This document shows, piece by piece, positions 1 to 64,000 of a DNA stretch of 64,000 bases. The DNA lies in NCBI GenBank assembly GCA_964016885.1, contig OZ024746.1, positions 38,006,001 to 38,070,000 of the forward strand, read 5' to 3'. The position numbers and the translations under genes were made by a program. Under the pieces are notes generated by a model that worked only from the letters and a program-made list of their open reading frames with translations, had not been told where the DNA came from and did no database searches. The DNA is from Eledone cirrhosa (Eukaryota). Positions within the stretch are counted from its first letter, which is position 1. Every line of letters begins with the position of its first letter.

Positions 1-126
1 CAAGTCTTTGCTTAAACTTTAATCTCTACGAATAATAAATAAATAGACGTGTGTGGTGTATGCGTGTGTGTGTGTGTGTGAGAGAGAGATAGAGAGAGAG
101 ATAGAGAAATATAGAGATATAGATAC

Positions 127-161
<35 letters not shown>

Positions 162-354
162 TTATGTTTATCCCAGGTTCAATCGAGGGTAATCACAGTA
201 AGTAAGGTACTCGAATAATAGCAGAGTATAAATATTTAATATACAAATCTACTGGACTAATACTATTTCATTCTGGAAAAATCTTCAGGAAAAATACACG
301 AAACATTCGGAAAAAATACAAGAAACGAAACTTGCATAATACTAGCTACATATT

Positions 355-403
355 GATAGATAGATAGAGGGATAGATAGATATATAGATAGATAGATAGA
401 TAT

Positions 404-467
<64 letters not shown>

Positions 468-472
468 CAAGG

Positions 473-512
<40 letters not shown>
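355..512. repeat. (GATA)n microsatellite, 3' flank of the Tx1 element
   Basis: Seen directly. Confidence 0.95.
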
Positions 513-514
<2 letters not shown>

Positions 515-778
515 TATTTCTTTTATTTGCCACTAGGGCATCAAAAGTGGGACAAGTACAAAGGGGGGAGTTTACACAAAAAGGCGTCCTCAATAAGGAG
601 GAGGCAATAACAAAATATAAAAATAAAATAAGATATAACAAAAAATAAAATTTTTAACAAAATCCTCAATAGAGAGGAGGCGCCTTGGGGGGTCGCACAC
701 ACCCCCGAAAAAAGTGTGCAACCCTTCTCCTCAGGAGCACAGAGAAGGGGTGCTCCCTTGGTCTTTCATCTTCCTCAC

Positions 779-3700
779 CTATAGTCTGATGTAGAGTGAA
801 GGCCCATTCACACGGGCCATTCTCGCCACTTTCACCCATCTTTCATAGAAACGGCTGGGGTGCAGCACCTCTCTCTCCATCCTGATCCTTCTTCCGAAAT
901 GATATCGGAAGAAACGGACCAGTTGTTGGCCAGAGAGAAAGGTGCCCGACCTCAGTCCTTTCAGACGCGTCCACCATACAACCTCTTTCGCCATGGCTAT
1001 TACGCACAGAAACACCGCCTCTGCTTCATCTTTGAAGGGGGGAGGCGGCTTGATCATTACAATAGACTCGGTGGTCAACCGGATCGGTCCCACCCTTGAC
1101 AGCAGTTGTTCGACATAGCCCCACAGATCGGCTACGCCCGAGCAGTGTACTAATGCGTGTGCAACGGTTTCCTCGTCGCACACGCATCTGGGACAGATCT
1201 TTTTGGCGGGGTCCCTACCCGGGCGCCCGTGTCTGTAGAGCCTTTCTCGAACGGGTAAAGCCCCTCGGTAGCACTGCCAGGCCAGGGACTTCTGGAAGTT
1301 GTCCATAGGTCCCGGGCTGAATGTCCTACCGAACAGGCTGGCCAGTTCGTCCTCCTCCATGTCTAGGGCTTCTCCGAGGGCGTCGTCGAACCTGCTGCGT
1401 ACCAGCCCTCTATAGAATGTTGCGGTGGAGTCTCCACTGATAACCGGATCCGCCTGCCAGAGGGCGGTGAGCGCCTGGGCACACTCAGTGTGCCAGGCGC
1501 CCAGTTTTCTCGGTCTTTGCTTGACCCAGGATTGCAGCTCGGTGAGTGAGACGAGTCTGGGAAAGGTTCGTCTCACAAACGAGGCCCACACCGGTTGTCC
1601 GGTGAGGAATACGTAGAGGTGCCGTAGCCTTAATGCGTGTTTACGCATCATTAGCCACGGCATCCCCAGCCCTCCTTTCGAAGGGTGTTGACAGCAGATG
1701 GATCTCCTCACCATAGGAGCCCGCCTCTTCCAAAGGAATTGGAAGAGCGCGCGCTCCATCTTGGTGAGGGTTTCCCTTGGGCAGGGCACTACGGTCAGGC
1801 GGTAGTAGATGACGGACGCTATGTAGGTGTTCGCCACCTCCGCCCGGCCTTTCAGGGATAGTTTGCAACTGGCCCACTTCTGGGTCAGTGCAAACACCCT
1901 GTTCGTAACCTCCGCCCAGTTTTTCTCCACCTGGAGGTCCGGTCCGAACCAGACCCCGAGCAACTTCACCGGGCCCTCCGTCCAGCGTCCGACGACGCTA
2001 TCGGAGGGCATCGGTCTGCCCCTCCACGTGCCGAGTTGCAAACCGATCGACTTGTCCCGGTTCAGCTTAGCCCCTGTGAACTTTTCGTACTCCTCCAGTA
2101 AGGTGCCGACCGCCTCGATTTCGGAGGCCGTCGACACCATTACTGTCACGTCATCGGCGTAGGCCGACACCGCTTTCCGCAATCCCGGTTCCAAAGGGAT
2201 GCCCTGCAACAACTCCAACTTCCGCAGTAGTGGCTCGAGAGTCAACACATACAGAAGGGAGGAGAGAGGGCACCCTTGTCGGATGGACCGCGCGATTTTG
2301 AACGGCTCCGAGAGGTAGCCGTTCACCTTGACCCTAGAGCAGATGCGGCTGCTGTGCATAGCAGTGATCCAGCCCCTGAAAACGGGTCCGAAGCCTGCCG
2401 CCGCTAGCACCGCATCCAGGTAACCATGGTCGACCCTATCGAACGCCTTAGATTGATCCAAGTTGATCAGAGCCCCACCAAAGCCGGGTTCGTTCCCAAC
2501 CCTCTCTATGATGTATCGCATGAGGTGGAGGTTGTCATGGATGGACCTGGACGGGATAGCGCATGTCTGCGCATCTCCCACCAGGTTGCCCACGACAAGC
2601 GCCAACCTCTTTGCTAGCACCTTGGCCAAAATCTGTAACTCTGTATTTAGCAGTGTTATGGGCCTGAAGTTACTTATTTCGTCCCCCTTGTTCTCGTCCT
2701 TCCTCACTAGCGTGACTACGCCCTTGGTCACAGTACAGGGAATTCTCCCGTTCTGTTGCCAGTTGCAGTAGACCGCCTCGAGGAGATCGGGGAACAAGTC
2801 CGGCATAGCTAGATATAATTCGTAAGGAAGACCATCGAGACCCGGGGATTTGCGTTTGCCGCATTGGCTCAGCACGTCCTCTATCTCAGCGGCCGAAATC
2901 GGCTCTTCGCAGGACTTCGCCTCCCTGTCCGAGAGGCGCGGCAGGCCGTCGAGGTATGGACCGAAGTCCACGTTCCCAACCGGCTCCCCGCCCCTCCCGA
3001 ACAGTCGGGCAAAGTGCCTTTGAAAGGCCTCACACATCTGCTTAGGCTCAAGAATCGCCCGTCCATCCAGGTCTCGCAAAGACCGGATGGTGGATTTAGT
3101 TCCACTGTTGGCCTCTGTCACGCGGGCCCAGCTAACAGCTTTGGTCCCCTCGTTCCCTAGAGCACGTATTTTACTTCGGACAACGCAGCCTTCGTGCTTC
3201 GCGTCGAAAAACTGGCTCAAAGCCGTTCTCGACGCTAGCACTCTGGCCACGTCGCCGCTTCTAATTGCCTCTTCTACTCTATCTACTAGCTCCCTTTCCT
3301 TCCTATTCCTATCCGCAGCTAGAACCTTACTAAATTCTATCGAGACTACTCTAATCTCTCTCTTTAGAGATACCCACCACCTGCTGTTGACGATCGCTCC
3401 AGTCAACCGTTCCTTAACTAACGTACTAATCCGATTCCTGTAGGCTCTACTTGCCGGCAAGGACAAGTTGAGCTTCCAGTAACCGGGGCCCTGTCTATGA
3501 GTTCTGTCAAGGTTGACCATGCAGGTCACTAATTTGTGGTCTGAATAGCCAACAATGCGCATTTTTGGACAACTTAAAAAGTCCTTATCCTTAATTCTAA
3601 CTAAGAACCTATCTAGGTACGACCTAGATGATCCGCTACGATTTGCCCAAGTCCAGGTTGGCGCAGTCGGAAAATCTAGTCGATATCTATCGGCCAGGTC

Positions 3701-4216
3701 AAATCGACCGATTAACCCTTTGAGCCTATTACACCCCTCTCTATCGGGGCAGGCCCCTACGTAGTCCCAGCGTGCATCTAGGATACCATTCCAGTCCCCC
3801 ACTAATAGCAAGGAGCGGGACGTCCCTAGAAAAGTCTCCAGACGATGGAAGAAGTCCGGCCGCATTGACCCGAAAGGGCCGTAGGCGGCTACCAACCTAA
3901 ACGCTCCGCCTTTACCACTGCCAAGGTCCAGAACCACTAGTCGACCCTCCGGGTCCAAATGTACCATCTGTGTTGCGAGACCCAGATGTTTTTGCAGCAG
4001 AACGACAACTCCACCCCCACCTCCGGGCTGACAGAGAGATGCGTGCATCTCAAAGTCATCAAAGGTGGGGGCCAGCTGTCGCACGTTGCTGATCCGGGCC
4101 TCGCAAATAACCATCACATCTATACGTTGTGACCTGAGGTCATTTAGAAGCATTGCTTGCTTCCAAGTTGAGCCCAGGCCACGCGCATTTAAACAGCCTA
4201 CTCTTAGCATAGCCAT
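779..4216 (-). CDS. LINE ORF2: apurinic-like endonuclease + reverse transcriptase + C-terminal zinc finger (Tx1/L1 group)
   Basis: Uninterrupted ORF; first ATG at 4216 (the ORF track starts at GTG 4240). APE motifs LNARGL, GDWN, YLDRFLV, SDH; GPGYWKLN linker; RT motifs KSPGLDGL, FRPITLLN, LDQSKAFDRVDH, RQGCPLS, YADD; GGLG; CPRC..ETVAHALVHC. Confidence 0.95.
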   Translation of the reverse strand: MAMLRVGCLNARGLGSTWKQAMLLNDLRSQRIDVMVICEARISNVRQLAPTFDDFEMHASLCQPGGGGGVVVLLQKHLGLATQMVHLDPEGRLVVLDLGSGKGGAFRLVAAYGPFGSMRPDFFHRLETFLGTSRSLLLVGDWNGILDARWDYVGACPDREGCNRLKGLIGRFDLADRYRLDFPTAPTWTWANRSGSSRSYLDRFLVRIKDKDFLSCPKMRIVGYSDHKLVTCMVNLDRTHRQGPGYWKLNLSLPASRAYRNRISTLVKERLTGAIVNSRWWVSLKREIRVVSIEFSKVLAADRNRKERELVDRVEEAIRSGDVARVLASRTALSQFFDAKHEGCVVRSKIRALGNEGTKAVSWARVTEANSGTKSTIRSLRDLDGRAILEPKQMCEAFQRHFARLFGRGGEPVGNVDFGPYLDGLPRLSDREAKSCEEPISAAEIEDVLSQCGKRKSPGLDGLPYELYLAMPDLFPDLLEAVYCNWQQNGRIPCTVTKGVVTLVRKDENKGDEISNFRPITLLNTELQILAKVLAKRLALVVGNLVGDAQTCAIPSRSIHDNLHLMRYIIERVGNEPGFGGALINLDQSKAFDRVDHGYLDAVLAAAGFGPVFRGWITAMHSSRICSRVKVNGYLSEPFKIARSIRQGCPLSSLLYVLTLEPLLRKLELLQGIPLEPGLRKAVSAYADDVTVMVSTASEIEAVGTLLEEYEKFTGAKLNRDKSIGLQLGTWRGRPMPSDSVVGRWTEGPVKLLGVWFGPDLQVEKNWAEVTNRVFALTQKWASCKLSLKGRAEVANTYIASVIYYRLTVVPCPRETLTKMERALFQFLWKRRAPMVRRSICCQHPSKGGLGMPWLMMRKHALRLRHLYVFLTGQPVWASFVRRTFPRLVSLTELQSWVKQRPRKLGAWHTECAQALTALWQADPVISGDSTATFYRGLVRSRFDDALGEALDMEEDELASLFGRTFSPGPMDNFQKSLAWQCYRGALPVRERLYRHGRPGRDPAKKICPRCVCDEETVAHALVHCSGVADLWGYVEQLLSRVGPIRLTTESIVMIKPPPPFKDEAEAVFLCVIAMAKEVVWWTRLKGLRSGTFLSGQQLVRFFRYHFGRRIRMEREVLHPSRFYERWVKVARMARVNGPSLYIRL

Positions 4217-4240
4217 GTTGGTGGTGAAGAGAAAAGGCAC

Positions 4241-5596
4241 TTACCTCTCTGCGTCCCGGGTATCGGGCTGCACAATTTCCATTAGGGTGGGGGATGGGTT
4301 GTTGGGTGGGGTGGTGGTTTGTGGAAGTGTGGGGGCATCAGTGTGTTGTGTGGTTGGGGAGCTTGGAGTTGTGAGGGTGTTTGGGGAGGGGGTGGGATAG
4401 TTTTTTAGGAGGACGCGGTTAATGGGCCCGACGCAGGGGGGACCCACGTCCTCTTTAAAATTGTTTTTTAAAGTTTTATAGGTGTCCTGTGGGGCCTTAA
4501 TCATTTTGAGGTGGGGGAAATCCCCTGCCTGGGTGAAGTTAGGCCCTTGTGTTTTTATTAGATTGTTGTTGTACACAATGTTTAACAGTTTTTTGTTTCT
4601 TGTATTTATGTATGTGTATGCATGTTTTTGTTTTTGTGTGGTGTTTTTTGTTTGCTGTTGTGAGCTCTTTTGTGTTGGTGTCAGTGTTATGTTTTGGGGA
4701 GGGTTTTTTTTCATTTGTGTGTCTGAGGTGTGTTTTCTTTTTTTTCTTTTGATTGTGTGGAAGTGCTCCTCCTCGTCTGACGACGAACTAGGGTCATCTT
4801 CCGCGTTGGAGGGGAGGGGTATATTTTCGGGTTGTGTTTGCGGTACGGGTGTTTTGGAAATTGTTTTTGTTTTTTGAGTGGAGGGGATGGGTTGGACATT
4901 GTTTTGTTTTGGTTTGAGCTGTGGTGGTTGTTTTTGTAGTGGTAGTTGTGGTGATTGTGTTGGTTGTGCAGCTGTTGGTGGTGTAGGCAGGATTGGGGTT
5001 TTCTTATTAAGTTGGGGACAGACAGCCCTCAGGTGACCTCTGGTTCCGCAGAGGTAACACGAGGGCCGTCTACCCTCAACGGTAATGTTGATGAAGGTTA
5101 GATCATCCAGTATGACGCGTTCAGGGATCTGGGCGATCCTTTCGGGCCTCATTTGAACTACAAGTTCGAGGCTCGTTCCACTGAACGCGTCACCCGATGC
5201 CTTTCCCATGGACACCAGCATGTCATCCTCCAGGTCCAGAAAACCTGTCAAAACCCACCATATGTCCATAATCGGCAGGATGGTGTGGATTTTTATTTTT
5301 TGTGTTCTTCTACCCATGTACGTAGGGTAGAAGGTGTATGCGGTGGATGTGATTGGTTTGATGGACAGTTTCACTGCTGTGTCCCTGTCCTTCATGAGAA
5401 TGGATAGACTCCCGTAGAGTCTATCCTTCTGAATGAAGGTGATGTCCTTCATGACGTCTTTTAAAACCAGCTCTATCTCGCTCTGTGATGGTTGAGCTGG
5501 TTTTTTACTTTTGTTCGAGATTGTCCTAAACATGACCGTGTTTAGGAGTCTCTGGCTTTTTAGTTCCGGGGGGGGAATGGATTGTGAATGAACCAT
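4241..5596 (-). CDS. LINE ORF1 (gag-like, CCHC zinc knuckle), main part
   Basis: 451-aa ORF with CYLCGTRGHLRAVC (CX2CX4HX4C) preceded by ITVEGRRP, then a P/Q/T/K-rich low-complexity tail. Lies directly upstream of ORF2. Confidence 0.85.
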   Translation of the reverse strand: MVHSQSIPPPELKSQRLLNTVMFRTISNKSKKPAQPSQSEIELVLKDVMKDITFIQKDRLYGSLSILMKDRDTAVKLSIKPITSTAYTFYPTYMGRRTQKIKIHTILPIMDIWWVLTGFLDLEDDMLVSMGKASGDAFSGTSLELVVQMRPERIAQIPERVILDDLTFINITVEGRRPSCYLCGTRGHLRAVCPQLNKKTPILPTPPTAAQPTQSPQLPLQKQPPQLKPKQNNVQPIPSTQKTKTISKTPVPQTQPENIPLPSNAEDDPSSSSDEEEHFHTIKRKKRKHTSDTQMKKNPPQNITLTPTQKSSQQQTKNTTQKQKHAYTYINTRNKKLLNIVYNNNLIKTQGPNFTQAGDFPHLKMIKAPQDTYKTLKNNFKEDVGPPCVGPINRVLLKNYPTPSPNTLTTPSSPTTQHTDAPTLPQTTTPPNNPSPTLMEIVQPDTRDAER

Positions 5597-6020
5597 TTTC
5601 CCCGTACACTATATATTTTTTCGCATCCGCCAGTAGCTCCTTCGCTTTTGTTATATCTACTGGCAGATAGTCGAGGGTTTTCCTTGTCGTCTCGGCGAAG
5701 GAGAAATTTTGTTTGTTTGTGTTGTTGTTGTCGTTGGTGGTGTTGTTGTTATCATTGTTGTTGTTGTCACCGTTATTGGTCTTGTTGTTGTTATTGTTAT
5801 TGGTCTTGTTTTCGTCCGTCGCATTGTTGTTGTTGCTGTTGCCGCTGGTTCTTTGAGTTGTTGCCATGGCAACGTCAAGTTGTCGGTTAACAGGTGGAGA
5901 GAATTCTTCCTCTGGCTGACCTTTCTTCTTGACCTCTGCTACTGTGACAGTGGCAGGGGGAAGCTGTAAGTTCATCTTCCCCTTTCCTCCTTCGAATTTT
6001 GGTGAAGAAGCTTCGGCCAT
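5526..6020 (-). CDS. Probable N-terminal part of ORF1, separated by a +1 frameshift
   Basis: ATG-initiated 164-aa Asn-rich ORF overlapping the next ORF by 71 nt. Removing one base from the C8 run (G8 at 5568-5575 on +) fuses the two frames. Confidence 0.65.
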   Translation of the reverse strand: MAEASSPKFEGGKGKMNLQLPPATVTVAEVKKKGQPEEEFSPPVNRQLDVAMATTQRTSGNSNNNNATDENKTNNNNNNKTNNGDNNNNDNNNTTNDNNNTNKQNFSFAETTRKTLDYLPVDITKAKELLADAKKYIVYGENGSFTIHSPPGTKKPETPKHGHV

Positions 6021-6235
6021 TTAAAAAAATATTGACTTTTCAACAAGAAAAAACTTTTTTTTTGTTTAACTATTTCGCCTAAAGGCGTAGAATATTTTGA
6101 GAGACTGACCAGATCAAAGTTTGACCTGGCAGTCCCTCTACAAAATGGTACAAAAATTAAAGTTATCAGACAAGAATTTCTATAGAAATTTAAACAGAAC
6201 TTACTCAGCAAGTTATACGCGTGTGTCCATCCCAG

Positions 6236-6283
<48 letters not shown>
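6236..6283. repeat. (GATA)n microsatellite, 5' flank of the Tx1 element
   Basis: Seen directly. Confidence 0.95.
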
Positions 6284-6285
<2 letters not shown>

Positions 6286-6648
6286 AAAGATTGGTAACAC
6301 TCTTTGCAAAGATGTATTTCGTTCGAATTCTTCGAAAAATAATGGAAACATGTGTATGGAAATTTATGTAACTAGAATACATTATATCAGAATATCTTCT
6401 TTTCTCGATTTCTCACAAAATAGTATGTTATAAAAATAATATAAATTCAATATAACAAATGTATAGAATCTAATAAATTTGGTTCTATATAAGTTTGGTG
6501 AGATATATTCTGAATTCCATCCAGCATGGATTCTTTTGTCAAATTAAAGTACGCATTTTCAAAGATGATTTGCCAATTTCCAGTTAAACACTACCACGTT
6601 TTATCTCAAAAGCATTAATGTGATATTTCCATCACCCTTATAAATATA

Positions 6649-6705
<57 letters not shown>

Positions 6706-6710
<5 letters not shown>

Positions 6711-6820
6711 AACCAGTAGGACCCCGACGGGTGAGCTCAAGCCGTTTCGACGGCTAATTCTGGCAGAATTAGCCGTCGAAACGGATTGAGCTCAGCCGTC
6801 GGGGTCCCACTCGTTCCTAT
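6706..6820. repeat. Fold-back palindrome adjoining (TA)n; each arm is the 3' half of a hammerhead ribozyme
   Basis: Imperfect ~55-bp arms around ctggcag. Right arm reads GAAA-cgg..ccg-TC-gggg (stem III and GUC site). Confidence 0.8.
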
Positions 6821-7196
6821 CACGAAGTCATGATGTGGACCATCTGTTTATAGAATGGATCTTTTTAGACGTACTTAAACTTATTCATGACAACTCATTT
6901 ACATAAACTGTCCTTTTATTAGATTGTCAACGTATGTATGAAATTATACATAAAAACTAACTTATATGCCAGCTGCAACTTTATAACCTCTGTATTCTTC
7001 ATTTCACTGTTGTGGTCTGATTGGTTTGCCGAGTTTGTGAAGGTTGGTGGCATACATCCAGCTTTTCGTATCTGGAGGATATATCGCAGGCAAGTCTATC
7101 AGGTATCGTGTGCGCAGTTTAGCATTCGGTTTACGGTGTTTGTTATGTGTTTTGTTGACCGATTAGAGCAATAACGGTTTTCTTTACGCAAATATC

Positions 7197-7267
<71 letters not shown>

Positions 7268-7346
7268 GGTAAACAGAAATAACAACACACGGTACATTAT
7301 GTGGAAGGGATATATTAGGTTAACGGTTGATAGAGCTGGAAGAGGG

Positions 7347-7382
7347 TCTTAACGTTTCGGACGCTAGTCCTTCATCAAAAGA
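7347..7382 (-). ncRNA. Minimal type I hammerhead ribozyme (U3.G8 variant) near a 3' end running into (CA)n
   Basis: Minus strand: tctt-TTGATGA-a-ggac-tagc-gtcc-GAAA-cg-TT-aaga. Stems I and II pair; stem III is the palindrome ACGT. Confidence 0.7.
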
Positions 7383-10300
7383 AAAAATGAGAAATAAGAT
7401 AGATTGAGGGGAAGGGCGGTTTGGAATTGGAAAAAATATCTTTAGATAAAAATAACAGGTCCATTCATGTTGACATCTCTTATATGTATATGTGTGTGTA
7501 TGTGTGGGGGTGTTTTAATTGGCCTCTGAACCTAAAACTCGGAATCCCAGTCATTCTAATTTGTATAGTTTCGCTCTACACATAAGAAGCAACAATTGAA
7601 CATGGTTTTTGTCTTGCAGCAACTATATTTATATTAAAAGTATGAAGTCAGATAACAGCTGGCTATCATGTTTCAGAGAAAGGAATGCTCTGTTGCATAG
7701 ATATGAGTGCACGACGAATGCGATTAATATATTCTGCCTGAATAATATTACAATTTGTGATTATCTCTTAAATGGAAAAACGCTGAATTGTGACTTAACA
7801 AGAACAATATAATGCATGTATACATATCCGTCTCTCTCTTGCATTCACTCTCTACGTATTCTACTCTTCCTCTCTTATTGTACATATACGCAATCAATGG
7901 CACACTTCTAAGCAGAATAGATATATAAATTAGATTCAAAGACTGTTTTAGTGTAAATACCTAAACTCTAGTCTAATATAGCATCTATAATTCCTTTCTC
8001 AACTTTCTTACAATGCCCTTGGTCACCTTAATCAAAATTCTCATTTGAAGTTATTAACATTACGTTCTCAAATTCTATGGTCTTTCCTATTTCATTTCGT
8101 TTCTAAAGGAAATACTGATATGTTACCATATATATTAGCGTTCGGAAAAACAATAATATCAATGACATTGGTTTGAAACACCACTTCAGAATATAGGAAT
8201 ACATTAATATTTTTATCACGCATGTGAAACCTGATGACAAACAATGCCTATTATATATACTTTAAAACACTCCATAACCGAGCGGAACAGCACAGTTGGC
8301 AGAAGTTTCGAGCAACATTCTAGCACACAAATCTGCAACATTCTAGCACACAAATCGGCAGGTGTTTAAGTAGCTGCCACTGCTTTACTACTATTTTATT
8401 TCATTGGCTCCAAAATGAATAAGATCAGGACATCCTCTACATAATGTAATCGCCAATGGTAAAGATACGGAAACATTACACGAAGCATTTTCTCACGTCT
8501 AATTCTATATTTGAGGCATGAAAAGAATGAAATAATTTTTTCCTGGCAGAGGGAAAACTTTTAGAGACAGAAGTTGTGTATATAACATTGTTTGTTTGAA
8601 AGTGGATGCGTGTGAGCATATGTGGGGGGGAGTGCTCTTTTCTTGGAAATATAGTGTATTACACATTATATTGAATTTAAGCATTTTACTCAAGTCGGCG
8701 GGACAGTTCACATGTGGAAACCCACGAGTAGTTTGAATAATGAAGGCGACAATAAAACGTTAGCCCATAGCATTTTTGGTACGTTTTCTCGGACTTATAA
8801 TAATAATGCGAAACATCAGCCGTATCTAAAATACACCAACTGAGAAAATCCTATTTCGTTGCTAACATGTTTGTAGCAAACGCCCTCGTGTCTAAGCGCT
8901 CAAAAATGATACATGTAGATCATGAGCATAACCGATTTGGTAACTAATATTTAGATGATCTTTTACTAAATAGCGTTTGTCATGACAGGATTAGGAAAGT
9001 GGGAATTAGGAGGGAACTACCTAATTCCTCCTGTTACTATATGTAGAAGTAGTTGACAAGTATCGTGAGCGATGTAACTATATAATTGCACATCTTACAT
9101 AATTTATGTTTCTATTTATGTTTAACATATATTCATGCCTACGTAACATACTATGTTAACTAAATTATTTGCTCCACGATATAGATAAATTTGGGACACA
9201 CCTAACTTTATATTTCATCTCCATAATTCCACCGATCTGTTGTTCTGTTCTGAGCTTAGAAATTCTATTAAAAATGAGAAGAGAAATAACAATACACAAA
9301 AAGAATAAAACATGCATAATGTCAATCAGAAATAAATTGCTGATGTTTTAAACGTATCAATTGAAACGTTAGTCAGTGGTTACAAAAAACAGATGAACAT
9401 ATTTAAATTTAATTATCGTATACAAAATGAAGCAATCATAGGAGTAGCAGCAAATTGTAAATTATTAAGTTGTTTAATTAGAAATCATGCATTATTAATT
9501 GAATATGTCATTGGAAATAAAAGTCTTTATATCAAGAGATGTGTCGTTAGAAATATATATGTACATACACTCTTTCATTCTCTTTTTCGTAAGGAAATTG
9601 ACTATGATGAGTCCTGGTGATTTGTGGTCTCAACCAGTTGTAATATAATCTCCACTACGTGTTCCAACAAATTTGTCGAGAGATATGGGCTCATGCCATA
9701 GCATTGCAATTATGGGCTCCGAGGAAAATATTGACGTATTGGCAAGCAGAAAGATTCTGCTATAATCTACGTCTTGAATTGTTACATGGTTGTTTAAGTT
9801 TCTATTGAAATGTTCTATGAGGTTTTGCATTAAAGTGGTAGATATTGATGCAATATAACGATCGTGCTTATTGGGGTGATTCTGAAAGATTACACCTAAT
9901 TCCAGATGAATCTTGGCTGTAATAATGAATCCATTGACTAATTAATTTTGCTTCGGTGTTCTGGCTAGAAAATATATTTTCTGTTAGCCCTATATATAAG
10001 AGTTTCCACCATAATTTATTAGATATTTTACAGCATCTTCGTGCATGAGCTGACAACGTTTTACATAACATGTATCCTCTCGGCGCTTCATAAAAATCCG
10101 AGTGATCATCTACGTATACACGATATTTGTTCACATTAAAAACTGGAATTTATCTATCTAAATTAAGAAGGTAAGATTGGTTACAATCTATTGATAATGG
10201 TTCTCAGTACTTAGCCGATATCTAGGATATACGGGGTTCTATTTCTAGATGCAGCCGATGTAAACTTCTTTTATCGTCTTCAAGGGTTTTATTTCATAAG

Positions 10301-10729
10301 TTATGTTATGGAGATGGCGCACAGTCTATTACATGATAGGGTCGTAGTTACTGCAGGTAAAAATAGCTTTCGGTTTCTTATATAGAAACTACGTAATATG
10401 AGAGCTGCAGTTTGAAAACGTCTGTCTTCCCCATTAGGTGACTATTACGGTCTGTTTGCGGAAGTAGAGTTTGCGAGAATGAGTGGTCCACGTTTGATTG
10501 GGTAAACTTGGAGGGTGAGAACGGTTTATTTAGATTTTATTTAAATCAAAAATAATAGACTAATTCTATATAGTCAAATACGGTGTAAAAACAAGTGGCT
10601 AACTAATTTTCAAATTCGCTAGCCATCTGTAAATAAAGTCTGCTTTGTGTCTCCCTATTTATATAAACACACATACACACACACACGTACACACACATAT
10701 ATATATATATATATTTATATAACCATAGC

Positions 10730-10801
<72 letters not shown>

Positions 10802-11399
10802 CTGGACATACTATTCAGAGAATACTATATTACTATAGAGATCATTTATTATAGTATGGACAGAAAAGCAATTGAAAGGTAATGAGTCAAGATGTAACAT
10901 TTACAGAACGAGATAATACGGTCAAGTAACATGATCTGATGAATTTATTAAGTCTATCCTGCAAGGCATACTTGAGGTGTGAAAACGTTAAACTCGCCAA
11001 ACGATAGAAATAACTGGATATCACCAAGCAATGAGCCGGTCGAATTCCACGATAACCCAAACCCTGGGTCTCGACAGAGATGGATGGGAGAAATTGGCAC
11101 ACTGCTTCAAACTGTAGGTCACTCAAGATCCTAAAATGTGATGGGAAACGTGAGTTGAAATTGGCTTAATATGTAAAATAATGCTGGACGCCTTATATGT
11201 TATTTTAAATGATATGATATTTTCGCTTATAATGATGTTACTATGTGTCCTACACTTTATATTCCTAATCTTTACGTAGCAAATATTTCTTCCATTAACG
11301 AATCATTATAATAGTGTGCATCAACATTCATTACAATTTAATTCGTGGAGACATTAGATATTTTCAGGCTAGTATTATGGATGTTTGTACTTTCTTTTG

Positions 11400-11435
<36 letters not shown>

Positions 11436-14400
11436 GGTGGGGGTGAGAGATAGAGAGAGAGAGAGTGAGAGCTAGGGTGAGAGAATGGTAAGAGAGAAAG
11501 TGACACAGGCACACACCTATAACAACATATGCATCCATCACCTAAGTGCAAGTTTATGTAAATTTAACGAAGATCGACACGGAACGAATTCTTTTGAACA
11601 TGGCTTTTTGATCAATGCTAATTTCAGCCTAGCCAATAACAACAACAATAACAATAACAGTATTGATTTATTTTCGTAAATTTCATCAAGCTAAAGAACC
11701 ACAGGAATAAAAGTGAAATGACATACAAGGTAGTAAACGAAGTATTTGTCCCATAAGAAACTCTTATCAATCACTTTGGTGAATGTAGAAGCTGCGACAA
11801 GGCTGTAGTAGCATTAGTCGTAGTCTAAAATAAAATGAATGATTAAACTGTGGAATGTATTGAGTATTTTTTTTTTCGCACTGGAATAACGTGACATGCA
11901 TATAGATTTATAGATGTGTGTGTGTATAAACGAACTCACCACTAATACTATTACACCGACACATACACACACTTACAAATATTCACACTTATGTATGTGT
12001 CCGTGTGTACAGACGATAGAAACCTCCTGACGATCTACTATAAAATCAAAACAAAATAAAATAATAAGAAATTTAATCTGAATTTATCCAATGCTAATTT
12101 TGCATTTAATATGTGGATTTTATCCAGCTTTAATCTAGCTTGTAATATATTTTCACTACTATTCTGCATAGATTTTACTTTATTTTAATTGTTTCAAAGA
12201 ATCCTCTACTGTATAATTTTCACTTTTCCCTTTCCCCCATCGTTGTCAGTACTTGTTTCTCAGATGGACACGTTTTACACCATCTGCCATGAGTATTGGG
12301 GGACTGTTTTTAATGAAAAGCAATGAACTAATTTATCAAACCCCTTCCCAGAAGGTTAACAGCAAATATGCCGTCGATGTAATTTGAACTCAAAATGTTA
12401 TGTTTCGGCTATGATCTAAGAATTTTGCAGAAACCTATAAATAAAACATATATTTTCGTTCTACCTCATGTAGGTTCAAGAAGACAAAACAAAAATATAC
12501 GACACACCGTAACGTGCTGATTAATACTATTCTAAACAAAGTAATACAAAAACGCATATAAGCATTGTATATAGTATTAGATTAAGCGTATGTATTTCTT
12601 TAGTGTAACATTCTGTTAATGTCTTTCCTTTAGTAGTTGAGGAGTGTACATTATTCTACGTTCATTTACCAATTTTCTATAACATATTAAGTAGAGTTTG
12701 TAATAAGAGAATAAGTATAAATATCATTGAAAAAATATGCAATGTTTACTTTCTCAATGCATTTTGAGTTAAAATCATAGGAATGCTCATCTATGCTGCA
12801 TTGATGACATAAGAAGCCATTCAAGCACTGAAATCGATTCATATAATAACGCAGTCGCTCAAAATGTGAAATATAGTGTACAGATCGTCTTTCAAATAAC
12901 TTGCGAACTGTGTAACACAACGTGTTAGACATATGTATTGTAACATTGCAAATGATTCTGTTAGATGCGGATGAATTTTTATCTCAAATAGCAGAAAAAC
13001 CACCCCTCGGCTGGTTTTCTGCTAGCATGTGTAGTGTGTATATTGATATTATACGCAAGTATATATGCATGTAGAATCGTAATTGATAATATACACAGAA
13101 GTTGAACGAAGACAGTATTACACTGTCTTATGTATTCAGTAACGTAATCCATGAAACATTAAAAAAAGACGTTATTATATATAAACTGCATTAGAAGAAA
13201 ATTAGTGACAGAAATATATGAACATTTATTTAAACGATCCCTAACCAGAAGTGTTGACTTTTGAAAAGGTTAAAGAAGTGAATCTTTAAATAAGTAATAA
13301 AATATATTTAATGAACAGCCACGAAATTTAGTAGATAAATTATGTAATATTCATTCATTATTTATTCAAAGTAATTTATTTAAGGGGATAAAACATTATA
13401 AACCGTACGCATTCCTGCACTTCTTACTTTATTATATGTGAATTGGCAGTCATTAGAACGTCAGATAGAATGCATTACACTCAGACCTCGATACACACTA
13501 ACGTCAACTTCACTTAAAGTTAAACACAGATTAACGACAACATTACTCAGACTTCAACACGCTCTAAAGACTACTTTACTCAAAGTTCGATGAATAATGA
13601 TGAGTCCACCATTAGAGTCAACTCTTAAATGTCATCAGTCTCCCATTATTTATTTCTTACTACCTTTATTTCTTACTACCTTTCTCTGAAATTGATCCTC
13701 TGGGACCCTGCCTGGATAATGATGGGCTCTGATAAATTGAAGATACGGTGGATGTCAGAAGAGGGAGAATACAAGACTCGTATATCTGTACAATTCCACG
13801 GAACTGTTGCTAGGTTCTGAACTAAAACAAATTATTAGAGGCAACTAGAGCAAATTACAATACACTCACGTAACACAGAAACATCCGCCTTGACAATATG
13901 TAATAAAGTGCTGACGTTTTAAGAGATATATGTAAAAGGTTAACAAAATAAGAGATTAACATCTAACTATATTCAATTATTACTAAAAAAACGAAGCAGT
14001 CATATGCAAATTAGAAAACCATTAAATATTAAGTTGTTTAATTGAAAGTCATGCAATCAGTAATTGAATATATCCTTTAAAAATAGAGAACGTTACTTAA
14101 TTAGATATGCATTTAGTAATATATATGCACACAACCGTGTCCATACACACACATATAGTTAAATATACATACATATAAACAAACGAACATATATACATAC
14201 ATACAGGCATGCATAAATACAAACACACACACATTATGTGTGTGCGTGTGTGTGTGTGTGTTTCATTTTTCTTACTGATTATATCTTCTATATGTTTTAT
14301 GTGCAATATATAAAAAGTGTTGTACCAATATGAATTTTAATTTCAGATTGCTTGCCCATATAAGTCTCCTATATCAAGTACTCCATTAAAATGTGACGGA

Positions 14401-14517
14401 CTGAATGAATTGGGCTAACACCCCAACAAAATTTAATTACTTCCGTATATCACTAACATAACTGATTGTACATTCTAAGTGGTCGATACACTCGTTTATT
14501 TATACTAAGTTTGTACT

Positions 14518-14599
<82 letters not shown>

Positions 14600-14811
14600 C
14601 GTGTGTGTGTGTGCGTGTGTATAGAGAGAGATGAAGAGAGAGAGAGGTAGTTAGATAGATATATAGATATAGAGGCATATAGATATATATTTATATACAA
14701 AGAGAGAGTTTGGTAAAATACCGACCGCGGCGCCAAGTAGTTTCGGCTTGTGTGTATAAATCTATATATACATGTCTATGGGTATGTGTTTATGTGTGTT
14801 TTGTGTGATTG

Positions 14812-14870
<59 letters not shown>

Positions 14871-15724
14871 ATGTGTGTGTGTGTGTGGGTGGCTGTGTGT
14901 GGGTGTAAGATGATATTGCAGAATCTTTAAATATATATAGGATAGAGAAATCCTTTCTGTAATTGTTATCAATCGCGGAACAGTAAGTACAAATCCCGCT
15001 CAAGTCAATATTTTCTATCCTTTTAGTTTTGGTATATAATATATGAACAAAGTAAAGAGTTTAATGTCTTCTTTCTTTCTTCCACCTCACCTCAGTGGTT
15101 GTTGGTCAAGTATTTAAGTGTCTTCTATGTCAAAAAGCATAGAAAACATTATATAGAGCTGAAAAGAGTTACAGACACTTAAGTATATGGTGGTTACAGA
15201 TTATTTGGAAACACTCAGAATCACATCTTAACACTATTTGTGTAGGGTTAAATGTGTATTAATATTACTTTCTGTTACTGTGGAAAATAAAACATTTGCC
15301 TTCAATATTTCAATATAGCTTCTGTCTCTTCCTGTTTAGCAATATTGCAACGATAATGTATAATATAATTTTATAGAGACACTGCGTGGTCATTAGGTAA
15401 ATTCGCTGGAAGCATTGAACACTATGATGGCTGAAGTGATAAATCATATTCTTATTCCCATTTACAAATCATCTCTGACATTTATAATTCTCATCATTCA
15501 TTTTTTCATAGGGAATAACGAAAGGGGAGTTGTCGGAGACTAAAATGTTATGGCATTATATTTTATGTTTTTGAATAATATTTTCAGTTTTATTTCTTAT
15601 ATATTGCTACTTTTGTAGTATTAGATGCAATAAAAAAAACTTTAGTTATTTCTAAATATTATACCTTCTACTTCCTTAACAATTATTATTGAACTTTTTT
15701 TTATGCGGCGCAATACCATTATTT

Positions 15725-15905
15725 TTTGGCAGTATCTGTAGAGAGTCGGACGCCATGCTTTCCAGCATAGTTACGTCCTTTACGCTCTGAGTTCAAATCC
15801 CGCCGAGGTTAACTTTGCCTTTTATCCTGACGGGGTCGATAAAATAAAGTACCAGTAATGTACTGGGTATTTGCTGGCCTTGTGCCAAAAGTAGAAAGAA
15901 TTATT
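15725..15905 (+). mobile_element. tRNA-derived SINE (octopus-type)
   Basis: B-box GAGTTCAAATCC followed by cgccgaggttaactttgcc..ggggtcgataaaataaagtaccagt..ctggccttgtgccaaaagtagaaa. Near-identical copy at 18425-18600. Confidence 0.7.
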
Positions 15906-18424
15906 TTTAAAACATCGGTTATACTATAATATATGAATACTTAGTACTTAGATTAACTTCTCCAAATTAACGACATATGAATGTCAAACTGTAGAACAAA
16001 AATATATCTAATGCCTTACACATGAATATAGTTTAACATTTATCAATTTCCGACGAAGCTGATGTTTCTGAATTATCATATCTTTGAACAGATTGGTAAA
16101 TGATTTAACACAATATTTGTGCTTGTGAAACGGGTGCGATTGTGTGTGTCTAATTTGTAACAGCATGTGACTTGTGGAGTTGGGCATTGTATGGGTAAAC
16201 ATGTTTACTTTCCATCTGTTTGAAGCACAGTTGCGAATGTCTCCCTGTCACGATAGAGACCATATGCTGAAACAGTACATAGGGTAAAGGGAAATTTGGG
16301 TTTCAAGGTAATTTCTCACCAGCAGAATACATTTTTAATGATTTTAATCCAGTTTGACTTTGTACTGTTAACAAATGATAACCAGGTGGCGTTTTGGCTC
16401 CATTGATTTCGCAAGCAGCAGTTGTTATACCGATACAGTTTGTTGACTCATTTTCGTTCAAATATACATAGAGAGATTTAACATTTTTTGAGATGAAAAT
16501 AAAAATACATTATGTAATTCAAAAAGGAACTCGTAAGAATATATATATATATATGCATATATAAAATATATATTTATTACTATTTGCTTAAGTGAGAAAA
16601 TTTGATTATGTTGACAATTTTGAATGTCTAATGAATAACAACTCTACCGGAGATACTTCTCGTAGCGTAAAATATGAATACTACCTAATTATTCCACATC
16701 ATGTGGGGTTGTGGAATCAACCAGCCGTTTAGAGGAATTCATCACAAATTACGAATTGTTATCATGTTCACAGAAACGTAACCTTGCGTATCTTCCATAC
16801 AGTCCGTTACCATATTGAAATAATATAAATTCTGACTAAAATAAAGACACATCATAGATTGACATGGAACTTACCATGCATATTTGGAATATCATAAGAT
16901 GATAGCATTTTAGTCGCCACAGAACCTATTTCGATTTGCTGGTAAGTATTTGTGGAGAGGGTTGTAGTACATTGAAATATGATCTTAGGAATAGTTTCAG
17001 CTACATATCATAGGTAAGGTGTTGTCAGCAAATGTTACGAGTTTAGGAAGTATTGTGAATGGACTGTATTCTGTAATAGCAAATTACAAGAATGTTTGTT
17101 AATGACACTCACGCCACAAGTTCGGATTTAAAATAAATGTCAACAGATGGGATATAACAGAATGTAGCATTTATTGGCTAGGCATAGGGAAAACAGTTTT
17201 GCACATGTTGACTAAACTGCATTTAGTGTATAAGGAAATTTAACATTGTGATCTTTAAATGTCGTGTTTGATGCACGCAATGCTCAATATTTACCCAATA
17301 GTCTATGTTGATGAGATTGATAAAAAGGTTAGCTTCCAAATTTATGGATTTATCTGTTAATATCTATAGTGTCATGTATTATTATACAGTTGAAGTTAAC
17401 TTAAAACACATTATTTTCATTTAGAAACAAATAAATATATACTAGCATTAATGAAAACTTAACCATATTAAACAAATAATGAGTTGATATACTTCTGAAC
17501 TATACTAATAGATTTAGTCACCAACATTGTTAAACTCTTACTTTCCTTTTTGTCGCAAGAGAATTCATTCAATATTGCTTCACAGTTTCATGACGAAGTA
17601 CTTTGCAAAAGCGGCTTTGTCGATAAAATACGATATACGTATTAATGTTCGGAAATGCAAAATAGACCAGAAAATACTTTATGTTATAATCGAGTTTTTA
17701 GATTAAACATCGCAGCATTTTCGCCAGAGATTTCTTAGACATTTCTCTTTTTATTTTCAAATAAATCATATATGCCCGAAGCGCGTTTGTGGTACGATAT
17801 TAGGTAAACTCCTGTACTGCAGTATTCAACAATTTTATTTTATGATATATACAAGAGGATGTTGTCTTCTCTAACGTATAAATTCATCAAAGCAAGCAAT
17901 TAAACCCTTAACGTTAATGAACTTCCTTCCAATCTATATTACAAAAATCCACACCAATAATATTACTGCCTCAAAAAGATATATCGATGCGACTGAGAAT
18001 TTTTATTACAATTTTATCTAAAAATATGTACAGATATATATTTTAATTTTAGAAATATCCATTTCTATATATAGTCCATATTTACCGCACATACCTCTTG
18101 TAAATTAACACTACAATTACTGTTTAATTAAGAAATTATTTATTCATTTTCAAAACACTAAAAGAATGAATAAATGCTATAAAGAGGGGTGTGTACATAC
18201 TTCAATGTTAATATATTGCAATTATGTTACCAAATGGATGGTTAAAGGGGGATGGAATCTATCAAAAATGAGAAATTAGTATTTTGCATATTTTATAATC
18301 GATTAATAAAAGAAACTCCCTAGAATCTTTTACTAGCTACGTTGATGTTATCGACTTACTCACCACACATATACAATTTTGCTGCCATATGTCATTATTA
18401 TTATTATATATTTTCATACGCGGT

Positions 18425-18600
18425 GGATTTGCAGTATCGGTAGAGATCGGACGCAATGCTTTCCAGTATAGTTACGTCCCTTTACGGTCTGAGTTCAAAT
18501 CCCGCCGAAGTTAAATTTGCCTTTCACCCTTACGGGGTCGATAAAATAAAGTACCAGTAATGTACTGGATAATTGCTGGCCTTGTGCCAAAAGTAGAAAC
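18425..18600 (+). mobile_element. tRNA-derived SINE, second copy
   Basis: Aligns by eye with 15725-15905. Confidence 0.7.
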
Positions 18601-19979
18601 AATTGTATATTTTCATACGCATTGTCTACATACATATAAATTTTGCAGTTTATCACGCAGTTTATTCTTTTAAGCATATATATATATATATATACTTGTA
18701 CTCTTGTACTGTCTCAGAATTTGTATTTTCAAGGTTTTTCTACAGTGAACGATAATTATTTGAACTCTAAATACACTTTGCTATTTGGAAACTTTCAATG
18801 AATTCACTTGATCTTTTAACACCTTAATATGTTTTTCTATACTTTCTTGATAACGTGTCATCTTTCTACACATATATATATGGTACTCATTCTATGCTAC
18901 ATAACGTCAACTCTTAAATAAAAATAAATATCTCTATATTACATACCACAATGCCATTTAGCTCATAAATAGTGCTGGAGAACAGCAGATTTCTTTTTCA
19001 AAATCAGCGTCTCAAGCAGATGGGTTTTGGTTATTCTGCCAAAGGTAGAAACAATTATCAATCACTGTTACTGTGACAATGTATATAGTCTGGCGTTTAT
19101 TAATCATCTCATGCATTCCTTCAATGGGACCTCCCTCGACTTATGCCGTCAGCTGGGGGCATTGTTTTCGCTATGAGGTGATCAGAGGTTTATGAGAAGT
19201 CGTTCTTGCTAAATTATACAAAAAAAAACAGATAACAATTCAAAATACAGCTCCACTGAATATATTTCCATCGAAACCAAATTGGGGACGATTAACGATT
19301 CCGAAGCACGTGCCACGAGAAATATGTAGCCGGAAATGAGGCACATGAGTTTGACTTGAAATAAAAGGGAAATTGAAAACAAGTAATTCTGTTGTGAAAA
19401 TTGGCCGGCAACGACGATATACTTTTCTAGTATATATATATATGGTTAGAAGGAAGCTGAGGAGGTGAGTACGACACTATTTAACTTTTCTCCTCTGTTT
19501 TAACATTCTTAATTATCCGTGCAACTGTTATGCTCTATCACTCTCATTGCTTCTTTTTTTCTTTCTCGCTATCTCTCGATCTATATATCCCCCATCTCTC
19601 ATATGATTTACGCTCTATTCCTTTCGTTCTCTCCCTACGTCTTTCATCGTTGTTCCGTTCATAAATGGTTATATTTTCACCCGACCCCTTGGAATTCATC
19701 ATAGCTGCTGGCTGTTAAAAAAAAACACGAGTCATCTTTGATGTATCCGGCCGAGCGTTATCACAAAGGAATCGAAAGGATCCATGGCGTGGGCGTACCT
19801 GTGGATCTGTTGTCAGTCTGTCATGTTGTTGGGAATATACGTCAGAGATTTTGTTAGTTTTCGGTTGGATCAGCGTGTATTGCATGGCATATTTTCAGTC
19901 CCACAAGACGCTCAGTAAGAGCCTTGCAAGGGTGGAAGACAGACTTTGCTTGTCATTGTGGCACCACACTCTCTTTATC

Positions 19980-20652
19980 AATCTACGATCGCTGGCGCTT
20001 GATATTAATATAGATACACCACTTTTCATCACCAGGGAAAATAGAACGTAACTAGTTGGTTGTCTGTTGGCAAGGGAGCAGAGAATTCGCACCTGCCGCC
20101 AGACATTCACTATTACCGTCAGTCAGATTGTAGGGCACCCATTGGTCCAGCTTGGACTCCTTTTCTATTGCATACAAATTTAGGAAAAGTTGTTTTCGAT
20201 GTACCAAACAGGTAGGAGAGGTGACAAGATTCTTGTTGAACATGGATCGGCTTCCACCATCTCATGCAGTCGTTCCACATTGATGTCTGATGGACATCCT
20301 GTTCGAGATCCACCTTCAAAGCTATAATCATCAGAACGGAAGCGTGAAAACCAGACCCTAAAAACTGCGTTCCGATATGATGTGTGACCAAAATGCATCG
20401 TTAATGTGATTACACGATAATGCTGCTCTTAAGCCAGATTTGAAGCCATAAAGTTAACAGCTACGAATAAACGATTTGGATAGGCCAGTGTTGCTTCCCT
20501 TTTGACGGCGTAACAGAATTAGAAAAATGCACATAACGCATACCAACGTTACTTCTTATATATATGCGCATGGGCAAATTCGAACATATACAGAAACCTC
20601 TACCAAAATACCTCCTTTTGAAAAAGGTGGGAACTTTCTGTTCATCCCAATA
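19980..20652 (-). mobile_element. Decayed mariner transposon (5' TIR and N-terminal transposase)
   Basis: Frameshifted peptides WFSRFRSDDYSFEGGSRTGCP, KLDQWVPYNL (WVPHEL motif) and GDEKWCIYIN. TIR-like TATTGGGATGAACAGAAAGTTCC starts at 20652 on the minus strand. Confidence 0.8.
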
Positions 20653-21460
20653 ATAAAGAGAGTTGACAATAAATTGATGAAAGTGAGAGAATTGACCAAT
20701 GCTGTAATCAGATTACAAATGGTTGAGAAAAGGGCTTGATAGTAAATGTCTAGCAAGAACAAACAGTGAGAGAGAGAAAGAGAGACAGATTAATTGTTAT
20801 AATTGGTAGAGAGAAAAAGAGAAAGACATATATAAAAAGAAAGGCAGTAGACAAGAAGAGTCGAAACGAAGTTAACTGACCAGTGAAGTTACACACGGAT
20901 GGCAAAGAGGTTATATATGACGTTTAAATAAAGAAAGGTAATGAAAACAGAGTAAGGGGTGGAAGATAGAGTGGAAGTGAGAGTTCATTATATAATTATA
21001 TATATAATGAAATTGTGTAGGTAGCATCTTTCCACTGCCAATAGTTACTATGTATGATTGTATAAGCATATATACACCTTGATGAACGCACTTATCAGAC
21101 ATTTTTACCCGTAAACATTTTCCATACGCAGATAGACAGGGATACACATACACACACAAACACTAATGCACACACACATACACAAATTCAAACACATACA
21201 TACACAAACACACACACATATATATATATACATATATTATTAAAAAGAAGAGACACTATCTTGATAGGATTATAATCGATCATATCGACTATAGTATTTA
21301 TAATTTTCGAGCGTGTGATTTATCGATTTATTTTTTGTCCTCCAAGGGATACTAACGTAAATATAGACACCGTTACAGACACACATGTACGCTCACAAGC
21401 TTACACAGATATATATAACTTAAAATGATGTGTCAGTATATATATATATATAGTGTGTGC

Positions 21461-21512
<52 letters not shown>

Positions 21513-21965
21513 TTTACAATATTAATATGTCCAAAGTTGGTATAAATTTCCAAGCATTTAGAGCAGTCAGTCCATCTGCGGAATTAAGTAAAAATTAGTA
21601 AGAAACAGTACCATGTACTGTTTTGTTCGGTTGTTTACCCAAACTTATTCATTTGTCAGGATGTCTGAAGCTAGTTTCGTCGGTCAAGACACGACAATTG
21701 AACCGGCTGTCAGACATTTCTAGTCTGCTGTCTCTCGTTGCTGAAGGGCATTTCTACTTCATACATCACCATTGGAGTGTTACACTGTTGTTCCAGGAGG
21801 CTTGCCTCTCGCCTTGTTCATGATCATCCATAAGCCTTCTAAGGCTTTTGCGTTTGCTGGTGATGCAGGATTTCACAATTTTGGAAGCCGTTTACCTTTT
21901 TATGACAGATTGAATGAGTTGGCATAAACAGCCCAACGGATTTAAATACCTGTACATGTCATTGT

Positions 21966-22032
<67 letters not shown>

Positions 22033-22183
22033 CATTAAACTAAATACTGCAATGAAGATGTACAGAACACTTCCAACTGAACGCGTGCACATGAGTTTCC
22101 TCTGCTTATGTCTGGGTTATAGTATTGAATTTAATAATACAGTAAACCTCTTCCATGGGCTGACAGCTCTAGAACCTGTATAT

Positions 22184-22337
22184 CTAGATAGGGGTAACTA
22201 TAGAGGCATTAAATTAATCGACCAGGTCATGAAGGCCACAGAAAAAGTAATAGCGCAACTAATCAGAGAGCGAATTGATCTAGATGAAATGCAGTTCGGG
22301 TTTGTGTCAGGTAAAAGTACCACAGACGCGCTCTTCA
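22184..22337 (+). pseudogene. Short RTE-clade reverse transcriptase fragment
   Basis: [50 protein letters not shown], the typical NYRGI..QFGF..G.STTDA segment of RTE RTs. Confidence 0.8.
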
Positions 22338-22341
22338 AGTA

Positions 22342-22494
<153 letters not shown>

Positions 22495-22650
22495 GAGATA
22501 TAGATATAGATATAGATATATATTTCGAATTATTCAGTCTCCGTCCATAATTAAACAGGCATCAATACACATACGAACATACATTCTAGTATGTATGTGC
22601 ATGCACCTATGCATGTGTCACATTTTCTTCTATATATATAAATATATATA

Positions 22651-23460
22651 TAGTTAGAGAAGCAAAAAATTGCTTATTGTGATCCAGATTTTGGTTAAGA
22701 AAGCCAGTTTCATGGATGGTTTCAACGTACGGTTAGGGGTAACTCCACAAGTTTGTAAGAATTCCGTTCAATCTCGGAGTATAAAGTATATAAGAGAAAA
22801 CACAGGTAAGCATTAAGAGAAGGATTTTATCCAGGTATTTACGACCGTTTCATTGGTAAGTGCAACCTTATATTGCTATACTGCAAATAGCAGCCACTCA
22901 ATTATAATTGTTGTTCACAGTCCAAATTTTCAAAATAGTAAGTTACTCTTGAAATAATTCTTAATATATAGAGAAAAACATTTATTTGGAATTGTACTTA
23001 CTAGTATAGAGAGAGAGGAATCAGGAGGTGAGGGGACAGACGCAATAGTATATATAGAGAGAGAGGAAGAGGGAAGAGGTAGGAAGTAGAATGACAAACT
23101 GAGATGGAGGGAGGGGTAGAGGTGGAAGGATTCCTTGGTCAGTTTTGATAGCAGACTTCATGTCGTGAGTGTGGTGAGTTAAAAAGAATTAAATCTATGC
23201 TATTCCGTCTGTCCCCTCACCTCCTGATTCCTCTCTCTCTATACTATTAAATACAATTCCAAATAAATGTTTTTCTCTATATATTAAGAATTATTTCAAG
23301 AGTAACTTACTATTTTGAAAATTTGGACTGTGAACAACAATTATAATTGAGTGGCTGCTATTTGCAGTATAGCAATATAAGGTTGCACTTACCATTGAAA
23401 CGGTCGTAAATACCTGGATAAAATCCTTCTCTTAATGCTTACCTGTGTTTTCTCTTTTCT
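22651..23460. mobile_element. Non-coding inverted insertion of PLE family B 3' ends between (TA)n tracts
   Basis: Arms ~22790-23042 and ~23206-23457 are reverse complements. The sequence matches the 3' UTR (51410-51815) downstream of the GIY-YIG fragment at 50668-51074. Confidence 0.8.
23311..23412 (+). ncRNA. Type I hammerhead ribozyme with U3-A8 core and long stem II (family B)
   Basis: tatt-TTGAAAA-tttgg...ccatt-GAAA-cggtcg-TA-aata. Other copies at 22836-22937 (-), 27893-27966 (-) and 51665-51766 (+, GAAG). Confidence 0.6.
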
Positions 23461-23477
23461 AAATATATATATATATC

Positions 23478-24113
23478 ATAGAAAAAAAGAGAATCAGTGT
23501 TGCGACGAATGGAGTTTATTGGACGATCGATGTATGATCGAACCTGATTTTGAAAATCGCAAGGTCCTCAGATACCTCTTGATTCTACAACGCAGATTTT
23601 CCTAATGTCCTTTTACATCGATATCATTTGCCTGTCGGCTTAGATCCTGTTTTTGTCATTCTACGAGTGGTCAAGAAGTGTACACATCATCGATATTTCT
23701 AGCCACTCATGGTATTTGGTTCTTTTCATTCTCCACCTGTCGATCAAAATTGTTTCTTAGATCGGAATTACTGCTGTAGAAGGTAAGGGGTTGTATGCTT
23801 GAACTGTGGGCGGCTCTTCGACGTCCTCTCTGTCTTTAGGCGCCCTCCCCCACAGCGATCCCTTACACAGCCGCAACTGTATTGTATGCCACAATCACCG
23901 TAAATAATGCTTGGAGGGAATTTTTAAAACAATTTAGAAAAATATTTAGCATAACGTTTCAAGAAAACAGCCTCAGAATACCTTAAAACACAGAGAAATG
24001 ATTGTAATATATCCAATATATTCCATTCGTCGCAACACTGATTATCTTTTTTTCTGTGATATCTATGAGAGCATCGAGTGCTCAAACAGCCTACCGCATA
24101 CGGACGCCTTAAG

Positions 24114-24118
<5 letters not shown>
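23478..24118. mobile_element. Insertion with short inverted ends (family C PLE-like 3' ends) between (TA)n tracts
   Basis: aatcagtgttgcgacgaatgga (~23490) and its reverse complement (~24022-24043). Homologous to 41074-41199. Confidence 0.6.
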
Positions 24119-24198
<80 letters not shown>

Positions 24199-24259
24199 GT
24201 AGAACACTGGAAGGTAATATCCGTAGTGGTAGAATACTCAGTCCATGGGACGAGTTAGG

Positions 24260-24371
24260 TAGAAGTGGTTACACAACAGTTAGTTCACAATACCGAGAAC
24301 AATTGTTTCACCCGCTAAGGTGAAACAATTGTTCTCGGTAGGGTGAACTATCTGTTGTGTAACCACTTCTA
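24260..24371. repeat. Fold-back palindrome of HHR 3' halves with a one-sided tail (24195-24259), flanked by (TA)n
   Basis: Centre tttcacc-cgctaa-ggtGAAA-caattg-TT-ctcggta; stem III is the palindrome ACAATTGT. Confidence 0.8.
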
Positions 24372-24460
24372 TATATATATATACTCATATTTATGTGGAT
24401 ATATATACATAAATATGAGTATATATTAAACACACACACACACACACACACACACATATG

Positions 24461-24518
<58 letters not shown>

Positions 24519-24919
24519 TGTATATATATGCACGTAGGTGTGTATATAATGATAGATATATATATATGTGTGTGTGTGCGTGTGTGTGTGTGTGAATTAT
24601 AAATTCCTTATACCTTGCCAGCATATTATTTCGCTGTATACATTATATGTGTATAGTATGTGTTTGTGTGTGTGTGTGTGTTCGTGTGACTGTCTGTGTA
24701 AATATGTGTACGTAGGTATAAGCAATACACACCATTTGCTACACGTATCTTAATACCTTAATGCACCTAAAAAAATACAAGGCATTAATCACGTTAGAGC
24801 TCAATAAGAAATTTAAAATAAATTAATTGGTTAGTTCTATGGCTATATCTATTTGAAAATTTGAACGGAAATTAAAGAATTTTGTATATACCATACAAAT
24901 TAGGTATGTTCATTTTAGA

Positions 24920-24979
<60 letters not shown>

Positions 24980-25186
24980 GTGTCTATGCGTGTGTATCAA
25001 TTTTTGTGATTGGCATACACACACATATGTGTTTATATGTTTGTGTATGTATATATATATATGTATATATATATGGTGGGGTGTATTATATATTTTGATG
25101 TATATATGATTTTCTATGTGCATTATCACACCCATATATATAGCTATATATACATATATAAATACGTATATATATATATATATATT

Positions 25187-25242
<56 letters not shown>

Positions 25243-26213
25243 GGGGGTAGGTGTTAATATATGGGAATGTGCGTGTGGTTTTGTGTCTCTGTGTGTGCCT
25301 GTGTATAGTTCTATATGTATGCATGCACATTAATAAAAAGGTTAAAGTACATCGGCAGAAATAATTTTAGATGATGATTTATTGGAATTTTTCAACGAAT
25401 TTAAATTAATCTAGATATATTTTCCCAATCTCTACTAAATGCATTTCAAATATCTGTAAGGCGGAAAAGTATTGTTATTTTGAGGAACTCTGTAGGAGAA
25501 CGGGATAATGTAATAAAATGTGATGCTGAAGGAAGTAGATATATAAATTATGGGAGAGAAATGTGAGTAGCTGTGTAGAGTGAGTAGACACTTTATTTAC
25601 AAGTGAGTGTCAAAATGCATAATAAAGTTTTAGATGAGGTTCGGTTTTTGAATGTTAAATTATAATATCTGAAACTTAATGGAATTTAATGATTTTAATT
25701 TCAAAGAAAACATCGATAGTATAAGAGAGAATGACATTCCTGTGTGCTGGAAGCATATCTGTGCGTGGAATGCTAAATCAATTGTTCATTTGGTGTCAAG
25801 TATAAGTACGAAACATCCAGGATGACAATAGATCACCATGATGATGCTACAATTTCGACCATACACAAGGGTGTTGCTACTCTGAGTAAGACTCTAAAAA
25901 CTGTTAAAGCCCTCTTGAATCAAGTGTGTATTTCGACCGATTGTATATCTCTGGGTATTAATAAGATCACTGGAATTGGAAGTAGTCTTATTTCAGAGTA
26001 GGGAATAGCATACGCCTTATGTGACAATAACTTACTATGCTCAAGAGTATATAGTTGAGTAATCCCACATCTTGTGTAATTACGTGCATTGCTTTCAACC
26101 GATGCAGTGCCTTGTCATTAGTACAGCAAGGCGAATACATAAATTATAATAATAATGTTTACGATTGCAAACAACACGAGGCAAGAAATACAAGAGTTAT
26201 GAAAACGTAATGT

Positions 26214-26282
<69 letters not shown>

Positions 26283-26453
26283 TCAGTGATGTTTCTATGT
26301 TTCCTCCCGTTAACGGGATAAACATTGGTTGCCAGCTGCATTAATTTTAGAAATATAAAAATTATATTGAAGCGAAAACGAATCCAAACCAAACTGTGAG
26401 TGTGTTTTACTATATTTGTCTCACAATATTATAACATGATCCTCCCCCAAAAT

Positions 26454-26484
<31 letters not shown>

Positions 26485-26521
26485 CGAGTGAGAAATGAAA
26501 TTTCGTTTCATTTTTTCCGTT

Positions 26522-26553
<32 letters not shown>

Positions 26554-26579
26554 TATATACAGTTGAAGCAAATTCAGGA

Positions 26580-26770
26580 GCTTGTCCGTCCGCTTCCTCT
26601 TTGCAGCAGTTGCAATCAACTCTTCAGACGTTCTAGGACCCCGTACAGCTGACCTCTTTCGTAATAGCAGCCCGTCGGAGGAATGAGGTGGTTGTGATAG
26701 TGTGTGTCGCTGGCATTTTCTGCGGAAATACCTTAGCCATTTTGTGCACGGAGCGCAGCTGGAATATCTT
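26580..26770 (-). pseudogene. Possible Tc1/mariner transposase C-terminal relic
   Basis: APCTK..LSQPPHSSD..RGPRTSEEL resembles the (H/W)PP(Y/Q)SPDL region. Short and degenerate. Confidence 0.35.
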
Positions 26771-27350
26771 ATTTCTGACCTAGGTGTATACTCTGGCACC
26801 CTCACCCTTTCCCTATTTCTCTCTTTCTCTGCCAAGTAGTCCTTTCTCTTCCCCACATTTCCCTCACATTTGTATGCACAAAAATAAATTTAACAGACAC
26901 AGAGATGCAAATAAACAGAGATTCATAACTTTCAGGCTCGAAGAGAAAGAAAAAAGACAACAAAAGTAAATAAATGACTCGACCATTCGAACAAGACATT
27001 CAGCATGAAAGAGCAAATATCTGATTTTTTGATTTTTTTTTTAGATTTTTGAGTGTCCCTCCTTTGTTCTGTCCAACACCATCTTGTATTTCTGTGCCGA
27101 CAACACACAATGCACGAAAACAAGATCGCGTCGGACAGACCAAAGGACGGACACAAAATATCAAATCCGACATTGAGGAGGACACAGAATGTGTGAGGAT
27201 ATATAAACAACCATCCACACAGCTTTGACGATATATAAACGACCATCCGGTCATCGAACCAACCAACCGGATATTTATAATAAATTGAATTGATTGAAAT
27301 ACAAGAGCTGCGTGTTTTTTTATTGGCATCGTGCGCCTCCCAAAGTATAG

Positions 27351-27493
<143 letters not shown>

Positions 27494-27784
27494 ACTTGTG
27501 CGTTATGGCCCACATGGTATCTTACCACAACCTTTTTGTTATATATCGGGTGAATTGGGACTGAGAAGGAGAGGGGCGAAGTATTCAACAACACCCGATT
27601 TGTCCGTTCCATTGTCGATACAAATTGGATTGCCTCGGTAACGTAACCTTATTATGTAAGAAGATGTCTGTTGATGTCACGGCACTGGGTACACGGAATC
27701 GTGTGGCCACTGTCGCCATTGAAATATGTATCACAGCATTATCTTTAAAGGACTTTAACATCTGAAACTACTTCGCATTATATA

Positions 27785-27841
<57 letters not shown>

Positions 27842-27845
<4 letters not shown>

Positions 27846-28012
27846 TAAAAGAGAAAACACAGGTAAGCATTGAGATAAGGATTTTATCCAGTCATTTACG
27901 ACCGTTTCATTGGTAAGTGCAGCCACGTAATTATAATTGTTGTTCACAGTCCAAATTTTCAAAATAGTTTCTTAACCAAGAACTGGATCACAATAAGAAA
28001 TGTTTTGCTTCT

Positions 28013-28020
<8 letters not shown>
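27842..28020. mobile_element. Minimal family B insertion: antisense HHR-containing end joined to sense tail, between (TA)n tracts
   Basis: 27842-27967 matches 22790-22938 with an internal deletion; 27969-28019 is the reverse complement of 22651-22701. Confidence 0.75.
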
Positions 28021-28061
<41 letters not shown>

Positions 28062-28269
28062 TTCCAATATTTTGTGAGGCGAAACCGTCGGTAAAAGCAA
28101 TATGGATTAGTAAATATTTAAATTATATCTTTTGAATTTATTTTGAAAGATTGTTTGAAATTTGTTTGTTCCATATATATATGGGGGGGGCGGTCGGATG
28201 GTAGCTAAGATGCTTCCATATGCGGTATGTTGGTTGAGCACTCTATGCTATTAGAGAGCAGAGTATAGG

Positions 28270-28545
28270 TATAATATAAAACGAAAAATCAGTGATGCAT
28301 CGGAACTCAATTTATTGTATGCTACAATTGTTTCACCCACGGACAGCTCGAGACGCGATCATTGTGTGGATCTGTCTGATTATGGACCCGCACGTGCGAC
28401 AGACACGTCTAATGATTTCGGAGCATATTCCCTCACTGTGAGAGAATATGACAGATCCACACAATGATCGTCTTGAGCAGTCCGCCGGCGAAACAGTTGT
28501 AACACACATTAAATTGAGTTCAGATTCATCACTGATTTTTCGTTT

Positions 28546-28554
<9 letters not shown>
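28270..28554. repeat. Diverged fold-back element ending in (TA)n
   Basis: Arms 28270-28376 and 28450-28554; each carries GAAA-ca(a/g)ttg-TA. Confidence 0.75.
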
Positions 28555-28601
<47 letters not shown>

Positions 28602-28605
<4 letters not shown>

Positions 28606-28945
28606 ACTAGAAATTGATTAACATATAAATAAACATGAATAATCACAGGAGATAATTTTTACATGTGTGTAAGCACACATAGCTAGGTAGGTAACTAAAA
28701 GGTATATATTTTTGAAGTTCTGGTTAACTTTATTTAATTACCTACCTAGCTATGTGTGCTTACAGACTTGTAAAAATTATCTCCTGTGATTATTCATGTT
28801 TATTTATATGTTAATCAATTTCTAGTTATTATAAAATGCTCGGACCTATTCGTTAGAATCTTAGAGTTTATTTTGCGGGTGATATGGCGCATGTCTTTCT
28901 GGCATGACACCCATAATTTTGATTATCTTAATTTTGGATATAGAT
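28602..28945. repeat. Fold-back element (family D) with a one-sided tail
   Basis: Arms ~28602-28692 and ~28738-28830, then a tail shared with 50480-50586. Confidence 0.8.
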
Positions 28946-29019
28946 ATATATATATATATATTTCGTTTCTGAATTAGTTTAGCAAGATTCTTTATTTTAA
29001 AACGTGTGTGGAAATCCAA

Positions 29020-29335
29020 TATTGTTATACTTTGGGAGGGTCATGTTGCAAATAAGAAACACACGCACCACAGTTTTACTCCAATTTATTATGAATAAAA
29101 AAATGTTTAAAAAGAAAGATTTTTTTTTTTTTATTTATAAATTTCCGGTTGGTTGGTTGGTTGGTTGGTTGGTTGGTTCCACAATCGTCCGCTTGTGGAA
29201 CCAACCAACCAACCGGAAATTTAATTTTTTTTAATTTTTTTTACTTTTTAAAAACATTTTTTACTTTATAATAAATGGGAGTGAAAATAACTGGTGCGTG
29301 TGTTTCTTATTGGCAACATGACCCTCCCAAAGTAT

Positions 29336-29342
<7 letters not shown>
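29020..29342. repeat. Fold-back element with internal (TGGT)n/(ACCA)n, ending in (TA)n
   Basis: ~155-bp arms around ttccacaa-tcgtccgc-ttgtggaa; terminal motif gaccctcccaaagtataacaata. Confidence 0.85.
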
Positions 29343-29412
<70 letters not shown>

Positions 29413-29659
29413 CGTATATATACATGTATATTTATACATGTCTATATATATATATATCAATTTATGCGTGGATGTATGTGTAATTGGTTGTGTGCGTACA
29501 TACGTTAGTGCAGAGATATATTCTTCTATCTTTTGTACTGCAACTGCACCCAGTAATCAAATAAAACAATATTGCCAACAACATTGATCCTGTGTCCTCA
29601 CTCAAAGAAAGAACGTTGTTTGGTTTGAATTTTTTTCTCCTGTTTTATTATTATTATTA

Positions 29660-29733
<74 letters not shown>

Positions 29734-30544
29734 GTGTAATTTGGTGTATTTGATTGTGTTAATAACACTATAGTATTGATGTTAGAGAATCTGACGTGAA
29801 GGCACGCTCTGAATTTCAATAGTAAGCTTATTACTGTTGCATGGTATGTTGTATGTTGCGGAACAATAGCTTTTAATTAAAACAGAAGCAAGCATTAGGT
29901 CGTACGTTGCCCTTGAGATCAGACGAAGATCGCTTTCTTATTTTTTCAATCACTCTACCTTTCACCTCATTTTCTTTTTCTCTCTTTCTACCACTCTCTA
30001 TCTCTTTCTCTTTTTCCCTCCTTCTCACTCTTTCTTCATCGCTTCATTTTCTCACCCCTTTCATTACATTTCATTTTGTATCTATATAACGTTTTTCCTA
30101 TATCTATGTCCCTAACACTCTGCCTTACTATCTATCTCTTGTGATGTTTTTTATATATTGTAACTGTGTATGTCTGTATGTGTGTGTCTCGCTCACCGGG
30201 ACCTTCACGTGATATATCCTCTAAGGAAGCCTACAGCACGGATATTTCTTTAACTGTCTGAAAGTTTGAAAGCAAAGACATTGTGTGCTCGTTTGTTTGC
30301 ATTGTTTGTTTGTTACTGGATAATAATAATATTAATAATAATAATAACAAGAAAGATGGTTCTTTATCAGCTAATTAGGGATGACATTATACAAACAATA
30401 GAGACGACACAGGATGATACAGTGTGGGTTTTCATCCGTAAAAACAAACAAAAATACACATTTAAAATTACAAAAATAATTCCCAAATGGCGAGAATACT
30501 TCCCATTGTCACTCAAAGAGAAATCCAACAAAAAGCCACGATCG

Positions 30545-31060
30545 CCTTAGCTTCTAGGACAAGTGCGGGTTCCCACTTACCCTCCTGAATTAACAAGCAC
30601 ATACTCAGAACAAGGCCGTTCACTCGGGCAATGCTCGCAAGTCTCACCCACCTTACAATAAACTGGTTGAAATATAGCACTTCCCCATCCACCACACTCC
30701 CTCTTTTTATATGAAACCTGAACACGTTAAACAGGGCATCGCCTAAGAGGAAGGTGCTTGAGTTCCGCCATATTCAATAACACCCCCACACGGCTTTTTG
30801 GGTATGGATATTAGGCAGGTAAAAACCCCTCATCCTGGCCAGCTGATGGTGTGTGGTTCCATTCAAGAAAAGGCAGCAGGTGTTCGACATAAACCAACAA
30901 GTCAGCGATGCTCACAAGTTAAACAGATTTCGTAACCCAGAGCACACCACGGGGCAGTCCGACTGACAGTACTTCTCGACAATGCTCCGTGGCAGCACTG
31001 CCAGGCCATGTATCTCTAGAAATTGTCCATGTGCGCTGAAATGAAAGTCTTCCGAGAATT
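30545..31060 (-). pseudogene. Decayed Tx1-like ORF2 C-terminus
   Basis: Nucleotide similarity to the intact element, e.g. gcactgccaggcca..aaattgtccat versus 1271-1306, and VRWVRLASIARVNG versus ERWVKVARMARVNG. Confidence 0.75.
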
Positions 31061-34000
31061 AGTAGTTATTTGATTTTTGTCGACGCCCAGTAGAAGAAGA
31101 AGAAGAAGAAGAAGAAGAAGAAGAAGAAGAAGAAGAAGAAGAAGACAGCAACGGGCTCTTTCGATGTCTCACATATATATACATACATGCATATTTAAAT
31201 ACATACATAGATACATATATACATGCCTTGTCGCGTGTTTTTAAGTTGCTTCTAAAATAATTACTCTTCTTGTGATATGGACGTACAATTCTCTTCAGAG
31301 CCAATAGTATGAAAATATAATGCAAATTTCAAATACTGGCAGAACACGTAGTAGCAAACATCAAACGTCGCATAATTTTCCATGAGGAAAATGACAACAA
31401 CGTTTTTGTAAATGTCGATACAAAAAGCCTATGACCTAGCACAGAAACGAGCCGTCGAACTAAGTGATTATACGATTCTATCGTATGAATTAAGAATTGT
31501 GTAGCCTTTAAGTAATTTGACTGTCATACTACATTTAGCTCCGTCAATGGAAATGATACGCAATGATGTCTACGATTCCATTGACATTTTTTCTATAAAG
31601 ATAGACATAGTCACGTTCCAGAGAAATCAATAAGAGAATCTCAAAAGGATATACCGGCATTTAAGAATTTAAGACAACATTTAACGTCAAGAGAAAGCGA
31701 GCTGAGAGCGAAATAAATATAAACAGCTAACTGTTGGATTAAGGATCATACGTAAGGTCAGAGGTTTATCTCCCATACAATATACAATGCTTCAACTAAA
31801 ATGATACACATCTATTTCTGTAAAGTCATTGACAAATTATGTATAATTATGATCATATACACGTTTCAGCAACGATTTCGGTTATTAACAACGTCCCTAG
31901 TGCAGGCGTTGCGACTGGTAGATAAGATCAGCAATGGAAATACCAATGGAAACATTATTTCATTGGTCCGATTTGTCGAGTTGCACACCCCACTCGGTAC
32001 GCGAACGAGATCTAGTGTCGATAGTCCAGTGATAGAAACTAAGAAGTTAAACTACGCGGAATAGAAATACATCATAGTCAGTCAAAATCTAATTGTGATT
32101 CGGATGCATTCGTGGTATTTTTGTATGAACATTTTGTCAAATACCATTTTCGCCTCCGGCATATTAATCACGATACTTTGTTTTCAAACTGCCTTTTCTT
32201 ATCTGTTGACTAACGCTACCCGAATCCATTGTATACATTTCCCGCATCATCTGACTTACACAGATCGGTAATTAGTTCGATGTATATTTTCTAGGCAAGG
32301 AAAGGCGATTCCTCCCTCCGTCTCGAGTTGTAGGTTAAAAAATTATAGTTTATGGAACCGACTATTCAGTATTGTGGACATGTTACGCTAACCTTATCTG
32401 TTAGCTATAAGTATTCCATCTATATACGATTGTTGATGACCAATATAGTTTGTTCAAAGCTATAACGGAAAGGTTCATAAATACAGACAGTATTTGTGAA
32501 AGACTTAGTTCGATGATTACCATCTGTGCCAGATCATTCTAAAGTATCATGGTTACTACACACAACCTTGGCCAACCGAAAGATTTGTTCACCATGCAAT
32601 AGTCGGAAATGCCCAACCTGGAAACCGTGAACATGCTAATGTTTGCTACACCTAAATTTAGTGAGCTTAATACGTTGTCTATGTGACATTGATAGCTGTG
32701 ATTTACATATCCGTTTTTCAGTACCGACTTGTTAGCTAAAGAATAATGGAAAACAATCAGACACCTGCATCGAAGGCATTCGGACAATCAGGCCAATTGA
32801 AATGCGAAACAATACGCCAGATTTTACAAGCAAGTAATTGTAAAGTTCTGCTATTAATCACGGTAGACATCTGTCCGCTGCTGACTCTGAAGCAAGTTGA
32901 TTGTTGTTAGTATTTAGTTATCGTTTTGTATATCATAGTATATCAACCCGATATTCATTTTCGAATAGTGGGGAGGTTGAGAGGTATGTTTGTGTGTTGC
33001 CGTTACTGCAAATTATTTGTTTCCTTATTATTGTTGTACTTTGTGATTTTTTATATTTATTTTTTGCTTTGATTGTTATGACTTTGTCTTTCCACTTTTC
33101 ATTTGTTGTCTGTATTGTGATTGGTGCTTTTGTGGTAGTGTCTATAGGACTGATTATTTTATGTTTTGATGAATTGCTTATTCTGGCAAGATACTTGTTT
33201 TGTGGAGACTTTTGATATCCTGTATACGTTCCATTCCTTGGGTTCGGGATATTGTCATTTGTGAATCTTATTTTCAGCTTAGCTCTCGTGATGAAGGATT
33301 TCCAGTCTCTGACCCTTTCTTCCCGTCTCTTGAGGAACATTATGTGGAAAGGCTTGAGATTGAGTGATGCATGTACGTGTGTTAACATTCTTTGTTGTGT
33401 TGCTGTATCAGTGGACTTTTTTTATGGGTTTCCTAATTTGAGGTTTTTTGCTTCAAGGTTTATGATAATTTCCTTCACTCGCTTGTATGGAAAATTGATT
33501 TCGTGGCAATTTTGTTACTCTTGCTCTCTTATTGAGAGTCAGCTGATGACATATTTCAAATGCCTGACCCATGTGATATGTACGGGTGGGAGGCTTGCTT
33601 TGCCGTTTCTTCCTTTTCTATTATCTCTAGCTCTCCATAATTTTGAGTATGGTGGTGAAAGCAATTGTATTTATTTATATTGATAAAGAAAGGAGATATA
33701 TAAAGTTTGCATACAGGATATTATGTTATCATTGGTCCTACCATTGTAGATACTATCTACTTGTAACTTCTCATTGCAGAAACATGAGGAATTCGAACTC
33801 AGAATCAGCATATTCGAACTCAGATACCACCATATCTCCCGTTTTGCGTTTTAAGAATGCTACTAATCCAATGACATTGTACTGAAATTTTATTTATGTA
33901 CACTGAAAGTTGAACAGGAACATATTCGATAATAGAGCATACACTACAGGAAAATATATCGACGAATTTCATCTAACGGCTTTGTTATATGAAAGCATGA

Positions 34001-35275
34001 TACACCCCCTCCCCTATATATATATATTTATATGTATGTACAATCAGGCATACATAGACTGCAAACTCGTTAGAATAACAAGGAAATGTACTGAAGAAAC
34101 TTGTTGAAGCATCCTTACCGTTATTATCTCTCAGTAGCAAATTTACATTTCATTCTCTCAAGGTTGCCGTTGTAGATATTATACTGATAAAATGAGGGAT
34201 AATATCGATTTAACACCTCATTGAAATTTGTTAAGCATTTACCTATGACAGAAATCTATTTTCTTAAAACCAATATTATAGAGTAATTGATACGCAGAAT
34301 TAATAAAGCACTGTGCAAAATACATTAGCTTCGATTCTGAACGTTCTGAATTGAAATTGTGCTGAACTCAACTTTACTATTCTTCGATAATATAAAGGAA
34401 CAGTGAAACTCTGGAGTAGATATAATTAACTGCACCCTCTCCTCCAGATGGTGGCCTTGTGGCTATGTTAGAAATGCATAATAGTTAGTTTTGACTAGGA
34501 ACAAAACAACTCAGTGACAATAAATTCAATACACGCCAGTATATGGCCGATTTGTTATTTTGTTAATATTCTGTCCGAGAAGATGTGAATCCCAAGAAAA
34601 AGAAATTGAAATAAATAATGATAGAAAAATGAAACTTTCAAGAATAACCACAAGCTACATGCTGAGGAGTGGGAAGGAGAAAAAAGGAATGTATTGATAA
34701 TAGAAAACAAATATTAAGGATTATAACAGAACGTCGGAATATGAGAAATTACAAAAGATTGTAGAAAAAGAATATTAAAAAAATGGAAAAAAATGATTAA
34801 AAAAGTGGGAAAGTAATAAGAAGAGAAGGAAAAGTAAAAGTAAATGAATTAAAAGTGAAAATAACGTTAGGGAGAAAATATATGGAACATTTCAAGAGTG
34901 GCTGGGTGTAAAAGAAGGGGAAATAAAATGACGAAAACACAGATAAAGAAAGAAAGAGCGAAATAGTAATATATTCTATAACATAAACAAGGAAATATAG
35001 AGAAAATTTCACAATGGGCTATTGAACAAAATTCGGTGTTATATATATATATATAAATATATATATATATTATGTATATATATATATAAATTAATAAAAA
35101 CAATGAATAAAAACAAAGAACAAGTTCCTTCTATTAAAAAATTCATCATTTTACGATCATTTCTAGGATGTATATGTGTGTTGGTATTTATATCATATAG
35201 ATCTATGTAAAAATATTAAAAACTATCAGAGGAAATATACATACCTTCACATATATATGCTGTCTTCAGAAATAT

Positions 35276-35345
<70 letters not shown>

Positions 35346-35367
35346 CTGTGTGTGTGTAATTGTGTAA

Positions 35368-35432
<65 letters not shown>

Positions 35433-35449
35433 ATAATTGCTTATTCTAC

Positions 35450-35582
35450 TTTAGGTACGAGGCCAGCAATTTGAATTATGAGGGGAAAGTTGATTAAATC
35501 GACCCTAGTGCATTACTGGTACTTTAATTCATCGACCTCGTAAGGATGCAAGGCAAAGGTAACCTCTGCGGGATTTACTCAG
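35450..35582 (-). mobile_element. SINE copy (same family as 15725), reverse orientation; further decayed copies near 34340-34470 and 54790-54970
   Basis: actggtacttt..tcgacc..aaggcaaag..aacctc..gcgggattt is the reverse complement of the SINE core. Confidence 0.6.
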
Positions 35583-36502
35583 TAATTACTTTATTAGCCA
35601 CGCAGAGCTCACATTGAGGAAATATTAAAGATTGTATATGACGATGTAGTGGGTTTTTTGTGAGAAATAAAATTTATAACAGAGACTAATAAAATAAACG
35701 TTTAAAAACAAACATAATATATTCACCAAAGGTGAGGAGACTCTAATTGTCTCTCGTGCAGCACTCTCACAAAAGCCCTGTTCACCCTGTCCGCTGGGCC
35801 AAAGTTCTCTCACCCAGTTTTTCTACTCCAATCTACAGACGTATGCTCAGAGCAGGCCCATTCACACGGACCATGCTTGCTACTCCCACCCTAATGAGTC
35901 AAAGAATCATAACTTATTTTATGTGTAACGCGCGTTTCGCGATTGATCAGCTCAAGAGACGATCCGTATTGATAGGGCCCAACCCTACAATCAATAGCCT
36001 CTGAGGCTCATGGATACTTAATTAGGCGAGATACAGCTTTAAATTGTCATTTCTAATTCACTTGCGATGTTCCGTTTTTATTTGTTTTGATTTGTTGGGG
36101 GGGGGGGGGGGGGAGAATAGAATAGAGAAGAGAAGAGGTAGAAAAGAAAGGACACAAGAAATGAAAAAGAAAGGAATGTTGATTGAGCCGAGAATGAAGA
36201 AGGAGAAACGGAATGGGACATTCAACACAAACCACAACTCTGTCCGGGAGGCAGCCTCACTTTCAAAGGTTCGTGACATACATTTCTTCGTTAACATGCA
36301 CTACATCTGCACTGCACACCTGTATAAGCTAAGACAATCTATACTCCACCAAACAAAAAATAACCCCCTCGGCAGAGGCACAAAGTTCACTTCCCCCCAC
36401 CCCGCCCCATGACATCCCCCAAACAACATTAATTATAATTATTACTATTTTTAATTTTATTTTCAAGTTTATATTTATTTTTATACATTATAAAGCTTTT
36501 AC

Positions 36503-37630
36503 CATTATTATCACTACTATCAGCATTATCACTAGTATCATCATTATCACTACTATCATCATTATCACTACTATCATCATTATCATTACTATCATTATCA
36601 CTACTATCATCATTATCATTACTATCATCATTATCACTACTATCACCATTATCACTACTATCATCATTATCATTACTATCATCATTATCACTACTATCAT
36701 CATTATCACTACTATCATCATTATCATTACTATCATTATCACTACTATCATCATTATCATTACTATCATCATTATCACTACTATCACCATTATCACTACT
36801 ATCATCATTATCATTACTATCATCATTATCACTACTATCATCATTATCACTACTATCATCATTATCATTACTATCATTATCACTACTATCATCATTATCA
36901 TTACTATCATCATTATCACTACTATCACCATTATCACTACTATCATCATTATCACTACTATCATCATTATCACTACTATCATCATTATCACTACTATCAT
37001 CATTATCACTACTATCATCATTATCACTACTATCATCATTATCACTACTATCATCATTATCACTACTATCATCATTATCATTACTATCATCATTATCACT
37101 ACTATCATCATTATCACTACTATCATCATTATCATTACTATCATTATCATTACTATCAGCATTATCATTACTATCATCATTATCACTACTATCACCATTA
37201 TCACTACTATCATCATTATCACTACTATCATCATTATCACTACTATCATCATTATCACTACTATCATCATTATCACTACTATCATCATTATCACTACTAT
37301 CATCATTATCACTACTATCATCATTATCATTACTATCATCATTATCACTACTATCATCATTATCACTACTATCAGCATTATCACAACTATCATCATTATC
37401 ACTACTATCATCATTATCACTACTATCATCATTATCACTACTATCATCATTATCACTACTATCATCATTATCATTACTATCATCATTATCACTACTATCA
37501 TCATTATCACTACTATCAGCATTATCACAACTATCATCATTATCACTACTATCATCATTATCATTACTATCATCATTATCACTACTATCATCATTATCAC
37601 TACTATCATCATTATCATTACTATCATCAT
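36503..37630. repeat. 18-bp minisatellite (atcattatcactactatc)n
   Basis: About 60 tandem units with point variants and occasional 15-bp units. Confidence 0.95.
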
Positions 37631-38804
37631 TATTATGATTATCATTGATATTATTAGTAATGTCTTTATAATTATTGTTATTATAATAAAGTTCTAAACT
37701 TTATCGATAGAATTACGATATTTACACGTATGTATATGTCCATGCGTGTGTGCCTGTGTCATGGCATGTGTTTCCGTGTCCATGGTTGTGCATGCACATC
37801 TTGCACGCGCACATGCACGTATGTGTCTGTGTGTATATATAAGTATGTCTTTCTGTGTGCATGTGAGGCTCAGTGCTTGTATATATATGTGTGTGTGTTT
37901 GTATATAAGTAGGGGCATATATGTATGTGTGTGCATATATATAATATATATATATATATACACATATATGTGTGACTGCATGTGTAGGTGCGTGTGTGTC
38001 TGCATGTAGGGTGAGTCTATGTGCTTATATATGTGTGTATGTAGGTTGATGTACATATATGTACATATATGTGAACGTAGTATTCCCTCATATAAACATG
38101 TGCACTATTTTTTTGTATAAAATTGTAATAGTTCAATTGCAGCAACCACTGCAATATCATAAATTTGAGTAATATATTTCCTTGCAGTAATTTGTTTATT
38201 ATCTCCCTTCCTATAGTGTGACGTTTCTGCTTCCACAGAATATTACGATTATTACAACATGATTATAGCATTCTACTTGTAATAACCAGATCAATATATT
38301 CCCCGACCCATATTGTCATCTTGTCACTATTATTATTACATTCTATTATTATATATTACAATTTATTAAAATTTAATTAATACATTATCCCACACTTCTA
38401 ATCTCAAGTCAATTCATAATCAATATTCTTTCTTCTTTTCTTCATTTTAATTTTTCCTCAAACTTTCAATGTCCATATCCTCACTCATTTGATTTTCCAT
38501 TCTTCCCACAATTAGTGGTTCATCGTGTTTCCCTTATCAGCATTTTCGTAGTCTACATCTTCCTCAGTTGATTCATTTTCATTGTGAACCCTATGTTTCT
38601 CACTTGCCACATTCCCTTCACGTAAGTTACCTTCAGTATAAACATTTATATGTTGTACTTCAATTTGAAGATCCTCCAATTTATTGAGTATTGGCTTATC
38701 ATTATTAACATGGCTTTGAATAAACAACATCAGTAACTCACCCGTGCATCTCACAGAATGGATTCTGCGTTTTATCCATGTAATAATGTGGGGAGGGGGG
38801 GCGT

Positions 38805-38842
<38 letters not shown>

Positions 38843-39076
38843 CTAAGCACCCTTGATAACTGTAAAGCAAAGCTTTACAGTTATGAAGAGTACTTAGAAT
38901 TCATATGTTCTCGACTCCAATCCCATTCAGTAACACATTCCACAACATTGTGGCTGGGTGGTTAGAGAATTGGATTCGCAATCATATTGTCAGTTCGGTT
39001 CCCAGGACCAATGGAAACATTGTTTTATATGTCCGATTTGAGGTCTGAGATCGTGATGATCGACTGTCGACTGTCA

Positions 39077-39163
<87 letters not shown>

Positions 39164-41108
39164 TTGTAATTTTTTCTTATATGAAATCGTTTGTCGTGAA
39201 CAAAGGTAGAATATGAAAACAAAACCATTTGCACTCTAACGCGAACACAGACACCAAACATTAAACACACACGCAAACACATGCGCAGAGAGAGAGATAA
39301 GAAGAAATAAATAAATTAATTAAATAAAAATGGCGTAAACTTTCCAATACAAATTGTGGAAACATAATAGTACCACTGTTGACGTCGCAGATGTGTGACA
39401 AAAGAACTTTGATAGAATATATATATTTATATCTGTATTTTTAACCGTTGGTCAATCAATGATAAACATTGATTGCCAAATGAATTAATTATGGAGATAT
39501 AAACGATACAGAAGCGAAAACCAACGCCTACAAAAAAGTGAGTGTGTTCTGTTATTATTTCTGGCAATATTATAACAATATGACCCTCCCCAAGTATAAC
39601 ATTACATATATATGTGTGTGTGAAATAAGTAGATACATTTATGAAATAAAAAATAATAAATATTTGAAGATGCATTTTATAAATATATATATAGATGCAG
39701 GTTTACAATGCACAACGAAACTATTAGTTCATATAAAACAACTGATAGTTATTTTTAGTTCATATAAACTATTAGTTCATATAAAACAACTGATAGTTAT
39801 TTTTGTATTATTTGAAATATAAGCAGATTTGTTGATGTCAGCATCCCGATCTGAAATATATTTTTGCACTAAACGGTTTAAGACACAGTAGCTTTTAGAA
39901 GTTTCAATTTCATCTATGTTGACTATATTTCCTCCCTCACATATAGCTATAGCCGTGTCTAATTATGATTTTCCCGTCTTTTTGTCCGTCCCTTATGATT
40001 TCGTTTGTTATATCTTTGTCAAATTTATCGCAATTAAGCGTTATGTTCGCACTCCACATTGCTCTTTCTGTTAAACAGAAAATATTTTTCTGGTGCACGG
40101 CACCCTAATTAGGTTTATTCTCATCGTATGCCAGAGTGTCGAACTTGCTTGATAGTATTGCTCATAGTAACGTTTTAATGTTCTCATACACACTAGACTA
40201 TCTGACTTACAGGGTAGGTCGTTTTTTATGTTTGAAAATAGTAGCATATATATTATATACAATATATTTATATTGCGATTGTTTGTTGGTGATTGTGTTG
40301 TGCTGTTGATTCCTTTGTTGCGTGCCGTGTGGTCACCGTTGTGTGATACAGTGTGACCAGAGGTTGCATGTGTGCGAGTAAGTGAGTAAGTGTTCAATAA
40401 GATGATATAATATGATAGTTCCTTGATCTAGCAGAACATTATTATATATAAATGAACCGCGATGACACCAAGCAGCTATATTAGTAATTTATTGAAAATA
40501 GCTCACGCCGAAGCTATGTGCCAAATTTGTTTGTTTGTCAATGTAGAATTAAATTGTATTTACCAAGAAAACTTCATGAACTTCCCTGTCTTGGTTAAGG
40601 TAGAGACCTTGAGATAAAGATTAAGGAAAAGAGAGAGGGTAAGAGACAATATCTGTCTGTAAGACACCAGGAGGCCTGTAGAAACCAATAGTTAACTCTA
40701 TCAACATCCGCTTTGAACTGCTGCCTGGTTGATCAAAGGCGGGCTATTTATCCATGTCGCTGTGTTCCCAAGCCTTGAGAACAAAGGGCTGTACTTTAGA
40801 GGTCGTTCACTCACAGATTTATTGACGCCCGAAGGAGATAACCCAAACAATGACCGTTACATGTCATCAAGGTTCAACGTGTGGACAGATTTCGCTACAT
40901 GTATATCGTAATGTTCACATTTGGTATTTATCTGTATGTTTGCGTGTATATATATATATATATATTTATGTTGCCTTAATGTAATTCTCTGGAAGATTCA
41001 GCGGGATGCAGTGCATATATTTATTACATATATAATATGTGTGCGTGTATATATATATATCACATATGAAACGGAGAATCAGTGTTGCGACGAATAAAAT
41101 ATAGTGGA

Positions 41109-41199
41109 CATATTACAATCGTTTCTCTGGCGACCTGCTCGAGGCACGATCAATGTAATGATCGAACCTGACTCTGAAATCGCAAGGTCCTCAGATACG
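41109..41199 (-). ncRNA. Type I hammerhead ribozyme with extended stem II (family C)
   Basis: Minus strand: cgtat-CTGAGGA-ccttgcga..(~60 nt)..tcgccaga-GAAA-cgattg-TA-atatg. A short inverted arm to 41254 re-copies the CTGAGGA end. Confidence 0.7.
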
Positions 41200-41290
41200 T
41201 CTCGATTCTACGAAGCAGAGTTTCCATTTCGTATAATCGAGACATATCTGAGGACACATATATGTGTATATATATGTATATATACACATA

Positions 41291-41340
<50 letters not shown>

Positions 41341-41341
<1 letters not shown>

Positions 41342-42243
41342 GTGCGAAATTCCTTCCTTGCTCACATTTCAACCAGGTTTGATGGTCTTTATTCTCTCGT
41401 TCACGATTTCACCGAATTTAAATTCATAGAAATTTGGGACTTGTCTCCTTCTTCCTCACTTTCTGTTGCTTCACCATTTTGTTTGTTTACACTCGCGTCC
41501 CCTTTATTTACGTGTCCCAACGACTTTTTTTAGCCGTTGCTCGCACCAACCGGAGGTATATGGTCTTTAAAGCGATGAAATGCCTATGGTGGTTGGAAGA
41601 TCACTTATGAAGGACAAACTTTTTCATATGTAACGCATTTTCAACTCCGCAGCGCCCTTATTATCATATTTACACATATTTTTTCCTCTGCTGCTACACG
41701 TCTTTTTCGTTCTATGTATCTTTACCCATTCTACCAGTCTCTCTCTCTCTGTTAGCCTCTTCCTCATCCTTCACTCACTCATTCTCTGTCACTACCTCTC
41801 CTCCTCCTCTTTCTTCCCGTTTCACCTGTGCGTAATTCTTTTCTCTCGCACGCTCGGCCAAGCTGGTCGAAATTTGTTGTCTCTCTCGTCTACGATTTCA
41901 CAGAACTTATGTTTACCGAATTCGCAGACCAGACCCCTTCTTCCTCCCATTAGACCTGTGTGAAATTCCTTCCTTGCTCACATTTCAACCAGGTTTGATG
42001 GTCTTTATTCTCTCGTTCACGATTTCACCGAATTTAAATTCATAGAAATTTGGAACTTGTCTCCTTCTTCCTCACTTTCTGTTGCTTCACCATTACGTTT
42101 GTTTACACTCGCGTCCCCTTTATTTACGTGTCCCAACGACTTTTTTTAGCCGTTGCTCGCACCAACCGGAGGTATATGGTCTTTAAAGCGATGAAATGCC
42201 TATGATGGTTGGAAGATCACTGATGAAGGACAAACTGTTTTCA
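41341..42243. repeat. Partial tandem (pseudo-LTR-like) element with ~288-bp direct repeats between (TA)n tracts
   Basis: 41341-41628 and ~41958-42243 are near-identical and separated by a CT-rich spacer. Confidence 0.85.
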
Positions 42244-42253
42244 TATATATACA

Positions 42254-42403
<150 letters not shown>

Positions 42404-43368
42404 TATATATATATACATATATATATTATATGGATGTATATATATGTGTATGTGTGTGTGTAGGCGCGCGCTCGTGTATGTATTTATGCATATGTGTATG
42501 AAACAAATACGCTCAATGCCTGAAAGGGAGAGAGTAAAGCAGACAGGCAGATAGATAAACAGAGTGACAAATGCATCCTCATTATTATAGAATTTTAGAA
42601 CAATCGTGTTTGTCTATAAATTTCCTTTCATAACGAACACGTTTTATGGTTCATGTGTGCGGACATTGTTTGAAGAGCTGTCTAATTTAAATTAAACATC
42701 AGAGAACTGTGGATTTGTAAAGTTTGGCGCAGTGTAGCCTTTTCCAATTTGGCAAATAGACAACACAACAATGACATATCCAACTGTTGCATTAGAAGTG
42801 AAGTCGAGATCAAAGCTGTAATATCGCTACCACCTCCAACAGCACTAGTCCATCAAAAACGATTACCGCTGCCACCACCAGCTCCTACACCAACATTATC
42901 ACCACAATCATGATCAACACCATCAACGTTTATAGGAATAAAATCTACTACAGAATGAATAATACAAAGAAAACAACAAATATAATAACGACTACGACTA
43001 AAAGAGCGGAGATAAAGACAATAAGGACTACAAAAGAAGCAACAACAACAACCGAAAAAACAAAACACCAGCAATAGTAATAATAATAATAGTAACAATA
43101 ATTGACCAATAATGAAAATAATGATACATTCTTTCTTTATTTGCCTCAGGGACCATGAAACAATTGGTAATACAAATGCAAAGGATAGTGGGGCTTTGCA
43201 TACATTTAATAGGGTAAATAAAAGAAGACTGGTAACAAAATAACAAGAAATTAAAAGAATATAATTCTCTTATGGTGGTGAGCATAACACAAGAGTAAAT
43301 TAGGAAAGTCACTAAACGACATACTACTCAGCATGCTCAGTAGTAATGTGCTACTTTCTCACTGAAAT

Positions 43369-44120
43369 CTACAGGCTACAGGTCTTCACCTGAGTAGGCC
43401 CAGCCACTCTGGCCTTCCACGACCTTTTAATAAATGTACTGGGGAGGGGAGGGGGAATTACTTCCTTCTCCGCCCTTAGTTTCTCTTCCAAGTGTAACTT
43501 GAAAATGTCGATGAGGGTTTGGCCGAACAGGAATGTGTTTGTTTTTAATCGTTCAGTCGCGTCCACAATTCACCACAACTTTCAGACATTGGATAACCAG
43601 CCTGCCCTTCCCAACCAAATGTAAGACCGCAGACCGCAGACCGCAGAAAATGTCTAGCATATTTATGTAAAGCACATAGAATAGACAATCTAAACTCCAT
43701 GGTTTTCGCATATTACTGCTGGTCATGGCTTCTCAAATCTCGACTGCTCTGATCTTCCTTTCGCATCACACTGCATCTGCCGCAGAAACGTTAAATTTAT
43801 TCGTGGAAGCAGAAACTAGTTTCGCTCAAGTTTCCGGCACCTCTCGCTACGAACATTCGTGCAAAATGCTGGCGAAAAGCCGCACAAATCTATCCGGAAT
43901 CGAAGCAGCAGGTGTCTGTCCCCATTTCCCCAAATATTGAATAGAATATCAGATAGCATTGAAATGACCGCAGAATGTCTGGCTCATGAAAGTCGGGCAT
44001 CATTTCTCCCAATGACATTTCGACTTCAGTTTGTGTGGCTGGTTTTGGCTGCATTCTCTTTGTCGAAATGGATTTATAAATTACAGACGTTTGTCCGTTG
44101 TTACAGCATCTGTGGAGGGA
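43369..44120 (-). pseudogene. Internally deleted, decayed Tx1-like ORF2 relic
   Basis: TFLFGQTLIDIFKLHLEEKLRAEKEV..ARVAGP matches the ORF2 C-terminus; CERKIRAVEI*EAM matches CEEPISAAEIEDVL. Confidence 0.65.
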
Positions 44121-44828
44121 TGACTTCATCAACTCACTTTTATGTATTTTTATAAGGCTGGCTGTTGCTCTTGTCCCTGTTGGTGTTATTGCTGTTGCTC
44201 TTTTGTACATGTTCTGTTGTTGGGGTAGTGTTGGTGGTGGTAGTGGTGGTGTTAATGTTTAAGCTACTGCTTTTTTGTTTTCATTTTGTAGGTTTCGTAG
44301 TGGTGTTGACGGTGTTAATTTCGAGAATTCTGACATATAGTTTTCACATGTTAAGTTGCTAATGTTGCAGCTGCTGTCGACTATGTTTTAAACTTTGTAG
44401 ACAATTTGCTGTTCAATTCAACAGAGAAATGATTATGGTCCCCCAATTTATTATTGTTTTTTTTTTAATGAGGTAAGTGCTTTTGTACAGAAACACACCT
44501 GGAACATAATACGCACCAAATGATGCAGTTCAACAACACACGCAGACCGGAACATTTTACTCATACATGGCTACATATAGCTTGTCGATGCGAGCACACC
44601 AGTTAAAGCGAATAAGTATCTTTATTTTTGATTTATTTTTCTTCCAACCTACATTCTTCCCCGACATGTTCCTTTCCGGATAATGGACTTACGTCTGATA
44701 CGTTGATGACACTACATTTTATATGAGTAATAAATTATTAATACATTTTGTACTTATTCACCAAGTTTTGTCTATTCTTAACTGGGACTCCCCTCGTCTC
44801 TCATGCCCTCTGCCCCCTCTCTCTCTCG

Positions 44829-44882
<54 letters not shown>

Positions 44883-45096
44883 GTTAAACAAGGTTCAATG
44901 AATAAATCAAAGAAGGAGTTTTACAATAGATTGTCATATATTACTCACTACCATGACTGAATCTTAACCATCTACTATGTCAGGGTATGTCATGCATCAT
45001 CTTATTTTATCTGATGAGGACTTACTGTTGAAGTTAACTCAGTACCTATGAAAATATACTTGATCACAAGAATATCTATTTTGTTAATATTTTGAA

Positions 45097-45161
<65 letters not shown>

Positions 45162-45174
45162 GTGTATGTGTGTG

Positions 45175-45229
<55 letters not shown>

Positions 45230-45285
45230 GTGACGTTTTTTTCTATAAAATGAAAAATAACCGAGGTGTCCTACACGAGTGAAAG

Positions 45286-45581
45286 TATAAAGAAAAAGAG
45301 ATGAAATCGAAAATGCAACTGGAGTCTTATTTTTTTTTTAAATATATATATTTATTTGGTTCCTTTACCGATTTCGCAGTTCTTCTGCTTTTCAAAAGGT
45401 GAGTTGAGATGGTGGGTCTGTGGTTTTTCTCACATCTGATGTGAGAAAAACCACAGACCCTCCATCTCAACTCACCTTTTGAAAAGCAGAAGAACTGCGA
45501 AACCGGTAAAGGAACCAAATAAATATATATATTTAAAAAAAAAATAAGACTCCAGTTGCATTTTCGATTTCATCTCTTTTT

Positions 45582-45588
<7 letters not shown>
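45286..45588. repeat. Near-perfect 303-bp palindrome (family E) between (TA)n tracts, with a one-sided tail at 45224-45285
   Basis: Centre cacatc-t-gatgtg at 45437; only about 2 mismatches seen. Confidence 0.9.
45475..45512 (+). ncRNA. Minimal type I hammerhead ribozyme with U3-A8 core
   Basis: cctt-TTGAAAA-gcag-aagaa-ctgc-GAAA-ccgg-TA-aagg. Stems I and II are perfect, stem III is the palindrome ACCGGT, cleavage triplet GUA. Inverse copy at 45362-45399. Confidence 0.8.
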
Positions 45589-45625
<37 letters not shown>

Positions 45626-45813
45626 TGTGTGTATTTATATATATATATATATGTATATATATATACAAAATTTAGTACACCATCATCGAAGCTCTGGTTG
45701 CATTGCAGCCAAGCTAACGAATGCAATCTTGGTGTGCAGCTAAGCACTCAATAGGGTATATTACCCTAGAGTTATAACATTACGTTTGACAGCTTTGCAA
45801 ATTGAAGACAGCT

Positions 45814-45858
<45 letters not shown>

Positions 45859-46252
45859 GTGTGTGTATGTAGATATATCTATATAATATTATACCATATA
45901 TATGGAGTATTATATAACGAACTTTCATTTTAAAATGCAATTAATGTATAACAGCCGTTACATATGACAGATCAATCACATCGACGAAATTTTCGTGTGA
46001 CTCATCTGTGAATACATATGTAAAAAAGTATATCATACCTCATATATACACTCTGCTATAATATTGAGTGCTCACCTTGGTGCCAGCTCAAATATATATG
46101 TACAAATAATAAACAGAAATAACAAAGAATACACCACAGTACAATGAAGAAATTCAGTAGCTTAACGCTTGGTATAATGAGAAAACAGTCTTCATGTTTT
46201 GCACACTAGTCCTTCATCTGAATATGGAATGAGAAATAATGGTTTAGATAGA

Positions 46253-46328
<76 letters not shown>

Positions 46329-46511
46329 CGGAAGGAAAAAAAACATTTTTGAGAATAAACACATGTGTATTCAGGCAGCCATTTTATATATATATTTTTT
46401 TTTTCTTACACACACACATATATACATGTAAATATAGTGTGTGTGCGCGCGTGTATGTGTCTGTGTGTGTGTGTGTATAAATGAAAACTAACATGTGCAT
46501 ATGTGAATGTT

Positions 46512-46561
<50 letters not shown>

Positions 46562-46616
46562 ATTCCGTTACTTGTACTGTGGAAACCGCCAAATAAATAT
46601 GTTAACAGAAGCATCA

Positions 46617-46670
<54 letters not shown>

Positions 46671-47276
46671 CAGCAGCAGCAGCAGCAGTAGTAGTATTAT
46701 TAGTAGTAGTAGTAGTAGTAGTAGTAGTATCAGCAGCAGCAACAGCAGCAGCAGAAGAATGTGGCAGGAACAAACAGCTGTAGTAGTAGAAGTAGAAGTA
46801 GAAGTAGCAGTATTAGGAGAAAGTGACAGAAGCAGCAGTAATTATAGCAGCAGTAATACTAACAGTAATATTAGTAGCAGCATCTGTGGGATTGTCGTGT
46901 TTCTTGATGTTGCGGTGATGGTGCTTGTGGTAGTAGTAGTAGACTGGAATGTCCTGTGACACTGATAATTGTTCATTTGTTCTCTGAAGACAGATCGATC
47001 AATATTGGAATCTATTATCCAATGCATCGGCGCTAAATGGATAAGTGAACAATTTGACAAGGAACACGATACAGAATATTGCTGTTATTACAATTTTGGT
47101 GTCTATTCAGATGAATTGAAATTGTTCTGTAATTACATGCCAGCAATATTCGGGGGAAAATCAACGTGACTTGTGCGTGTACTTACTACCGATTGAATGA
47201 ACGGTGATGTCTCAGAAATCGTTTACATTTTGGTTTATATATATATATATATAAATATATATATATAGATATATGT

Positions 47277-47364
<88 letters not shown>

Positions 47365-47395
47365 TGTCGATCGATTGGTTATTGATTACGCGATA

Positions 47396-47506
47396 CCCGC
47401 AGATGAAGGCACATACACCAATTATGCATTGTTGTATAGTATATGCAGACAGAGGGTGCAGTGCACCCTACTGCTGCATTAAGTGTGGCCGAAACTCGAG
47501 TCCGGG
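47396..47506 (+). ncRNA. Type I hammerhead ribozyme with long stem II (core U4 changed to A) in a ~295-bp insertion between (TA)n tracts
   Basis: cccg-CAGATGA-aggcacatac..gtgtggcc-GAAA-ctcgag-TC-cggg; AATAAA at ~47625. Confidence 0.7.
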
Positions 47507-47769
47507 AACTATTATAGGCACCCGTTTTACGTCAGTTATATTGAAGCGAATAACTATGTGTATACTCTTGGAATGTATCCTACTTGCGTATTGAGTACGC
47601 TGAGAAACAACCGGTCCTGGCATTAATAAATGTGCTGGGTCCGTCAACTCCTTATTATATATATATATATACACATATATTTATACACACACATATATTT
47701 ACACACACACATATATATATATATACACACACATATATATATATATACTAATAATCATTATTAGTAGCA

Positions 47770-48232
47770 GTAGTATTTCACTCTGCTTACTACAACACCA
47801 ATATACCTGCTGTATACTACGCATCGAGCGCTCATTCAGGTGAATCTACAGACTAGGGGAATACGACACTTCAGGAAGCTTTCTCGTACACAGAAAAAAT
47901 GCAAGTGTTTATCTGTGATTGTTGTCTCATATTAAGAAAGCAGAGGGTCGATTTAAATATAAACTACATCTATTTGTCTTATATCACACGTGTGATTTAC
48001 ATTTCAAAAGTGTTAATGTGTACCTATGCAATACTCATCAAATGCTGTGTCGTCAGACATATGATGAATATTTAAACAATGTTTTTTTTGTTTTGTGATC
48101 TTTATCTACTAGCTCTCGAAGGGATGTTGTTCATTCGTGTTAGAACAGGCATATGCTTTAAGAATATTTCCTACTGTGTAACCTTCCAAGATGACAGATA
48201 CGATTAACACATTCATCTTTTTCGTTTTCTTT
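47770..48232 (+). repeat. ~465-bp dispersed direct repeat, second copy at ~52572-53034
   Basis: Colinear and highly similar by eye. Confidence 0.85.
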
Positions 48233-49338
48233 TATCGAAGTGGTCAATGACCGCTCAGCCTCCGCTTGGTATTCTCTATAACTCCTGGTTAGATTAGCAT
48301 TTGGATTCACAGTTTCATTTCTCGTTTTCCCATTAAAGTTGCGAGGTTATGCTGTGAAACATGTGATTGGTGGTGTATCTCTATACATCTTTTTGTTGTG
48401 TATATTTAATTTTTGTTTCCTGCTTCTGATGTGTTGTCAACTTATGGTAATTTGGTATGCATTTTATCCTTTCTATGTAACCTGCCCTAATCCATGCTAT
48501 TGACAAACAATCTCCTGTGTTGACAGTTTCAATATCCTCATTAATACGACCCCATCTATGGCGTTAATCACCGGCCTGTGGTACATAATATTTCATTAGT
48601 CTTTTGAAAAGGGCGCTGGAACCCGGATTCAAAGTTTAAGAAATTGACTATTTTTCAATTCTGTTCATTCTCTACTTTCAGACTTAGGTTTTTAAATAAG
48701 TTTACGAGATGTGTTACCTCATCCTTAATATCATGCCATGGTTATATTTGAATATGTTATACAGGGCATCGTCACTATACACTTCACTGCATGGGTTGGA
48801 ACCTCATTCTTCATATGTTTCAGAATGTATTTACCAACGAGCCCGGTTACCTCGGCTAACTCGCACAAACACATTGATATATGTTGTATAGCATATCTAA
48901 CCTCGTCCATAAATCTTAAAATCCTTTAGAATTGTTCTTGACGTAAGAAAAATATTTATTTTACCCTACGATAGGTTGGCATGCCTTAGTAGACGAGAAC
49001 TCTGTCAAATTGCTTCAGTTCAGATCGTTTTTATTTAGGTTTCTGAGATGTTTCCACCCTTTAAAATGATATTTACTGAATTTTAGGGTTGACAATTTCC
49101 TTTTGAAATTCTTCCATGTGCTTGTTTTATCGGTGATATTTTTCTAGATTTGATTCCACCTACGGCAACCGTTCTACGGAGTTTTACTATCATAATGGAT
49201 TGTACGTATGAATGTGTCCATTTAAAGAGTTATCTGCTATATGCATCCCTGTCTGTTTGTATAATACGAAATAAGTATTATGAAGTAATTACACAAATCT
49301 GTCATAATGATTATTCGTATACGATATATATATATACA

Positions 49339-49372
<34 letters not shown>

Positions 49373-49403
49373 CAAAAGGGATATTTAATTTGTTGGTAAT
49401 TCG

Positions 49404-49645
49404 ACTATATTTATAAAACCATATTTATTATATTATATATATTTCAAGGGTCCCAAAACTTTCATCAGATAACTATCCAGGAAAAACTTGAGCCGTTCAG
49501 ATCTTCTTCCTTGTTATGTCAATATTTATAAAACAAACTTTGTATTTTATCTGATGAGGGGGTACAAAACTTTTGGTACCCTTGAAATATATATAACAGA
49601 ATAAATATGGTTTCATAAATATAGTTTCCATTTATTTAATATCAT
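49404..49645. mobile_element. Short inverted insertion of Naiad family A-related 3' ends with HHR
   Basis: Plus arm: tattttat-CTGATGA-gggggtac..gtaccctt-GAAA-tatata-TA-acagaata (49543-49603), followed by the same terminus as 62700-62740. The minus arm has a shortened stem II. Confidence 0.75.
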
Positions 49646-49854
49646 TGTATATACACATATGTATATATATATATTGTTATACTTGAGGAGGCTCATATTA
49701 TAATAATATTGCCAGAAATAATAACAGAACACACTCACTGTATGGTTGGTTTTCGCTTCTATATATTTTATATCTCCACAGTTAATACATTTGGTCCTCA
49801 ATGTTTCTCATTGACTGACCAATGGTCAAATTTACAGATATAAATACCTGATTC

Positions 49855-50586
49855 GTAAAAGTGTGTAAGCACACATAGCTAGGTAGGTAACTAAATAAAG
49901 TTTAACTAGAACTTCAAAAATAGATACCTTATAAAATGATTAATCTTCCTAGTATATATTCCATTAAAGAAATATATTTCACCAATTAATCGATTGGTAA
50001 ACGACAGTAGCCAGATCCTGGATTTTCAACAAGGAAGTGGTCCAACCATCTGTGTTTACGCATCAAATTCAAATCAGCAACTGGCTAGCAACACGTGCTG
50101 TATTTACTAAAAATACACACATCATACCAGCTTCGTCCCGGTGGCGTGAATAGGGTTATCGACAACTAGAAACAGCAGTCAATTCATTTCAACTGAGTTA
50201 GCTCTACAATTAAGGGGCCGTATTTATATATATCCAAAATTCCTTGTTGAAAATCCAGTATCTGGCTACTGTCGTTTACCAATCGATTAATTGGTGAAAT
50301 ATATTTCTTTAATGGAATATGAACAAGGAAGATTAATCATTTTATAAGGTATCTATTTTTGAAGTTCTAGTTAAACTTTATTTAGTTACCTACCTAGCTA
50401 TGTGTGCTTACACACTTTTACAAATTATCCCATGTCATTGTTTCATATGTTTATTTATGTCAATCAATTTCTAGTTGATATAAAATGCTCGGATCTATTC
50501 ATTAGAATCTTAGAGCATATTTTACGGGTGATATGACACCCTTAATTTAATCTAATTTAGTTTAATTTAATTTATCTTAATTTTGT
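49855..50586. mobile_element. Fold-back element (family D) with a U3-A8 hammerhead in each arm
   Basis: Arms 49855-50036 and 50240-50421. Arm consensus ccttg-TTGAAAA-..-GAAA-tatatttc-tttaat-ggaatata-TA-caagg (49948-50034 -, 50242-50328 +). Confidence 0.75.
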
Positions 50587-50667
50587 ATATATATATATAT
50601 ATATATATAGTTAGAGAAGCAAAAAATTGTTTATTGTGATCCAGTTTTTTGTTAAGAAAGCCAGTTT

Positions 50668-51074
50668 CATGTCCTTTACATAATGAATGTATGCAGTCTA
50701 ACCTGGTTTACCAATGCACAGTGGAATCAGACAACCAGAAATGGTATTACTTCGGAGCACCTGGGAATACATTTAAAGCCCGTTGGTATACACACCGTTA
50801 CGCAATGACACATTTTCGGCACCGTTATGTAACTACCCTTGCAAACAAGACCTGGCAACTGAGGGAAAGTAACCATCAATACACCCTGAAGTGGAAAAAA
50901 TTATCGAATGCACCCCCATATCGGAGTGGTATGAGAAGCTGTCGATTATGCGACCTTGAGCTGTTCCACATCTTAAGTTCGAAGAATAAGTTACTCAACA
51001 ATAAAATCGAAAGATCAATTTATTGTAACCATAGACTCAAAGAGAAGTTTTCGCACTACAAATCGAACCCTTAA
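50668..51074 (+). pseudogene. 5'-truncated Naiad-type PLE GIY-YIG endonuclease (family B); 3' UTR extends to ~51816
   Basis: CPLHNECMQSNLVY..YYFG..FKARWYTH..TTLANKTWQL..CRLCDLE..LLN..CNH aligns with the C-terminus of the 59618 ORF. Preceded by an inverted 65-bp tail (50608-50672). Confidence 0.85.
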
Positions 51075-51303
51075 CCTCTTACTACCAACTGACAAACTGC
51101 ATATACTTAGACTTTATACCCTCTTGTATCTAAACCCTTTAATTACCCACAAAACCAATACATATTTCCCCCTCTTCCCCCTCATTCCTCTTCTATTTCT
51201 TGGTTTTCTTCCTTCCTCCCCTGCCCTTCTTGGCTATCTTTTCTTTTCTTCATTCTCACCCCCTTCAGTGCTTTTATTTTTGTCATTATTATCTTTATCT
51301 TTA

Positions 51304-51351
<48 letters not shown>

Positions 51352-51813
51352 CTTTTTATATCCTCCCCTCTCTCTCCCTCTCTATCCATCCCTCCCACTA
51401 TGATCAATTTAATTCTCTTTAACTCACTACACTCCACGACATGAAGTCTGCTATCAAAACTGACCAAAGAATCTTTCCACCTCTACCCCTCCCTCCATCT
51501 CAGTTTGTCATTCTACTTCCTACCTCTTCCCCCTTCCTCTCTCTCTCTATACTATTCCGTCTGTCCCCTCACCTCCTGATTCCTCTCTCTCTCTATAATA
51601 GTAAATACAATTCCAAATAAATGTTTTTCTCTATATATTAAGAATTATTTCAAGAGTAACTTACTATTTTGAAAATTTGGACTGTGAACAACGATTATAA
51701 TTGAGTGGCTGCTATTTGCAGTATAGCAATATAAGGTTGCACTTACCAATGAAGCGATTGTAAATACCTGGATAAAATCCTTATCTTAATGCTTACCTGT
51801 GTTTTATCTTTTA

Positions 51814-51900
<87 letters not shown>

Positions 51901-51967
51901 CAAATAACGAAACGAAATTAAATTTTGTTTCGTTTGTAACTCACTTTTGTATGACTGACGCTTAAAC

Positions 51968-52392
51968 AATTAAGTTAAGAATGTACATCCACATATGTAT
52001 ACTGAAATACTAGTATGCATATGAATACACACACGTGTACATATGTAGATGTACCGAGTTTTTCACTGGTCACTTTACTGTGAGTGTCCAGCTATTCTGT
52101 ATGTAAACACACAGACAAACCGGTTTTTAGAGTCATACTGGTTTTTGAGGAAACACCTTTCCTCTATTCTCCAGAAAGCCAGACAAGCTTTCTGGAGAAT
52201 AGAGGAAAGGTGTTTCCTCAAAAACCAGTATGACTCTAAAAACCGGTTTGTCTGTGTGTTTACATACAGAATAGCTGGACACTCACAGTAAAGTGACCAG
52301 TGAAAAACTCGGTACATCTACATATGTACACGTGTGTGTATTCATATGCATACTAGTATTTCAGTATACATATGTGGATGTACATTCTTAAC

Positions 52393-52398
<6 letters not shown>
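51968..52398. repeat. Apparently perfect 431-bp palindrome with a 7-nt loop, ending in (TA)n
   Basis: Mirror ORFs 52049-52291 (+) and 52075-52317 (-) are identical except at the loop; centre at 52183. Confidence 0.95.
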
Positions 52399-52448
<50 letters not shown>

Positions 52449-53145
52449 ATATATATATATATACATATATTTATATACATACATTTATATACACACGCAC
52501 ATATATATATACACACACACACACACATATATGTATACTAATAATAATAATTATTATTATTTTTTGTAGTAGTAGTAGTATTACACTCTGCTTACTACAA
52601 CACCAATATACCTACTGCAAACTGCGCATCGAACTCTCACTCAGGTGAATCTACAGACAAGGGGAATACGACTCTTCAGGGAGCTTTCTCGTACACAGAA
52701 AAATGTCAAGTGATTATCTGTGATTGTTGTCTCATATTAGGAAAGAAGAGGGTCGATTTAAATATAAACTACAGCTATTTGTCTTATATCACACGTGTGA
52801 TTTACATTTTAAATGTGTTAATGTGTACCTATGCAATACTCATCAAATGCTGTTTTGTCAGACATTTGATGAATATTTAAACAATGTTTGTTGTTTTGTG
52901 ATCTTTATCTACTAGCTCTCGAAGGGATGTTGTTCATTCGGGTTACAACAGGCATATGCTTTAAGAATATTTCCTACTGTGTAACCTTCCAAGATGACAG
53001 GTACGATTAACACATTCATCCTTTTCGTTTTCTTTTATGCCCGGCCGAAAAACTCACTCCTTATGCAAATTAGGCTGCTCAGCCGTTAATATGCATGAGG
53101 AAAGTATATACTGTTAAACGTTCAATCATCTGACAGGAAGGTACA

Positions 53146-53186
53146 CGGTGCTGATGACAGCAGATGAGTTAGAAACTAGTTCATCG
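53146..53186 (+). ncRNA. Minimal type I hammerhead ribozyme, first of a tandem pair
   Basis: cggtg-CTGATGA-cagcagatgagtta-GAAA-ctag-TT-catcg, inside the ~245-bp direct repeat 53039-53285. Confidence 0.75.
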
Positions 53187-53324
53187 TTCCTTTGTCAGTG
53201 TTGAACAAATAGGGCAGCGATGGTTTCCGAACTTTGTACGGCTAATAATTCGGGCTGTTTGTTTACAAACAAAGCGAGCATTATAATAAATGTTCGGTAA
53301 ACCCATACGTACATATATATAAAC

Positions 53325-53355
<31 letters not shown>

Positions 53356-53599
53356 CATGTATGTATGTATATAGATACTACTGTACGTCTGTATACATAT
53401 TTGTATGTACGTATACATACTTATATTTATGTATCAGCCGTACTAAGAGTGAGAAATGAAATCTCATTTTTTCAATTTATCGTTTTCGGTACGCCCGGCC
53501 GACTAACTCACTCTATATGCAAATTAGGCTGTTCCCCCGTTAACATGCATAAGGAAAGTATATACTTTCAAACATTCAATCAACTGACAGGAAGGTATA

Positions 53600-53640
53600 C
53601 GGTGCTGATGACAGCTAATAAGCTAGAAACCAGTTCATCG
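53600..53640 (+). ncRNA. Minimal type I hammerhead ribozyme, second of a tandem pair
   Basis: cggtg-CTGATGA-cagctaataagcta-GAAA-ccag-TT-catcg, inside the repeat copy 53492-53739. Confidence 0.7.
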
Positions 53641-55032
53641 TTCCTTTGTCTGTGTTGAACAGATAGGGCAGCGATGGTTGCCGAACACTGTACGGCTAAT
53701 AATTCGGGCTGTTTGTTTACAAACAAGCCGAGCATTATACTAATTTTTTTCATTAACTTTACCTTCTTCTTTCGTTTTTTCCATTAATTTTATATCTCCT
53801 CCAACTCCCACTGCCACATTCATCATATACATATCTCTGCTTGTGTCGTTAACCTTATTTTCTCATTCAAAACCCCGATCCAGTTAAATATATAGTTATC
53901 ATCATTGCGCTGCTATTAGGCAACCACACTGCCTTTCACTCTACTTTATGCGCTCCATCACTTTCCTATTTCTCCCGCAGAGCAAGTTATTCTCTTTCAT
54001 CTTTCATTCGGAGGTTGTAATAAAATAAAGCTTTCACATAGTACATGTCGATGCGTGTGAGTTGGTCATGCACGCGAAAATATAAAATCAGTTTAAATAT
54101 ATAGAAATTATAGTCTGTTGGATAGTCGTTCGTAACAATATTCAGTCGAGTAGTCTTGAATATCCAACCTCTTAGATTTAGCACATTTCACAATATAATC
54201 CTTTATCATTGTATGAGGCTTTATATGGAGTGTATTTTTTATACCTTTAAATCGTTTGGAATACTTAGCTCGGCCATGCCTGCAGAAGTATTCTTTCTTG
54301 GCAAGATTGTTGAAGAATATGTAACCAGAGACAATGTGGCAATTTATTTTCTTCAGAATCTCTAAATGTTCTGCAGCTATTAATGCATTCTGCTCCATTA
54401 CTTGATGTTTGTGATTTCTAATGAGAATATTTTTACCCTGTACGACAATACTGGTTGATTCGGTCTTAGAATAGAAACCTGCAAATCAATGCTGCGTTTT
54501 TGTTTTACATCAAGTTCCCCCTGTTCATTGTGTTTAGATCATTGATATACAGAATGCCATTCTGTAACATCATTTTTAGTGCTGTTTATTTTTTTATTCC
54601 CACACTTTTCCATTAGTTCAGGCTCTACTCAATATTTGCTAATTTTTCAAATGAAAACCATCTTCAAAGTTTCTGCTGGATATAAATTATAGTACCTATC
54701 ATATAGTGGTGTTTGTGACTTGACCAATCCCCTGCGCCCATATCGTAATGTTTATCATTTTTAAAATAGTTGTATCCATTTACAATTTAAATTCAAATTC
54801 CGCTGACCTAAACTGCAACTTTTATCATTTCCGGGTCGATAAAAAAAACTTCTCAGTCGATTTTGTCGTCTATGACCAAAATATGTGTTCTTGTTTCAAG
54901 GCCGATAAAAATAAATCTAAATCAATTACTCTAGTTCCCTCCCTCGTAATCGATGGCCTTGTACCTATAAATCAGTAGTAGTGGCTGTTTTAATATAATT
55001 ATAATTATTATTATTATTATTACTATTATTAT

Positions 55033-55090
<58 letters not shown>

Positions 55091-55114
55091 GTTAGTAGTA
55101 GTAGTAGTAGTAGT

Positions 55115-55161
<47 letters not shown>

Positions 55162-55165
55162 TAGT

Positions 55166-55225
<60 letters not shown>

Positions 55226-56026
55226 TGCTGTTGTTTTTATTGTTGTTGTTTTTGTTGTTCTTGTAGGAGTCGAAGGTGCTGTTGTTAGTTTTGCCGTTGT
55301 TATCTTCGTTGTTAATGGTGGTGGTTTTCATGGCGGTAATAGTGGTCGATGTTATTTTAGAGATTGCTTTATTAATTATTAATTCAATTACTGATTTTAT
55401 TATTCTTACTTTTTTCAATTTTTATTTCTGCTTTTATTTTTTTTGTTTTTTTTTGTTTTGTTTTTCGATATAGTTGTTACAATTCCTCACTTTCGCATCA
55501 TTTCAAACACAACAAATATAAACAAATATAAACAAATATAAACAAATATAAAATATCAAATATAAAAGTGATGCAGTAGCAACCAATTAACTGAAATTTT
55601 CGATTATCGAAATTAAAATATATGAGAATCTATTCGACCGATTAGTGTAAAACGAAAGAATAAGAAAAATAAATAAAATCCTTAAAAAAAGAAATACGAA
55701 GGCGAAAGGTGAGAGGACACTTACATGAACAAATATAAAAAAACATTTGCAAAAATGAAATATAACAAATCAAAATAATAGCACACTCAATTAATACTCA
55801 TACATCAATCAACACATTAGATCAAACACATCGTTTATACATAGAGATATATGCACACAGACTCAGACGTATATAAAACTAGATTCACGCGCAAACAATG
55901 AGAATACTGAACGTAAATCATACCTAGATGACACACACAAATAAAACGATTCTCAATAATTGCAAAGTTAAGCATTTGGCATAGAACCTTTGGCACTATG
56001 TTGTTTGTATTCGCTTGAGGATACAT

Positions 56027-56102
<76 letters not shown>

Positions 56103-56236
56103 TAGAGAGGAGGAGGGGGGTTTATATCCGCAGTAGTAGAGCGCTCAGTCAGTCCATCAGACGAGTTTGGTAATCATAGTTGCACAAGAGTTAGTGAACC
56201 ATTTCTGAGGACAATGTGTTAATGGATCATCAGCTC

Positions 56237-56287
<51 letters not shown>

Positions 56288-56295
<8 letters not shown>

Positions 56296-56628
56296 AGATC
56301 AAAAGATGGTTAAAGGAGTTCCATATATTTTATTATGCGCATTTCAAAAACAAACATCATCAAGCAATAATATTTGTGTTTTCATCAGATAAAACAGGAG
56401 AACATGATATGAAGGCTAAAAAACACTTGTTGATAGTGCAGTTTTAAATCAACATATGATATGTTGATTTAAAACTGCACTATCAACAAGTGTTTTTTAG
56501 CCTTCATATCATGTTCTCCTGTTTTATCTGATGAAAACACAAATATTATTGCTTGATGATGTTTGTTTTTGAAATGCGCATAATAAAATATATGGAACTC
56601 CTTTAACCATCTGTTGATCTTATATTAT
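56288..56628. repeat. 341-bp near-perfect palindrome (family F 3' ends) adjoining (TA)n
   Basis: Centre caacatat-g-atatgttg; one mismatch seen. The left arm is essentially identical to 62882-63053. Confidence 0.95.
56522..56588 (+). ncRNA. Type I hammerhead ribozyme (family F)
   Basis: ttttat-CTGATGA-aaacacaaatattatt-gctt-gatgatgtttgttttt-GAAA-tgcgca-TA-ataaaa; stem III is the palindrome ATGCGCAT. Inverse copies at 56328-56394 and 62922-62988. Confidence 0.85.
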
Positions 56629-57147
56629 GCATACTCCAGTCCCACAAACTGTAGAGTGCTTCTTATCCGATATCTGCATTGCATACAGATGACCTCCTCC
56701 ATTGTGTCGGTAGTGGTAGTGGTGTTAAGGGGTCAGCTGGCAGCTCAGATTTAGAGTGCTCCTGGCATGTTCAGAAATGCGTGTGTGTTACAACTAATAT
56801 CAACATTTGAAAAATATTAACTGAAGTAGAAAACCTGTGTGTCAGGATCGAGACATGTAAAGAATTACAATTCTTATACTATCATTGAGTGGTGCGTTTA
56901 AGAGCAAATGAGAAAAAAGTGGTGTGTAAAACACCAAAAACTTTAGTGTCAAATTCCGGAAATGCAAACGACTACAGCTCTTATTTCTGCATAAATTATA
57001 TATTCGTGTATGTCCAGGCACATCGTTGCAGGTACACACGCACAAAGCCAGGCTCAGGTGCATTCCATGTGTGTATATATATATATACACACACACACAC
57101 ACATACACACATTATATACACACACATATATATATGCACACATACAT

Positions 57148-57201
<54 letters not shown>

Positions 57202-57389
57202 ACATACATGTAAGTATCTATGTATGTATAATTTTAAACAACAGTATCTATGTATGGACATATGTATAAGTATGCGTTGCTATAGGAGTCGATCGAGGCA
57301 TGAGTGTGTAGGGGGTGGTTTACCTTGGGCTTGGTGTGGCGGGGCTACTGTCCCTATAGCTTGAGGAAATTTCCCATCCCAATGTGTTG

Positions 57390-58097
57390 TTATTGTCCAT
57401 ATAGTTTGAGGAAGGTCTCTGCCCTAAGGTGTCTACATGTACCGAAGTAGTGGGTCCTGAGGTTTATTAGGCTGCTTCCACCGGTGAGTATCTCGAGGGT
57501 ATCGCTAAGAAATAGTTTGCAGATGACAGATCCCCCTCTACCAGGTGATACTTTCCTGATTTTGGACCAGGCCAGAGAGTACGGGGTCCTGTCCAGCTTG
57601 AGCTTCCATATCAGTTCTGAAAGAGCCGTACTTTTCCTTTTGTCCTCCCTATTAAAGGAATGGTGATGGTTATACGATCGGTCTTTGATGCTTGTTGATG
57701 TGGCCCCTATGTAAAGGTGACCAGAGTTGGGGGGGGGGACTCTAATCCGTATATTAAGTTCTTCCTTAGTCATTCGTTGCTAAGGGGGCATAATGTGGGG
57801 GTTCTGCAGTCGAAGGAGGTGGTCGACCCTGGGTTCCTAATGAGGAGTTCCCGTTGCGTATTAAAGGGTGGTCTTCTCCTGGGCCCGGTGGGGGAGGGGT
57901 CTTTGGGTCTGTTTAGGTTCCCAGGGTGGGTACCAGATCAAACCTTCCTTCCCTCCACATGGCTCTGCTGGGTGCTTAAATTGCCAGATTCTGGTTGTGT
58001 GTAATTTCTAAGTCTACCTCTATTGATGCTAGCTATGTGCTGGGCTATGTTGCGCGTGGTAGATTACGAGACCTTCACAGTGTGTCTGTTGAAGACC
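57390..58097 (-). pseudogene. Decayed Naiad-type PLE fragment (linker + GIY-YIG)
   Basis: VFNRHTVKVS*STTRNIAQHI..DCRTPTLCPLSNE*LRKNLIY, then a frameshift to LYIGATSTSIKDRSYNHHHSF..STALSELIWKLK..LINLRT..CRH. Colinear with the 59618 ORF. Confidence 0.85.
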
Positions 58098-58150
58098 TTT
58101 TTTTTATTTTATATATATATATATATATATATATGATATATATATATATA

Positions 58151-58247
<97 letters not shown>

Positions 58248-59617
58248 ATTAAATAAATGGAAACTATATTTATTTCATTATATATATTTCGGGGATATCA
58301 TATTAACAATATGCTATGCCTTCCTCAGACAAAATACAATATAAACAGTTTTATAGATAAATAGATTCGACATACCGTTATAACACCGACTTGCATTTGA
58401 AGAGGTTAAGCTGGCAGTGAAAAAATGTCATACAGAGAGAAAGAAAGAGAGAAAAAAAGAAAGAAAGACAGAAAACGAAGAAAAGGAAGAAAAAGAAGAA
58501 ATGCATGGAACAAAATATAGAGATGGAAAGATAAATAAAGAGAAGAACTTCATGTAAAGAAACCGAAAGAGATATATATATATAGAGAGAGAGGAAACAG
58601 AGATAGATACATATATATATAGAAAATTAGGTAGTGGGAGGTCATTTTGAGTAAATGTATCAATGATACATTTATTTATTTATTTATTTATTTAGCTCTA
58701 GTATTAATGTAAGGGAGATATATAGAGAGAGAACAAATATAGAGAGAGAAAAAATAGCGCGAGAAAAAATTTAAAAATAGCCAGACATATTCGAGGCGTA
58801 AAAACCCTATGTCTTAATGTATTAGAATTCATAAAACTTCCACTATATTGTAAATATCAGTATTCCTGAATGAGACAAATATCCATAGTGTGTGAAAATT
58901 AATTATCTTATGTTTAGTTTTTTAAAAAAAATTCATATGTTTATGTTATAGCTACAAACATCCATGTGAATCCACATTATCAACTCTGCAAACTCTAAAT
59001 TCACAGAAAACATTCTCAATGTGGTATAAAAATTTGAATATACATATATGTGTATTATTATTCATGTCTTTACTCTACAAGATTATCTATCAAGGAGAAA
59101 TAGAGAGCAGATTTCAATATACTAATAAAAATATATATCAGAAACAAAACTAAAAATAAAAAGATAACAATAATAATAATAAGTAACAATAAAATAGAAA
59201 ACTAAAAAAATATTACGAAAGAATATTACATATTAAAAATATTACATACTAAAAATATTACGTATTAAAAATTATTACGTATTAAAAAATTTACATATTA
59301 AAGATATTAAAAATAAAAATAAAAATAAAAATAAAAAATAAAAAATATTATAAAATACTACAATAATAAAAAATAAAAATAAACCACAAAGATCAACCCT
59401 TCAAAATTAATTGACAATATATTGCCAAGTTCATTATAAGACAAAGCCAAAAATTATCTATCAAATCACATCTAGCAAAGATCATTTCAAAAAGTTGATG
59501 ATGTCCAAATTGGTCTACATGTGTTCTTATATTTAATATAGAAGTTTATCTAGTGTAAGGTTTATTCAAAATATTTGGAGCATCAGCTTTTAGGGTAGCT
59601 TAATTTTTCATGACAGG

Positions 59618-61183
59618 GTGATACAGCAAATTAAGAACTTGGATTGTGTATCTAACCTGAGCTTGTGGAAGGGAACTGGAGAGGTTGTTGAGTGGTTTAG
59701 GCAAATTAAATATAACAATAATAATAGGTTTATTCAACTTGATATAGCTAACTATTATTCTTCTATTACCCCTAGTCTACTAAATAAGGCACTAAATTAC
59801 GCATTCAAACATACTGACCTAACTAGCAAAGAAATGCATATTATATTATCGGCTAGGAAAACTTTGATAGAATTTAATGACAAATTATGGACCAGAGCAG
59901 ATAGAGATAGCAATTTTGACATAACTATGGGATCTTCCGACTCAGCTCAGGTAACTGACCTTGTGGGCTTATTTTTAATCAATTCGCTACATAGGAAGAT
60001 ACCTGGTACTACCGGAGGTTTATATAGGGATGACATGCTTTTACTTATTAATAATAATAACCCTGAACTAAATAGAAAATATAAACAAATTACAAAATTT
60101 TTTAATTACTTTAACCTTAAAATAGAAATTGAGAACAACCATAGAATAGTCAATTTCCTAGATATAACATTAAATCTCAACACATGTCTCCACTATCCTT
60201 TTCACAAGTTGAATGAAAACTTAAACTATGTCAACTTTAACTCTAACCACCCCAGATCTGTCAAAAACACTATAGTAAACTCAGTTCAAAAACGTATCTC
60301 TAGGATCTCGTCGAATAGAAAGATTTTCGACGAAAAGGCCCAATACTATAATGAAGCATTAGCTAGGGCAGGATATGCTGATAAGATTGTGTACATAGAT
60401 AATGATAGACAAACTAAACAAAGTAACAACTTTTTTAATTACGGCAACAACATTAACAACTATATTAGAAAGCATTACAATAATTCCAAAGGCCAAAAAA
60501 GAAATAGAACTAGGAACATAATTTGGTTTGCCCCCCCTTTCTCACTAAACATTAACACCCACATCGCTAAATTATTTTTCAAAGCTCTTGATAATAGCTT
60601 CCCTAGAACACATAGGTATCACTCACTTTTCAATAGGCATACAATTAAATTAACCTACTCATCCACCAAAAATTTAGCACAAAATATTAGTAGAATAAAT
60701 AATAGGAACTTAAAACCTAGTGATAATAGCATAAATAATATACAAGTTAACAAATGTAACTGTAGAGATAGATCTAAATGTCCGTTAAATAACAACTGCT
60801 TAGTTAAAAATATAGTATACAATTGTAATGTTAATACTGACTCTAATTCTTTTAACTACGTCGGTTCCACATCGACGGAATTTAAACTTCGCTATAATAA
60901 CCACAAGAATTCTTTCACAGATCCAAGTAAAAAATCTTCAACGGCACTATCAGGCGTACTCTGGCAACTTAAGCTAGATAACGTTAGATATTCGACGGCT
61001 TGGTATATAGTCTCAAGAGGGATTCCTTTTAATTCATCCTCTGAGACATGTGACCTCTGCGCAGAGGAGATATTCTTTATACTAAAATCTAAAAATTCCC
61101 TTAATCTACGGACAAATTTATTCAGTTGTTGCAAACATAGATTAATCTCAACGTTTAAATATAAATTTAAATTTAAAATGTAG
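59618..61183 (+). CDS. PLE reverse transcriptase + GIY-YIG endonuclease, 5'-truncated but uninterrupted
   Basis: RT motifs FIQLDIANYYSSI, FDITMGSSDS, GLYRDD, NFLDITL, SNHP; IIWFAPPFS; CNC..CPL...C..IVY..YVG..FKLRYNNH; CDLC..E..LN.R..CCKH. The ORF opens at GTG right after the inversion junction, so the true N-terminus is missing. Confidence 0.92.
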   Translation: MIQQIKNLDCVSNLSLWKGTGEVVEWFRQIKYNNNNRFIQLDIANYYSSITPSLLNKALNYAFKHTDLTSKEMHIILSARKTLIEFNDKLWTRADRDSNFDITMGSSDSAQVTDLVGLFLINSLHRKIPGTTGGLYRDDMLLLINNNNPELNRKYKQITKFFNYFNLKIEIENNHRIVNFLDITLNLNTCLHYPFHKLNENLNYVNFNSNHPRSVKNTIVNSVQKRISRISSNRKIFDEKAQYYNEALARAGYADKIVYIDNDRQTKQSNNFFNYGNNINNYIRKHYNNSKGQKRNRTRNIIWFAPPFSLNINTHIAKLFFKALDNSFPRTHRYHSLFNRHTIKLTYSSTKNLAQNISRINNRNLKPSDNSINNIQVNKCNCRDRSKCPLNNNCLVKNIVYNCNVNTDSNSFNYVGSTSTEFKLRYNNHKNSFTDPSKKSSTALSGVLWQLKLDNVRYSTAWYIVSRGIPFNSSSETCDLCAEEIFFILKSKNSLNLRTNLFSCCKHRLISTFKYKFKFKM

Positions 61184-62633
61184 TATATTTAGTTTGATTT
61201 ATATTTATATGGGAAACTAGCCGATAAATTTTTGATTCCTAAATTTTTGATTCCTTCTTTTTATTCTTTTTTTATTGTTTATTTTTATTTTATTTTTATT
61301 TAAACATTCCTCATGAAAAATTAAGCTACCCTAAAAGCTGATGCTCCAAATATTTTGAATAAACCTTACACTAGATAAACTTCTATATTAAATATAAGAA
61401 CACATGTAGACCAATTTGGACATCATAAACTTTTTGAAATGATCTTTGCTAGATGTGATTTGATAGATAATTTTTGGCTTTGTCTTATAATGAACTTGGC
61501 AATATATTGTCAATTAATTTTGAAGGGTTGATCTTTGTGGTTTATTTTTATTTTTTATTATTGTAGTATTTTATAATATTTTTTATTTTTTATTTTTATT
61601 TTTATTTTTATTTTTATTTTTATTTTTATTTTTATTTTTATTTTTATTTTTATTTTTAATATCTTTAATATGTAAATTTTTTAATACGTAATATTTTTTA
61701 ATACGTAATATTTTTTAGTATGTAATATTTTTAATATGTAATATTCTTTCGTAATATTTTTTTAGTTTTCTATTTTATTATTACTTATTATTATTATTGT
61801 TATCTTTTTATTTTTAGTTTTGTTTCTGATATATATTTTTATTAGTATATTGAAATCTGCTCTCTATTTCTCCTTGATAGATAATCTTGTAGAGTAAAGA
61901 CATGAATAATAATACACATATATGTATATTCAAATTTTTATACCACATTGAGAATGTTTTCCGTGAACTTAGAGTTTGCAGAGTTGATAATGCGGATTCA
62001 CATGGATGTTTGTAGCTATAACATAAACATATGAATTTTTTTAAAAAAACTAAACATAAGATAATTAATTTTCACACACTATGGATACTTGTCTCATTCA
62101 GGAATACTGATATTTACAATATAGTGGATGTTTTATAAATACTAATACATTAAAACATAGGGTTTTTACGCCTCGCATATATCTGGTTATTTTTAAATTT
62201 TTTCTCTCGCTATATTTTTTTCTCTCTCTATATTTTTTCTCTCTCGATATATCTCCCTTACATTAATACTAGAGCTAAATAAATAAATAAATAAATAAAT
62301 GTATCATTGATACATTTACTCAAAATGACCTCCCACTACCTAATTTTCTATATATATATGTATCTATCTCTATTTCCTCTCTCTCTATATATATATATCT
62401 CTTTCGGTTTCTTTACATGAAGTTCTTCTCTTTATCTATCTTTCCATCTCTATATTTTGTTCCATGCATTTCTTCTTTTTCTTCCTTTTCTTCGTTTTCT
62501 GTCTTTCTTTCTTTTTTTCTCTCTTTCTTTCTCTCTGTATGAAATTTTTTCACTGCCAGCTTAACCTCTTCAAATGCAAGTCGGTGTTATAACGGTATGT
62601 CGAATCTATTTATCTATAAAACTGTTTATATTG

Positions 62634-62699
62634 TATTTTGTCTGAGGAAGGCATAGCATATTGTTAATATGATATCCCCGAAATATATATAATGAAATA
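62634..62699 (+). ncRNA. Type I hammerhead ribozyme at the 3' end of the Naiad element
   Basis: tattttgt-CTGAGGA-aggcatagcatatt-gtt-aatatgatatcccc-GAAA-tatata-TA-atgaaata. Inverse copy at 58271-58336. Confidence 0.75.
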
Positions 62700-62827
62700 A
62701 ATATGGTTTTATAAATATAGTTTCCATTTATTTAATATTGTAAATATACTCCAAATATTTGTCGAGTGCTTTTATATCAGTTATAAATATTTACTAGTTG
62801 TAACCCAACAATTTTAAATATAACTTT

Positions 62828-62881
<54 letters not shown>

Positions 62882-62889
<8 letters not shown>

Positions 62890-64000
62890 AGATCAAAAGA
62901 TGGTTAAAGGAGTTCCATATATTTTATTATGCGCATTTCAAAAACAAACATCATCAAGCAATAATATTTGTGTTTTCATCAGATAAAACAGGAGAACATG
63001 ATATGAAGGCTAAAAAAACACTTGTTGATAGTGCAGTTTTAAATCAACATATGAAAAGTGGTTTTAGATTGATGTGTGATATTGGGAAAAATATTTTATT
63101 TAGAGAGGGGGGGTAAAGGATGAAAAGGGAAGGAGATGAGAGGGAGAGATGGGTGATACAGAGAAAGAGATAGTTTTTATAACTGAGAGGAGATATATTT
63201 TTTATATAGAGGGGTTGAAAACCGTTGGAAGATACTGTATAAATTAAAAATTTTGAAAATTAACGAAGGTAGGATATGTGCGAGGAAAAAATATTTTATT
63301 TAGGGAGGGGGGGGGGTGCAAAGGATGAAAAAAAAAAGGGGGGAGGAGATGAGAGTGAAGGTGGAGAGGGAGAGATGGGTGATAGAGAGAAAGAGATAGT
63401 TTTATAACTGAGAAAAAGATATATTGTTTTAATATAGAGAGGTTGGGAACCGTTGGAAGATAATGTATAAATTAAAGGAATTTGAAAATTAACGAAGGGA
63501 AATTATGTATGAAGATAGAGAGAAAAAAATAATAATTGTGGGTGAATATTCTAACGTCAAAAGAAGAAATGTATGTATTGTGGCAATTTCAAAATTAGCG
63601 AAGAGAAAAATGTTAAGGTTTATGTGTAGAAGGATTTGAGAAAAATAATGTAAAGTTAAAGTTTGTATATTGAATTCATATGTATTAATAATGAGTTCGT
63701 TGATGGGGAGAAAAAAATAATAATAAATTAAGGATGAAATTGAGATTAAAAAGATTTATGATAGAGAGAAAAAATAATAATGATTGCGGATGAATATTCA
63801 AAATGTCAAAAACAAATGTTATTGTTTTACGAGAAGATAGAATGAGGGTAATGAGTAAACGAGTATTATAGAGTGTATAATGCCCTTTAAAGTAAGGTAG
63901 ATGGGTATATTTTAAAGAGGTGTATGTATATGTGCCTTTGAGAAAAGATTCTAAATTGATAAAGAATTGAATATTAACTGTATACTTTGTGAAAAGTTCT
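62882..64000 (-). mobile_element. 3' end and long 3' UTR of another HHR-bearing element (family F), continuing beyond the window
   Basis: Starts at (TA)n; HHR at 62922-62988 (-); GA-rich plus strand with an internal ~200-bp duplication (63087-63268 and 63287-63498). Confidence 0.7.

Follow-up and report, generated by a model that had tools for sequence, protein, structure and literature searches.

Two-armed insertions of a Hydra-clade Penelope-like element in Eledone cirrhosa and a proposed origin of their arms in twin priming on one sense RNA

The window analyzed here, a 64,000-nucleotide stretch of the Eledone cirrhosa genome (GCA_964016885.1, contig OZ024746.1, positions 38,006,001 to 38,070,000), contains a two-armed Penelope-like element (PLE) that, judged from its sequence, belongs to the Hydra clade and not to the Naiads. 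The locus itself is ordinary for a PLE, and its sister copies suggest that a single RNA likely served as template for both arms, one at each side of the DNA cut. This would answer a question called open in the available text of the PLE papers, namely how their tandem and inverted arrangements arise and which strand is copied. The window copy is a 5'-truncated insertion, and we consider it quite probable that its two arms were made in one event from one sense RNA, one at each end of a (TA)n cut; the mirror-image arms are a by-product of insertion.

Layout of the window copy

The first-pass annotation had described an RT/GIY-YIG ORF within inverted arms that each carry a ribozyme, and this structure is real, with arms of about 98% identity and hammerheads recognized at the motif level. 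The left arm (58242-59613, 1,372 nt) aligns in reverse orientation with 61311-62742, with 1,356 matches and 22 mismatches over 1,378 aligned bases and gaps of 14, 3, 1 and 42 nt. The annotated open RT-EN frame of about 521 codons was likewise recovered, as a frame of 529 codons from stop to stop (59594-61183), 523 of which (D215-M737 of the family protein) derive from the element; its start codon and the first 214 codons are absent. The long AT-rich 3' UTR, put at about 1.6 kb, measures 1,559 nt. (TA)n flanks both sides of the copy, and the 89-nt tail is present at the right end only. The features are as follows.

58110..58241, no strand: (TA)n target tract, left flank; no readable target-site duplication
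58242..59613, minus: inverted 5'-truncated arm, the "short" end without tail, a copy of 61311-62742 (arm alignment; end class S; the window copy is locus L068)
58271..58336, minus: type I hammerhead motif, left copy, with the 14-nt deletion directly outside it
58418, minus: mirror image of the putative transcription start, directed away from the ORF (mapped from 62552 via the arm alignment)
59611..59613, no strand: head-to-head junction with a 3-nt microhomology (TGA), joining the inverted arm to the ORF at codon 215
59612..61183, plus: 5'-truncated ORF, residues 215-737, without start codon, 10 residues differing from the full-length copy L044; in order, RT motifs A to thumb, Asn-rich linker, CxCX5C linker and C-terminal GIY-YIG endonuclease
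61184..62742, plus: 3' UTR/pseudo-LTR (pLTR) region, 1,559 nt, 77% A+T; 61311-62742 is the right arm
62129..62187, plus: right-arm tract in which 7 sites have the alleles of another subfamily, those seen in L177 and L179
62552, plus: point at which the family's stubs stop (the A in TCACT), probably where the capped transcript starts
62634..62699, plus: type I hammerhead motif, right copy, predicted cut after 62691
62742, plus: "short" end site S (after ATTGTA), likely the first RT initiation site
62743..62831, plus: 89-nt tail, equal to the beginning of the element's 5' leader, ending at the "long" site L, likely the second RT initiation site
62832..62883, no strand: (TA)n right flank, common to the window copy and the neighboring sister Hydra-type insertion
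62884..64000, minus: a separate element, the inverted arm of the sister-family insertion L270

In the family, S and L lie upstream of the ATG, 89 nt apart. The alleles at 62129-62187 point to gene conversion or a template switch. Because the first 214 codons are missing, the window copy is dead and cannot supply enzyme. The earlier idea that a read-through transcript would form double-stranded RNA (dsRNA) has support at the level of the family, where the sister insertion L184 was likely copied from ADAR-hyperedited RNA. The two putative promoters of the window copy face outward; since it also lacks a start codon, its 1.37-kb stem would be expected only under an outside promoter. The first-pass annotation remarked that the element looks like a TIR transposon but encodes an RT; this layout is not unusual for PLEs (PMC8557442, Fig. 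2 legend; Penelope-13_HM, File S1) and is already published for a Hydra family as well, Penelope-13_HM being listed with hammerheads on both strands and, at the 5' end, an inverted copy that is itself 5'-truncated (PMC8557442).

Clade placement of the protein

The Hydra placement is based on sequence motifs and on by-eye comparison with named references. The single full-length family ORF has RT motifs at residues 258-355, followed by a C-terminal GIY-YIG endonuclease at 596-722, and the 5' leader is short and non-coding, with no N-terminal endonuclease. Since Pfam gives no match for the window ORF, the endonuclease assignment rests on motifs; residues Y617, Y630, G632, R641, H645, E700 and N712 are invariant in 58 of 58 homologs. 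The Hydra clade is defined in PMC8557442 by RWK replacing GxKF/Y, by DKT, CxCX5C, CxxC and CxH, and by no CCHH finger. The family has RWR at 37-39 in place of GxKF/Y (K in 30 and R in 22 of the 58 homologs), DKT at 118-120 (DK[TS] in all 58), a CxCX5C linker (C596-C598-C604), CxxC (C694-C697) and CxH (C721-x-H723). No CCHH finger was found, with no Cys from Y617 to Y630 in the query and two Cys there in 2 of 58 homologs.

Naiads, according to the same source (PMC8557442), carry the endonuclease at the N-terminus, have a DKA motif and lack a canonical hammerhead. These three traits and the Naiad CCHH finger are all absent from the family, which has a C-terminal endonuclease, DKT and a hammerhead motif; the name Naiad used in the first-pass annotation has to be dropped, whereas its Penelope-like affiliation is right. 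By eye, the family protein is collinear with Hydra-1_Obim, unlike Naiad_Ovul. The predicted structure of the full-length protein (pLDDT 89.8) has telomerase (TERT 3du5) as its best PDB match, and TERTs take the first three places in Foldseek (E 9e-10 to 2e-8, TM ~0.35), a modest and not exclusive similarity that is consistent with an RT related to telomerase, as in EN+ PLEs. A PDB sequence search with the 58-sequence profile gave only weak group II/retron-type RT matches (E ~0.8). The family unit is long through its UTR (~3.9 kb), the 737-aa ORF being of homolog-like length; a unit above 3 kb, against "generally <3 kb" for Hydra, is a variant trait and not diagnostic.

The hammerhead motif

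The core CTGAGGA occurs once per arm, at 62642 (plus) and 58328 (minus). The motif consists of CUGAGGA, a long stem II, GAAA and a loop-less palindromic stem III, a format like that in File S2 of PMC8557442; the loop-less stem III would need a dimer, and stem I is weak in the family. CTGA-N-GA is retained in 289 of 294 family matches, with variation mainly at the free position 7. Whatever the threshold, Rfam recognized a hammerhead neither in the window nor in 62400-62830, and the MFE structure of the monomer differs from the motif (z +0.9), so that this is a motif-level call with predicted self-cleavage. The hammerhead cut as a truncation hotspot was considered and rejected, as 0 of 102 arms stop there.

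Family copies and their ends

The family is young and of high copy number, with 3,462 exact tail matches genome-wide (control, 0) and 98-100% identity in the ORF among 40 scored copies. The whole ORF (~737 codons) is present in 13 of 38 loci, and on its sequences the family is best regarded as active, with intact ORFs. Its copies show pLTR tandems, an inverted 5'-truncated copy and a tail at one end. The outer ends are fixed, one of each kind per insertion, S being short and L carrying the 89-nt tail, and the inner truncation points vary. By script, 70 of 72 head-to-head pairs were S/L, and L051 was found to be S/L on inspection, bringing the count to 71/72. Among 60 loci anchored on the tail, 42 have an adjacent arm, of which 40 terminate at S and 2 continue as internal pLTRs, and at held-out loci the visible partner ends at S in 12 of 12 cases. 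Nearly all of the listed outer ends adjoin (TA)n. The locus L031, with two tailed ends and identical flanks, looks like a larger inverted duplication or an artefact.

Small palindromes elsewhere in the window had been thought to be of the same kind as the window element, which was proposed as the best candidate for supplying their mobilizing enzyme. The likeness holds in that the family yields small palindromic stubs of the same build as its two-armed copies, but the window's palindromes have no real DNA similarity to the window copy (best E 1e-4, an AT-rich 53 nt). The enzyme proposal is not supported: the copy is 5'-truncated, and the sole palindrome traced (56283-56633, near position 56.3 kb) comes from a sister family that encodes an RT-EN ORF itself, 46-47% identical to that of the window element. 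A DNA search with an arm of this palindrome gave no match, and a pattern search traced the family. The sister family also has the S/L-type end rule. The neighboring sister-family insertion L270 runs ~4.7 kb past the window and has its own frameshifted ORF.

Arm stop point

The short arms pile up at one base, equivalent to 62552, often with an extra G, and this base is likely the capped RNA start; DNA sequence is the source of the evidence for start site, cap, cleavage and dsRNA alike. Arm lengths are coupled: of 40 pairs, 23 have two short arms, 14 two long arms and 3 one of each (Fisher p 3e-8). Twenty-five arms begin exactly at ACTG, with G at 5 of the 9 non-homologous junctions there, against a control set that includes false ends in this family. 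In the sister family, G stands where the genome has C in 13 of 17 such arms, or 9 of 10 after removal of ambiguous arms. The extra G is located at sense 5' ends, and several stubs (L075, L274, L276 and L277) have their own extra G on both arms. The stop site is also a near-palindrome favoring annealing, and microhomology is used by 14 of the 25 stops; many stops at the site were made without the palindrome. A splice-acceptor reading of the 62552 region was rejected, the stops lying 8 nt before AG. The putative start is traversed by 16 of 18 internal pLTRs, so that the step proposed below for stubs and long arms would require an additional mechanism.

The hyperedited copy L184

In L184, 157 of the 166 mismatches to the nearest relative are sense A>G, and the two arms have 0 mismatches in 1,144 nt, edits included. 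G is depleted 5' of the edited sites (0.08 vs 0.28 for U, p 3e-4), the edit rate is highest before G (0.35; 0.24 before A), and 0 of the 31 adenosines in the tail are edited. This pattern has the character of an ADAR-type mark of dsRNA. The L arm is the longer one, so a DNA fold-back would fit the L184 event too. Hyperediting was found in this locus only, among 173. L184 has no T>C set, and among 373 segments no T>C burst was found, the largest excess being 6 T>C vs 0 A>G on one diverged 222-nt piece. Outside L184 there is no family-wide A>G excess (128 A>G vs 165 T>C); 12 A>G vs 1 T>C on one segment of L175 is not significant over 373 tests. The short arm of L055 fits the edit boundary, but this copy was rejected as the source of the edited RNA, being of a different subfamily. 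A 127-nt contig (depth 3) that matches the edited stretch exactly and spans 13 A>G sites may come from the same sample and lends weak support. A literature search at the title and abstract level, with subscription papers mostly outside it, found neither genomically fixed ADAR-edited PLE copies nor cap-derived G at PLE junctions.

Proposed mechanism and its rivals

We propose that the enzyme of an intact copy, likely a dimer, would cut both strands in (TA)n, after which the two DNA ends would prime on the same RNA, one of them at S and its partner 89 nt further 3', at L. The two cDNAs would stop at different points (3.1 kb and 1.4 kb in the window copy), anneal via their 3' ends and be filled in. 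With the capped 5' leader as template, both arms would stop at or before 62552, and the product would be a palindromic stub of ~370 nt, to which the tail is added. Long arms would need the 3' copy as template, and for arms longer than the unit a template jump or a circle would be required. The dsRNA for ADAR editing would come from two-armed copies that are read through, or from antisense RNA, and the edited RNA might sometimes be re-inserted. In vitro, a precedent exists for two RT start sites and for cutting and extension of both strands, with a dimer predicted (PMC11167929). We lean slightly towards extending this account to PLEs in general: twin priming on a single sense RNA, cap run-off giving small palindromes, an endless template (a ribozyme-made circle or end-to-end jump) giving long arms and pLTRs, and hairpin transcripts that ADAR edits and that at times return to the genome as heritable mutations.

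The two arms of an insertion are alike, which speaks for one template: in 68 of 69 pairs the divergence between mates is below the median divergence from other arms (0.9% vs 2.6%). Gene conversion between arms could also produce this likeness, and the window copy has its 7-site foreign tract in one arm. One cDNA might thus be made, with the second arm arising by DNA fold-back copying or being homogenized later by gene conversion, so that the primings need not share an RNA; the identical arms of L184 with its longer L arm, the conversion-like tract and the frequent 1-12 nt microhomologies at the head-to-head junctions would all be accounted for. We consider this unlikely, because in 20 of 69 pairs the S arm, which has no tail, exceeds its mate in length and could not be copied from a shorter single cDNA, nor a tailed arm from a tail-less one, and because arm lengths are coupled and four stubs carry their own extra G on each arm. 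Self-priming on an antisense template, argued in print to give head-to-head arms and junction palindromes (PMC3846280), agrees with the near-palindromes common at junctions in this family. Against it stand the sense-strand A>G in both arms of L184 with no T>C set, the 0 of 373 segments with a T>C burst, the extra G at sense 5' ends and the many stops made without the palindrome; we regard it as improbable.

Long inverted repeats around an ORF could also suggest a TIR-bounded unit that moves whole, like a DNA transposon with an RT. The first-pass annotation had reasoned that true TIRs would share identical boundaries in all copies; the boundaries vary, which refutes the TIR reading and leaves it virtually no probability. 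The shorter arms range widely, from 74 to 3,648 nt, so they are not TIRs; inner junctions differ among copies, the ends are asymmetric, the window junction is absent from the 40 closest ORF copies, and RT-EN is encoded with no transposase. An assembly or library fold-back artefact is very improbable: L031 would fit it, and no public contig bridges the window junction (contigs break at 59613, which is uninformative for a repeat), but the window arms differ at 22 bases and 4 gaps, their ends and flanks differ, and the same end rule holds at ~120 other insertions and in the sister family. Twin priming on one sense RNA is our preferred reading.

The one-S-one-L rule, the coupled arm lengths with the extra G and the shared edit barcode yield exact predictions, namely that priming takes place at 62742 and 62831, that the RNA starts at 62552 and that the sense strand is the template, and the intact ORFs (13 of 38 loci) open these to the published in vitro system. 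If twin priming is true, every insertion would build its own dsRNA trigger and, in a lineage with heavy RNA editing, retrotransposition would be tied to inherited A-to-G change.

Comparison with known systems

The EN+ PLEs of the Hydra clade (Craig et al. 2021, PMC8557442; Hydra-1_Obim, Penelope-13_HM) share with the window family the domain order, the RWK-type, DKT, CxCX5C, CxxC and CxH motifs, the lack of CCHH, the 3' hammerhead and the (TA)n target. By eye, hammerhead and protein differ from those of Hydra-1_Obim, which indicates a separate family, and compared with the published clade (PMC8557442) the unit is ~3.9 kb instead of "generally <3 kb", the tail 89 nt instead of 30-40, the 3' UTR 1.56 kb, and young copies number in the thousands. 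Naiads (PMC8557442) have in common with it (TA)n targeting, inverted 5'-truncated copies, a tail and a length of 3.4-4.4 kb, whereas their own features, the N-terminal endonuclease, CxC and DKA motifs, CCHH finger and lack of a canonical hammerhead, are missing in the window family.

G depletion upstream of edited sites, as in L184, is also reported for repeat RNA that undergoes A-to-I hyper-editing (Porath et al. 2017, PMC5625713), where Penelope RNA is heavily edited in a lizard and octopus has very high hyper-editing and many genomic hairpins. Those edits are in RNA reads, whereas those of L184 are fixed in a genomic copy, and the 3' A preference given there for invertebrates differs from the L184 maximum before G.

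Poseidon PAc of Anolis (Frangieh et al. 2024, PMC11167929), studied in vitro, likewise has two internal RT start sites that bound the tail, with both strands cut and extended, uncleaved RNA used and a dimer predicted. The PAc start sites lie 111-118 nt into the ORF, and the likely ones of the window family upstream of the ATG; one site per DNA end, a shared RNA and a cap stop are proposed here and are not demonstrated for PAc in the text available. The Penelopes of Adineta vaga (Arkhipova et al. 2013, PMC3846280) resemble the window family in their inverted pLTR, a tail at one of the ends, palindromes at the junctions, joins made through microhomology, an Inr-like TCACT within the pLTR and Asn-rich inserts in the linker; that paper favors antisense self-priming, whereas the marks of the window family point to a sense, capped template.

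Structure of the window copy

The inverted arms, the open frame between them and a hammerhead in each arm, all described in the first-pass annotation, are present in the sequence.

Features of the element and of two related loci
58242-59613: left arm, reverse complement of 61311-62742 (pairwise alignment)
61311-62742: right arm, partner of 58242-59613 (pairwise alignment)
58328, minus strand: hammerhead-type core, predicted from sequence motif
62642, plus strand: hammerhead-type core, predicted from sequence motif
Window 62884-64000 and beyond (G000:C6:38068800-38075000): L270, sister-family long copy, roughly 5.9 kb
G000:C1:52534700-52539500: L184, hyperedited-like insertion of this family

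The arms differ at 22 positions over 1,378 aligned bases, with four gaps, and the frame between them, which ends with a stop codon at 61183, meets the arm at codon 215 through a 3-nt microhomology. The element lies between (TA)n tracts, and at its right end only it carries 89 extra bases (62743-62831), referred to here as the tail, so that the short outer end (S) is 62742 and the long one (L) is 62831. Most of the copy represents one subfamily, with a 7-site tract of another haplotype at 62129-62187 of the right arm. Because residues 1-214 and any start codon are missing, the window copy is a dead element.

Protein and clade assignment

A search of the element's own 3.0-Gb genome gave 4,300 candidates, and the 40 that were scored had 98-100% ORF identity; the whole ORF, about 737 codons from the ATG, was found in 13 of 38 fetched loci. 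In the family protein (P0001), the RT precedes the endonuclease, and an alignment of 58 homologs showed RWR, DKT, CxCX5C, CxxC and CxH conserved and CCHH absent. In Craig et al. 2021 (PMC8557442), the same motifs, without CCHH, characterize the Hydra clade, and Naiads are described there as having the endonuclease before the RT and as lacking canonical hammerheads. The earlier Naiad label is wrong, given the domain order, the Hydra motifs and the hammerhead-type core. Compared by eye, the protein was collinear with Hydra-1_Obim and unlike Naiad_Ovul. Its predicted model (pLDDT 89.8) had telomerase RTs as best structural matches, and its closest named homolog is from Argonauta hians. The assignment of the element to family and clade is near certain. 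An Asn-rich, low-confidence linker (P0001 residues 478-510, window about 60400-60500) connects the RT thumb to the endonuclease; its counterpart in the sister family is far longer, and the linker recalls the inserts of rotifer Penelope.

End rule and probable twin priming

The first set, 102 loci selected either by a subfamily 31-mer or by how closely their ORF matched, contained 72 pairs of arms joined head to head; 70 of them combined one S end with one L end. Locus L051 also proved to be S/L on correction of its end call, while L031 (G000:C4:268667700-268677699), a palindrome tailed (L) at both ends with identical flanks on both sides, looks like a larger inverted duplication or an assembly fold-back. 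A less biased set was formed from consecutive tail matches along contig C1, leaving out loci already in the first set: 42 of these 60 tail-anchored loci had an adjacent inverted arm, which ended at S in 40 and ran on as an internal pLTR in two. In 20 held-out loci, the visible partner ended at S in 12 of 12 cases.

The arm without the tail was the longer one in 20 of 69 pairs; in those pairs it cannot be a copy made from the cDNA of its partner, so two primings are needed. For another PLE in vitro, PMC11167929 reports that two start sites bound the tail and that both strands were extended. Twin priming, in which both DNA ends of one cut are primed on one sense RNA, is a likely mechanism, and it is now tied to coordinates open to test. 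Hairpin folding of the S-to-L region (window 62700-62835) was slightly above that of shuffled sequences (z -1.8, 10/200); such modelled hairpins could position the two priming sites.

Short arms and long products

Arm lengths were coupled in 40 pairs (23 with both arms ≤202 nt, 14 with both above that length and 3 with one of each), and stops 186-197 nt from S occurred in 21 of 49 arms with a short partner versus 1 of 31 with a long one. Exactly at A62552, the inferred transcription start, 25 arms begin; the sequence there is the initiator-like TCACT, which PMC3846280 also places in rotifer pLTRs. The next base was G in 5 of 9 such junctions without masking microhomology. In the sister family, G stood at 13 of 17 arm ends where the genome has C, or at 9 of 10 once three junctions of a single base and a G that may have been templated were set aside. 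Reverse transcriptases add C opposite the RNA cap, and the extra G fits a stop at a likely capped RNA start. None of 102 arms stopped at the hammerhead cut. Internal pLTRs ran past the inferred start in 16 of 18 cases, so long products would need a circle, a template jump or a longer read-through template.

A probable single template RNA

For 68 of the 69 pairs, the two arms resembled each other more closely than they did the median of the remaining arms; conversion could have contributed to this. L184 is a stronger mark of one shared RNA: 157 of its 166 substitutions relative to its nearest relative are sense-strand A>G, and its arms do not differ over 1,144 aligned bases. About 23% of adenosines were changed over 2 kb (139/612), with 1/161 upstream and 0/31 in the tail. 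G was depleted 5' of the changed sites, a reported ADAR preference (PMC5625713). The copy is unique (next best match 91%), and it was the sole case of this kind among 173 loci. Judged from this pattern, L184 was likely copied from ADAR-hyperedited RNA. The unedited tail fits pairing with an inverted arm that has no tail, such as a hairpin from read-through would provide; antisense RNA of another copy would also serve as partner. The proposal that read-through transcripts form dsRNA thus gained support for the family from L184, but not for the window copy. One arm of L175 (G000:C1:35910420-35915220) had 12 private A>G against one T>C, not significant after multiple tests; light editing is possible. 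A literature search at the level of titles and abstract openings found neither ADAR-edit nor cap-G marks in PLEs in print.

Small palindromes and neighbouring families

The first-pass annotation had taken the element for the coding-size version of the small palindromes and its family for the best candidate source of their mobilising enzyme. The kind was correctly recognized, since this family generates palindromic stubs itself, but those in the window belong to other families. The stub at 56283-56633, from the sister family, has a predicted hammerhead in each arm, and its arms stop at the same base with a lone G/C between them. Exact matches to the hammerhead of the sister family number 1,479; its insertions follow the end rule seen here, and it encodes RT-EN in an ORF of its own (46-47% identity). 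Its copy L270 starts at about 62884, directly beside the element, with which it shares a (TA)n tract; this copy contains an internal pLTR, and its ORF is frameshifted. A GIY-YIG fragment at 50640-51074(+), 34% identical to P0001, is followed by a 3' end at 51420-51822 that is 95% identical to the palindrome at 22787-23461; by sequence, this palindrome and the endonuclease fragment probably represent another autonomous family. With palindrome families having their own endonuclease or ORF, cross-mobilisation by this element is not needed.

Scanning of the palindromes 45286-45588, 49851-50425 and 51963-52403, which lie beside (TA)n, revealed no hammerhead core and no similarity to this family. 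Further hammerhead cores at 49468(-), 49551(+) and 45011(+), with similar flanks and a different stem II, are putatively ends of other related families. A Hydra-type endonuclease fragment, 43% identical to P0001 (57390-57779(-) and 58007-58096(-)), adjoins the left (TA)n flank of the element. Elsewhere in the window are a 1.3-kb array of 9-nt tandem repeats (36333-37697) and an intact-looking LINE (779-5608(-)) with a 455-codon frame followed by a 1,153-codon endonuclease-RT frame, its family label being presumed from motifs.

Comparison with published families

Identical arm boundaries in all copies, as in true TIRs, had been named as evidence against the first reading; arm lengths vary between copies (shorter arm 74 to 3,648 nt across 69 pairs), so TIRs were ruled out. 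An inverted 5'-truncated copy beside the 5' end, with the tail at one end, appears in the Fig. 2 legend of PMC8557442, and the same paper lists the Hydra family Penelope-13_HM with exactly this layout, including hammerheads on both strands. The element thus represents a new family within a known clade, with an insertion layout already known. It differs from the published Hydra families (PMC8557442) in size (3.9-kb unit, 1.56-kb UTR) and by its 89-nt tail, with about 3,460 tail matches.
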